A DNA stretch of 64,000 nucleotides from the NCBI RefSeq assembly GCF_046119375.1, contig NW_027362761.1, forward strand, positions 775,930,001-775,994,000. Reading direction: 5' to 3'. A program made the translations under genes and the position numbers. This document shows positions 1 to 64,000 of this stretch, one piece after another. Below the pieces are notes generated by a model. The model ran no database searches. It was not told the DNA's origin and saw nothing but the letters and a program-made list of their open reading frames with translations. Position 1 is the first letter of the stretch. Each line of letters begins with the position of its first letter. Origin of the DNA: Phyllobates terribilis. Taxonomy: Eukaryota.

Positions 1-11
1 CAGTCGCCTCC

Positions 12-3000
12 GTGGATGGAAGACTTCTCTCGGAGACCATCCTGCTCGTCACCGAACCCATAACCCTGCAGGTGGGAATGCTGCACTCTGAGGAGATCTC
101 ATTCCATGTGCTGTCCGGACTTTCTCACTCCCTGTTGCTAGGTCTACCTTGGCTCCAGACACATGAACCCGTATTGAACTGGCGGTCCGGTGAAGTACTC
201 CGATGGGGTCCTGACTGCCATAGGACCTGCTTGGTCCCGGTCCGTCCACTTCGCCCTCTGCCTACTCCAGCTAACTTACCTGGTCTCCCGGCTCCCTACT
301 GGCCCTATGCGGATGTCTTCGTTAAGAAGGAAGCTGAGACGTTGCTACCCCATAGGCCATACGATTGCCCGATCGACCTGGTACCTGGCACCACTCCTCC
401 CCGTGGGCGTATCTACCCGTTGTCTGCAGCCGAGACCCGAGCCATGTCTGAGTACATTGAAGAGAATCTGGCTAGGGGATTTATCCGAAAATCTACCTCC
501 CTGGCTGGAGCCGGATTCTTCTTTGTCAAAAAGAAAGACGGCTCGCTACGTCCCTGTATTGACTACAGAGGACTCAATCTCATCACGGTAAAAAACAAAT
601 ATCCCCTGCCACTCATCTCCGAATTGTTTGACCGTCTCAAGGGCGCCAGGATCTTCTCCAAGCTGGATCTACGAGGAGCGTATAATCTGGTCCGTATCCG
701 TCAAGGAGACGAGTGGAAGACGGCATTCAATACCCGGGACGGTCACTACGAGTACCTTGTGATGCCCTTCGGTCTCTGTAATGCTCCCGCGGTCTTTCAG
801 GAACTAGTCAACGACATCTTCCGTGACCTCCTGTACTCCTGCGTAGTGGTATACCTGGACGATATCTTGGTCTTCTCTCCGGATCTCCCCACACACCGGA
901 GGGATGTTCGTCAGGTCCTGCTTAGGCTTCGGCAGAACCACCTTTACGCCAAATACGAGAAGTGCCTCTTCGATCAGACCTCCCTTCCGTTCTTGGGCTA
1001 TGTCATCTCCCAAACAGGTCTGCAAATGGATCCCGAGAAGCTCTCTTCCGTTCTAAAATGGCCTCGTCCTGAAGGTTTGAAGGCGATACAGCGATTCCTG
1101 GGCTTCGCTAATTATTATCGTCTTTTCATCCCACACTTCTCGTCTCGGACTGCTCCCATATTTGCACTTACCCGTAAGGGGGCTAACCCCAGGACATGGT
1201 CGCCTGAAGCCGAGGAGGCCTTCCTTTCCCTAAAGAAAGCCTTCGCCTCTGCTCCCGTCCTGCACCGTCCGGACTGTAATAAACAATTCTACCTGGAGGT
1301 TGATGCCTCCTCCTCCGGAGCCGGAGCGGTGCTCACCCAGAAGTCTTCTACCGGGAGAATGGTAACGTGCGGCTTCTTCTCCAAAATCTTCTCCTCGTCG
1401 GAGCGCAACTACTCCATTGGAGACCGGGAATTGCTAGCCATCAAATTGGCACTGGGAGAGTGGCGCTATCTGCTTGAAGGGGCTCTCTACCAGGTAATTA
1501 TCTACACGGATCACAAAAACCTGGCATATCTCCAAAATGCCCAGAGACTCAATCCTCGCCAGGCCCGGTGGTCGTTGTTTTTTGCCCGCTTCGACTTCAT
1601 TCTTCATTTCCGTCCGGCGGACAAGAACGTCAAAGCTGATGCCTTGTCCCGGTCCTTCCTGTCCTCCGATCAAGAGGAGGAACCTACGCACATCATCGAC
1701 TCCTCCAAGGTGATGAATGTGGCCCCCTTGGATCTGACTCGTCTTCCACCCGGTAAGACGTTCGTAGCTGTGCCAGATCGGGAGAGGGTTCTTCGCTGGG
1801 GACATTCTTCTAAACTAGCTGGCCATGCTGGCCAAAAGAAGACCTTCCAACTTATTACCCGGCATTACTGGTGGCCTACCCTGCGTAAGGACGTGGTAGA
1901 CTTCGTCGCGGCCTGTTCATCCTGTGCCCGTAACAAAGTTCCCCGACATCTACCTGCCGGCCATCTCTTGCCCCTTCCCGTACCTGCTGCTCCTTGGCAA
2001 CACATCGCTATGGACTTTTTCACCGACCTTCCAGTTTCTGCCGGTTGCACTGTCATTTGGGTTGTCGCTGACCGTTTTTCTAAGATGGCCCACTTCATTC
2101 CCCTGCCTGGTCTTCCGTCTGCACCCGAGCTGGCTAAAGACTTTATCCGCCACATCTTCCGTCTCCATGGTCTGCCCCTCCACATCGTGTCGGATCGTGG
2201 GGTTCAGTTCACCTCTCGCTTCTGGAGAGCCACATGTAAGCTGCTGGACATTACCCTGGATTTCTCCTCCGCTTACCACCCTCAGTCCAATGGTCAAGTG
2301 GAGCGGATCAATCAGATCTTGTCCAGCTACCTCCGGCACTTCGTTGATGCTCACCACTCGGACTGGGTGGATCTCCTACCATGGGCCGAGTTCTCTTATA
2401 ACAACCATGAGAGCGAGTCCTCTTCTAAATCCCCGTTCTTTATAGTCAGTGGCCAACATCCCCGGATTCCACTTCCTGTCTCCGTTTCTGTGGACAACCC
2501 TGCTGCGGAGTCTCTTGTCAGCGAATTTTCTACTATTTGGGAGAGCACCAGGTCCGCTCTTCTTCTCTCCTCTGAGCGGATGAAGAGATATGCTGATAAG
2601 AGACGTCTGGATCCGCCCCAATTCCGTCCGGGAGACAAGGTTTGGCTCTCATCCAAACATGTGCAGCTCAAAGTACCCTCCTACAAGTTGGGTCCTCGAT
2701 TCATCGGCCCCTTCGAAGTCCTCAGGCAAATTAACCCTGTGGCCTACAAATTAAAACTCCCGGCCACCCTACGGATCCCCAACTCCTTCCACGTATCTCT
2801 CCTCAAACCCGTTGTCTTTAACTTTTTTTCAAAAAATCCAGGTGCCCCTCCTGCTCCGGTTTCTGCTGATGACATCTTTGAGGTAGAGAGTATTCTGGCC
2901 TCCAAGAGGGTAAGAGGAAAAACCTTTTTTCTGGTAGATTGGAAGGGGTTTGGTCCTGAGGAGAGAACTTGGGAACCCAGGGAGAACATCAACGCCCCGC

Positions 3001-3218
3001 TTCTCCTTGAGAAATTTCTTTCTGGCCAAAAAAAGAGGGGGCCTAAAGGGGGGGGTACTGCAGCATCAGCGTCTCTGCCCCGTTCTAGGCAGAGACGCCG
3101 TCCCTCTCACCTCCCCGCTCCTGGCGCGGCGTCCTCCAGCGCTGCTCTCCCCGCTGCTTCCGGCACGCGCTCCTTCCCCGGCAGTGTGCTTAGGGCGCGC
3201 GCGCTCCCCCTCTCTTAA
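12..3218 (+). CDS. pol: Pol polyprotein, 3' part (end of protease, RT, RNase H, integrase, chromodomain). The Met at 12 is not the real start.
   Basis: LLLGLPWL, RT motifs FSKLDLRGAY, MPFGLCNAP and YLDD, RNase H EVDASSSGAGAVL and TDHKNL, integrase HHCC (GHSSKLAGH...CSSC), MDF/SDRG/E core, GPF motif, chromodomain FEVESIL...FLVDWKGFGPEERTWEP. No internal stop. Confidence 0.95.
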   Translation: MDGRLLSETILLVTEPITLQVGMLHSEEISFHVLSGLSHSLLLGLPWLQTHEPVLNWRSGEVLRWGPDCHRTCLVPVRPLRPLPTPANLPGLPAPYWPYADVFVKKEAETLLPHRPYDCPIDLVPGTTPPRGRIYPLSAAETRAMSEYIEENLARGFIRKSTSLAGAGFFFVKKKDGSLRPCIDYRGLNLITVKNKYPLPLISELFDRLKGARIFSKLDLRGAYNLVRIRQGDEWKTAFNTRDGHYEYLVMPFGLCNAPAVFQELVNDIFRDLLYSCVVVYLDDILVFSPDLPTHRRDVRQVLLRLRQNHLYAKYEKCLFDQTSLPFLGYVISQTGLQMDPEKLSSVLKWPRPEGLKAIQRFLGFANYYRLFIPHFSSRTAPIFALTRKGANPRTWSPEAEEAFLSLKKAFASAPVLHRPDCNKQFYLEVDASSSGAGAVLTQKSSTGRMVTCGFFSKIFSSSERNYSIGDRELLAIKLALGEWRYLLEGALYQVIIYTDHKNLAYLQNAQRLNPRQARWSLFFARFDFILHFRPADKNVKADALSRSFLSSDQEEEPTHIIDSSKVMNVAPLDLTRLPPGKTFVAVPDRERVLRWGHSSKLAGHAGQKKTFQLITRHYWWPTLRKDVVDFVAACSSCARNKVPRHLPAGHLLPLPVPAAPWQHIAMDFFTDLPVSAGCTVIWVVADRFSKMAHFIPLPGLPSAPELAKDFIRHIFRLHGLPLHIVSDRGVQFTSRFWRATCKLLDITLDFSSAYHPQSNGQVERINQILSSYLRHFVDAHHSDWVDLLPWAEFSYNNHESESSSKSPFFIVSGQHPRIPLPVSVSVDNPAAESLVSEFSTIWESTRSALLLSSERMKRYADKRRLDPPQFRPGDKVWLSSKHVQLKVPSYKLGPRFIGPFEVLRQINPVAYKLKLPATLRIPNSFHVSLLKPVVFNFFSKNPGAPPAPVSADDIFEVESILASKRVRGKTFFLVDWKGFGPEERTWEPRENINAPLLLEKFLSGQKKRGPKGGGTAASASLPRSRQRRRPSHLPAPGAASSSAALPAASGTRSFPGSVLRARALPLS

Positions 3219-4169
3219 AGGGACCGCGCGCGCCGTCCTAAGGAGTCCCCAGCCAATTGCCGGAGGACCTCCCATATAAAAGGCACCTCCTCCAAAATGG
3301 AGGTGCCCGAGCAATGTTGTAGCACTGTTCACTACTCTGCTTCAGCCCTTAGGTCCCGTTGCCAGTTACCTGCCAGATACCTGCCAGATTCCTGCCAGTC
3401 TGCTGTCTAATTCCTGCCTGATATCCTGCTACCTGCCTGCTAGCCTGAGGTCCGACGGTCTGCCTTCCAACTTCTGTCAGTCTGTCTAAGGACCAGCTTG
3501 CCCGCTCACCTGGGAGCGCACATCTTCTACCTGCCTGCTTGCCTGAGGTCCGACGGTCTGCCTTCCAACTTCTGTCAGTCTGTCTAAGGACCAGCTTGCC
3601 CGCTCACCTGGGAGCGCACATCTTCTACCTGCCTGCTTGCCTGAGGTCCGACGGTCTGCCTTCCAAACTCCTGTCAGTCTGTCTAAGGACCAGCTTGCCC
3701 GCTCACCTGGGAGCGCTCATCTGCTGCCTGTCTGCTAGCCTACCAGGAGGCTCTGCCGTCACGTGCTGTGACCACCCGCCTGTCCAGAGACTCCTGCCCG
3801 CTCACCTGGGAGCGCTCATCTGCTACCTGTCTGTTGGTCTTCCTGGAGGCTCCACCGTCACATGCTGTGACCACCCGATTATCCAGAGACTCTCGCCTGC
3901 TCACCTGGGAGCTCACGTCTATCATCTGCCGCCACAGGTCGTACCAATCCTTTACCCAGAGACTGCCCCGGTCACTTGCCTTGACCTCCTGCCCGTTCAT
4001 CCAGAGACTGCCCCGGTCACTTGCCGTGACCTCCTGCCCGTTCATCCAGAGACTGCCCCGGTCACTTGCTGTGACTGCCTGCCCGTCTACCCTGGTCGCC
4101 ACCCGCTCCCTTACAAGGACCGCCCCCTTGTATAGTAGCTCAGAGGTTCCGCCTCCCAGACCCGTTACA
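3059..4169 (+). repeat. 3' LTR of element A (1111 bp)
   Basis: Follows PPT plus TAC. Starts TGCAGC (C's LTRs start TGTAGC/TGTAAC) and ends GTTACA. TATA-like CATATAAAA at about 3273. Homologous to the LTRs of C. Confidence 0.93.
3444..3737 (+). repeat. 98-bp tandem repeat x3 inside LTR A
   Basis: CCTGAGGTCCGACGG recurs at 3444, 3542 and 3640. Confidence 0.9.
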
Positions 4170-4407
4170 ACGTAGTGGTATCCCCTTTGGGAGTCATGCC
4201 AAAAACAGAACCCAATACATTCGGACTAATCCACCATTTGTCATATCCAAGGGGCAGGTCAGTAAACGACAAGATCAACGCGGAACCAAGTACAGTAGTA
4301 TATACTGTACCTCCATTTGACAAGGCAATCAGGCGGGTCAAGAAGTTGGGAAGGGGCACCCTAATGGCCAAAACAGACATTGAGGGGGCGTTCCGGTTAC
4401 TTACTAC
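4170..4407 (+). pseudogene. Fragment of a DIRS-order (Ngaro-like) tyrosine-recombinase retrotransposon reverse transcriptase
   Basis: Translation VSPLGVMPKTEPNTFGLIHHLSYPRGRSVNDKI...FDKAIRRVKKLGRGTLMAKTDIEGAFRLL fits the SPLGxVPK...RLIHHLSYP...SVND...AKxDIxxAFR RT pattern from recall. Cut on the left by LTR A and on the right by a MITE. Confidence 0.75.
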
Positions 4408-5968
4408 TAGAGATGAGCGGTGTTCGACTCGAACTGTTCGCCAATCTCAAATTCGAGCTGTTTTGGGCAGTGTTTGAGTCGTTCGACGAACTGGAACGTG
4501 CAAGAGGTGAGCTGAGTTCATTGGACATGAACTCGGCTCATCTGGATGCCATCACAGCAAGACACTGAGGAGCTTCACTGAGGAGCTTCTCAGTGTCTGC
4601 GGCATGGCAAGCTGGATGGCAGCGTTCTGCTATGATCCAGCCTGTCATGTCAATGTAGCAGAGCTGAAGCCGTCCTGGGGACCATGGAAAGGTAAGGATG
4701 AGGTTGGTTTATTATTTTATTTTTATTGCAGGAGATCGTTGGCTTCAGCTGGAATGGGCGATACGGTAAGTAGGGTTTAATTTAGAACATTAAAGGAATG
4801 TGTCTTTATTTCAATTAAGGGACTTTATTCTGGGTGTTTGTGTTTTTTTTACCTTTGACTATGGGGTTAGTAATGGGGGTGTCTTATAGACGCCTCTCCA
4901 TTACTAACCTAGGCTTGATGTCTGCTGGCATTATAAGCTGACATCAACCCCAACCCTATTACCCCACTGCCACCGCTACAAGGCAGTGGGAAGAGCGAGG
5001 CTAAGTGCCAGAATTGGCACATCCTATGGATGCGCCATTTCTGGGGCGGCTGACGGCTGGCGTTTCTAGCCTGGGAGGGGGCCAAATGTCATGGCACCCT
5101 TCCTGGGCTATTAATATCAGCCCCCAGCTGTCTGCCTAGCCTTTGCTAGCTATTAAAATAGGGGGGACCCTACGTCATTTTTTTTGGGGTCCCCCATTTT
5201 AATAGCTAGTAAAGGCTAGGTATTCAGCTGGGGGCTGATATTAGTAGCCTGGGAAGCTCCGTGGGTATTACCCCCTTCCCAGGCTTCAAACATCTGTCCC
5301 AGCCGTCTGCTTAACCTCCGCTAGAGACTAAAATTACGGGGAACCCCACGCCAATTTTTTTTTTAATAAATCCTTTAACACTAAATGACAAGTACAGTAA
5401 CCAACACTGTCACTGTACTTATTATATATGTGACTGACATGTTTCTGTCTATCTAATCTATGTGTGATGCTCTATTCTTTCTGTTCTAAATTGTCGGTAC
5501 CGGTGTATGCCGCTGCTGAATTGCCTGCTTTTCATGTTTCACTGTGAGCACTGTTCCCATCGATTTGGGCAACCACTGTAATGCCACAACCACCATGGCT
5601 GTGGCATTACAGTGAGTGGCAGACAATCCCTCCATGATTGGTGCTCTAAATAGCGCCAGACATGCAGTACGGGGACCCGAGCTCCCGCCGAGCATCTCGA
5701 AAGTACTCGGCGAGCTCCGAGCATCTCGAGTACTGAGATGCTCGGGCGAGTACCGAGCAGTGGCGAGCATGCTCGCTCATCACTTATTAACAGTATCACT
5801 GTGAAAAAATCCAGTTACGCTTTTGGTGCACGAACAGTTATCGAACATAACCTCGAACAGCCGAATTTTTTGCAAATTGTTCGAGTTCGTCGAACGACTC
5901 GAACACCGCCCAAAACAGCTCGAATTTGAGATTGGCGAACAGTTCGAGTCGAACACCGCTCATCTCTA
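4408..5968. mobile_element. Non-autonomous hAT-like element with about 85-bp terminal inverted repeats
   Basis: TAGAGATGAGCGGTGTTCGACTCGAACTGTTCGCCAATCTCAAATTCGAGCTG... at 4408 has its reverse complement ending at 5968. TAGRGATG termini are hAT-like. No matching 8-bp TSD seen. Confidence 0.8.
5570..5785 (-). mobile_element. Inverted copy of the left end of the hAT family found at 15021, lying inside the 4408-5968 element
   Basis: Reverse complement aligns by eye with 15021-15200 (TAGTGATGAGCGAG...CTCGGTACTCGCCCGAGCATCTC...CACTCACTGTAATG). Confidence 0.75.
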
Positions 5969-6431
5969 TTAGTGGCGCTATAATAATAAATAATAATCAT
6001 TACAAAGCTTATTCCTATACTTTGTTAAATACGGACAGTACATGGATGCCATCTGTGTGCTGTACGTGTTTTCCAAGGACTACTAGACTTGTATTGGCCC
6101 TTTTCATCTGTGTTGCCCAAAAATATGGACATGTCTCCATGTGTTTTACACCAACACACGCTCCATGAAAACACACAGAAATGTGAGCAGCATAGATTAT
6201 AATGGGTACGTGTTTCATCCGTGAAAAATCAGGTACAACACATACATGCAATAGAAACGTTTGAATGAGGCCTTAGAGAGTTATTGCAGTAAACTTATCA
6301 GAATAAGCTGTCATGTGTGTTCATGAGGAACAGAACTATTTTAGGCCATCATTTCACTTTTTCTGACCTCAGCCGCTCCTTTTTATTTGCTTTCCCTTTT
6401 TCTCCCTCCTGCTACTTTCCTTTCTCATTAG

Positions 6432-6469
6432 ATTTAAACCAAAGGTGTAATTTGATCCCTGATGGACAG
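6432..6469 (+). other. Candidate 38-nt exon of an unidentified host transcript
   Basis: Long polypyrimidine tract plus TTAG acceptor and a CAG|GTGAGC donor. One open frame, (D)LNQRCNLIPDGQ. No partner exons identified. Confidence 0.3.
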
Positions 6470-6725
6470 GTGAGCGATAGCTGATGCTTAGATGATATAT
6501 ACAGCTTTCTAATTTGTGTTTGAATTTACATTCAGAGTCTGGATACAGATGCATAGCCAGTTCTGCTCTTAGCGGAGAACTGAGTATACTTGTATCCAGT
6601 CTAGGTAATGCTCTGTAAGCGAAACATCGTGAATTTCTAAAGGAAATATTGTAGCAAACTAGCTGAGCAATAATTCATCTGCTGTTTATTCACATATCCA
6701 GCCTTAACCTAAATACTTCAAGCCA

Positions 6726-6866
6726 CCAAGTACGGACCATCATGCACAGATCAGCCTCAGGACTCCTGACCCAAACTCGACAGCCTCATATACAGTATCC
6801 CTATGAGGCTATCGAGTTTGTGTCAAGAGACCCGAAGGCTGTCTGTGCATGATGGTCCGTACTTGG
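6726..6866. repeat. Fold-back inverted repeat, probably the core of a MITE
   Basis: CCAAGTACGGACCATCATGCACAGA...CAGCCTCATA pairs with TATGAGGCT...TCTGTGCATGATGGTCCGTACTTGG. Confidence 0.85.
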
Positions 6867-7531
6867 TCCATGACACACAAATGAATCCTGCCTAAAGATC
6901 ATTGCTTAGACTGCATACATCTGTATTAAACTCCCTGCTGAGAGCAGGACTAGCTATGCACAAGGTTTTCAGCCTGTGGATGAGACAGTGTTATCATTCA
7001 CTGTCAGCAAAATAATAAATGAGTAGAAATGGTGAGGAACTGGAAAATTTATCAGTAAGTTGTATAACTTTACTTTTATATTGTGTCTAAACCTTATTTA
7101 TATAAATATAAAAGCAGTAATCTGCTTTAAAGTGGTTGTCCACTAGTTGGACAACCCCTTCTTCAATGACAAGAAAAAATAAGAAAAACTTATACTCACT
7201 AGGACCGTCCCAGCAATGTCGGGTCCGGCGCTCGTGAGATTATGTCATGTATGTGCTTCAGCCAACCAGTCTAATAGTTTCACAGGGGAAAAGGTAGCCA
7301 TAACCATTAGATCAATATGGGCAACACCTTGCAATTTTGTGTATAAGTTTTTCCAAAATTTCCCCTGAAAGGAAATGTTAGGGGATTTCAACATGTCCGA
7401 TTCTTTCCCAGGAGAGATAAGCGGTCACCAGAAATGTAAGGTGCTTACTCTCCCCTATCATTCAGAATATTGTCACTAAGAACATGCATGTGTATTCAGG
7501 GTGTAGGGGGGTTCAGGAGCAATAGCTGTTA

Positions 7532-8372
7532 GGCTGTGTGCCCACGATGCATTTTTTAAAAACGCATGGTAGAAGGCCTGCCATGTTACCCAATGATAAT
7601 CCGCATGTGCTGTGTACATGCTGCGGAAATTTCCGCTGCGGATTATCATTGCGGAAAAATATGCAGCACTACCAATTATTTTGCGGAAGCGCTGCGTTTT
7701 TGCCGCCATTGACTTGCATTGGAACGCATGTAATCCGCATCACTGGATCTGTACATGCGGATTACATGCGTTTCAATGTGCGGGTGGTACCCGGGTCTGG
7801 AGAAGAGGAGCGTCTCCTCCGTACCCGGGTACCATAGAACCTGTAAAAAAAAGAATAAAATAAAAAATGAACATTATACTTACCTTCTGATGGCCCCCAG
7901 TGTCTTTGTCCTGACTTGCCGGCAGTTCGCAGTGGACTCAAGGACTTGCCATGACGTCATTTAGTCATGTGACGGGTGACGTCATCAGGTCCTTTCAGTG
8001 TACCGCGAGCTGTCGGCAAGCAGAGACGCATCAAATAAAGACTCTGGGGGCCATCAGAAGGTAAGTATAGATTTATTTTTTAACATTCTTTCGGTCACAC
8101 TATATATGCCGTTTGCATGGATTTATATAGTGTGACCTAGTTGTCACAAGCACTTTCCAAGTGATGCTAATCGCTTGGAAAGCGCTTCTCAACCCGCATG
8201 TGGAAATGCAAGTGAAGAACGCTTCACATCCGCATGTTCCTGGCAGGAAAAACGCATGTACAATCCACATGTACAATCTGCATGTACAATCCGCATGCGT
8301 TTTTTCTGCCAGGGAGATGCAGAAACACTCAGGAAAAAATCTGGAGCATTTCTGCATTGTGGGCACATAGCC
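7532..8372. mobile_element. PIF/Harbinger-like MITE, same family as 37116-37816
   Basis: Termini GGCTGTGTGCCCAC...GTGGGCACATAGCC, flanked by TTA and TAA. Confidence 0.8.
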
Positions 8373-9082
8373 TAAGACAAACAAATCTAAAGTGTGACAC
8401 CTTCACATTAGACTAATGAACTGATTGCAGTAATCTATAGTGTGTATTTTAGATAGATAAATTGACATTAGTGATTGACAGCTTAAACATAAGTAAGACT
8501 TATGAAAAATTTCCTTCTTCATGTATGCAAATTGTCTCTTCAGATAGGAAAAGGACTTGCTACTTCCAATAGATGGCACTAAAGTTCAAGTCCTCTTCCT
8601 CTCTAAAGACACAATTTGCATATTTAATTTCCCAGAGGAGCATGCAATGCATTTAAGCCTCCTCATACTGGCATGCCACTCTCCTTAAGGAGAAAACTTA
8701 CCCCTTAGATCCTTCTACATGTAATCTTTTATGTATTCTTCAAAGCATGTTCAACCAAATGGTGTCTTATTACAATATGCACTGCTATTTCAGACAAGAT
8801 AATGAAGATCATAAATAATCACAGCAGATCCCACACTTGTGTGTCTGTTTTGTATATTTCCAAATTTCAAATTGAATAAGAAAAACAAATGCAACAGTAT
8901 AGATAGAAGATGTGACTGATAACACACTGCTTAGAAGAGTAACAATGAGGAGAGAGTACAGCGTTTACTTTAGCTGGGCGTACTCGGTTTGCATGAACAC
9001 AATTATAATTAATTATTGTAATTTTTGATCTTTGCCATGTTACTACTGCAGTACAGTGAGCAGCTATAAAATGTAACCTTAA

Positions 9083-10117
9083 GGCATCATTCAGACATCT
9101 GTGAGTCATGCACATGTTCTGTCTGTTTTTCACGCATAGAGCATGTACCCATTATAGTCTATTGGGCTGTTCATATGTCCATGTTTCTTTGTGAACCATT
9201 CGTCTTCGAAAAAATCACAAAGACATGTCTGCTTTTGATCCAAGTCATGGATCAAAATTACCCATACAAGTCTTTGTGTCCATGAAAATCACATATCAAA
9301 ACTATCCATAAAAGTCTATGGCCCCATGAAAATCATGGATCAAAATTACCCATACAAGTCTGTGGGTCCATGAAAATCATGGTTCAAAATTACCCATACA
9401 AGTCTGTGAATCCATGAAAATCATGGATCAAAATTACCCATACAAGTCTGTGGGTCCATGCAAATCATGGATCAAAATTACCCTAACAAATTTGTGGGTC
9501 CATGCAAATCTTGGATCGAAATTACCCTAACAAGTCTGTGGGTCCATGAAAATCATGGATGAAAATTACCCATACAAGTCTGTAGATCCATGAAAATCAT
9601 GGATTAAAATTACCCATAGAAGTCTGTAGATCCATGAAAATCATGGATTAAAATTACCTATACAAGTCTGTGGGTCCATGCAATTCATGGATCAAAATTA
9701 CCCTAACAAGTCTGTGGGTCCATGCAAATCATGGATCAAAATTACCCATACAAGTCTGTGGGTCCATGAAAATCATGGATCAAAATTACCCATACAAGTC
9801 AGTGGGTCTATGAAAATCATGGATCAAAATTACCAATACAAGTCTGTGAATCCATGAAAATCATGGATCAAAATTACCAATACAAGTCTTTGGCTACGTA
9901 ACAATCATGGACGGCACACATAGCCATCAGTGTGTTGTCCGTGAATAACATTGTAATATATAGGAGAAGCTTTGTAACGTATTTTTTCATGTGTGAAAAT
10001 CAATGATGAAACACTGGTGGTAAAAACTGACACTGACCAAACGCTGATGACACTTGGATCCAAAACACTGGTGATGTTTTTACGCACCTGAAATATCACG
10101 GACGTCTAAATGAGGCC
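9083..10117. mobile_element. PIF/Harbinger-like MITE carrying an expanded internal minisatellite
   Basis: Termini GGCATCATTCAGAC...GTCTAAATGAGGCC, with TAA on both sides (9080-9082, 10118-10120). Confidence 0.8.
9249..9890. repeat. 44-bp tandem repeat, about 14 copies
   Basis: Unit GATCAAAATTACCCATACAAGTCTGTGGGTCCATGAAAATCATG, period 44 (e.g. 9338, 9382). Confidence 0.95.
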
Positions 10118-10548
10118 TAAAGGGAATTGTTCAGGGGAATTTTGCTCTCTTATCTATGAATGTTTTACTGTGAGAAAAGATACTGTAGATGTACATAGTG
10201 CCGGGCTTGGGAAGAAGTGAGTGCCTTCTCCGCGCTTGTCTTAGTCTGATTGATGGATGTCCTTAACACAACATTTTTTTCTACTCCAGTGCCTACTGCA
10301 ATTTTAAAAGTTCTTGGTATCTTTTGGGGAACCTGTAGCCAGGCTAAGCTGCCCCGTGTTGGGAAATACTACCCTATAACGCAATCATTGCTCTGTTTGC
10401 AAGTTGAAACGTTCTAATAATAAGTTCACAGGGAGTCCTGCAAATCCTGTAGATCAGCAGATACCGGCATGAAACATCCTGTGCCTGCTGCTAGGTTAAA
10501 ATGGCCAAAATTAGCAGTTTTCTTGCTTTTTTTATTAGAATATTTACA

Positions 10549-10551
<3 letters not shown>

Positions 10552-10588
<37 letters not shown>
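10552..10588. repeat. (TTA)n microsatellite, about 12 units
   Basis: Direct reading. Confidence 0.95.
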
Positions 10589-10715
10589 GGGTTTTTTTAA
10601 CTGTTGATTAACCATAACGAAACATTATCAAGTATGGGACAGATTCTATGTTAACTATACAAAATAGTTGAAGATAAAAGGGTGGTGGTGGGATTTCATT
10701 ATAAGGGTACATTAA

Positions 10716-11823
10716 CCCTTCGAGGCCTGGATTATTTTTATGTCTTTTGTACTTTATTATTCGCTTCACTCTGCCAGGAATTATAACATTTTAATTTTTT
10801 TATCAATATACCAATATGAGGTAATTTTTGTGGGACTAGTTATAGTTTTGAGCAACATATAATGTTCTTAAAAACAAGAAAAAAATCCATGTGCAGTGTA
10901 AAAAAACAACAACCCACAATTCCACTTTGGGTTTTGTTTTTAAGGTGTTCAGTATGCTGTAAAAATTACATGACAACATTATTCTGGGTAATATGATTAT
11001 GCCAATACCAAACATAAGATTCTAAAAAAAAAAATTTGTAGTTAATAAAATAATTTATAAAAATTACATTTTGTTTTATGTCACCATTTTGGCAGACCCC
11101 TAACATTTTCCATTCTTTTGTTAATGGACCTGTGTGAGTGCCATTTTTTTGTGGGCCAAGCTGAAGTTTTTACTCTTACCAACATTTTGATCGCTTTTTA
11201 TTTCATTTTTGTGAAGAGGTACAATGACCAAAAAAAGTTAATTCTAGCACTTTTAATAATAACTAATTAACTATTTTTTTTTACATTTTGGCATTCACCT
11301 TATCGGACAAATATTTTTAGATTTTATTACCTTGGGCAATTACAGTCGCAGCAATGCCAATTATCTTAATCTTTTTATTTTTTTTACATTTTACTATTTG
11401 CATTTAGGGAAAAGGTGGGTAATTTAAACTTTTACATTTTGTTGTGTTTTTTATTATATTTTTTAATGTTTTAGACCCTTTTAATTAGTCCCCTAAGGTT
11501 TGTTGAGCTTGTGATCACTTGTTCTCCTGTTCAATTCACGGCAATACTGCAGTATTGCACTGTGTTGTGAAATTGACAATTTCTGAGTTATAATATGGCA
11601 AACACTACGTTTGCTGCCTTTTAAATGCCGCTGTCACACTTGACTTTGGCATTTAAGGGATTAAACGGATGCAACTGGAGCAATCAGTCACTGTCTGGTG
11701 CCGGCTATGTAAGAGCCGGCACTCTTGCTGTACAGGGCGGGCTCAGTTCCTGAGCTTGCTCCGTGCAGTGATGGCATACAGCTGGCGTATCTGTACTGTA
11801 GCCATCGCCGAAGCAGTTAAGGG
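10716..11823. mobile_element. piggyBac-like non-autonomous element (decayed, right end approximate)
   Basis: TTAA|CCCTT left terminus, AT-rich body, and a degenerate GTTAAGGG near 11816-11823. Confidence 0.5.
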
Positions 11824-14800
11824 CTATGTTCTCAGCATGTATTTATATAGCTGGTGGTATTATTTAGGAAATTTTATTTATGTTACTTATTCAATGTCTG
11901 TATATGCTATTAAAGCTACATACTTTAACTTCTAAAAGGGCATATGTCTTAAGTAATTTATAACACAGACGTTTGTAAAGATTTAACTAAATCAAACTCT
12001 TGTCAAAATCCAATTAGTAACTGAAAATGTGCCCATCCTTTCCACATATTTCGACAAGGGCTACAATTAGATATATTCTCGAATAGACACATGTAACATA
12101 TATGTTTTTTTTTTTAAGTTTCCCATCTCACACTGATCATCTTGGGATAGCTCGAGCCAAAAGGAAAAAAGTATGGAAGGACATTTATATATTTACTCAA
12201 ACTCATAGCTCATTTCCTAGTTTTGTTTGAGTCCTTGACATGAAAGGGCTGGTAGAAATTAGTTTGGGTTAACATGCATATTTGATCTAGCTGCTAAAGC
12301 AGCAGAAATATTCCAGCACACTTGATAATATAGCCTAAAAAGGATGTATCATCCTGTTTGCAAGCTGTGACCAAGGATACTGCTCAGTTTTTAAGAAAAA
12401 AAAAATGAAATTATTCATTGGTTCTTACATAAATCACTAAACATTCTTAACAGCAGTCATAGGGCAGGTAATATGCCAGGAGAAATGTTTATTCCTTGCT
12501 TTATAAAGACAGCTGAATACAAATGTACAGGCTGAAAGATTATCTAGGCAAATACTGAAGCTATGACGAGCTTTCTTTTTCCAATACATCCTGTCCTTAT
12601 TTGTACAGAGATGTAAGAATACATTGTCATGGTCTGATTGTGATTAAAAGGAAAGGAATAAACATTGCATAACACAAATTAATTGTAATCATTTCTCCTA
12701 GCTACAGAAGTTGTAGGGTGGAAGAGGTATTGTGATTCAGTCTACTATTGAAACTGACCATACCTTCTTTTAAAGCATGAAGAATTACCAGCATCCATGA
12801 CTATTCCGTTAACATGGGTGCTCAGGATAAATCCTGCATTTGTGGTCAGTGTACAAACAATAGATGTGATTACCTGTATGCCACTTATGCGAAAGACTGC
12901 TGCTGGGATGGCTGCAATGTCACACACTGGTTCTTACTGGTTGCACTTCTAAAGCAGCTGCTATAATTCCATGCTAAGGCATCCCAGAAGAGCACCATAA
13001 ATAACATTATCGTATGGGGGTGGGACCTGGAGGCAGATCATTTTGACAGTGTTCCTGAACTTGTCTACCAGAAGTAAAAAAAACTTTCTCTACACCCTTT
13101 ATTGTCAATCAAGGGCATAACAATTCCTCAAAGCTAGATTACAAAGGAGCAACTGCAGAACTGCATAGGTAATATGGTAGGGTTATTTGTAATTAGCTGA
13201 ACTAGTTAACTAATAATAAACTACTTAAGCTGGATATTTCTTGGTGTTGTACAAAACTTACATCGATAAAAATGAATAAAGAAAATTGCAAAAAATATCT
13301 AGTATGTTTTTGAGAAAAGTCCTTTTGAGATAAGGACATTTTTGGTCGAATATTGCACACCTTAAATAACTCTTCACTCTTATGGGTCGAGTTTGCGCAA
13401 AGATTATGTTTCTTCCCTTGCATTTTAAATGGGAATGTTTAATCAGAAAATTACGTTATTAAAATACGTTTTATTATATACAGTTTGTTTTTACATTTTT
13501 GTTCTGTTTGGATATGGAAAAATATTGAAAAATGTTCTGTTTTCACACATTGTTTTAGAGCTTTAGTGTGTAGACTGGGACAGGATCAACAGAGGGTGGG
13601 AAAATGGAAGCTCTATTTCTTTGCTGAATACCTTCATAAGATAAGATAGCAGTATTGTACATACAGATAAGACTAGTATCTTTCCTGTCCCTTACTGCTC
13701 TGCTAAAGGAGATACACTGCATCCATTCCTGATGCAGCTTATCACCATAAACATGAGATAAAAGTTGCCCGATCCCAATGATTCACAAAAACCCAAAGAC
13801 TAATATGTATTGTGGTGTCCCAGCAGCAGGTGTCAGGAGAAAGAAGACTCAAACTTTTGTTACTGCAAGAGGAGTAATGTTTCTCCTTGTGGAGAGTGAT
13901 ATGCCGGCTCTGGCATGCCAAGGTAAGGAGGCTTACTCGCCATACAATGCTTCTCTGGGAAATGTACTATGCAAATTGCCTCTTCAGAGAGGAAGAGGAC
14001 TTGAACTCTATAATGCCACCTGTTGGAAGCAGCAATACTAAAAGTCACTATTGACCCTTTAACGAATCTTACAATATGACTTAGAATAAAAGCCCAATTA
14101 GAATCTCAATTTTGAAATTTACTGCTTGTTAATATTTTCAGCCGTTTTTGAGATATTAACTTTTTTTTTTTCCAGCTCATTGTCTTGGAGACCGACCAGG
14201 GCAGCAGAACATGTGCAATGCTTATAAGATCTTTACTATTGAGACTGCAGCGGTGGTCGGTCTGCTAGGCAACAAGTTGTAAACAAAGAAAAGTGTTACT
14301 ATGTCAAGAACGGCTGCAAATTTTATTAGGTTATAAATTGCAGAGGTGCTTGCCTTTACAAGTAAGTATACTAGAATATCTATAAAGATGGGAATAACCC
14401 TTAAATTAGTGACATTAAAATCAAAACTACATAGCATTTTGTTGATGTTTATAGAAAAATAACAATTAGGTCAAAGATGCAAACTGACACATTTTTTTAA
14501 GAAACTTTCTTAGGCTTTATTCACATGTGCTTTGGAGGCACCTTTAGAGTCCATTGTCTTGGGCAGAAAATATACTGCTGCAAGCAGCACTTTTTTCCCC
14601 AATATAACATGACACCCTGTGACAGCTTCCATTATAAGTCAGGCATTGCCCATGCTAACTGCGTAATGGATCTGGAACTACATTATAGTTTTTGTTTATC
14701 ACAGATGTTAGTCTGAGTCTTACTAAAGCATATATGCATGTCTTATGCTTGTAGCTGAGAACCTTGACACCCTAGTGTGAAGACAATGTTATTTTTACCT

Positions 14801-15662
14801 CTTCTTTATTTTTGGAAGATGTGGGAATTAGAATTCAGCAAGAGGTCAACAGCAAAATCCTTTACAGCATTTGAGGCTATTGACAAGACAGCGCTGTGTG
14901 AACTACAGTGGTTGCAAAGCCTTACTAGTAGCAGAAGGGGCAGCATGTTTCTTACAGTAGTTAATCCTATCTATCAGCATCGGTTAAAATTCATCCCATC
15001 TGTTTTGAGTGTGAGAGGACTAGTGATGAGCGAGTGTGCTCCCAACTGCTCGGTACTCGCCCGAGCATCTCACTGCTCGAGATGCTCAGCGAGTACTTCC
15101 TGGATGTTCGGGCGGGAGCCTGTCTTAACAGCGAATAAACATGCAGGGATTCCCTGCCACTCACTGTAATGCTGCAGCCATGTTGGTTGTGGCAGTACAG
15201 TGATTGGCTGGCCGCATAGCGTTATCGGGTCTATATCAGACCCTGTGACCCTGTGCTTGTCACAGTCTACCCTTCAGACAGGCAGAGTAGGGAGAGCTGC
15301 TGCTGAGCTAGGGAGAGAATGGACGGTTTATTAGTGAGGTATTAGCTATTCCAAAGGTATTAGGTATACCACAGCTATATATACACATCTGAACTAACAG
15401 TCCTTCTAAGGACTAATCCAGCTGCATATATTCTTAATCTTGATAGCAGGAGTTAGGCAAGCAGAGTTTGTGGAGAGTGTATGAGCAGAATAGGGTCCAT
15501 TGCACGTTCTGTCTGCTATGCTGCTGTTACAGATATCCATAGCCCTAGATATCAGGGCTAATTTTTTTTTGCTCTTAATCCTGATTATTTGCTTAAAAAG
15601 CAATACAGTACAGTATTTATTTGAATTGCTGTATTGTGAAAGCAGAGAAACTTGTCCATCAT

Positions 15663-15995
15663 CAGATGTGATCCGATATTATTGCGGTAATAATCGTGAC
15701 ATTTCTTGGAGCGTGCCAAATATTACACTCCAGTTAAAGTCTGCCAGTTGTGTGTTGTTCAACCTATTCACACTTAGTCACTGACCAATACCATATCTCT
15801 AACGCCACTGCCTAAAACCGTAGTCATCAGACGTGATCCCATATTACTGCAGTAATAATCGTCACAATTTTTGAAGCATGCCAAATATTACACTCCAGTT
15901 AAAGTCTGCCAGTTGTGTGTTGTTCAACCTATTCACACTTAGTCGCTGACCAATACCATATCTATAAGGCCACTGCTTAAAACCATGGTAATCAG
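15663..15995 (+). repeat. 165-bp tandem duplication within the hAT 5' region
   Basis: CAGAYGTGATCC recurs at 15663 and 15828, with a partial third start at 15993. Confidence 0.9.
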
Positions 15996-16120
15996 ACAGG
16001 ATCAGAGGTGAAGGTCATGGGCAAGATGAAATTGTGCCTGCTGAGGGAGCACAACAAACACCCACATCATGCTGAACTACCTTCCTGTCCAAATTTGTAG
16101 GGGGCTGCGGAACACCACTC

Positions 16121-16947
16121 TTGAAGCCAAAGCAGTGTGAAAAGGTTGTTGGTTGGATAGCAGATAATGCTTCCAGTCAGTTAGCCACTACTGTCACCCT
16201 GTCTTCCTCACGGTCCAGTCTCAGTAGCCGTGAGTCTGGACCACATATTCTTTACCCTGATCCACCTTCCTCCCACCATGCCGAGTGCCTGGAGGCAAGT
16301 GATCCCACACTTGGACACTCTGAAGAGCTGTTCACTTTTCCATTTACAGATTCGGGCCTCTCACCCTACCCGCTTCAAGTGGGGCAAGAGGAGATCTCAT
16401 ACCAAAATATTTGAACAGCCACTATCACACGAAGGCGACAGTGGAAAATTGCAATTACTGTCGCAAGAGGTGGATGATGATGATGAGACACAATTGCCAA
16501 CATTAAGGAGGAGGCCCAGGGTGCGTACGTGGAAGATAAGGTGGTGGATGAGAAAGTTACTGACCCAACCTGGCAAGGTGACATGCATAGCAAGGACAGC
16601 AGCACACAGAGCGAGGGAGGCGTAGCACCACAACAAGCAGGAAAAAGCAGAGGGTTGGCCACAGACACAAGGCGTGCAAGCGTTCCCAGGAACACCAACA
16701 CAAGGGAAGTTGCCAGTCCAACTGTTAGGTCTTCCATAGTCTGGCTCTTTTTTAAAGACTGTCCAGATAACCCCAAAAAGGCCATTTGCAACATCTGCCA
16801 TGCCAGCATCAGCAGGGGCAGCGGAACTACCAGCCTGACCACCACCAGCATGCTCAGGTACATGACAGCAAAGCACCCAACTAGTTGGGCCGAACGCCAG
16901 GGTCCAGAAACAGTGTCTGCGAGTGACACCACTGCCTGTTCCGCTGT
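16121..16947 (+). pseudogene. hAT transposase N-terminus with BED zinc finger (frameshifted, catalytic domain absent)
   Basis: ORFs 16121-16414 and 16529-17035 in different frames. SSIVWLFF...KKAICNICHASISRG...TTSMLRYMTAKHP fits the BED WxxF..CxxC..HxxxxH pattern with the first His changed to Tyr. Confidence 0.8.
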
Positions 16948-17577
16948 TGTCACTGGTGTGTCAGATGTGACAGACAATCGCTCTGCAGTTGGCTGCAGAA
17001 GGTCTCTTCGTTTGGCATTGAAGACAGCTTTTTAAATCTGTCTTACTTTAGGACCCAGCGGATACCTCCCTCTTGCTCTGATATGTTTAAATACTTTCAG
17101 TTTGCTACAGGGAGGCGCCAGTGATATTCACATGTTCCCTTGTAAAGGCTTGGAGTGATTGCAATCAGCTTTCTTCCTCTCTGGTGCCTTGGAGGACGCT
17201 TGGTGTAATCTCTCTGAAGTTTCCTCCCCCTGTGTTTTTCTCTCTCGTTGTCTTTAGTTTATAGTGGGGACTGACCAGTGCTCATCCCTCCCCTTCCCTA
17301 TCCAGGGTCTAGGTCTAGGGATATACAGGGCTTGGGTTTCCTGCTCGGCGATTGGTGAGGAGCCAATATAGGGATGGTAGGGGAGACAGGGTGATATTAG
17401 ATCAGGCTAGGGGTCTCAACTTCCCCTTTCCCTAGTGTCTGGGCTCCCTTCCCCTCATCCCTTCATGTTGCACTTTGTCTTACCTACACTGTGCGTGACA
17501 TTATTACAACTGACACGTGGTTTTATTTGTGTTTTTTTTTTTTCGGGCGTGTTTTTTTTTCCCTTTCTCCCTTGGAT

Positions 17578-18400
17578 ATGGTTTCAGTTGCAGAGCTCAC
17601 AGAGCAGCTGCGCTGTCTGTCTCTGGAGGTGACTGGCCTCCACTGTGAGGTTCAACAGAAGCATCAGCGGCTGCAGGTCGCTAATGTTGCGGTCTCTGCA
17701 GGTAGGCCAATCCAGCTTGAATCCAAGGTTGCCCTCCCAGACAGGTTTTCAGGAGGTAGGGACAAGTTTTTTGTGTTCAAAGAGGCCTGCAAATTGTACT
17801 TTAAACTTCGTTCTTACTCCTCCGGAAATGAGGAACAACGAGTGGGAATTATAATCTCACTGCTGCAAGGAGATCCTCAATCTTTGGCTTTTTCCTTGCT
17901 GCAGGATTCGGTTTGTCTCCAGTCAGTGGAGGTTTTTTTTGTGGCCCTGGCCCTCATCTGTGATGACCTTGACCGATTCGCCTTGGCTGAGTCTAGGCTA
18001 CGTCGCCTGCAGCAGGGGAATCGGTCAGTGGAGACATACAGCTCTGAATTCCGTAGATGGGCAACGGATACAAAATGGAATGACTCAGCTCTTAGAAGCC
18101 AATTTTGACAGGGCCTTACTGAAAGGTTGAAAGATGCTTTGGCAGTATTTGAAACCCCTGAGTCCTTTGAGGCTGCCATGTCGTTGGCTATACGTGTTGA
18201 TAGACGCCTTAGGGATAGGTTGGTGATACCACCTTCTCCGGGGCCTTCTTGTCGGGGTTATGCCTCTTTGCCGGGGGTAGCGGTCTGGTGGTGAACCAGT
18301 ACAGGGGGAGGTGGAGGAACGCATGCAGTTAGGGGTTGCCTCTGCATCGTACATTTCCCCGGAGATTCGCAAACAAAAAGGCGTATTTTTTGTGGAAAAA
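17578..18400 (+). pseudogene. gag: gag of element B (premature TGA at 18106 and later disablements)
   Basis: LPDRFSGGRDKFFVFKEAC...LRRLQQGNRSVETYSSEFRRWATDTKWNDSALRSQF is typical retrotransposon capsid sequence. Confidence 0.85.
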
Positions 18401-18479
18401 ACTGACATTTTATTGGTGCCTGTCCTTCGATTCCTAAGCAAAAATAGACTCAATTAACCCTTGGTAGTCTGGAGTTGGA

Positions 18480-19567
18480 CATGAATTGGTGCATTTATCG
18501 TCAACCTGCAGTTCCCGGTTTGTTCTGACAACCAAGTTGGTGCTAGAGAGAAAAAACGAGAACATTTCTGTGTTTGTTTACAGTGGAGATGGAGTCAGCA
18601 TGGTTGATGCTGAGTTTGTGAGAACTCATGGTCTTTCTTGCTCTAATTTAGCTAAACTTATTCCCATCTTCGCCATCAACTCAGCGCCACTTGCACAGAA
18701 AGCTCTGACTCAGATTGTACATAATGTAACACTGAAGGTGGGGTTAGTTCATTGTGAGATAATCCCTTGCTATGTCCTGGACGGTCTTCCCACCTCAAAT
18801 GTTTTGGGTCTACCCTGGTTGGTGAAATATAATCCGTTGGTGGATTGGCAAGCCAGGGAGATCATTGAATGGGGAGATTACTGCCATGAGAACTGTTTAG
18901 ATATTTTCCTTTCTACAGTCTCTACGGAAATCTTACCTGCTTTTCTGTCTGGTTTTGAGGACGTTTTTTCTGAGAGGGGATGTCAGGATTTGCCTCCTCA
19001 TCGTGCATATGACTTTCCTATTAATCTGAGCCGGAGCTAAACTACCAAAGTCCAGATTGTATAATCTTGTATAATCTTTCTGGCCCTGAGAGACAAGCTA
19101 TGAAGGATTTAATTGCGGAAAGTCTGGAGAAGGGACATATTAAACCCTCATCTTTGCCCGTGGCGGCAGGGTTCTTCTTCATGAAGAAAAAAGATGGCGG
19201 CCTACATCCCTGTTTAGATTTCCGGGAATTAAATCAAATTACCATCCGAGATCTATACCCTCTTTCTCTGATTCCAGATTTGTTCAGCCAGGGGGACGCT
19301 CCTGCCTCCTGCCCTTCAGGAAGGTTATTTGTAACATCTAATCTGCGCCGCAAAGTAATTAAGGAACATCACAACTCTGTGTTTGCTGGTCATCTACGTG
19401 GTAAGGCAACTGCGAACCTCCTCTCTCGTCATTTTTGGTGGCTGGGGTTGCATTGGGATGTGGTTGAACACATCTGCTTGTAGTATTTATGTGCATTCTA
19501 AATGATCACATACCCGTCCGTCTGGTACTCTTCTTCCGCTAACTATGCCTAGCAGACCATGGACACA
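18480..19567 (+). pseudogene. pol: pol of element B with most of RT and all of RNase H deleted
   Basis: VLGLPWLVKYNPLVDW (protease end), [24 protein letters not shown] (RT start) joined in frame to [14 protein letters not shown]...HNSVFAGH (integrase start). Confidence 0.85.
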
Positions 19568-19569
19568 TA

Positions 19570-19731
19570 CAGTACAGACCAAAAGTTTGGACACACCTTC
19601 TCATTTAAAGATTTTTCTGTATTTTCATGACTTTGAAAATTGTACATTCACACTGAAAGCATCAAAACTATGAATTAACACATGTGGAATTTTATACTTT
19701 ACAAAAAAGTGTGAAACAACTGAAAATATGT
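19570..19731 (+). mobile_element. Left terminal fragment of a Tc1-like transposon inserted at TA in the integrase of B
   Basis: TA|CAGTACAGACCAAAAGTTTGGACACACC is a Tc1-type terminus. Confidence 0.75.
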
Positions 19732-20125
19732 TTGTATAATTGTATAATATAATACCCTTTGTATAATTATAGGATTGATCTTTTGCATGTTTTGCAAGAG
19801 CCAGTGTCTTCGCCAACTGTCAGCAAAACTGGCGCATGACCTCAGCTTTCTTTGACCACATAATTGCTCCCCTGAAGCCGGGTGTATGCTTCCCGGTTTC
19901 AGAGGCGCACTGCGTATGTCCTGAAGTGAGAAAGATCCTTCTGTACATGGGCAGTATGCCTCTGAAGTCGGGAAGCATACACCGGGCATCAGAGAAGCAA
20001 TGATGATGATGTGGGCGAAGAGTTTTACAGAGAACTTGGGGTGCAGGCCATGCTGTGAGAACCAACTGGTCAGGGGAAAACAACACCCCATTGACTAGTC
20101 AAAGGCCTAATTAGCATATGAAATG

Positions 20126-21177
20126 TGTAGCGTCGGCGTCCCTGCCTCCTGCTAGGCAGGGACGCCGTTCCCCTCACCTCTCCGCTCCGTGCCCGGCGTC
20201 TTCCTCCCGCTCTGCTGGCAGCGCGCGCTGCTTCCCGGCCTCTGTGCTTAGGGCGCGCGCGCCCCCCCTCTCTTAAAGGGGCCGCGCGCGCCGTCCTAAG
20301 GAGTCTCCGGCCAATGGCCGGAGGACCTCACCATATATAAGGCACCTCCTCCAAAATGGAGGTGCCCGAGCAATGTTGTTGCAAAGCCTTTCAACTCTGC
20401 TTCAGCCCTCAGGTCCCGTTACCAGTTACCTGCCAGTCACCTGCTAGATTCCTGCTTGATACCTGCCCGATACCAGCCTGATATCTGCTTACCTGCTTGC
20501 TATCCTGTGGTCCGACAGTCTGCCTACCAGCACCTGCCAGTCTGTCTATGGATCAGTCCGCCTGCGGACCAGGAAGTACCTGCCAGATACCTGCCTGATA
20601 CCTGCCTGCCTGTCCAGAGACTCTTACTCGCTCACCTGGGAGCGCTCACCTGCTACCTGCCTGCTAGCCTACCTGGAGGCTTAGCCGTCACTTGCTGTGA
20701 CCACCTGCCTGTCCAGAGACTCTTGCCTGCTCACCTGGGAGCGCTCACCTGCTACCTGCCTGCTAGCCTACCTGGAGGCTCTGCCGTCACTTGCCGTGAC
20801 CACCTGCCTGTCCAGAGACTCTTGCCCGCTCACCTGGGAGCGCTCACCTGCTACCTGCCTGCTAGCCTATCTAGAGACTCTTTCCCTGCTGTCACTTGCC
20901 GTGACCACCTGCCCGTCTAGAGACTCTTTCCCTGCTGTCACTTGCCGTGACCACCTGCCCGTCTAGAGACTCTTACCCTGCTGTCACTTGCCGTGACCAT
21001 CCGCCTGTCAAGAGACTGTCCCCGTCACTTGCCGTGACCTCCTGCCCTTCTACCCAGAGACTGTCCCTGTCACTTGCCGTGACTACCTGCCCGCCTTTTC
21101 TGGGAGCCACCCTCTTCCTTACAAGGACTGCCCCTTTGTATAGTTGCTCAGAGGTTCCACCTCACAGTCCCGTTACA
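20126..21177 (+). repeat. 5' LTR of element C (1052 bp)
   Basis: TGTAGCG...GTTACA, TATATAA at 20334, internal 99-bp and 46-bp repeat arrays. Confidence 0.96.
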
Positions 21178-21189
21178 GTTTGCTCAGGC
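21178..21189 (+). promoter_or_regulatory. Putative self-priming primer-binding site, not tRNA-derived
   Basis: TTGCTCAGGC (21180-21189) is complementary at 9 of 10 positions to GCCCGAGCAA (20364-20373), which starts 30 nt after the TATA. No TGG tRNA-type PBS is present. Confidence 0.7.
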
Positions 21190-21190
21190 C

Positions 21191-22141
21191 ATGGAACCCG
21201 GTGGCACCCAAGCTCCCTCGCTCTCGGACCTATGCCATGAACTGTCCCGTCAGAGGTCCCAACAGGAGTTCATCCTGAGTCACCTGCGTAGTGTTAACTC
21301 CCGCCTGGACACACTGACTACATCTTCGGGACCGGCTTCCAGTCGCACGACTCCTACCCCGGCAGCGTCGCTGCCCATCAATTCCATGGCATCTCTTCCC
21401 GGTCCCCGCCTCACCGCCCCGCCTCGTTTTGGCGGAGATCCCGGTCAGGCACGGGGCTACATTAACCTGTGCACTCTGCACTTCGAACTGTTGGCACATC
21501 AGTTTTCCACCGACCGAGCCAAAGTAGCCTTCATCATGTCCCATCTCACGGGGGAGGCGCTGGCTTGGCTAAATCCTCTATGGGAGAGAGGAGACCCTCT
21601 GGTGTCCAATCTGCCAGCCTTTCTCTCGGCTTTCCGGAAGGTCTTCGACGAACCAGGACGGAGGACCTCATCCGCCTCATCTCTGCTCCGCCTCCGCCAA
21701 GGAAGTCTCACCGTGGGCCAATATGCCATACGGTTCCGTACCCTTGCTTCGGAGCTTGCCTGGGATAACGACGCCCTGGTGTCCGTCTTCTGGGAGGGCC
21801 TGTCCGGCCGTATTAAAGATGAACTCGCCGGTCTGGACATTCCTACCACTCTCGACGACTTAATTACACTTGCCACCCGGATTGACATCCGGTTCCAGGA
21901 GCGCACCAAAGAGGTCACCCGTGAGAGGAGGTTTCCACGCCTTGCCCCTACCTTCCAGAGACCCGTCACTTCCTCCGTTACTCCTCCGGCGCACTCACCC
22001 GAGCCTATGCAGGTCGACCAGACCAAGATGGTCAAGACCCGTCAAGAATTACGCCGTGCCGAGGGGAGCTGCTTCTACTGTGGCAGTAAGGAGCACCGGA
22101 TCCGTTCCTGCCCAGAGAGGTCGGGAAACGCCTGTGTCTAG
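21191..22141 (+). CDS. gag: Gag of element C (capsid domain plus CCHC zinc knuckle), 316 aa, intact
   Basis: PPRFGGDPGQARGY, LRLRQGSLTVGQYAIRFRTLA, PEPMQVD, CFYCGSKEHRIRSC. Confidence 0.95.
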   Translation: MEPGGTQAPSLSDLCHELSRQRSQQEFILSHLRSVNSRLDTLTTSSGPASSRTTPTPAASLPINSMASLPGPRLTAPPRFGGDPGQARGYINLCTLHFELLAHQFSTDRAKVAFIMSHLTGEALAWLNPLWERGDPLVSNLPAFLSAFRKVFDEPGRRTSSASSLLRLRQGSLTVGQYAIRFRTLASELAWDNDALVSVFWEGLSGRIKDELAGLDIPTTLDDLITLATRIDIRFQERTKEVTRERRFPRLAPTFQRPVTSSVTPPAHSPEPMQVDQTKMVKTRQELRRAEGSCFYCGSKEHRIRSCPERSGNACV

Positions 22142-22183
22142 GATCGCTCAGAGAGGTCACCCTAGACAGAAATAAACCCTCTC
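22123..22183 (+). promoter_or_regulatory. -1 ribosomal frameshift signal of element C
   Basis: G GGA AAC at 22123-22129 in the gag frame. Stem TGTCTAGG (22135-22142)/CCTAGACA (22161-22168). Loop GAGAGG (22151-22156) can pair with CCTCTC (22178-22183). The -1 frame is open into pol. Confidence 0.8.
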
Positions 22184-25100
22184 CATCTCTAATGCTGTCG
22201 GTCTCTATCATCTGCGGGGAGAATCGTTATTTTGAACTGGCTCAACTTGACTCTGGAGCTGTCGGAAATCTCATTTCTCAGTCTCTGGTAGAGAGATACC
22301 GCATTCCCACCAAACCTCTGGCTGTACCCTTATCTGTCGCCGCCGTGGATGGGGGCCTCTTACCACATCCCATCCAACTCATCACCGAATCCATAACTCT
22401 GCAGGTGGGAATGCTGCACTCTGAGAGCATCTTCTTCCATGTTCTGCCTGGACTCTCTCACGCCCTCTTGCTAGGCCTACCTTGGCTCCAGAGACACGCA
22501 CCCGTGCTTGATTGGCAGACCGGAGAAGTTCTTCGCTGGGGACAGGACTGCCATAAGACTTGTTTAGTTCCCGTTCATCCTGCTCGTCCTTCTCCAACCC
22601 CAGCCAATCTACCAGGCCTACCGGTTCCCTATTGGTCTTTTGCGGACGTCTTTAATAAAAGAGAAGCAGAGACATTACCCCCTCATAGACCATACGACTG
22701 CCCAATTGACCTGATGCCCGGCGCTACTCCTCCCCGTGGGCGTATTTACCCTTTGTCCGCTGCTGAGACCCGGTCCATGTCTGAATATATTGAGGAGAAT
22801 CTGGCCCTGGGATTTATCCGGAAATCTACCTCCCCGGCGGGAGCAGGCTTCTTCTTCGTCAAAAAGAAGGACGGCTCACTCCGTCCCTGTATAGACTATA
22901 GAGGCCTTAACCAGATCACAGTGAAGAATAAATACCCCCTTCCGCTCATTCCTGAATTATTTGACCGTCTGAGGGGGGCTAGAATCTTCACCCAGCTGGA
23001 CCTCCGTGGGGCATATAATCTGGTCCGTATCCGTCAGGGGGATGAATGGAAGACGGCATTCAACACCCGGGACGGCCACTATGAATATCTTGTAATGCCC
23101 TTCGGTCTCTGTAACGCTCCCGCCGTCTTTCAAGAGTTGGTCAATGACATCTTCCGTGACCTTCTCTACTCCTGCGTGGTGGTATACCTGGACGACATCT
23201 TGGTCTTCTCTCCGGATCTTCTCACTCACCGGAGGGACGTTCGTCAGGTCCTGCTCAGGCTCAGGCAGAACCACCTCTACGCTAAATATGAGAAGTGCCT
23301 CTTTGAGCAGACCTCGCTTCCGTTCCTGGGCTACATAATCTCTCAGACCAGCCTACAAATGGACCCTGAGAAACTGTCTGCCATCCAGAAGTGGCCCCGA
23401 CCAGAGGGGTTGAAGGCTATTCAGCGGTTCCTGGGCTTCGCCAACTACTACCGCCTCTTCATTCCACATTTCTCTTCCCGGACTGCCCCTATCTCGGCGC
23501 TCACCCGTAAGGGCGCTAATCCCAGAGAATGGCCGCCCGAAGCAGAGGAGGCCTTCCTTTCCTTAAAACAAGCTTTTTCCTCCGCCCCTGTGCTGCATCG
23601 TCCGGGCGGCAACAAACAATTCTTTCTAGAAGTCGACGCTTCCTCCTCCGGAGCCGGAGCAGTACTTACCCAAAAGTCGTCTTCCGGAAGAATGGTAATT
23701 TGCGGCTTCTTCTCCAATCTCTTCTCCTCTTCTGAGTGCAATTATTCTATAGGAGACCGAGAATTGTTGGCCATTAAGCTGGCACTGGAGGAGTGGCGTT
23801 ACCTGCTCGAGGGGGCTCTTCACCCGGTAATAATTTACACGGACCACAAGAACTTGGCTTACCTCCAGAGTGCCCAGAGACTTAACCCGCGCCAAGCCCG
23901 GTGGTCCTTGTTCTTCGCCCGCTTTAATTTCATTCTTCATTTTCGGCCGGCTGACAAAAACATCAAAGCTGATGCTTTATCCCGATCCTTTTTGGTCTCT
24001 GATCTTGAGGAGGAGCCTAAACACATCATCGCCCCCTGCCAAAGTAATGCAAGTGGCCCCCTTGAATCTTAATCGTCTTCCACCCGGTAAGACGTTCGTA
24101 ACTGTTCCTGATCGTGAGAAGGTTCTACACTGGGGACACTCGTCCAAGCTAGCTGGCCACGCTGGTCAGAAAAAGACCCTCCAGCTTATTACCCGGCATT
24201 ACTGGTGGCCTACCCTGCACAAGGACGTAATAGACTTTGTTTCAGCCTGTGTGTCCTGCGCCCGCAACAAGGTTCCGAGACATCTGCCAGCCGTCCGTCT
24301 CCTTCCTCTTCCTGTACCTGCTACCCTGTGGCAGCATATAGCTATGGACTTAATAACGGACCTCCCTGTCTCTGCCGGTTGTACGGTCATATGGGTGGTC
24401 GCTGACCGCTTTTCCAAAATGGCTCACTTTATTCCCCTGCCGGGTCTCCCGTCTGCATCATAGTTAGCTAAAGACTTTATCCATCATGTCTTCCGTCTTC
24501 ATGGTCTTCCTCTCCACATCGTATCCGACTGAGGGGTTCAGTTCACCTCTCGTTTTTGGCGAGCCATGTGTAAACTGCTGGGGGTCACCTTGGACTTTTC
24601 TTCTGCGTATCACCCACAGTCCAATGGCCAAGTAGAACGGATCAACCAAATTTTAACCAGTTACCTCCGGCACTTTGTTAATGCTCACCATTCCGACTGG
24701 GTGGATCTTTTACCGTGGGCCAAATTTTCTTGCAATAATCACGAGAGCGAATCTTCCTCCAAATCCCCGTTTTTTGTAGTCTTCGGTCAGCATCCTCGGA
24801 TCCCGTTTCCCGTCTCCGCCTCGGTGGACAATCCGGCTGCGGAATCTCTCATTAACGAATTTTCCTCCATTTGGGAAAGTACCAGATCCACACTTCTTCA
24901 ATCATCCGAGCGGATGAAAAAACAGGCTGACAAGAGACGTCTGGATCCACCACAATTCCGTCCTGGAGATAAGGTCTGGCTCTCGTCCAAATATGTCCGG
25001 CTCAAGATTCCTTCCTACAAGTTAGGGCCTCGGTTCATTGGCCCACTGGAAGTTATCAAACAAATCAACCCGGTGGCCTAGAAATTGAAACTCCCGGCCA

Positions 25101-25395
25101 ATTTGCGGATTCTTAACTCCTTCCATGTATCTCTACTCAAGCCCGTGATACTTAACTCTTTTTCCAAGTCTACAGGTACGCCTCCTGCTCCGGTTTCCGC
25201 TGAAAACGAGTTTGAGGTAGAGAACATTCTGGCCACCAAAAGGGTAAGAGGAAGGACCTTTTTTCTAGTGGATTGGAAGGGGTTTGGTCCTGAGGAGAGA
25301 ACATGGGAGCCCCGGGAGAACGTCCATGCCCCCGCTCATCCTTGATAAATTTCTGTCTAGCCTAAAAAAGGGGGGGCCTAAAGGGGGGGTACTGT
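22123..25395 (+). pseudogene. pol: pol of element C (PR-RT-RNaseH-INT-chromodomain), disabled in its 3' half
   Basis: LDSGA protease motif, YLDD, RNase H, integrase and chromodomain motifs. +1 frameshift near 24030, stops at 24461, 24530 and 25079, and a frameshift near 25333 relative to element A. Confidence 0.93.
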
Positions 25396-26587
25396 AACGT
25401 CGGCGTCCCTGCCTCCTGCTAGGCAGGGACGACTTTCCCCTCACCTCTCCGCTCCGTGCCCGGCGTCTTCCTCCCTCTCTGCTGGCAGCGCGCGCTGCTT
25501 CCCGGCCTCTGTGCTTAGGGCGCGCGCACGCTCCCCCTCTCTTAAAGGGGCCACGCGCGCCGTCCTAAGGAGTCCCCGGCCAATGGCCTGAGGACCTCAC
25601 CATATATAAGGCACCTCCTCCAAAATGGAGGTGCCCGAGCAATGTTGTTGCAAAGCCTTTCAACTCTGCTTCAGCCCTCAGGTCCCGTTACCAGTTACCT
25701 GCCAGTCACCTGCCAGATTCCTGCTTGATACCTGCCCGATACCAGCCTGATATCTGCTTACCTGCTTGCTATCCTGTGGTCCGACAGTCTGCCTACCAGC
25801 ACCTGCCAGTCTGTCTATGGATCAGTCCACCTGTGGACCAGGAAGTACCTGCCTGATACCTGCCTGCCTGTCCAGAGACTCTTACTCGCTCACCTGGGAG
25901 CGCTCACCTGCTACCTGCCTGCTAGCCTACCTGGAGGCTTAGGCGTCACTTGCTGTGACCACCTGCCTGTCCAGAGACTCTTGCCCGCTCACCTGGGAGC
26001 GCTCACCTGCTACCTGCCTGCTAGTCTACCTGGAGGCTCTGCCGTCACTTGCCGTGAACACCTGCCTGTCCAGAGACTCTTGACCGCTCACCTGGGAGCG
26101 CTCACCTGCTACCCGCCTGCTAGCCTACCTGGAGGCTCTGCCGTCACTTGCCGTGACCACCTGCCTGTCCAGAGACTCTTGCCCGCTCACCTGGGAGCGC
26201 TCACCTGCTACCTGCCTGCTAGCCTACCTGGAGGCTCTGCCGTCACTTGCCGTGACCACCTGCCTGTCCAGAGACTCTTGCCCGCTCACCTGGGAGCGCT
26301 CAGCTGCTACCTGCCTGCTAGCCTATCTAGAGACTCTTTCCCTGCTGTCACTTGCCGTGACCACCTGCCCGTTTAGAGACTCTTACCCTGCTGTCACTTG
26401 CCGTGACCATCCGCCTGTCAAGAGACTGTCCCCGTCACTTGCCGTGACCTCCTGCCCTTCTACCCAGAGACTGTCCCTGTCACTTGCCGTGACTACCTGC
26501 CCGCCTTTTCTGGGAGCCACCCTCTTCCTTACAAGGACTGCCCCTTTGTATAGTTGCTCAGAGGTTCCACCTCCCAGACCCGTTACA
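25393..26587 (+). repeat. 3' LTR of element C (1195 bp)
   Basis: TGTAACG...GTTACA. Five 99-bp units (25870, 25969, 26068, 26167, 26266) versus three in the 5' LTR. Confidence 0.96.
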
Positions 26588-27491
26588 AAATGCAAAGTTT
26601 ATAAAGCCTTTTTAAGCATTTGTCTAGGTGTTAAACACTAGAGGGCTGGTTAGGCAGCGTATTTAGCAACAAATAGTCTAATGCTAGTGGGTTGGAGTTC
26701 ATGGGGGACCTGTCAGGTTCCCTTTAAATCAGACACTTAGGAACGTTGTAGACTAGGTTTTGGTTCTATCGGGCCTACAATTAGTTTCTACTGTCTAGAA
26801 CTTACCTTTCTTGAGATATTCGCCAAAAAAATAGAACACCAATAGAAATATTTACTGCCAAACACCTGTTCCAAAATGCCCTATATTTGCCTCTTTTACA
26901 CCAGATTTCAGCTGTCTAAGACCTACCATTCTCGACAAATTGACTGAAAAAAAATAACACAAAAATATTCTCAAAATATTTGGAAAAAAATGGAATACGA
27001 AATCAAATACAAATATACAGCTAAATTACTAAACTATTCAACACCAAATCTGGCATACAGGTAAATCAGGCTCTTTGGACTGTTTTAATCCAGGTTTCAG
27101 CTCCCTAAGATCTACTGTCCTCGATAAATTCGCAAAAAAACAGAATATAAATGAAAAGATTAATTTATGGATAAACCACTATACCAGTCTGCCCTTATTT
27201 TGGCACATACAGTTAGGTCTAGAAATATTTAGACAGTGACCAAATCTTTGTGATTTGGGCTCTGCATGCCACTCTTTTTTATTTAAAGCACACCTGTCAG
27301 CAGGATTGTGCTCAGTAAACTACATACACTGTCAGGTGGGCGACATTACACTGTTTAAAATGATCTCTTGGTTGATTAAATCCGTCCTGTGGTTCTTGTG
27401 TAATGTTTACTTTCAGTTTGGAGATAATGATATGCCTGTGCCCCGGGGCAGCCTGTGGGGAGCGCTCTATCTTGTGCTCTGCTTGCATATT

Positions 27492-28531
27492 TGTGTCACC
27501 CTGACCTGGATGCCACAAGTGTAATTAAAGCTGTGTCTGAGAGCAAGGGGGAGGTTCTCTAGTCAGGGGAACATTAGCATGCAATGCCTCCTGTCTCAGG
27601 CCAGTAGGGGGAGCTGGCTGCCCCTATAAAAGCTGGTACTGAGGGCAGGGTTAGAGAGAACTGGAAAGCCTGTCTCAGCACTGAGACGTGTCCCAGAGTG
27701 GAGCAGGGACAGAAAGTTGATTGCACCTAAGAGGAAGTGTGGCAGGAGGAGAGCCACAAGCCAGAGACAAGAGGCGAAGAGAGCCTGTCTTGGCAGAGAA
27801 AAGACTTAATTTTACCAGACTTTGGTGTCTGAGGCTGGAAGGATTCCACATCCCCCAGCAGAGAACCAGTCCGCAAGGGACTGTACATTCCTTGGCCTAA
27901 GAAGCCTGGAGGCCCTGCCACAACCGAAGGGACCAGTAAAGCCGTACAAGGCTGGGAGCAGAAAGGAACCCACGTCGCAGGCCATACAGGCGAGAATACA
28001 CGGAGAGCTCGGAAACGTGGGCTGTTATCCTATCAGGAGGAGATAGCCAGAAGGAGCGCAGAAAGCACGGTAGGCCTACACCCTCACCCTGACCAGGGCC
28101 AATTTCCCCGTTGCTCTCAGACATCCAGGTCCCCTCCTAGCCGGGACTGTTTGTGGGTCAATTTACCTGTTTTAGTAAAGACCCTGGACTGCAACCTGTT
28201 GTCTGTGTGCTCCTTGCTCCTCCAGCACTACCAGCACTGGGACTCTCACTACCATCACTCCCACCATCCACTATACTGCCCTGGGGCCGCACTCTTCCCG
28301 TGGGGAGTCACACTACCCTAGCTGCACACCTCATCAGCCCCAGCGGTCTGCATGCAGCGGCGGTTCCTAATAACCGCAATCCACGGGTGGCGTAGTCGGA
28401 CATAAACATCAGTACATAACGGACTACCACTGGCCTGACCACCCTGAGCCACGGAACCGGGTTGCCACTACTACTCCCACCGTTTCCCTATTGCCCGGAT
28501 CCGAGTGCCCCACGGCCCAGGGGGCGAGTCA
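27492..28531 (+). repeat. 5' LTR of element D
   Basis: TG...CA termini, TATAAA at 27625, AGTAAA at 28174. Confidence 0.96.
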
Positions 28532-28535
28532 GCTT

Positions 28536-28554
28536 TGGCATAGTCGGCAGGATT
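28536..28554 (+). promoter_or_regulatory. tRNA-Ser primer-binding site of element D
   Basis: TGGCATAGTCGGCAGGATT versus TGGCGTAGTCGGCAGGATT, the complement of the vertebrate tRNA-Ser(AGA/TGA) 3' end as recalled. One mismatch, 4 nt after the LTR. Confidence 0.88.
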
Positions 28555-28980
28555 TCGTGCCCGCAACCACCGGGTACTGCGTGCCTGAAAAAGACTTTTG
28601 TAACTTACCTGTGGCGAAGTTTCCCGCCGTCCGGAGTCGTTTCCCGCCATCCGGAGCCGATTCCTGCCATCAGACGCCATCTTGGACCTTTTCCCGCCGT
28701 CTTCTGCCGTCTTCCCGCCATCCGCAGCTGCTTCCCGCCATCGGACTCCATCTTCAGGACGCTGCGCGGGAAGAAGAGGGGCGTGGACGTCAAAACCGCG
28801 CGGGATCCGAAGCTCCGCCCCACGCACCGACGCTGCGCAAGGTCCTGGAAGGGAGAGACAGCGACGCTGACGTCATCAGGACGCGACGCCAGGTCCTCGT
28901 CCATAGCAGCAGCAGCGGAGCCGCGGCCTACAGAAGAGGATCGTCGGAAGGTAGGCCACGCTTAACTAGGGGGGAGGAAG

Positions 28981-29973
28981 ATGTCGGACACAGAGGCCCC
29001 CACTACCACCAACGCAGCTGCAGCAGCGGTGATGCCCTTTTCCCTGCCCTACATCCCTGGAGCGGCCTGGCTGCCCAAATACTCAGGGGAGCCCCATGCC
29101 CTAACTGACTTCAAGGAAAGGCTATACAGTTTGTTCCAGGTTTACCCCCTGACAGAGGAACAGAAGGTCAGCATATTGACAGGGCAGTTAACTGGCGCAG
29201 CCCAAAGGAAGGTAAAATCATGGCCCACTGAGGAGAAAAGGACTGTGAAGGGTATTCTGGCCCGGCTGCGGGGTACCTTTGACACACGTACCTCCGCTGA
29301 AATTAAAATGAGGTTCTATGGATGTAAGCAGCGGGCACAGGACAGCATCAGAGACTATGCCCTAAATCTACAGGAAGCCTTGAGGGCTATTCAACAAACT
29401 GACCCTGGCAGTGTGCAGGACACCGATAAGCTGCTAACAGAACAATTCATAGAGGGTCTGCTGTCTAGCGCCCACAGGGCCCAACTGCGCCTCATGTTCT
29501 TTCAGAACCCCGACCTGACCTTTGCCCAATTTAAGGACAGGGCCATAAGGGTGCTCCGTGAATCTGCAACCAGTGTCGCTATAAACCCCCGGCGCCCTGC
29601 TATCACTTACCACCAGGAGGCGGCGCCCTCCTCTATGGACTCCGTGGAGGCTGATGCACAGGCCATGAACCAAGCCCCGTCGAAAGATCTGCACCACCAA
29701 GTCCAGGAGCTGACCAGGAGCGTCGCGGCGTTGACCAGGACCGTCCAGGCGTTGCAAGTGGACCCGTCAAGACCCATCGAGCTGGCTTCAAGTCCGGAGG
29801 ATGTCCTGTGGCGTCGACAGAGGAGGATCCCGTCGTTCCGAGGGAGGCCCACAGACCGCTACGCAGAGGATGGACAGCCCATTTGCCGTCGATGCATCCA
29901 GCCCGGACACATTTCCAGGTACTGTAATTTAAACGGGTCCAACCTGGGGCAGAGGGCCAACCCCCAGGCATAA
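28981..29973 (+). CDS. gag: Gag of element D (PNMA-like capsid plus CCHC knuckle), 330 aa
   Basis: LPKYSGE, FYGCKQRAQDSIRDYALNLQEAL, LLTEQFIEGL, CRRCIQPGHISRYC. Confidence 0.93.
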   Translation: MSDTEAPTTTNAAAAAVMPFSLPYIPGAAWLPKYSGEPHALTDFKERLYSLFQVYPLTEEQKVSILTGQLTGAAQRKVKSWPTEEKRTVKGILARLRGTFDTRTSAEIKMRFYGCKQRAQDSIRDYALNLQEALRAIQQTDPGSVQDTDKLLTEQFIEGLLSSAHRAQLRLMFFQNPDLTFAQFKDRAIRVLRESATSVAINPRRPAITYHQEAAPSSMDSVEADAQAMNQAPSKDLHHQVQELTRSVAALTRTVQALQVDPSRPIELASSPEDVLWRRQRRIPSFRGRPTDRYAEDGQPICRRCIQPGHISRYCNLNGSNLGQRANPQA

Positions 29974-29987
29974 GATCACCAGGCCCT
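29928..29987 (+). promoter_or_regulatory. -1 ribosomal frameshift signal of element D
   Basis: T TTA AAC at 29928-29934 in the gag frame, 8-nt spacer, stem 1 CCTGGGG (29943-29949)/CCCCAGG (29962-29968), stem 2 AGGGCC (29953-29958)/GGCCCT (29982-29987). The -1 frame is open into pol. Confidence 0.85.
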
Positions 29988-30032
29988 TACAATTGGCGTA
30001 ATAAGTACATTGGGGGGCGCCCGGTTTTACCC

Positions 30033-33000
30033 GTGGTGCTGGACGGTATCCCCATGAACGCCTTGCTGGATACTGGGTCACAAGTAACCACTATCCCTTA
30101 TGTACTTTTTAAGCAGTATTGGACTGATGCTGATATCACACGGTATCCAGACAGTAACTTGAGCATCATCGCCAGTAATGGCTTACCCGTGCCGCAGATG
30201 GGGTTCAAGGAGATGACCATTAAAATTGGTAAAGTTGAACTGCCAGCACAGGGAGTGATTATTGTGGACATTGACCGTCATGAAAGTCACCCTAAAATAA
30301 CTGTGGGTACTAACATAATTGAAAATTGTCTTTCAGAGGTAATTGTAATTCTACAACAGGTGGCAGTGAATGCTAGTTCCAGCCAACAGAGAGTCCTCAA
30401 CAAGGAGATAAAAGCCCTGATGAGACGGCAGCAGGTAGAACTGTCTGGTGGTGAGATCGGTAGCGTAAGACTCAGTGATCCATTCCCCATTTCCATGCCT
30501 CCCAAAAGTGAAATGATGATCTGGTGTTGGACTGCAATCGGGTTGAGAGGTAGAGACTACCAAGCCATGGTAGAACCCGTGTACTCAGACAGCAGGCCCA
30601 CCATTTTGATAGCCCGGGGGGTGGTTGATGTCCGTCATGGGAGGGTGCCCGTCCGCATCCTCAACATTGGGGAGAGGGAAGTACACTTATCCAGGTACGC
30701 TACACTCGCCAAACTGTTTGTTGTCGAACACCAAGCTATCAGGGCCGTGGAACCCTTGCCTCCATCTCCTCAGGCGGAGGGTAATGGCTCCCAGAAACAA
30801 AAGGAGGACTGGTGCCAGAAACTCCATGTGGGTGCTGACTCCACTCCCCTGCACCAAAAACAAGGAGTCTACCGGGTGGTACAGGAGTACGAGAGAGTCT
30901 TTAGTAAGCACCCGCTAGACTTCGGCAGAGTAAAAGGGATAGAACACCACATCCCCACAGGGAGCCACCCACCAATAAAAGAGAGGCACAGACCTGTACC
31001 CCCTGCACATTATCAGAACGCAAAGGGCATGCTAAGAGAGATGAAAGAAGCTGGGGTTATTAGAGACAGCTGTAGCCCCTGGGAAGCCCCTTTGGTTCTG
31101 GTGAAAAAGAAAGACCGCACCATGAGAATGTGCGTGGACTATAGACAAATCAACCGTATCACCCACAAAGACGCATATCCGCTGCCTAGAATAGAGGAGT
31201 CTTTAGCCGCACTAAAATCTGCTAACTTCTTTTATACTTTGGACCTTACTAGCGGGTACTGGCAGGTTCCTGTGGCAGAGGCTGACAAGGAGAAGACCGC
31301 CTTCACCACCCCGATGGGACTGAGCGAATTCAACTGCATGCCTTTCGGACTCTGCAACGCACCAGGGACCTTCCAGCGGCTGATGGAATGCTGTCTAGGG
31401 CACCGAAACTTCGAGACGGTTCTCCTTTACCTGGACGACGTGATCGTCTATTCGAAGACCTACGAGGACCATATAAAGCACCTGGCCGAGGTGTTCGAAG
31501 CCCTGGTAGGCTATGGCCTGAAGGTGAAACCATCGAAGTGCCACCTGCTGAAACCAAAGGTCCAGTACCTAGGGCACGTGGTAAGCGCGGAAGGAGTGGC
31601 CCCCGACCCTGACAAGGTCACGGCAATCAAGAGCTGGCCAAGCCCCTCGAACATCAAAGAGGTGAGACAGTTTCTCGGGTTGGTAGGCTACTACCAAAGG
31701 TTCATCCCCGGGTTCACCAAGATGGCAGATCCTATGCAGGACCTCCTGATCGGACAGTCTAAGTCCAGGAGTCAAAAGCCACCTTTCAAGTGGGATAAAC
31801 CGGAAGAGGAGTCCTTCCGCCAGCTAAAGATGGCCCTCACGGGGGATGAGATCCTGGCCTACCCTGATTACGGCCAGCCTTTCATTCTCCACACAGATGC
31901 CAGTAATGTGGGACTGGGAGCCGTACTGTCCCAAAACCAACAGGGCAGAGAACGGGTGATCGCATACGCCAGCCGGAAGCTGAGGCCCACCGAGAGGAAC
32001 CCGGAGAATTACAGCTCCTTCAAGCTAGAATTCTTGGCGGTGGTGTGGGCCGTGACGGAACGCTTCAAGCATTACCTGGCCTCCGCAAAGTTCACCGTGT
32101 ACATGGACAACAACCCGTTGACACACCTGGACAATGCAAGACTGGGTGCCCTGGAACAGCGGTGGATGGCCCGTCTCTCCAACTATGACTTCGTGATCAA
32201 GTACCGGGCAGGCAAAACCAACGCCAACGCGGACGCCCTATCAAGAATGCCTCACTTACCTGAAGGTGACGAAGACCCAGAAGAGCTGGAGGAGGTAGAA
32301 CTCCCCGCGTTTCACCGGTATGGAGCCGCTCAACACTCTCACCGCGTGAAGGAGGAGGATCTAACAACTGTGATGATGAATCCCCTACCTCACCACAGCT
32401 GGGCCGAGACCCAAGATAGTGACCCTGCAGTCCGCCTGGTGAAAGATCTGCTGACCCGGGAAGACGCCCGCCTAGATCCAGATGCCCCAGAGGAAGCCAA
32501 GCAGCTATGGAAGGAGAAGAGCAAGCTGTTCCTCTACGAAGGCAAGTTGTGCAGAAGGATTGTTAACCACCGGACGCACGAGCTGACCTGGCAAGTCGTG
32601 GTCCCAAGGCGAGATGCAGCTATGGTACTGGGGGCTTACCATGACAGAGCGGGACACTTCGGTTGGAAGAAACTGGAGTTCCTACTAAGAGGAAGGTTCT
32701 TTTGGGTCTGCATGAGAGGAGCTGTGGAAAAATGGTGTAGAGACTGTGGCCCTTGTCACCTAAGGAGGAAGGACCGTACCAGCCAGAAGACACCCTTGAG
32801 GCCCATCGTCACCACGCAGCCTCTTGAGCTGGTAGCTCTGGACCATGTCAAATTGGCTCCCAGCCGGTCAGGATACATCTATGCCCTGACAATCGTGGAC
32901 CACTATTCCCGTTTTCTAGTGGTGGTCCTGGTAAAGGACTTGACAGCCCAAACAGCGGCCAGAGCCTTCCAACGATACTTCTGCCGTCCTCACGGGTATC

Positions 33001-34097
33001 CGGAACAGGTCCTGACAGACCAGGGTCCAGCGTTCGAAGCTGAAATCTTCCAGGAGTTCTGCAACCTCTATGGCTGTAAGAAGATTCGGACAACGCCTTA
33101 CCACCCCCAAACCAACGGGATGTGTGAGAAGATGAACAATATAGTCATTGATCTCCTGAAGACGTTGCCCCTGGAGGAACGCAGCCTGTGGCCAGAAAAA
33201 TTGCCGGACCTGGTAGACATGTACAACAACATCCCGGTGAACGCTACAAACTGCACCCCGGCTTACCTGATGCGAGCTAGACCAGGTAAGCTGCCCGTAG
33301 ACCTGGAGATGGGAGTCCTAATACCTGAGGACACCTCCCCGGATGCGGACTGGGATACGGAAAGGCAACTGCAGTACAAGAAGGTACAGGAGAGTGTGGA
33401 GAAGAGCCTGGCCCAGGTGAGAGAGAAGCAAGAAAGACTCTTCAATCAACACGCCCCTGCTGGTCCCCTAGAACCTGGTGAGCAAGTCCTAAAGCGAAAA
33501 AGAAGGCTACATAAGTTGGACGACCAATGGGAAAGGGAACCCTACACCGTACTGCAGTCTGACCACGACAACCCAAAGGTGTGCGTAATCACCAAGGACG
33601 GAGGAGAAACCACTAGTGTCGTCTCCAGAGACCACCTCAAAAGGTGCCCCGAGCAACTCCGTAGTGCAGAAGAGGATCAGAGTGACCTTGAACCCGCAGA
33701 GGACAAGGAAGAAATGATCAGCACCGTTCTCGGAGAGTTCCCTCAGTCCTGGACTCGCATAAATGATGCCATAGTGGTACCCGTCCTGCATTTCCTGCAA
33801 CCGGCACAGCAACAACCAACACCAGAGCCGGAAGGTGAAGAGGAGCGAGCGGTTCCAGAGGCAGAAGAGCCTGTACCAGCAGCCCAGGAGAGTCAACCCT
33901 CTGCTGACAGTGAGCCTGCCATGCCTGCGGTAAGCCAAAGGACCCGCAGACAGCTGCCTGCCCTACCTGTACACCCAGCTGGTAGCTGTACCCCTAACGC
34001 TAGTGGGGAAAGCCAGGTTAGTCCACCACCAGACAGTGGGTTAAGGAGGTCAACCAGGAGCACAAAGGGACAGATACCCGCTCGCTGGAGACTATAG
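30033..34097 (+). CDS. pol: Pol polyprotein of element D (protease, RT, RNase H, integrase). Probably expressed as Gag-Pol, frame open from 29928.
   Basis: LLDTGSQVT, LDLTSGYWQV, MPFGLCNAPGTFQR, YLDD, HTDASNVGLGAVL, HDRAGH...CRDCGPC, LDHV/TDQG/E core. 1354 codons without a stop. Confidence 0.96.
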   Translation: MVLDGIPMNALLDTGSQVTTIPYVLFKQYWTDADITRYPDSNLSIIASNGLPVPQMGFKEMTIKIGKVELPAQGVIIVDIDRHESHPKITVGTNIIENCLSEVIVILQQVAVNASSSQQRVLNKEIKALMRRQQVELSGGEIGSVRLSDPFPISMPPKSEMMIWCWTAIGLRGRDYQAMVEPVYSDSRPTILIARGVVDVRHGRVPVRILNIGEREVHLSRYATLAKLFVVEHQAIRAVEPLPPSPQAEGNGSQKQKEDWCQKLHVGADSTPLHQKQGVYRVVQEYERVFSKHPLDFGRVKGIEHHIPTGSHPPIKERHRPVPPAHYQNAKGMLREMKEAGVIRDSCSPWEAPLVLVKKKDRTMRMCVDYRQINRITHKDAYPLPRIEESLAALKSANFFYTLDLTSGYWQVPVAEADKEKTAFTTPMGLSEFNCMPFGLCNAPGTFQRLMECCLGHRNFETVLLYLDDVIVYSKTYEDHIKHLAEVFEALVGYGLKVKPSKCHLLKPKVQYLGHVVSAEGVAPDPDKVTAIKSWPSPSNIKEVRQFLGLVGYYQRFIPGFTKMADPMQDLLIGQSKSRSQKPPFKWDKPEEESFRQLKMALTGDEILAYPDYGQPFILHTDASNVGLGAVLSQNQQGRERVIAYASRKLRPTERNPENYSSFKLEFLAVVWAVTERFKHYLASAKFTVYMDNNPLTHLDNARLGALEQRWMARLSNYDFVIKYRAGKTNANADALSRMPHLPEGDEDPEELEEVELPAFHRYGAAQHSHRVKEEDLTTVMMNPLPHHSWAETQDSDPAVRLVKDLLTREDARLDPDAPEEAKQLWKEKSKLFLYEGKLCRRIVNHRTHELTWQVVVPRRDAAMVLGAYHDRAGHFGWKKLEFLLRGRFFWVCMRGAVEKWCRDCGPCHLRRKDRTSQKTPLRPIVTTQPLELVALDHVKLAPSRSGYIYALTIVDHYSRFLVVVLVKDLTAQTAARAFQRYFCRPHGYPEQVLTDQGPAFEAEIFQEFCNLYGCKKIRTTPYHPQTNGMCEKMNNIVIDLLKTLPLEERSLWPEKLPDLVDMYNNIPVNATNCTPAYLMRARPGKLPVDLEMGVLIPEDTSPDADWDTERQLQYKKVQESVEKSLAQVREKQERLFNQHAPAGPLEPGEQVLKRKRRLHKLDDQWEREPYTVLQSDHDNPKVCVITKDGGETTSVVSRDHLKRCPEQLRSAEEDQSDLEPAEDKEEMISTVLGEFPQSWTRINDAIVVPVLHFLQPAQQQPTPEPEGEEERAVPEAEEPVPAAQESQPSADSEPAMPAVSQRTRRQLPALPVHPAGSCTPNASGESQVSPPPDSGLRRSTRSTKGQIPARWRL

Positions 34098-34483
34098 AGT
34101 GTACCAAGATTGTAAATTACCCTGTTGCAAAATGTTGAAATGTTTGCCAAGTTACCTGCGTGATTATTAATAGCGTGTTTCAGTTTCTTGCAGCTACCGT
34201 AAGGACTCAAAGGTTATGGACTTTTTATAACCGGGACCTTGTATGGACTGCGTTTGGAGCCTAACCCAGGAGTGAACTAAGACTGTAAAGGACTTGGGGT
34301 AGGACAGACCCCCACCTGGTTAAGGCTCCCCGTTGTGCTGGTGATATGGACACCCGGTCACAGACCACACTGTGACCTTAAGAACTCAATTTGTGCGTCA
34401 TCTGTCTATTAATGTTTTATTGTTATGCATATTGTCTTTGTTTATTGTTTAGTCCCGGAGTACTAAATTTCACTAGGGCGGAA

Positions 34484-35523
34484 TGTGTCACCCTGACCTG
34501 GATGCCACAAGTGTAATTAAAGCTGTGTCTGAGAGCAAGGGGGAGGTTCTCTAGTCAGGGGAACATTAGCATGCAATGCTTCCTGTCTCAGGCCAGTAGG
34601 GGGAGCTGGCTGCCCCTATAAAAGCTGGTACTGAGGGCAGGGTTAGAGAGAACTGGAAAGCCTGTCTCAGCTCTGAGACGTGTCCCAGAGTGGAGCAGGG
34701 ACAGAAAGTTGATTGCACCTAAGAGGAAGTGTGGCAGGAGGAGAGCCACAAGCCAGAGACAAGAGGCGAAGAGAGCCTGTCTAGGCAGAGAAAAGACTTA
34801 ATTTTACCAGACTTTGGTGTCTGAGGCTCGAAGGATTCCACATCCCCCAGCAGAGAACCAGTCCGCAAGGGACTGTACATTCCTTGGCCTAAGAAGCCTG
34901 GAGGCCCTGCCACAACCGAAGGGACCAGTAAAGCCGTACAAGGCTGGGAGCAGAAAGGAACCCACGTCGCAGGCCATACAGGCGAGAATACACGGAGAGC
35001 TCGGAAACGTGGGCTGTTATCCTATCAGGAGGAGATAGCCAGAAGGAGCGCAGAAAGCACGGTAGGCCTACACCCTCACCCTGACCAGGGCCAATTTCCC
35101 CGTTGCTCTCAGACATCCAGGTCCCCTCCTAGCCGGGACTGTTTGTGGGTCAATTTACCTGTTTTAGTAAAGACCCTGGACTGCAACCTGTTGTCTGTGT
35201 GCTCCTTGCTCCTCCAGCACTACCAGCACTGGGACTCTCACTACCATCACTCCCACCATCCACTATACTGCCCTGGGGCCGCACTCTTCCCGTGGGGAGT
35301 CACACTACCCTAGCTGCACACCTCATCAGCCCCAGCGGTCTGCATGCAGCGGCAGTTCCTAATAACCGCAATCCACGGGTGGCGTAGTCGGACATAAACA
35401 TCAGTACATAACGGACTACCACTGGCCTGACCACCCTGAGCCACGGAACCGGGTTGCCACTACTACTCCCACCGTTTCCCTATTGCCCGGATCCAAGTGC
35501 CCCACGGCCCAGGGGGCGAGTCA
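34484..35523 (+). repeat. 3' LTR of element D
   Basis: Offset 6992 from the 5' LTR, preceded by a short purine tract AGGGCGGAA. Confidence 0.96.
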
Positions 35524-35689
35524 TATTCATCTGTGTACTCTTATGACAAGTCACTGTTTGTTCACTGACCTGCCTCCTATTTTAGCTAGCCCCCCACTAC
35601 TAGATGAATTATGTAAAATAGGAGGCAGGTCAGTGAAGGCACAGTGAGCTGCTGTTTTGGGTCATTGTTCATCTATAATGTGAATCGCT

Positions 35690-36030
35690 GTCCATTCAAA
35701 CATGGTGCATTTGGTTGACTCTGAGCAGAAAGTATAGCCCAGTACACTTTAGAATTCAACCGGCTGCTTCTGTCTTCAGTCACATCATCAATAAACACCA
35801 GTTACCCAGTGCCATGGAAGCCATGTATGCTCATGCCATCACAATGCCTCTACCATGTTTTACAGTGGATGTGGTATGCATTGGCTGTTCCAAGCCTTCT
35901 CCATACATTCTTCTTCCCATCATTCTGGTAGAGGTTCATCTTAGTTTCATCTGTCCAAAGAACTGGGCTGGCCTCTTGTTTTTGGCAAAGTCTAATCTGG
36001 CCTTTATTTTTTTAAGGCTTGAAATGTGCT
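35690..36030 (-). pseudogene. Tc1-like transposase fragment (DDE-domain start), probably the downstream half of the Tc1 at 41261-41868
   Basis: The minus strand gives decayed KARLDFAK...DETKMNLYQNDGKKNVWRRLGTA...VKHGRGIVMA...GNWVFIDDVTEDRSSRLNS. Confidence 0.8.
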
Positions 36031-36279
36031 AAAAAGTGTCTAAATAAATTCTAGTTGTATTAAGGAAGATGGCTATATAAAGAAAGCCTCCTTACCTGTC
36101 TGCGGTGTGTAATGGTGACGATCTGTTCTGGGTGATAATTTGCTAAAGATGCGAGGAATCCTGAGTTCTGGATCCATGCTGTACTTCTAGGTGAATGGTG
36201 TTAGTAAGGTGCCGGCCTGTCACGTTTGTACAAACACCTGTTCAAAAAAAGCTGCCGCCTTGCAGATATGTGATGTCAC

Positions 36280-36390
36280 TGAAACAGTACGGGCTCTCTT
36301 CACGAAAAAAGAGTGCTTGTTTGTCCAACGCGTTTCTGTGGTTACGGCCGCCTTCACTCTTTTTTCCTGAAGAGAGCCCGTACTGTTTCA
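36280..36390. repeat. 36-bp near-perfect inverted repeat with a 39-nt loop at the truncated 5' edge of element E
   Basis: TGAAACAGTACGGGCTCTCTTCACGAAAAAAGAGTG / CACTCTTTTTTCCTGAAGAGAGCCCGTACTGTTTCA, 1 mismatch. Confidence 0.9.
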
Positions 36391-39300
36391 AATTATAGAG
36401 TTTAGACGCTTGGCAGTAGAGACCTCCTGGAATGACTCCGCTCTTCAGTGTCAGTTCTGCCAGGGACTTTCAGATCAGATTAAGGACATTCTGGCCTACA
36501 GTCCTTGTCTGCAGTCCCTGGAGAAAGCTATGACAGTTATTGTTCATTTAGATAGACGCCTGAGAGGTAGAGACACATGTAAAGGCATTTCAGTAGCATC
36601 TTCCTTGCTACTAGTTGAAACTTGTGAACCTATGCAAATTGATGCTTTCAGAGATCCTAGAGGGTATACAGAATTCAGAGCATTTAACTTGTTTTTGTTT
36701 GTACTGTAGTCATTCGGGTCACGTCGTGGTTCAATGTTTCAAATATAATGAATCTCTAAAAAAAAAAGGAGGAGACTCTATAATGTAAATATGCAGGTTC
36801 AAAGTGTCTCTTGTACAAGCATCCGTTTTTTATTTACAGGTATCCCTTGAGACAAAGTCTGGTTTTATATTTATGCCTTCATTTGTGGATTCAGGCTCTG
36901 CCTTGAATCTATTTGATCATGATTTTGCTGTAGACTATGGTTATGATTTCTCCTCTTTCGGCCTTCCTATTCAAGTTTTGTCAATTGATAATTCTCCTCT
37001 TTCACAAAGTCACCTTACTATAAAGTTAGAGAATGTATGTGTGAAGGTAGGAGTGTTGCATACTGAATCCATTTCATTCATGGTTTTTCCTTCTCTACCT
37101 GCCAAGTTAGTGTTAGGCTATGTGCCCACGTTGCGGACCTGAAGCATATTTTTTACGCTTCTCCCTGGCGGGAAAATCGCATGCGGATATTACATGCGGT
37201 TTTCTCGCCAGGTAGAAGCGTTTGTGAGGCGTCTTTGCATGCATTTCCGCATGCGGGTTATCAAGCACTTCTCCAAGCATCACTTGGAAAAGTGCTTGAC
37301 AACTTGTTCAGAATGGTAAAAAATAAAAAAATAAACTTTATACTCACCTTCTGATGCATTCTCTGCCCCGTCCGGAGGCTTGAGCGGCTCACGCTGTTGT
37401 GTGCAGGACCTGCGGTGACGTCATTGAGTCATGTGGTGGGTCACATGACTCAATGACGTGGCAGGTCCTTCAGACAACAGCGCGACGGAGGGAAAACATC
37501 AGAAGATAAGTATAAACTTTATTTTTTCTTTTTTTTACAGGTTCTTTGGTACCCAGGTCTGGATGAGAGTCTCCTCTCATCCAGACTTGGGTACCATCCG
37601 CACATTGATTCCGCTGCGCTTCCGCAAAATTAATGAACATGCTGCGGATTTTTGACCGCAGCATATACGCTGCGGAAAAATCCGCAGCATGGGCATTGAC
37701 ATTGCGGAATGCCATTGGGGACCATGGGGTGCGGATATACATGCGTTTTTCAAGCGTTTACGCTGCGGAAATTCCGCAGCATATACGCTTGAAAAACGCT
37801 ACGTGGGCACACAGCCTTAGGCCTGCCATGGTTAATTAAGCACAATTTGGTAATCAGTTGAGAGACTCAAGAGATTAGGTCATGGGGTAACTTTTGCTTG
37901 TCTGTCGAGATCTTTGGCTTCTGTGAGGACTCACCTTCCAGAATGCATGCAGAACTTCTGTGATGTTCTTCCGCCATACAGGCCGTATGGTTGCGCTATT
38001 GACGTCATACCAGGAGCTAAAATGCCTAAAACGCATTTGTTTAACCTTTATCAAAAAGAGTCTGGGTAAGGGTCATATACGGCCATCCACCTCTCTAGTC
38101 GCCGTGGGACTTTTCTTTTGTTAAAAAAAAAGATGGAAGGTTGTTTCCGTGCCTGGAATTTTAGAGAGATTAATAAAATCATTGTTCGCAATCCTTACCA
38201 TTTGCCCCTTATACCTGATCTTTTTAACCAATTATCTGGAGATAAATTTTTTTCCAAACTTGACTTGAGAGGGGCATATAACCCTATACGTGTTCGTCAG
38301 GGTGATGAATGGAAGACTGCATTTAATACGCCTAAAGGTCATTTTGAAAATTTGGTGATGCCGTTTGGGTTAACCAATGCCCCAGCATTCTTTCAAAATT
38401 TCATAAATTACATTTTTTGCTCTCTGGTGGGTAGAGTTGTTGTAATTTACCTGGATGACATTGATTTACTCACGTACTCAGGAGGAGCATTGTGAGCATG
38501 TCAAACAGGTTCTACGTAACAACCATTTATTTGCTAAACTGGAGAAATGTCAATGTGAAGTACAGCAGGTCCAGTTCTTATGGACACCATTGAGGTGCAA
38601 CCAGTTCTTGATTGGGTTTAACCGAGTACCCTGAAACTGTTGCAGAGATTTCATGGCTTTGCAAATTTTTATTGGAAGTTCATTAAGAACATTTCAGTCA
38701 TAGGCAAGCCTTTAACTGACATGACTAAGAAGGGAACATACTTTTTTTCTTGGTCAGCCAAGGTGGTAAATGCTTTTTCAACTCACAAAACAGCTTTCTC
38801 TAAGGCACCAGTTCTCAGTCAACCCAAGATCAATCTGCATTTTTCGAGGTAGTTGCTTCCTCTATTGGGATGGACGCTGTCCTTTCCTAAAAATGAGTCG
38901 GTATCTACATCCATGTGTTTTTACTCCCAAACGTTCACTCAAGCTAAATCGAATTATGACACTGGTGACCGAGAACTTCTGGCAGTTAAAAGAGCCTTTG
39001 AGGAATGGAGACATTGGTTGGAGGTGACAAGATATAAGGTGACTGTCTTTAACAATCATAAGAACCTATAATATATTGATGCTGCTAAATACTTAAATCA
39101 AGACAGGCTCGGTGAGCCCTTTTTTGCCCAGTTTGACTTTGTTATTACTTATCTCCTCATATTAGAATGTCAAGACTGACGCTTTGTCTCGTAGCTTTGT
39201 CTCAGAGTTGAGGGATGAAAATCCAGTCAAGATTCTTAGTGAGGGGGTGGTGGTTGGTGCTCTGGGAGTAGATCTCAGGCAGCGCATTCAGGATGCTCAA

Positions 39301-41260
39301 GACAGTGCACCGGAAGATATACCAACAGTATAAACAAACTTTATGTACCACCCTCTTTACCCATAGATCTTCTTAATGAAGTGCATGATTCCATTTTAGC
39401 TGGGCATCTGGGTTCTTCTGCTACTTGGAGATCTCTTTCTAGCAGAATGCTCATAGGCATATTGAAGCGTATGCCCGTAGATGTAGAGTCTGTGCCAGAG
39501 CTAAAGCCTCTTGTCAAGCTCCAGTGGGTTATCTCTTGCCCAACGATGTTCCATCGCAGCCCTGGATCCACTTGTCCATATACTTTGTCACTGATTTGCC
39601 TAACTCTGGTGGTGATACAGTTGTCTGGGTGGTGGTGGACCATTTTGGCAAAATGGTTCATTTGGTCCCACTTCAAAAGTTGCCAGCTGCTAAGAACTTA
39701 GCAACTTTGTTCATTTCTCATATCGTTAAATTGCATGGTGTTACCAAAAACATTACTTCTTATAGAGGGGCACAATTTCTGGCTAGCTTTTAGCATAGTT
39801 TTTGCTCCAGATTGGGTATCAAGCTGGCTTTTTCCTCAGGTTATCATCTCAAGACTGGGCAAACAGAAAAGATGAACCAAGATGTAGAGCAGTATTTGAG
39901 ATGTCTTGTTTCCTCCAATCAGGAAGACTAGGTGAAGTTTCTGCCCTTTGCCGAGTTTGCTGTAAAAAACCATACCTCTATGGCTACCGGGACCTCATTT
40001 TTTTGGCTGCAGGGGTTTTCATCCAGTGTTTACGGACTTTTCAGGGTTACAATCTTCCATGCCAGAAAAGGAGAGATTTTCTTCCCAATTAATTAAGGTC
40101 TGTAGGGTAGTGGAAATGGGTCTGTAGGGTAGTCGAAATGGGTCTTTTGGTAGCTAGTGACTGCTAACCACAGACATAGGAAGGCTCCTGTCTTTGGGGT
40201 GGGTGATTTTGTGTGGTTTTCCTCAAAAAATCTACACTTAAAGATCATGTCTAGGAAGTTTTCAACTAAAACCTATAAAATTATTAAACTTTCCATTCTT
40301 CCCTCTTAAAAAAATTTGAGGGGACACCTAGTCCTCAAGACATAATTGAGGTGGATTTGGAAGGGGATCGGGAGTATGAGGTAGAGCAAGTTCTTGGTTG
40401 CAGGTGAGTCAGGGCCGTCTGTAATATCTCTTTAAGTGGAAAGGTTATGGTCATGAAGAAAACGCCTGGGTTGGAGTCGGAGGATCTTCATGCAGATTGC
40501 CTGGTAAGGGAGTTCCATCAACGATGTCAGACGGTCCGGTGACCACTCGTAGAAGGGGGGGTACTGTGATGGCTTGGTTTGGGGGTTCGATCCGCTGACC
40601 TGTTGCTGCGTGGTCGGTTCGTCTGTCTGTTGAGCTATTGCTTTTTCTTCACTGTCCAAATGTTGATGGTTCCCATTGTCTTTGTTCCCTATTCTTGGTT
40701 TGTTCATCTCCAGGTGTTTTCCATTTTCTTGTTTTGGTGTGCCCTATCACATTCTTTGTTGGGTTTTATATGTTCACCATTCACTGCACTTTCTTGCTAG
40801 TTATACCTATAGGTGGACTTGGGTTTACCTTTCATGATAAACACAAGTTGAATTCCTAGGGTGATCTTTTTTTTCCTATATAGTTCTTCTTCCTTTGTCC
40901 TTCTTAGGTGTCTGGGAGGTTATACTTGTTCCGTTTACTTTTGGTTCTCCTTAGCTTTCCCTCTACCATATATGAACGTGTTTTAATTTTCTTACTCTGA
41001 GTTTTGTATCTTCCTGCATACTTTCCTCTCCTCTTGTTGGCTGTCTGCTGCGGCCTCTCCTCTGGTTACTCAGGAGGTGCAAGAAACCCCTCGATTTATG
41101 GCCTTTTAGGGAGCCAGGTCCAAGATGGTGTTTTTGAGTTGTGCTGCTAGGGTCTTTCTACTCTGTAAAGGGACCAGTTAGGTTTGGGTGCAACGTCTCC
41201 TTATAGTAGGTCTTCCCTTTTTCTATTACCCATGAGTGAGCGTGTGTTAAGTTCATAACA
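36390..41260 (+). mobile_element. Decayed Gypsy chromovirus E (5' LTR and gag N-terminus missing), 3' LTR 40565-41260
   Basis: gag end (SWNDSALQCQF, EPMQID), protease FVDSGSALNL, RT (LDLRGAY, YLDD), RNase H, integrase and chromodomain remnants with many stops and frameshifts. PPT AGAAGGGGGG-TAC then TGTGATGG...TAACA. Confidence 0.9.
37116..37816. mobile_element. PIF/Harbinger-like MITE inserted in the protease region of element E, TSD TTA
   Basis: TTA|GGCTATGTGCCCACG...CGTGGGCACACAGCC|TTA. Removing it restores LPAKLVL-GLPWL. Confidence 0.92.
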
Positions 41261-41868
41261 CTTCCTGGAGAGTGTTTTTCACTTGAGTCGATGTTATGAA
41301 GGGTTTTTTTTTCACCGTGGAAAGGATTCTGCGATCATCTACCACTGTTGTCTTCCATGGACAACCAGGCATTTTGAGTTCCCAGGCTCACCAGTGCTCA
41401 CTTTTTTTGCAGAATGTACCAAAATGTTGAATTGGCCATTTCTTACATTTCTGCTATGTCTGTGATGATTTTTTTTCAGCCGAATGATCGTTTATTTCTC
41501 TTCCTTTGAGGGCTCCTTTGACTGCATGTTGTGGGTTCACAGCAACAGCTTCCAAATACAAATGCCTTAACTGGAATCATCATCCGACCTTTTACCTGCT
41601 TAACTGATGATGGATTAATGACAGAATAGTTGAGCAGTCCATTAAAGAGCTTTTGAGATAACTGTCCAATTACCTTTGCGCCCTTTAAAAAGAGGTAGCT
41701 ACATATTAAAGAGCTGTAATTCCTAAACCCTTACTCCAATTAGGATGTGAATATCCTCAAATTAAAGCTGAGAGTTTTCACTTTAAGCCCATAATGATTA
41801 TATAACTGTACCTAAAACACCTAAAATGACAAAACATGTCAATGTCCAAATCTTTCTGGACCTAACTG
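41261..41868 (-). mobile_element. Tc1-like transposon 5' end and transposase N-terminus
   Basis: TA|CAGTTAGGTCCAGAAAG terminus on the minus strand, with decayed ...KKPFITSTQVKNTLQEV running up to the LTR of E. Confidence 0.8.
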
Positions 41869-43029
41869 TAGGTCCTAGAGAGCTGAAACCCGGTCCAAAA
41901 CTTTTCAAAGTGCCTGATTCACGTAGACATATTTACAAAACAGCGGAATACAGAGGCAAATATTAATTAAAATCTCTTTAGGAGAGACATTTCTCTGCAT
42001 AACAACTTAGATATGTTGGCTTCATATTACTAGCAAACAAAGTTTTTAACCACACACACAAACAACAAACAGTTAAATCAAATAGACCCATGCAAAGCCG
42101 GGTAATTCTACTAGTCGAGTATAAAGGCGATAACAAAGATGGTCCTGGATCTCGGCTTGCACAAAGTCTATCCATGGAATCCTGCTTTCACAGTTGACAG
42201 ATTCCTTATAACAAAGCTGTAATGCGAAATGCAACATTTCTTCCTCCTACTCCCACAGAAGTATATTACTCATCTCTTCCAGTCCCCCCTATGCCGATGC
42301 CCCTTGACCCGGTTTCCAACAGCAACATGGGGTAAAGTCAAGCAAAGAATGATGTCTTCTTCCTCGCTTTGCAGTGTGAAAGTAAGCACTATTTTTTGGA
42401 AGTACAGTGTGCTCTGCCAATTTTACAGACGGAAGAACCCTTGAATGCAGCAGGTAAGATCACAGAATGGATTCTAATTATTTATTTGGCAGTACGCTCT
42501 TCTAGTGTCAAAAAGAGAGATGAACAAGTGTTTGCCAGAAAATGATTTAGTGCAGAGCCATATAGCTCTAATATGAGACTCGGGCTGACATAGGAATCTG
42601 TATTACAGTTTTTCAACTTCCAATGTCTTTTCTACGCAAAATACAGTACTCGTGCAGTACTTTTTAGTCACATATTAGAAAAAAATGGTTTTGCACACAG
42701 TTTTGTCACAACACCACTTCCTCCATTATAGATAAAAACTGGAATGCCGTGAATACAGGTAACATGTGTATCACAAGTGTAAAAAACTGGAATTGGGCTG
42801 GCAAATACTCAGAATGACAATACTGTTTACGACTATAGTGGAGAAACGAGCTATCGGGACCATTCCCCACTACTTGCACAGGCAGGCCACAGGCCAGCAA
42901 GAGGCCAGCACCATACGGGGGATGTCAGATGGCATGATGACACCTCCTCACCAACTCGAAGACTACAGTGAGGAGGAGCTCATCACCGATTAGCAAGAGA
43001 GCCAGGTGAGATGAGTATTTGCTTCTTTT

Positions 43030-43480
43030 TATACTTTGGCAGTCACAAAAGGGCATAATTATTCCTACAATGAGGCACAATGGTCGGCGTGGTTGGCGTT
43101 GTAAGAAGTCATAAAGGGGGGTGTTATATTGAGGAGCAAAATCGGGGAAGTTATAATAAGGAGTCTCCCTATTATAATGTTCCCTTATGCATCTTCATTG
43201 TAATAATGTCCTCTTTTTAAGAGAAAGCACAGGGTGTGTTATTATTATGAGGACTTTAGTGGGTGCATTATTATAAGGGGCACATGGTGACACTACTATA
43301 GGGGGGAATAAGAAGGCACAGGGGAGCATTATTGCTATGAGGAATATAAAGTGAGGCACTATTGTTAGGATGTACAGGTGGAGCATTATTACTGTGCAGG
43401 GGCACTTTTGTGAGGCACAAGCGGAGGGCACAATTACTGTGTAGGGGCACGGAGAGGGCATGATTACTGTCTCAGGCACT
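43030..43480. repeat. Degenerate G-rich minisatellite-like tract, probably transposon-internal
   Basis: Recurrent GGGGCA..ATTATTA/CTGTG..GGGGCAC motifs. Confidence 0.55.
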
Positions 43481-44220
43481 GGTTATAGTACTGTTTGGTT
43501 TGTTTACAAGAGGGGAATTTGAGGAGGCTGTTTGAAATGCAATGAGCCAAAGATGTCTCTGTGTTACATTCTGCAGGAACGAGTCATGGATAGAAAAACT
43601 AGTCATGAAGATATAGGCCGAATGGAAAACAAAGGGGACATTGAATAACTGATCAGCGAGAATGCCACTAGTGAGTTGCTGAATATATCTCTACAGTATA
43701 CACATATATGGCCTGCAGAGCGCTTGTGTATAACTGGTATTCACCATTATATGGTCACTGTATGGAGTAAAGAGGTAATGTCAATGTTAGTACAATGGTT
43801 TTGGTTTATGATCAGTGATATTATCACTACTGTAGATGCTGGTAATATTTGGTTATGGTGTGACAGTATTTTTTGCTATTATATGATACTAATATTGGTC
43901 TTTGAACATTCATTTTTGTTGAGTAAATTCCTAATGGCGTGTAATATACACACTGTTAGTATTCTGCTTTTCTTGCTGGTTCCAGAATTCGTCAAATTGC
44001 AAACTTGTAGTCACAACACGACAAGAGTCTCAGAACATTGAGCGATGCAGTCAAGACTCTAGTCACCAAATGTTCAAAAGAATGAAAATCACTTACTTGT
44101 AATAATGGAACCGGCATTGTCTGTACATTACACATCTTTAGGTTTTTGCACGCTTCATGGCTTGCCGGAAATTTATTCAGGGATGGACAACCCCCATAAA
44201 GTTTAGTTTGATGGCATTAA

Positions 44221-44644
44221 GGCTCCGTTACACTAAGCGACGCTACAACGATCCCGACAATGATACGACCTGTCAGGGATCGTTACAGCGTCGCTATGTG
44301 GTCGCTGGTGAGATGTCAAACAGTCAGATCTTCCCAACGACTCAGCAACGATGCGGCAACCCGTAACGATCTGTATAACGATGCACGCCTATGTGTTTCT
44401 GTGTCTGAGTCGTCAACAAGGTCGTTGGTAAGGCGTCAAACACACCGATACATGCTACCCAGCGGGGCCTCAACGATCAAAGAAATGTCCAGACCATTCC
44501 GACACGACTAGCGATCTCACAGCAGGGGCCTGGTCGCTGCTAAGTGTCAAACGTAGCGAGATCGCTGCTGAGGTCGCTGTTGCGTCACAAAACTTGTGAC
44601 TCAGCAGCGATCTTGCTAGCGATCTCGCTTAGTGTGACGGGGCC
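44221..44644. mobile_element. PIF/Harbinger-like MITE (CpG-rich, young-looking)
   Basis: TIR GGCTCCGTTACACTAAGCGA / TCGCTTAGTGTGACGGGGCC with TWA-type flanks. Confidence 0.85.
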
Positions 44645-44701
44645 TTTAGTCTGTCACTATATGGTGAAATTATGTAATTACAGCATGGCAGTATTATTTA
44701 A

Positions 44702-44864
44702 AGAGATTGTTCCCTTTCAGTAAAAGAATGTCTCCGGCTGCAGGTTAGGAAACACTTACCAATGCTCTCTGTGTCTGGCCTGGGGAAGTTGAGTACAGTG
44801 TGGTTTGTTTCTTTATAATAACCTGCAACTGGGAACATCCATTTACTGAAAGGGATCAACCCCT
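44702..44864. mobile_element. TTAA-target MITE (T2/Kolobok-like)
   Basis: TTAA|AGAGATTGTTCCCTTTCAGTAAA...TTTACTGAAAGGGATCAACCCCT|TTAA. Confidence 0.85.
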
Positions 44865-45825
44865 TTAATCTTATATAGCTGTAAAATTAATCTTGTAGAA
44901 AATCTTGATTTCCTCCTACTTCAAGCAGGGTATAATTTGTAATAGAGATCCCTATCTGGTAAAGTGCGTGTAAGGGAATGGGCAGCAATGGCCTATGTGC
45001 TTTTAAATGCTAGGGCTGAATTTCAATCTCAGTCCAGCCTTTATTGATAAGGGTTCAGAACATTGAAATTATATATTCGGTAGAGTGCTTTCCTGCTTCA
45101 CAAAGGAGAAGGCAAATTAATTCTGATTCAACTGACATAATGGAAAAAGGTAAATGCTTTGTATCTAAGAAATTATACAAGCAAAGAGCAGGAAATGTCT
45201 GGAAGCTCATGGAATACAAAATACACACTTGTTACTTTTTATCATCAATGAATTCTGCATAGCTAAAGCACCTTAGAAGTTAGGAGAAAAAACTATCCAT
45301 ACTAAACATACAAGTTTATTCATCTTGCTTCCCAGGTCTGTGTGTCCACTAGCTGGGTTCAGTCTCTCAATCCTTATCCTCATGCATGTCACTTGACAAA
45401 CGGTAAGGTTTTAAATATTAGAGTTAGGACTGTCCCAAATAGGGTCAACATGACGTGGTGGGATGGCTTCTGCATTATTTTGATCAAAATTATGTTAACT
45501 AAGTACCCTATATTATTTTCATGCACTGTTGCGGTTTATTTATTTATTGCATGGTATTTGTGTATTGTGTTTCTGTCTTTGTTTTTTTTCTGTTTAATGG
45601 CCATGTGTGAACATGCTCTTACATGCTGCTTGCACATCAATATACATTCCAGTTCATTTCTTCAGGTTTTTGCATTATTCTATTGAAATTAATTAGAAAA
45701 TAATTATAAATGATTTAGTAGCATATTTTACGTAAGTTTTGGTATGGGTTTCTCACCATAATCCTGATCAAGAGACTATGTGAGTCAGGCCTATGGATGG
45801 TCTAAAAGGTGTTCTGTCAGTGTTA

Positions 45826-46006
45826 GACCACGTTCACACGTTCAGTATTTGATCAGTTTTTGTAAGCCAAAATCAGGAGTGGAACAGTCACAGGAAAAGT
45901 ATAATAGAAACACGTCATCACTTCTGTATTTATCACCCACTCCTAGTTTTGGCTGGCAAATGCTGATCTAAAATACTCACCAAATACTGAACATGTGAAC
46001 GTGGCC
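45826..46006. mobile_element. PIF/Harbinger-like MITE, TSD TTA
   Basis: TTA|GACCACGTTCACACGTTCAGTATTTG...CAAATACTGAACATGTGAACGTGGCC|TTA. Confidence 0.88.
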
Positions 46007-46524
46007 TTACACTGACAGCTCTAATGCAATGCATGTTTATTGCAATGCATTTGAGCAGTGTTGAGGCAAATAAAAGTTAAAGTCCCATAGAGGGACTAAG
46101 TAAAAAAATGAAAAATGTAATCCCCCTCCCCCACACAAAATAAAGAATTTCAAAATTTGTGAAAAAATATTACAGCAATAAATATGCATATTTTGTGTAA
46201 AAACAAAAAGTACACATATTTTGTATCAGAGCGGCCTTAAAAACCTCATTTATAAAATTGTCACACTATTTATCCCCTACACTAATAACGTCAAAAAAAT
46301 AGTAAAAAAAACATGGCAAAAACTATGATTTGTCATCATTGCACCGAACAAACAGTGGAATAAAATGTGATCAAAAAGTCATAGACATGTAAATAGACAT
46401 GTTATGCTTGAACACATCATTTGTCCTGTAAAAAAATAAGCCCCTCTTAGCTCTGTCAGTGGAAAAATAAAAGAAAGCTATAGTTCTCCAAATATATAAA
46501 TGCAAAAACAATTTTTTTTGTATA

Positions 46525-47837
46525 CCATATATACTCGAATATAAGCCGACCCGAATATAAAGCGAGGCACCTAATTTTACCACAAAAAACTGGGAAAACT
46601 TATTGACTCAAGTATAAGCCTAGGGTGGGAAATGCAGCAGCTACTGGTAAATTTCCACATCCTGGTAAGCATTGACCACTTATCACCAATCCTGGTATGC
46701 ATGGCCCCCCATCCCCAATCCTGGTATGCATGGCCCACTCATCCCCAATCCTGGTATGCATGGCCCACTCATCCCCAATCATGGTATGCATGGCCCCCTC
46801 ATCCCCAATCCTGGTATGCATGGCTCCCTCATCCCCCAATCCTGGTATGCATGGCCCACTCATCCCCAATCCTAATATGCATGGCCCACTCATCCCCAAT
46901 CCGGTATGCATGGCCCCCTCATCATCAATCCTGGTATGCATGGCCCCCTCATCACCAATCCTGGTATGCATGGCCCCCTCATCCTCAATACTGGTATGCA
47001 TGCCCCCCTCATCCCCAATCCTGGTAGGCATGAACCCCTGTACTGTTATATATGGACCCCTGTCCTGGTATACATGGACCCCTGTCCTGGTATGCATGGA
47101 CCCCTCATCCCCAATCCTGGTATGCATGGCCCCCCATCCTGGTATCCATGGCCCCCCATCCCCATCCTGGTAAGCATGGCCCCCCATCACTGCACACATG
47201 AAAAAAATAAACACTTCTACTCACCTTCCTTCCCTCTGCTCCAGCCCTGCGGTCTGTCTACTAGCAGCTGATTTCAGCACTGCCATGCGGCCTCAGACGC
47301 TGAGGTGAGCTGCGGGGATATTCACTCCTCTCCATTCCAGGACTATGGGTGTGGAGAAGAGCGAATATTCATTTTCTTTAATAGTGCACAGTGTCAACAG
47401 CAGCCGCAGCTCCTGCTGCGGCTCAGCGATCCTGTGTGCCTGCTGCTAAAGAGAATGAATATTCACTCTTCTCCACACCCAAGGGAGTGGAGAAGAGTTT
47501 ATATTCATTCTCTTTAGTAGCGGGCACAAAGGATTTCTGAGCCGCAGCAGGAAGCCGGAAGCTGCGGCTAAAGTGTGCGATATTAAAGAAAATGAATATT
47601 CACTCCTCTCAATGCCCATAGACGTGGAGAAGAGTGAATATTCATTTTCTTTAACAGCGGGCACACGTAGCTGCAGCAGCCAGCTACTACCTGTACACCG
47701 CTCCTCCGGCCCCGCAACACCCCCCCATAACCTTCAGCAGCCGTAATGTAAGTATATACTTGACTATAAGCCGAGGGGGGGCTTTTTCAGCATAAAAAAT
47801 GTGCTGAAGAAGTCGGCTTATACACGAGTATATACAG
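46525..47837. mobile_element. pogo/Tc2-like MITE, TSD TA
   Basis: TA|CCATATATACTCGAATATAAGCCGAC...GTCGGCTTATACACGAGTATATACAG|TA. Confidence 0.85.
46690..47180. repeat. 30-bp minisatellite, about 16 copies, inside the pogo/Tc2-like MITE
   Basis: Unit TGGTATGCATGGCCCACTCATCCCCAATCC. Confidence 0.95.
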
Positions 47838-48656
47838 TAATTTTTTTTTGTGTAAAAGCAGCAAAATATAAAAAAAAACATTAATGTGGTATTGCTGTAA
47901 TCGTGCTGACCTAAAGAATAAAGCTACCTTATTACTTTTACCACATGGTGAATGACATAAAAAAATCCCACTTCCCCAAAAAAACTGCTGATTTTCAGGT
48001 TTTTTTAATTATGCCTCCAAAAATTTGAATAGAAAATGATTGAAAAATGTAATGCAATCCAAAATGGTACCAATAAAATCTTCAATTCCACAAAAAACAG
48101 CTCTCACATGAATCTGTTAACAAAAAAATGGAAAAATTATAGTGCTCAAAATATAGTGATGCAAAAAACATTTTTAGTGTGTATGACAAAACCTAAAAAA
48201 CTATAAAAATCTTGTTTTGCTGTAATCATACTGATCTGAGGAATAAAGCTGTCTTATCACGCATACCACACAATAAATTGTGTAAAAAATAAATAAAAAC
48301 AATTCTTGAACTGCTGTTGATTTGTTCATTTTGCCTCCCAAAGCTTGACTCACATTTATCCTACCTTCTACATGTGAGCACTTAAATTAGGGTTTCTGTG
48401 AAAATCTCTGAAATACGTGATTCAGACAAAACCCTCAACAGAAGATTCACTATAATGAGGCAGATGGAGTCACTTTGGACTCAGTCTGGCCTATGATCCA
48501 GAGGTGTCTGTCTTTTTAAATCAGCCTGCCTCATTATAGTGCATAGGGTAGTTTGGGGTTTGATCTGAATTATGTACTGTATTTCAGAGATTTAGATAGA
48601 AATCTGTATGTAAGTGCTCAGTGTAGAGCACAGGATAAATATGAACTGAGCCATAA

Positions 48657-49043
48657 AGAAGCACTCCCATCAAAGTTTTTATCGTCTTAATGTATTGCAG
48701 TCATCATGTTATATACTACTGAGTGCTTACAATTGCTCATTTGTTTGCTTCTACCCAGTTAATTATTTTCTATTAGATCCATGACATTACAAGATTAAAA
48801 ACAAACTTGCTGAATTCTTCTGAGATCTATGTAGAAACAGGAAGTCTCTTTTCCCATGCACTGCAAAAGTCCCTGGCAGAAGGGAGGAACGGGAAAAGAG
48901 ATTTACTGTTTCTAAATAGAGCAGAGAAAAGAGAAAAATTAACTGGGTAGAAAGGCAAAATGAACAATTGTAAGTACACCGTGCTTTATAATATGATGAT
49001 TGCAATATATTAAGAGGATAAAAACTTTAATGGGAGTGCTTCT
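48657..49043. mobile_element. TTAA-target MITE (T2/Kolobok-like)
   Basis: AGAAGCACTCCCATCAAAGTTTTTATC...GATAAAAACTTTAATGGGAGTGCTTCT|TTAA. Confidence 0.85.
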
Positions 49044-52000
49044 TTAAAAGTGATCATAAATGTTTTGTACCCCAAAATGGTAGCAATAAAAGCATAAACT
49101 CAAACCTAAAAAACAAGTCTCTATTCAGATCCGTCATCTGTTAACGGAAATATAGTGGGCTTCCATGATGCTGGTAGCAGAAAGGCTCTGGAAAAGTGCC
49201 ATGTCTCCCCTCCAAAAGAAATCCAGTGAAATATGCACTCCCAAATCCCCCCTTCCTATTCTGAGCCTCACACTGTATCTAAGCCACAGTTAGCATACAC
49301 GTTTGGCATTACTGTAGCAAGGAGAGCTCACTTAATTTATCAAGTGCGTGTCACCAGAACTATAAGCTGGGCACACTGTACTGGGCACTGCAATGTATTG
49401 GGCACTACAATGTATGGGCAATACAATGACATATTTGCAATTTTCACTCTGTAACATTCAAGGCATGTTTGTTTCTTGAAAACACTCATGGAGTCAAAAT
49501 GGTCACTACACCAGTAGATGAATTCCAAGAAGGGTGTAATTTTCAAAATGTGGTCACTTAAGGGGGTGTCTGCTGTTCTAGCACTTAGGTGCTTTGCATA
49601 TAGAGTCTACAAGCTATTCAAGGAAAAACTGTGTTCCAAAAGTAATTTTGCGCTCTTTCCTTCAGGAGCCCTGCCGTATGGCTAAACAGTACTATATTGC
49701 CACATATGGGGTATTGCTACTATGGAGAAATTGTGTATCAAATTATGGGGCAATTTTTACCTATTTGCCTTTGTGAAATTGGAAAAGCTTGGCTAAAACA
49801 ACATTTTAGTGGTAAAAGAGTAATTTTTTCTTCATCGTCCAATGGTATAAAATTCTGTGGTATACCTGTCAATATGCTCTAGCCTTAGATAAATTCATTG
49901 AGGGGTGTGGTTTGTAAAATGGGTTCACTTATGGGAAGGTTCTGATCTGGCGCTGCAGGGGCTCTGCCAATGTGGCACAGCACCCGCAAACCTTTCTAGC
50001 AAAATCTGCTCTCCAATATGGCACTCCTATCCCTTCTGAGCTGTGCTCTGTGACTGAAAAGTAGTTTTCGACCACATATTGGCCTACTCAGGAAAAATTG
50101 AATAACAATTTATGTGGCTCATTTTCTCATATTAGCCCTTTTGAAAATTAAAAACTTTTGGCTAAAACAGCATTTTAGTTGAAATATGTAATTTTTTTTA
50201 TTTTCACAGCATAATGTTATAAAATTTTGTGAATCAACTGAGGTTTAAAATGCACACTTGACCCCTAGATGAATTCCTCGAGAGGTATAATTGCCAATAA
50301 GGGGTCACTTGTGGGGGTTTCTACTGTTTTGGCATCTCAGAGGCTCTCCAAATGTGACAAGTCAATCCAGTCTATCAAAAATTGTTTACCAAAACTGAAA
50401 TGATTCTCCTTCCCTTCCGATCCCTGCCAGGTGCCCAAACATTAGTTTCTGACCACAGAAATATTTTATTTTCATGACCCAATATTATAAAATTCTGTGA
50501 AGCAGCTGTAGATTTTACATGGTCATCGCACCCACCTATAAATTTATTAAGGGGTGTAGTTTACAGAAGGAGGTCACTTGATGGGGTTTTCTGCTGTTTT
50601 TGCACCTCCGAGACTGCAACATGGTGTCTGCAATCCGTCCGTATTTATGTACTCAGGAGGAATTTCACAACAAATTGTGCTGTCTATTTTCTCCTTTTAC
50701 CCTTGTGAAAATTTGGGGCTAAAGCGACATTTTAGCAAAGAAAAAATGAAATGTTTCTTTTCCTTCTTCCAATTTGCATTAATTCCTGTGAAGCACCCAA
50801 ACAAGCTTTCTGAATGTAGTTTTGATTAGGCTGAGTGGTTCAAATTTTAAATGGAGTCTTGTTTGTATGTTTTGTTATATATAGACCCCTCAAAGTCACT
50901 TCAGAAGTGAAGTGGTTCTTAAAAGTGTAGGTTTTGTAAATTTTAATATAAATAAACTGACTATTCGCGCTTTGGCTAAAAGGGACAATATATGGGTAAG
51001 TGATAATAGCCTATACAGCCTGGCTTATTCATAGATAAATATATGGAAAAAATTAGTAACATAAATGCATTATTTATGTGAGAAAGGTCAAACAGCACAA
51101 GATGATACTCGTTCTTAGGCCAATAGTAAAAAATTAATTTGTCCTCAATTACCCCATTAAAAGGGAACCTGTCAACACAATTTCACATACTCAAGTAGTG
51201 GTATGGCTGTATTGGTGCTTTTCCTACAATACAAATACCTTTTTTTGTAGAGATCTGAAGTGCCAGTACTCTAACCTTATTCTGCAGGATAAGATGTATA
51301 TTGAACAGAATGGAGACATGCTTGGCTGTTTCTATAACAAACCCAACTTCCTGGAAGCCACTGTCGGTGGCTAACAGAATGGGTGTTGGGGGACCCCACT
51401 TGTCTTAATAGGTGGGTGTCCCAAATATGGACGCCTTTAGGGATGGGATGCAAACCACCCAGTTTGTTGGCCCTGTAACTCAGAGAGGTAGTACTCAAGA
51501 AAACTCCCTAAGCTCCTTGTGACAGAGTACAGTGCTTATGAAGCAAAAGCTAAATGTGCAGCTTATCAGTTACATCTGCACAGTCGTCTGTCCCGGCTCT
51601 GCAGTCTTTTGTATGCAACATATTTACATAAGTATACAGTAGCCTACGGCTGTATATCGAGCTGGATATGTTTTTTTACAGTGACCTGCGTACCTGGATG
51701 TGTCAGGAACCTCCCATTGCATTGTTGTTTTCAAAATGCTATATGATACCCTAATTAAAGATTTCAGTTGGCTAAGGTGCAAAAAGTACCAATATACAGT
51801 ATGTGCAATCTGTAAGAAAACTAGAATATAGTAAAGGGGTACTTTTTGGTATTGCATGTCTTATGTTGTACTAATAGGAACTAAAGAATGTTCTTCAGTT
51901 CTTTCCTTTTAAATAAAGATGAAAATATTATTTGTTACCATGGTTTTTTATACAGATTATCTGAGTCACATACTATAGACTGTTCAGGAAAGACTGTTCT

Positions 52001-53189
52001 GCCTTCAGGCATTCCCACACCCTTTTGGAACGTACCTAACCTACCAGTAATTCTATGATGTTCTCTCGACATGTGGGTAATGCATGCAGAGAACAGAACT
52101 GAGTCACAGGTCACCAGATCATGAAATGCAAAGTTTTCACTGCAAAAAAATATCAGGTTAGCTATTCAGATCTTATAAAAACAATTGTAACTATATTTTT
52201 CTACTTTTTCAAATTATGTAGTTTTTCATGTATTGCTTTTATTCTCACAATATATACTAACTCTTTTAGGGAAATAGATATTATTTTGCTGTTTATTTGC
52301 AGAAACTATTTTTTGCAAATGTTTAATCATCTATAAAATAGTTTATTTGGTTCAGATATTTACTAGAGCGATTAACGTGTGTACACACACTTCTGTACCC
52401 TGTGTAGTAGCTGCTCACAGGTACTGCAGATCAGACCCCATTGAAGTATATAGAACAGGTAGCATCTAAATATACAGTAGAGTATGTAGGATCACAACAT
52501 TCATAGTAGGTAAGAGTCACAACCCACATCCACCCTGCGCAGTGCCTTCTGCACAGATCACATAGCATCCCTAGAAAACTTACACATAGAAATCAAATTA
52601 ACATCTCTAGACAGCTGTTACTTATGGTCCTTGTTTTTGCTGTAAAGCATATCTCTAAATTATGACAACAGCAGTTCAGGTATGGCAGCTGCCACAATTT
52701 TCATGTAAAATAAAAATATAATTGGTAAAAAATGAATTCCATCACTATTTGGTTCTAATTAGTAAAAATAAAATAATAGATGATACATTTATTTTAGTAT
52801 CTCTTTTTTTTCTGGATAAGTGCACTAATGAAGCGGTATGAACCAAGTCTCTTAAAAAACTTTCCATCATCCTTGAATTAAAAAAAACTCCCAGAATGCT
52901 TCAAATTAAAAAGTATATTACCTTATTGACCCCCTCGAATCCATCACTGACTTTTTTGTTCCCCAGATTCCAAACTTTCTTTTACAACCAGATGGTCTGT
53001 GACCAATTTACACGCCCTCTTAAAATGTCAGTTTTTTGTCATATATTATACAACAACCCATTTGGATCACAAACATCATGATTAGAGGTTCAAAAGTGGG
53101 AACAGTGCCCCTTTTGTCCACCAAAAACAACTCCATATACATGCAATAATTTATAACAAGGAGAAAAATGGAGCCTTCAATAGCTTAGA

Positions 53190-53608
53190 ATGATTATTCA
53201 AATTTTATTACATATAAAGATTAAAATCAGTAACAAAAAACACCCATATAACATTTATGCACAAAAAAGTGATCAACACAGACCTCAGGTTGTGAGTAAC
53301 CAGTGGCGCCAATTACAATGTGGTATCATGAATAGTGACTATGCCACAAGGGCATTCCTATACATAGCACATACTGATAGTATCTAATGAGTCCATAAGT
53401 TAAACCCTGAGCCAAAGGGAAGGTATAGTACCTAGTACATCTTGGTAGTTATCAATAGGCTCAATGGAGAATACATATTAAATAATTGGACTCATGAACA
53501 TACCCAGCAGTTGGAGATGGACGCCAATGGGACAGTCAAGCTGGTGAGAAGATTCCCCAGGTCCCCTAGGCACGTTTCGCTTGTACAAATGACCGCTTCA
53601 TCATGGGG
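53190..53608 (-). mobile_element. Possible Penelope-like or retrozyme 3' tail with a degenerate hammerhead-like motif at 53563-53608
   Basis: Minus strand CCCC-ATGATGA-AGC...GC-GAAA-CGTGCC-TA-GGGG, followed by a T-rich tail ending in AATAAAA. Confidence 0.4.
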
Positions 53609-55082
53609 AATGTAAAAAAAATGTAGCCAAGAAAAATAATTTCAAAACTTGTTCCACCTTTATTGCTACCCATAATCTGTACAAATTCGTTGAGAAACAA
53701 ACTGATATCAGTTTGAAGGGAAAATAAAAATAACAAAACTAAAAGAATGTGATTGCATAAGTGTGCACACAATTTTATACTTAGGGATGTGGTTGTGTTC
53801 AGAATTAGCCAAGCATATTTAAACTCATGTTAAATAGTAGTCAGTACACAGCTACCATCATTTAAATTGATTCTGATTAACTCCATAAAAAGTTTAGCTG
53901 TTCCAGTAGGATTTTCCAAATATTTTCTTTGTTGCATTTCACAGCAAAAGCCGTGGTCCATAAACTGCTTTCAACACAGCAAACGGATCTCAATGTTGAA
54001 AGTTATCAGTCAGGAGAAGGGTACAAAAAATTTCCTAGACATTAGATGTACCGTGGAACACTGTGAAGATGGTCAACAAGAAGTGGCTTAAATTTGGCAC
54101 AACATTAACATTATCTAGAACTGGGTGTTCATAAGAAATTGATGAAAAGACAAGAAGAAAATTGGTCTGGGATGCTGCCAAGAGGCCTAAATCAGCATTA
54201 AAGGAGCTGTTGGAATTTCTGGGAAGTACTGGTTATGCACTGCATGTGACAACATTCCCCCGAATTCTTCAATGTCTGGCCTGTGGAGTAGGGTGTAAAG
54301 ACAGAAGTTTTGTTTGCAAAAAAAATTCCATCCAAGCCTGACTATGTTTAGCTAAAATCTACATTAATTCTGTCAAAAGCATGTGGGGAAATGTGTTATG
54401 GTCTGATGATACCAAGGTTGAACTTTTCATTCATAATTCCAAAGGCTATGTTTGGTGCAAAGCTAACACTGTGCAACACTAAATGAACATCATACTCACA
54501 GTGAAGTATGGTGGAGGCAGCATTATGCTTTGTGGCTGTTTTTTGGCAGCTGAAACATGGGTTTAAGTCAAAGTGAAGATAATTATTAACAGTTCCAAAT
54601 ATCAGTCAATTTTGTTTAAAAACCTTCAGGCCTCTGCTAAAAAGCTGACGATGAAGAGGAATTTCATCTTTCAGCATGACAATGATCCTAAGCATACCTC
54701 TAAATCAACAAAAGAATGGCTTTGCCAGAAGAAGATCACTGCTTTGTAATGGATCAGTTAGAGCCCAGACCTGACTCCAATTGACAAGCTGTGGATTAAC
54801 TTGCCCTTTCCCTAGTTGCTCTTACAATTTGACTAATTGAAACCACTATTTCATGGAAGATTGGGCAAAGATTGCTAATTCTAGATGTGCTACGCTGATA
54901 GGCTCCTACCTAAAAACACTGAATGCTGCAATAAATTCAAAGACTTCTTCAATAAAGTATTAGTTTAAGGGTTTTCATATTTATGCAACCACATTATTTT
55001 AGTTCTTTTTTTTTGTCTTCCACCCAAAAAGATTTCAGTTTATTTTTCATATGAATTATAAAGACTACAGGTTACATTAAGG
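53609..55082 (+). mobile_element. Decayed Tc1-like transposon with long inverted repeats, both ends truncated. Transposase pseudogene about 53950-54950.
   Basis: KSYQSGEGYKK, WGNVLWSDDTKVELF, VKYGGGSIM, FQHDNDPKHTSKSTKEW. 53610-53770 is an inverted match to 54965-55082. Confidence 0.88.
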
Positions 55083-55996
55083 GTGAGGCGGAAGGCAGTT
55101 CCCTGGGGAAGGCTGACAGTCCTGAGGAGAGTTGGCCATATGTGGTAGAAGTGGAAAGCATTGCGGACATTGCAGCGGACAGACCTTGCAGCTGGGTTGC
55201 CACCACATTGATGGCCTGCATCATATGGTCCTGATGCCCACGTTGGGAGCACACTTCCTTGTACAATACTTGCTCGTTTGACTTGGGATCTCTGGGTCCC
55301 GATTTCTCAGCGGGGTCCATGTCCTGAATGTACTGTAACGCGGATGGGTGTGGACCCGCTGCACCATGGGTTGTACTTACCTTGGAAGCGTCTAACTAAG
55401 TGACTACCTGGTATTCACTTGAGCTTCTGATGGTGAGGGTAGGCTTGGCCACAGGTATTACCACTTCAAAGCAGTCCCCGGATCTACATCGGCTTACCGG
55501 AGAGTCAGAGGCAAGAATACAAGGTACAGGGGGACAAAGGCTAAGACAGGGTCAAACAGGCCGAGATGAGGGCAGGCAGCACAGGTTCAATATATGTAGC
55601 CGAGCTCAGGAGTGGAGAAATCAGGATAAATGGTAAACGACCCAGGTCAATAACAGGGGAGAGAGAACAAACATGCACAAGCAGAAACCAGAGACAAACT
55701 ACTAGGAACCTAGGTTAAGCAAGGAGTGGTGGGAGGAGCTGACTAATAAACCCCCTGCTGCCTAGGGATTGGCTAGGGAAATAAAAATCTACAGGACACA
55801 AGTAGTCAAGTTCCTGCAAAATCTGGCCACTCTTCCCTATAGCCAAGTGGAGACTCACCAGCAGCAGTAGGATGCAACAGAGTTAGAAATGGTGCAAGAG
55901 GCAGCTCAGTGAGATGACCCAAGACTGGGAGGAGTAGAGTGGTGACCGCAGTGAGTAGTGCAGCGCTAACTGCTCGTGCGAGTCACCGACATGACA
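55083..55996 (-). mobile_element. Truncated Gypsy F: 5' LTR (55334-55996) plus start of gag
   Basis: Minus-strand TGTCATG...GTTACA, then 13 nt to the ATG at 55320 of MDPAEK...QDHMMQAINVVATQLQGL, the same layout as element C. Confidence 0.75.
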
Positions 55997-58846
55997 CTGA
56001 GTTACATACACTCCAAGATATCAGATCCTAATCTAGTGAATATTCTTACATATTTATGAATCTACTGAAGTGTAAACCACTTTATAAAGCTTTTAGGAAA
56101 GTGGAAAGTGTTCACTAAATGTTTACTCATCATCTCCTGGGGAATGCAGTACACACTGTGCTACTATACTATGGTTGTTCTATGCTTCTATTCTTTGTTG
56201 AAACATTCACGTTATATTTTGAAATCTCTTAAAATATGGATTATGACCTGAACCTTTTCTGTATAAATAAACCTTTTCGTGACAACCAGCACAAAAAGAT
56301 TCAGCATTTATCGGGTTACTTCAAATCAGAGCCTCGGAAACTTGTAAACTTTGTCACTAGTGGCTTTAAATAGTATGTCAGACTGTAGGAAACCACAACA
56401 CCCTCTTTTATGCTTACACATACTTAAAGGCATTGTGGTACAGCAGGACAAAGAAAAAACTGTATTGTCCATGTTATGGCAACATGGAGTTTACGATGTT
56501 TATGAAAAAAAAATCTCTGTAGCACCAGGTTTGTGACTCATTGTTTCACTCTCACCGGTTGACTTTTCTGTTGTCAATAACAGTCACTAGTTCCCAAATT
56601 ATGTGTTACCAGCCAGGACCTAGGCTCAAAATGTGACTCATATTTGGTTAAATAATGTTTTATAGTTTTCCACTTTCATAATATCCAAATTGTTTAGATT
56701 TCCTGACAATGTGTCTTTAAGTGATATTCTCAATACAACCCAAATTTTAAATTAGAATTGTTAACCAGTCTAAGCTGTATTGGAATTAGGAGTAGGCCTG
56801 TTCTAAAAAGATAAGGTGAATTAACAAAGTAAGTGCTTACAAGCAGAAACCTGTTTGTCGGAGAACTTCATTCACCTCTACTGGGTCATTTTCAAGACGA
56901 TTCACTAGAGACTTTAGGACAAAACTGCATTAGTGGAGCCTAAGTACGTCATAATGATGAGCGTGTCTCAGAAGCATGTTCCAGCAAAGCAAAAATGTAG
57001 GAATAAATCTGCCTGCTGCACTTAATTCAATGGATTTTCTTTTGTCACCTTGTAGAGAACGGTTTTATTTTTCATGTTTGAGTGTCATCACTTGTCTGGA
57101 ATAATAGCTTCATTTCCAGAGATACTGAAAATTTGTAATTTAATTTTCTTCTGTACAAAAATGCTTTCTAATTATTATACAGTAAAAAGCTCAATGCTCT
57201 AATTCGCAAAAAGCTCCATAATAGGAATCTAAATAGGAGATTCTGCAATAGGATAGAATTTTTTTAGAGAAATGGTGGAAAGCAACATCAGTTCCTCTGG
57301 TTATGCTGTACTGAGAGTGGAATACCCCTATAAGTTAATTATTTGTGAGAAGCTACTCATTCCCTGACACTCTGGTGGCTCTCACTGTAAATAAAGGCAA
57401 TTACCTTCACATATTCACTACATGCATTTATTCTATCATTAGAATATTTGTACAAACACTCAACAGGCAAATGCTTTTTTTGGATTGTACTTGTACTTGA
57501 GGTTCTTTTTTTTCCCTGGCCTTAACCTTTTATCTGATTGAAACAAAGCATATGACTGTCTTTTTTTTAGGTGCATGTAATAATAGATAAGCAAAATGAT
57601 GTAACCTACTCTTAAGTCTCATTTAACCCTGCTTTATCAGTATGACACCAAGTCAACTTTCGACCATAACAAATGTCATATGCTAAAGCAACCAACATGC
57701 GGTGATGCAAATCAACCAGAAATGTTACGTTAAGCAATACAATTTATGTTCCGTGAGCTTCCCTGGAAATATGTACTTTGGTTCCTGCCACTTTACATGT
57801 GAGCACACAAGCTCACAGTTCTGAGCACTGTCACAATATACAATTTGACGATCCATGCATTTCTCTGTCATTCCTATAGGCGTGATAGTATATGGTTTAT
57901 AGCCTGCTGTTGCTAACATAAAACACGTAGATGACTATTTGTAAAGTTTGTACATACTGACCTGTACTTGTGTCTGTGTCTCTAATGTGCAGCTCTCACA
58001 CACTTTTCTCAGGCGGTGTGCTTTTCATTCTAATCCCTTCCTTTTTCCCTCCAGTGTTTAAAGAAGTCACATTGTGTAACAGGACTTCTATGCACATGCT
58101 TTCCTGAATACTTTAGATTGGTTTAGTTGGCTGCCACTCAACTTTAACTCAAATCCATTCACAGTCTGTTCTGTTCGGTAAAATGACACTGAATCATGTA
58201 ACCACAGTAATCATGTGAATTATGACTAACTAAGTCCTGACTGTGAATTCTATGTTTTATAGATTACATGTGGTTTGTAGCAATCTAGATCTGTATAATA
58301 TTCCAGATAGTAATGGGTTGAATAACTGCAGCACTGAAGAAGATGAGAGTAGTAGGCTGTAAATAATGCAAATATTCAATTGATGGGGTGGGTGAGAGAG
58401 TTAGGAGAGGTGCCAGCAGCCCTACCAGACTCGGTGTGATTGATCAATAATATGGTGTAGCTGGTATCTGTCCTGCTGCATTTTTAATTACAATTACACA
58501 TTTTTTTCCATATTCATAATGCACTAAAAAGCAGAAGCAAGACAGCACAATAATTTTAACAGAAAAAAAAGCTGTAAGCAGTGTCAGGCAGTGAGTATGT
58601 GCTAGCTTGTCATAAGTCGTTTAATAGCTTGTTTAGACAGGTAGACTGCACTTAACAGTGCGCTCTGAACAATTGTATAATGCCACAAATTGGATAATGT
58701 AAAATGCAACTTACCTTTTCTTAAGTGTCATGAATGCATTTTACATTGTCATTTTTGAATTCTGTTTCATAAATTGTAGTCACAACAAAGATTTTTGATA
58801 GAAAGAGTCAATGAGGACACCGGAAAGAGAGAGGGGGGGTTGCACA

Positions 58847-60293
58847 GATCCCACTGCTGTCACCAGTTTGTCAGGGGTATAAGGTGCCAGAGGGAGGTAG
58901 TCATGGGTGTGCTGCTGCTCTATGTCACCCTGTCACTTTTCAGAAAATTTGTGTCCCCAATTAAATGCGCTCTGATGAGGTGGAGCCTCTTCTGGTTCAC
59001 CTACCCATTCAATGGGAGTCTCCACCCGTTCTCCATTGACTCACTGCAACGGACAGGGTTTCTTTTTCTTCTGCCATGCCCATCGGGGGCGGGCACTGCT
59101 CACCAGAGGCTGACCTCTCCAAACAGGGTCCTTCCCAGGCCGGACATATCTTTGCACCCTTTTGGTTTTCCGATGCCCACACGGACGGACCTTCCGCCTC
59201 CCTGTGCGCCATCGTTTACTATCTTTGACCATGCCGCAGTCGCCATCTTTCTCATCACCGGAGCCCTCTGATGCTTTTTGATGCATGGCTCGATCTTGCC
59301 GACTACGCCACTTGTAAGGTGCCAGAGAGCAGTAGTCGTGGGCGAGTTGCTGTTCTATGTCGCCCTGGCACTTTACAGAAAATTTGTGTGCCTGATTAAA
59401 TGTGCTGTGATGTGTGGGGCGCGTAGCACTCACTTGTGGGCCGCAGGCCTCAGCTGTCTCCAGGTCTTCAGTTTCAGGAGCTGCCACAAGTGGATCAGGG
59501 AACACCCAGTTCGCTTCATCATAAAGAACTTTACTCAACAGTCCGTGTATTGCAACTTGTAGTATCGGCCACAACACTTTCTATTCCTCTCATCCACAGC
59601 ATAATGCACCTCCAGATTTTCCTTTCATTCTACCTGGACTATCTCTGCCAGCCCTGCTTTTGTCAGTCCCAGTGATTCCCAGCCCAGTTCCGCAACACGT
59701 CCAAGGTCCATTACTTCTCCCACATGCATCTCCACAACAATCTTCCTATGTATGGAAGGGGTTAAAGTGCTTGCCATAGCACTAGAATCTAGCCTTGAGA
59801 TCCAGACATTACCAGAATATATTTGCAAAGGGAATAATAGTAAGGCCTCGTACTGGCCAGCCAGAACATCATGTACTTTCCTTGGTATCCAGCTCTTGCT
59901 TCCTACACGAACTTGACCTTGGCCCTATCTAACTAACTATCAGGAAGTTCTCCACTGCCTTACTACCTATCCCCTCCCACTGTGGGCTAGTCTTGAACAT
60001 TAACTCTTACCTTTCTCTAATGTCACTAACTACTGTCAACTACCTTATCTTGCCTATGTTATGTCCTGAGCCCTATACTATGTCTTATCCTGCACCATCC
60101 TATGCTTTACACTACTACATTATACATTATCTTATCACACTCTATATCATAATGCATTGCAATTCCCATAATATCACATAACTACACAATATATGCAGAA
60201 AACCGCAGGATATAGTTTACACTACAATATCACCCGATTGGTGTCTTTGTCTTCAGAGGTAGGAACATGATAGTACAATCCACCACCCTTACA
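58847..60293 (-). mobile_element. LTR-retrotransposon remnant G: 981-bp LTR (59313-60293), tRNA-Ser PBS, about 440-bp segment ending in a second LTR-like end, then a tRNA-Leu-like PBS
   Basis: Inverted termini TGTAAGG...CCTTACA. Minus-strand TGGCGTAGTCGGCAAGAT at 59310-59293 and TGGTGACAGCAGTGGGATC at 58865-58847. About 105 bp shared between 58877-58980 and 59313-59420. Confidence 0.75.
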
Positions 60294-60465
60294 GGGGGAT
60301 GCAACTCTGCTGCCTCCAATGGTCAGGACAATTACGCAATGACGAGGCCACGGCTGATTCCAGGAATGGCTCTTATCTTTATGGAGGGAAGTACTCCGAT
60401 TAGAAAAATAGAACACTCTCACAGCGAACTGTCTTCCAGAAATGAACAATGACAGAAACCCAAAC
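60294..60465 (+). pseudogene. Possible L1-clade ORF2 C-terminal remnant
   Basis: Decayed frame ...VRTITQ*...FQEWLLSLWREVLRLEK... resembles LINE ORF2 C-termini. Weak. Confidence 0.3.
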
Positions 60466-60674
60466 TCTGATTTTTATTTTCTCAGTTTATACCCTCATGC
60501 CGCCCCTTGGTGAGCTCATATGGGGGCTAGTTGTGGGATGTGCTAGGTCTGTTAGAATTTTATAAGATCCATAACTTTCAGAATATCTTCTCCCCTGGAG
60601 GTCCCAGGCAGTAGATCTCATGTTCTCCAATGCGATTTTACCTTTCTATATAGATGAAACATGGCAAAGATAGC

Positions 60675-62029
60675 TATGGAGACACGGGGGGTCAGTGGTT
60701 GCTCTCGTCCGCTGGCCCGAGACCGCATGGACCAGGGCTAATCCCACTCAATGCCCGCCCTCCTTTACCGTTGGCATAATACTACTCAGACAACACAAGG
60801 TGAGGGTAAGTGTGGCAATACTTTATTGAACCACCAAACAGACAATAACATATGGAACAGTCCCAATAAAATACCCAAGATGGTGCAAAATTGCACAGTC
60901 TCACGCTTCCGCTGACTCACCAGGATTAGAGCAGCTGCGACTTTGGGGCTTTCAGCGCCGACTACCCTCACCAGTGGCACCCCGCTTTTGGCGGGCACCC
61001 ACAGAGAGGAGGTAACGACAAGCTTAGGAAGCTGACAATCTATTGAGGTATGTGGCCAGGCGACCTGAGGGTTGCAACCTGGCTTCTCCAAACATTTCCA
61101 TGGAGCCAGGTGACCGGTGTATCCCAATCCTGGCTTCCCCAAAACATATCCATTAGGCCAGTTGACCAAAGGGTAACAACCTAGCTTCTCTGAACGTCTC
61201 CATGGGGGCAGGTGACTAGTGGGTCACAATCCTGGCTTCCCTAAACGTTTCCATGGGTTCAGTGATGGTCAATGGAGCAGATCTGTACTCTTTCAGCTAG
61301 GGCCGTGGTCCTTGAGGCTGGCATCCTGTAGAATGTCAAATCTGTGTCCCTCTTGATAGAGCCATGGTGTTCTGGCAGCTGTCCTGTAGAGTGTTCCTGG
61401 CTGTGGTTTTGTAAAGTCCCCGTGATGGAGGCATGGTGTCCTGGCAGATGTCCTGTAGAGTTTTCCTGGCTATGGTTTTGAAAAGTCCCCCTGATGGAGC
61501 CATTGTGTCCTGGCAGCTGTCCTGTAGAGCGTACCTGGTTGTGGTTTTATAAAGTCCCTTCTGATACAGAGGCAAATCCCCCTTTTTATAATTCCCTGCT
61601 CTTTTCCTGCATTTTTCCACAGGATTGGAAGTAAGTGGCAGGAGCTCAACTCTCATTGTTCAAGGGTTTAATCAATCTGCTTAGTTTGTCCTCCTCTCTT
61701 TTGCAAGCCCCCTAGCTACATGGACTTATACAATGAATACTCAACATATTAGCAAACATTGATTGTTAAATGATCCTTCATCCCTGTCCTGCAAAGATAG
61801 AAGACAATAACCTGTAGGAGCTGATTCAAGGGGTAAATAGCAGCCATTCATCAATTCAGAAACATCAATTCAAAAGTCAACATTCATACTCATATGATAA
61901 TAGTCCATGTTACTTGACAAACCGAAGCAATACACAAATTCAATAGTTAGGGTTCAGACAATAACCTTTGTCTCCTGGTCTACTAAAATAGACATCTGGA
62001 TAATGAAAATGAAATACTGTGTCGTAACA
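60675..62029 (-). repeat. Solo LTR (1355 bp) with 5-bp TSD ATAGC
   Basis: ATAGC at 60670-60674 and 62030-62034. Termini TATGG (TG changed to TA)...GTAACA. Minus-strand AATAAA at 60822-60827. Internal 51-bp x4 (about 61060-61262) and 69-bp x3 (about 61364-61565) repeats. Confidence 0.85.
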
Positions 62030-62713
62030 ATAGCATCATCCATTGAACCAATATTAGGTTGGAGAGGTTAGAATGGCCTTACAATGATGTAAGTGAATGC
62101 ATTATGTTTGTCCCTTTACTATGACGGTGAAAATATATCTCCCATAAATATTGGATGGATGCAAACTGCAATATTCAAAACTGACCAGAGGTGCAGTAAC
62201 CAACCACAGAAACTCTACAGTTGATGGAGCCATGCTGTGCAACTATACAACTGAGCACATCTGGCCAACATCAGGAACATGTGATCCGCAGGAGTGCTGG
62301 TTCTCACACTCCTACTGATCAAATATTGATGACATATCCTGAGGATAGGCCATCAATATAAAAGTCCCAAACATTCCCCTTAAGTTTCGACCCTGCTATT
62401 AATAATCATATCCCTAATGACAATGATCACACATCACCTCCAAAACCACCACTTAGTATAGATAGATACATGATTTATGCTGCAACTATAATACCCAAGA
62501 CTTTTCACATTGTAACAAAGCATTACTCCACATCTTCCACATACTTTTCCACACCCTCAGTTATTGTAAAAAAGCAAGTCAGATTTTACTGAGTGGATCA
62601 TGTTAATGTATTTAAAAAATAGCCAAAAATGTTAGACAACTTTCTTCCTGTCAGTTTCCTACTATTTTTCTTCACCCCGTTGGACATCTACTCTTGTAGG
62701 AGTGTAAGATGAA

Positions 62714-63128
62714 AGCACCACTACAGTGTTGTTTTTTTATTGCACCACTGGAGCGGTGCTTTAAATGTAAGTCCCCAGCCCACTGTCTTATACTCACCTG
62801 TCCTCTCCTTCATTATTTTCCAGCGTCGTTCCGGTCCGTCTCCGTCGAAAAGTGACCTGCCAGCGCGCTCCAATGTCTGCTGGAGCGTGTCAAAGGCCAC
62901 TTTTCAATACAAGTCTTTGAGAGCCTCATTCTGGCTCTCATAGACTTGCATTGAGAGCTTGTGACGTACAGTAGCTTCTGACTCCTGGCCAGTCAAGCTA
63001 CTGTCACAAGATGGCGCCGCAGGACCGGAGCAATGTCGGTAAGAGGTGAAGTATATGACCGGGACAGGGGACTTACATTTAAAGCACCACTCCAGCACTG
63101 AATAAAAACAAAATGCTTGAATGGTGCT
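62714..63128. mobile_element. TTAA-target MITE with duplicated internal copies of its termini
   Basis: AGCACCACT...TGGTGCT|TTAA. Inner inverted pair GGAGCGGTGCTTTAAATGTAAGTCCC / GGGACTTACATTTAAAGCACCACTCC. Confidence 0.75.
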
Positions 63129-63459
63129 TTAATGCAGTTATATCCTCAAGACGGAATATAAATTAATTTTCGTAAACTTCAAAGTCAATTTTTCCATCAA
63201 TTACTTCAGCTGGATTCACACATACTTTTATACCAAACTGATCTTTCCTAGTTTTCATGCCTTTTTGTTGCATTTGAATAATCAGCTAAATTGCTCATCA
63301 TGTTCTAAATTCTATTATTCTTTTATGTACATGTAATTGATGCATCATTATTGCAAAAAATCTATAACTTTAGGTTAAAGTTAAGTCGCCCTTACTTTAT
63401 ACTGATAATCACTATCCTTATCTCAGGCACAGCCAGAAAGCAGAGACTGACTGGCTTAA

Positions 63460-63926
63460 AGGGGTTGGACAACCCCTCTTAGCGGGGGGCAACCCCTTCT
63501 TGGGCAACCCCTTCTCAGTCCCTATGTTTTTTCCAGTAAAATAATAACACATATATTCACCTCCGGCGCAGGTGCTGTTGCAGCAGTGTCGGCACTGGCT
63601 CTTCCGGGGATCTCGTCACATTGTTAAGTCACGCAATATCTGCAGCCAGACAGCGCTGGCTTCACTCTCCCTGCTTTCAGACAAATCACATTTATCCAGA
63701 GAAAGTGAGAGAGCAGCAGCGCTCACTGTCTCCGGATGTATGCAATTTGTCCGAAGGCAGGGAGAGTGAAGCCAGCACTGATTGGCCGCGATATCACTAG
63801 ATCCCTAGGAGAGTCAGTGCCGACACCGCTGGAATGGTGCTTGCACCGGAGGTGAGTATAGATATAATTTTACAAGGGGTAAACACAGTGATTGAGAAGC
63901 AGTTGTCCAACTAGTGGACAACCCCT
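63460..63926. mobile_element. TTAA-target MITE (T2/Kolobok-like)
   Basis: TTAA|AGGGGTTG...GGACAACCCCT|TTAG. A related terminus occurs at about 7128. Confidence 0.8.
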
Positions 63927-64000
63927 TTAGTCCACTCATGAAATACTGTATAGATTGTGTAAAAAAATGGGTGATATGTAAAATTTAGTTTTGTCATCTG

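Follow-up and report, generated by a model that had tools for sequence, protein, structure and literature searches.

Element C lies in a 64,000-nucleotide stretch of the Phyllobates terribilis genome (hereafter the window), and the sequence behind its 5′ LTR bears out the original prediction that it has no TGG-type primer-binding site. How, then, would such an element start reverse transcription? The family was predicted to prime itself, with the 5′ end of its own RNA annealed to the bases behind the LTR; the prediction placed TATATAA at 20334, an upstream 10-mer at 20364, the LTR end at 21177, a docking site at 21180-21189, and the gag ATG at 21191, and all of these coordinates are correct. 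The site TTGCTCAGGC pairs with GCCCGAGCAA at 9 of 10 positions, the sole mismatch being C20367/A21186, and GCCCGAGCAA begins 30 nt after the start of TATATAA, both as originally described. The 3′ LTR holds an identical 10-mer (25633-25642).

Element C, its neighbors, and the question of chance

Element C has the features of a chromovirus (Ty3/Gypsy). Its pol gives Pfam matches in the order protease, reverse transcriptase (RT), RNase H, and integrase, with a C-terminal chromodomain (E = 2.9e-11, 25082-25342), and it carries TG...CA LTRs, a 5-bp target site duplication (TSD), and a polypurine tract (Table 1). The LTRs are 95 to 98% alike outside a tandem-repeat block, whose copy number differs between them, and the TATA box holds the same position in 27 of 30 close copies. 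The best solved relative of the gag protein is PEG10 (7lga; E = 2.3e-09), which is reported to use the same heptamer, GGGAAAC, that stands at the end of gag in C (PMC10570562); gag and pol of C are predicted to be joined by a -1 frameshift. The pol frame is disrupted by a frame change in the region of the RNase H/integrase junction and by in-frame stops at 24461-24463, 24530-24532, and 25079-25081. With a broken pol and a mismatched docking site, this copy is dead. The nearest named proteins come from poison-dart frogs first and then from other frogs and fishes.

Table 1. Features of element C, with the corresponding 10-mer of element A, in window coordinates
Feature	Position	Strand	Remarks
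Element A, 10-mer in 3′ LTR	3305-3314	+	same as in C; 30 nt after TATAAAA
TSD AAATG	20121-20125 (left), 26588-26592 (right)	+	5 bp; flanks element C
Element C	20126-26587	+	ends set by LTR pair and TSD AAATG
5′ LTR	20126-21177	+	1052 bp, TGT...ACA; tandem-repeat block in R-U5
CCAAT box, putative function	20311-20315	+	upstream of TATA box
TATA box TATATAA	20334-20340	+	same position in 27 of 30 close copies
Inverted repeat GGCACCTCC...GGAGGTGCC	20341-20366	+	9 bp; spans predicted start
Predicted self-primer GCCCGAGCAA	20364-20373	+	start predicted from TATA+30 and T/G initiator
Candidate second pretzel helix	20374-20380 with 21173-21179	+	R segment after primer with LTR end and spacer; weak
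Candidate third pretzel helix, GGTTCCA with TGGAACC	21153-21159 with 21192-21198	+	over gag start; crosses primer helix
Spacer GT	21178-21179	+	2 nt, between LTR end CA (21177) and docking site
Putative primer-binding site TTGCTCAGGC	21180-21189	+	without TGG; followed by C21190, then gag ATG (21191)
gag ORF	21191-22141	+	316 aa, open; Retrotrans_gag, Ty3_capsid, and DUF4939 matches
pol	22090-25345	+	protease, RT, RNase H, integrase, SH3, chromodomain
Slippery heptamer GGGAAAC	22123-22129	+	directly upstream of gag stop; pol in -1 frame
Polypurine tract AAAGGGGGGG	25380-25392 (purines 25380-25389)	+	followed by TAC spacer, then 3′ LTR
3′ LTR	25393-26587	+	1195 bp

Several smaller features of the LTR were also recorded. 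The 9-bp inverted repeat recurs in shorter forms in some other families and is not evident in others. At the 3′ LTR of the RNA it would mask three bases at the start of the second 10-mer, and this masking might stop that copy from competing for the docking site. The U5 of C has a second TTGCTCAG near the LTR end (21144-21151), the LTR-end word GTCCCGTTAC recurs in R (20414-20424), and in one sampled copy (L262) the sequence between two LTR-end words is deleted, with 58 nt left. Neither AATAAA nor a near variant is present between the predicted start (20364) and the LTR end (21177) in C's family, and two other elements (L205 and L207) have AATAAA 31 to 32 nt upstream of the LTR end.

A chance match in a GC-rich LTR is the simplest rival reading of the complementarity. 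When the internal 10-mers of C were used as mock sites, 75 of 4145 found a 9/10 complement somewhere in the LTR, but none of the 4145 did so at TATA+27..33. Together with 10/10 pairing in 18 of 21 elements and the compensatory changes described below, this refutes the chance reading, whose probability we regard as negligible.

Other elements of the window bear on the same point. The original prediction had noted the same 10-mer in the LTR of element A, and it is indeed present in the 3′ LTR; at the 5′ junction of A, in a neighboring stretch (L091), pairing is 10/10. The control Gypsy element D (27492-35523) has a TGG-type site at 28536. Element D is called young, with LTRs 99.4% alike, a PNMA-like gag, and an open pol frame of 1389 aa. 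A Pfam search gave no chromodomain match in D, and self-complementarity reached at most 7/10 when ten offsets were tried over its whole LTR. An older chromovirus remnant (17086-19483) retains gag, protease, and integrase pieces; its predicted 10-mer survives (17117-17126), and the site after its LTR end (17500) has decayed. Relatives such as L146 show 10/10 pairing, with a spacer that appears to be 1 nt. Most copies of the old family to which the remnant at 17578 belongs pair poorly, and the best result, 9/10 at a TATA-linked place, was found in 3 of 30; the family was too decayed for a clean test, and many of its junction picks were wrong.

Covariation of the two 10-mers across families

Searches with the gag family supplied diverged relatives of C. 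A first pass anchored on gag found differing sites, each with its own complement upstream. For a non-circular test, LTR ends were fixed from LTR pairs alone in 60 stretches of 10 kb and in 3 elements of the window. Of these 63 stretches, an LTR pair flanked gag or RT in 32, the ends could be refined in 29, and a matching TSD was present in 21, so that 42 of the 63 had been dropped before the TSD-checked count; the 21 elements are related to one another, with L181 and L182 sharing a TSD and L173 to L176 belonging to one family.

The covariation expected between the two 10-mers across subfamilies holds. The ten bases that start at LTR end +3 have a 10/10 complement in 18 of the 21 TSD-checked elements and a 9/10 complement in two (C and L202), and the remaining element (L197) reaches 7/10, part of its 10-mer being deleted. 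In 20 of the 21 the best complement lies 29 to 31 nt after a TATA-like motif, from a motif list compiled after the sequences had been seen, and second-best complements match only 7 to 8 of 10 bases. The design of the test sets the spacer at 2 nt in all 21; an unconstrained search for the longest exact complement returned either a 2-nt spacer with 10 bp or a 1-nt spacer with 11 bp, the latter in subfamilies with A as the eleventh base. When eight site types were crossed with eight LTRs, each site paired 10/10 with its own LTR only and at 3 to 9 positions with the others.

Eleven perfectly paired primer/site types were found in total, namely, the eight TSD-checked types and three more (ATACTCAAGC, TATAGCCGGC, and TTGCTCAGGC/GCCTGAGCAA) from gag-anchored loci whose LTR ends were not TSD-checked. 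Across the eleven, pairs 1 and 2 are invariant (G-C and C-G), and each of pairs 3 to 10 takes two to four Watson-Crick forms, with changes on both sides. The helix keeps a constant length of 10, and pair 11 is mismatched in 7 of 15 representatives; a pyrimidine precedes the 10-mer in all 15. The types track RT clades that are 57 to 95% identical to C. At the internal region's opposite end, TAC or TAA stands between the purine tract and the 3′ LTR in all 21 TSD-checked elements.

Two side observations concern the sampled junctions. In 8 of 80 (L250, L262, L264, L283, L285, L308, L318, and L321), the sequence leaves gag about 15 nt after the ATG for another sequence common to them, with the TATA box, 10-mer, and site kept; these are likely a non-autonomous subfamily that retains the priming signals. 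In L207 (G000:C4:488090791-488100790), spacer and site together read GTATCAGAG, as in the TGGTATCAGAG site of L061. This resemblance is probably due to chance, because sister copies differ by one letter.

The TGGCGCCGTTGCC and TGGTATCAGAG sites lie on small contigs and are taken here to be of plant type. The best 150 matches to Retrotrans_gag (PF03732) are all on small unplaced contigs (C2755-C8306), e.g., L093, L061, L062, and L110. They have the look of plant retrotransposons and no match to frog gag, and there are no frog families among them. Such plant-like retrotransposons on small contigs suggest that plant DNA is present in the assembly.

The covariation also bears on the possibility that priming relies on a tRNA fragment or small RNA of the host and that the LTR match is a by-product of copying. 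Half-tRNA priming without a TGG is reported from Ty1/copia lineages (PMC6317226). Our screen with RF00005 was nearly empty, returning tRNA-Lys(TTT) only from the 16 of 30 loci scanned, which is too narrow to exclude tRNA fragments, and the 10-mer of one family matches this tRNA at 8/10 or better. However, about eleven host RNAs would be needed, each matched by chance at TATA+30 in the LTR of its own family, and element D, which does have a TGG-type site, shows no such match in its LTR. We consider a host primer highly improbable. As a separate observation, tRNA-Lys(TTT) occurs in large tandem arrays at G000:C1:816.9-817.9 Mb (period of about 1.05 kb) and at C11:574-576 Mb.

The mismatch at 21186 and the flanking helices

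The single mismatch in C had been read as the product of CpG decay from an ancestral G at 21186. Genome-wide counts of exact 24-letter junction patterns found at least 16,580 junctions with the fully pairing G at the equivalent position, 427 with A as in C, and 247 in which the same CpG has undergone its other change, C to T; reversed-pattern controls gave 0. The consensus letter is thus G, by far the commonest at 16,580 of the 17,254 junctions counted. Among the 30 closest copies of C, a query biased toward A, 29 junctions were readable, with 24 G and 5 A. The exact partner 10-mer is present in 29 of 30 sampled G-type copies.

A-type sites are more varied. Of 30 sampled junctions, 23 keep GCCCGAGCAA, two have other single changes, one has no readable partner, and four carry a compensating T, i.e., GCCTGAGCAA. 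Three of these four (L249, L251, and L255) belong to clearly diverged subfamilies and pair 10/10 again, 30 nt from a TATA-like box. The rate of CpG change in the docking site (3.9%) is close to the 4.9% (129/2609) measured in gag at 36 CpG sites, for which 75 of 79 sampled copies were used, as would be expected of decay after insertion. The two differ in the direction of change, with CA exceeding TG at the site and TG exceeding CA in gag, and part of the CA excess at the site is real biology, the compensated A-type pairs. A reading of the A-type sites as one spreading lineage was considered and rejected, as several U5 types carry them and 26 of the 30 are uncompensated or unreadable. For C itself, decay after insertion is the most likely origin of the mismatch, because A is rare relative to G among the junctions and because both LTRs of C keep C opposite A21186, leaving the mismatch uncompensated. 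The decay explanation fits C and does not extend to every A-type site.

The Tf1 RNA structure is reported to contain three duplexes arranged as a "pretzel" (PMC10085805), and candidates for the two helices that would flank the primer helix were sought in C and its relatives. Neither candidate in C stands out from shuffled sequence, with 122 of 200 shuffles reaching the second helix and 105 of 200 reaching the duplex energy of the third. The second (R/LTR-end) helix beats shuffles in 2 of 15 representatives, and the third (U5-leader) helix does so in 6 of 15 (no more than 10 of 200 shuffles reach it), C's family being among neither group. In C's family only the 7-bp core of the third helix is kept; its GGTTCCR/TGGAAYC pairing is retained in 77 of 80 close copies despite A/G variation.

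When full leaders were folded, the primer helix had P > 0.7 in 8 of the 15 representatives, 0.26 to 0.44 in 2, and approximately 0 in 5, including C. Nested folding must choose one helix because the U5-leader helix crosses the primer helix. When the leader was cut at the end of the site, the primer helix formed in 15 of 15 representatives, a biased result since the helix then closes the molecule. This cut folding was rejected as support, the median being 0.99 in both the A-type and the G-type sets (14 each).

The overlap with the gag start gives weight to another possibility, namely, that the pairing is structural only, serving packaging, dimerization, or translation control at the gag start, and that priming falls to a host RNA or, in trans, to the 5′ end of a second packaged RNA. 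Covariation demonstrates pairing and neither cleavage nor priming; only 1 nt separates the site from the start of gag, several families have their gag ATG covered by the third helix, and pairing in trans between two RNAs would leave the same sequence signal, with loops that reach 1.2 to 1.5 kb. Against this, the paired site occupies exactly the docking position of a primer, 2 nt after CA, and has its end there in all families, and downstream of the LTR there is no further conserved primer site. The fixed helix length of 10, with its frequent mismatch at pair 11, also argues against a purely structural role, and even priming in trans would draw on the element's own RNA. We therefore regard the structural-only reading as improbable.

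Proposed mechanism and comparison with known systems

The reading that we prefer is that the ten bases after the LTR very probably dock the 5′ end of the element's own RNA as a primer, as in Tf1. The G majority at 21186 and the covariation support the original claim that this family primes itself, with the transcription start and the priming step predicted from sequence. Pol II would start at G20364, as suggested by the TATA+30 spacing and the pyrimidine/G initiator seen in all 15 representatives. Four contig sets presumed to derive from RNA span the LTR and, being contigs, do not resolve starts. The first 10 nt of the RNA, for which complementarity and covariation are observed, would pair in the cell with the site across a loop of 0.2 to 1.5 kb, 200 nt in the short-loop family of L044; one or two pretzel-type helices on its flanks, which are partly supported, may assist. 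The element's RNase H would then cut after about nt 10, by analogy with Tf1, where the cut follows nt 11, and RT would copy the 2-nt spacer and then U5-R. The resulting DNA would end 2 nt past the terminal CA and would be trimmed by integrase; the 2-nt spacer, together with the TAC or TAA before the 3′ LTR, implies that extra end bases are trimmed in this way. The first ten bases would be lost from strong-stop DNA and regained from the 3′ LTR, and during plus-strand synthesis the primer would be copied into its own docking site. Any change in the 10-mer would in this way reach the site after one or two cycles, which would account for the free drift of the pair between families.

In the literature searched, bench proof of self-priming comes from fission yeast only, and for vertebrates the idea has been predicted on grounds of complementarity. 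A prediction of this kind calls for comparative proof, which is supplied by eleven perfect pairs that differ in their letters and keep a constant spacing from the TATA box. Given that the family is young and, by its count of exact junctions (at least 16,580), very abundant, tRNA-free priming probably helped to inflate the 10.6-Gb genome. Elements of this sort will be under-called by LTR-finding programs that require a tRNA site. Neither the mechanism nor the group is new, and nothing is overturned.

Self-priming has been demonstrated experimentally for Tf1/Tf2 of Schizosaccharomyces pombe and predicted for Tj1, Tosmo1-3, and Tcry1. The sources describe how the first 11 bases of Tf1 RNA pair with the site and an RNase H cut between bases 11 and 12 releases the primer (PMC7175516), how the choice of start site determines whether the RNA contains the primer (PMC5341516), and how the end of the Tf1 cDNA retains the copied site (PMC11042837). 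Like Tf1, the frog family is a chromodomain Gypsy lineage that has no tRNA site, has instead a site complementary to the predicted 5′ end of its RNA, and has the potential for flanking helices of the kind described for Tf1 (PMC10085805). Differences are also evident. The primer helix is 10 bp in the frog family and 11 nt in Tf1 (PMC7175516), and the frog site stands 2 nt off the LTR CA, whereas that of Tf1 appears to abut the LTR, judging from the account of its cDNA end (PMC11042837). The frog loop is 0.2 to 1.5 kb long and filled with tandem repeats, unlike that of Tf1, and gag and pol are predicted to be joined by a -1 frameshift, whereas Tf1-type elements have one ORF or a read-through stop. 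Self-priming in Tf1 is experimental, and the frog family is known here from its sequence.

Within vertebrates, the closest counterparts are the Tf1/sushi elements of the GyDB V-clade (sushi-ichi and Amn-ichi/ni/san), with which C shares a PEG10-related gag and the GGGAAAC heptamer. An RT tree of 37 rows, rooted at the midpoint, with no named sushi-ichi, Amn, or Tf1 rows and with one long, unreliable row (L168), placed 32 frog and fish rows in one set (96/95), apart from the fungal, algal, and plant rows and element D; L163 and L195 were left out for their short RT matches. Further afield, self-priming has likewise been predicted from complementarity between site and LTR in plant Tcn1 chromoviruses and in TAR/Houba copia elements (PMC6317226). 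These differ from the frog family in host and clade, TAR being of the Ty1/copia lineage.

Self-priming is described in several papers as a feature common to the Tf1/sushi group from yeast to vertebrates (PMC6317226, PMC4600332, and PMC10085805, all citing Butler et al. 2001), and its occurrence in vertebrate Tf1/sushi elements is thus already proposed in print. We found no report of primer/site covariation in vertebrate elements in the literature searched, a weak negative, as most subscription papers and supplements lay outside that search. One could go further and see here a distinct form of vertebrate chromovirus self-priming not yet described, with a capped 10-nt primer that always begins with GC and reaches over a loop of up to 1.5 kb to dock 2 bases from the LTR end, retrovirus-like 2-nt ends trimmed by integrase, and a primer recopied into the site each cycle to give a family-specific drifting code; one family would owe it more than 16,000 copies. 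This fuller proposal is tentative, and we think it rather unlikely to hold in its entirety. What appears to be new is the strong comparative support for self-priming in this group and a predicted 10-nt primer that docks 2 nt off the LTR end, unlike the 11 nt of Tf1.
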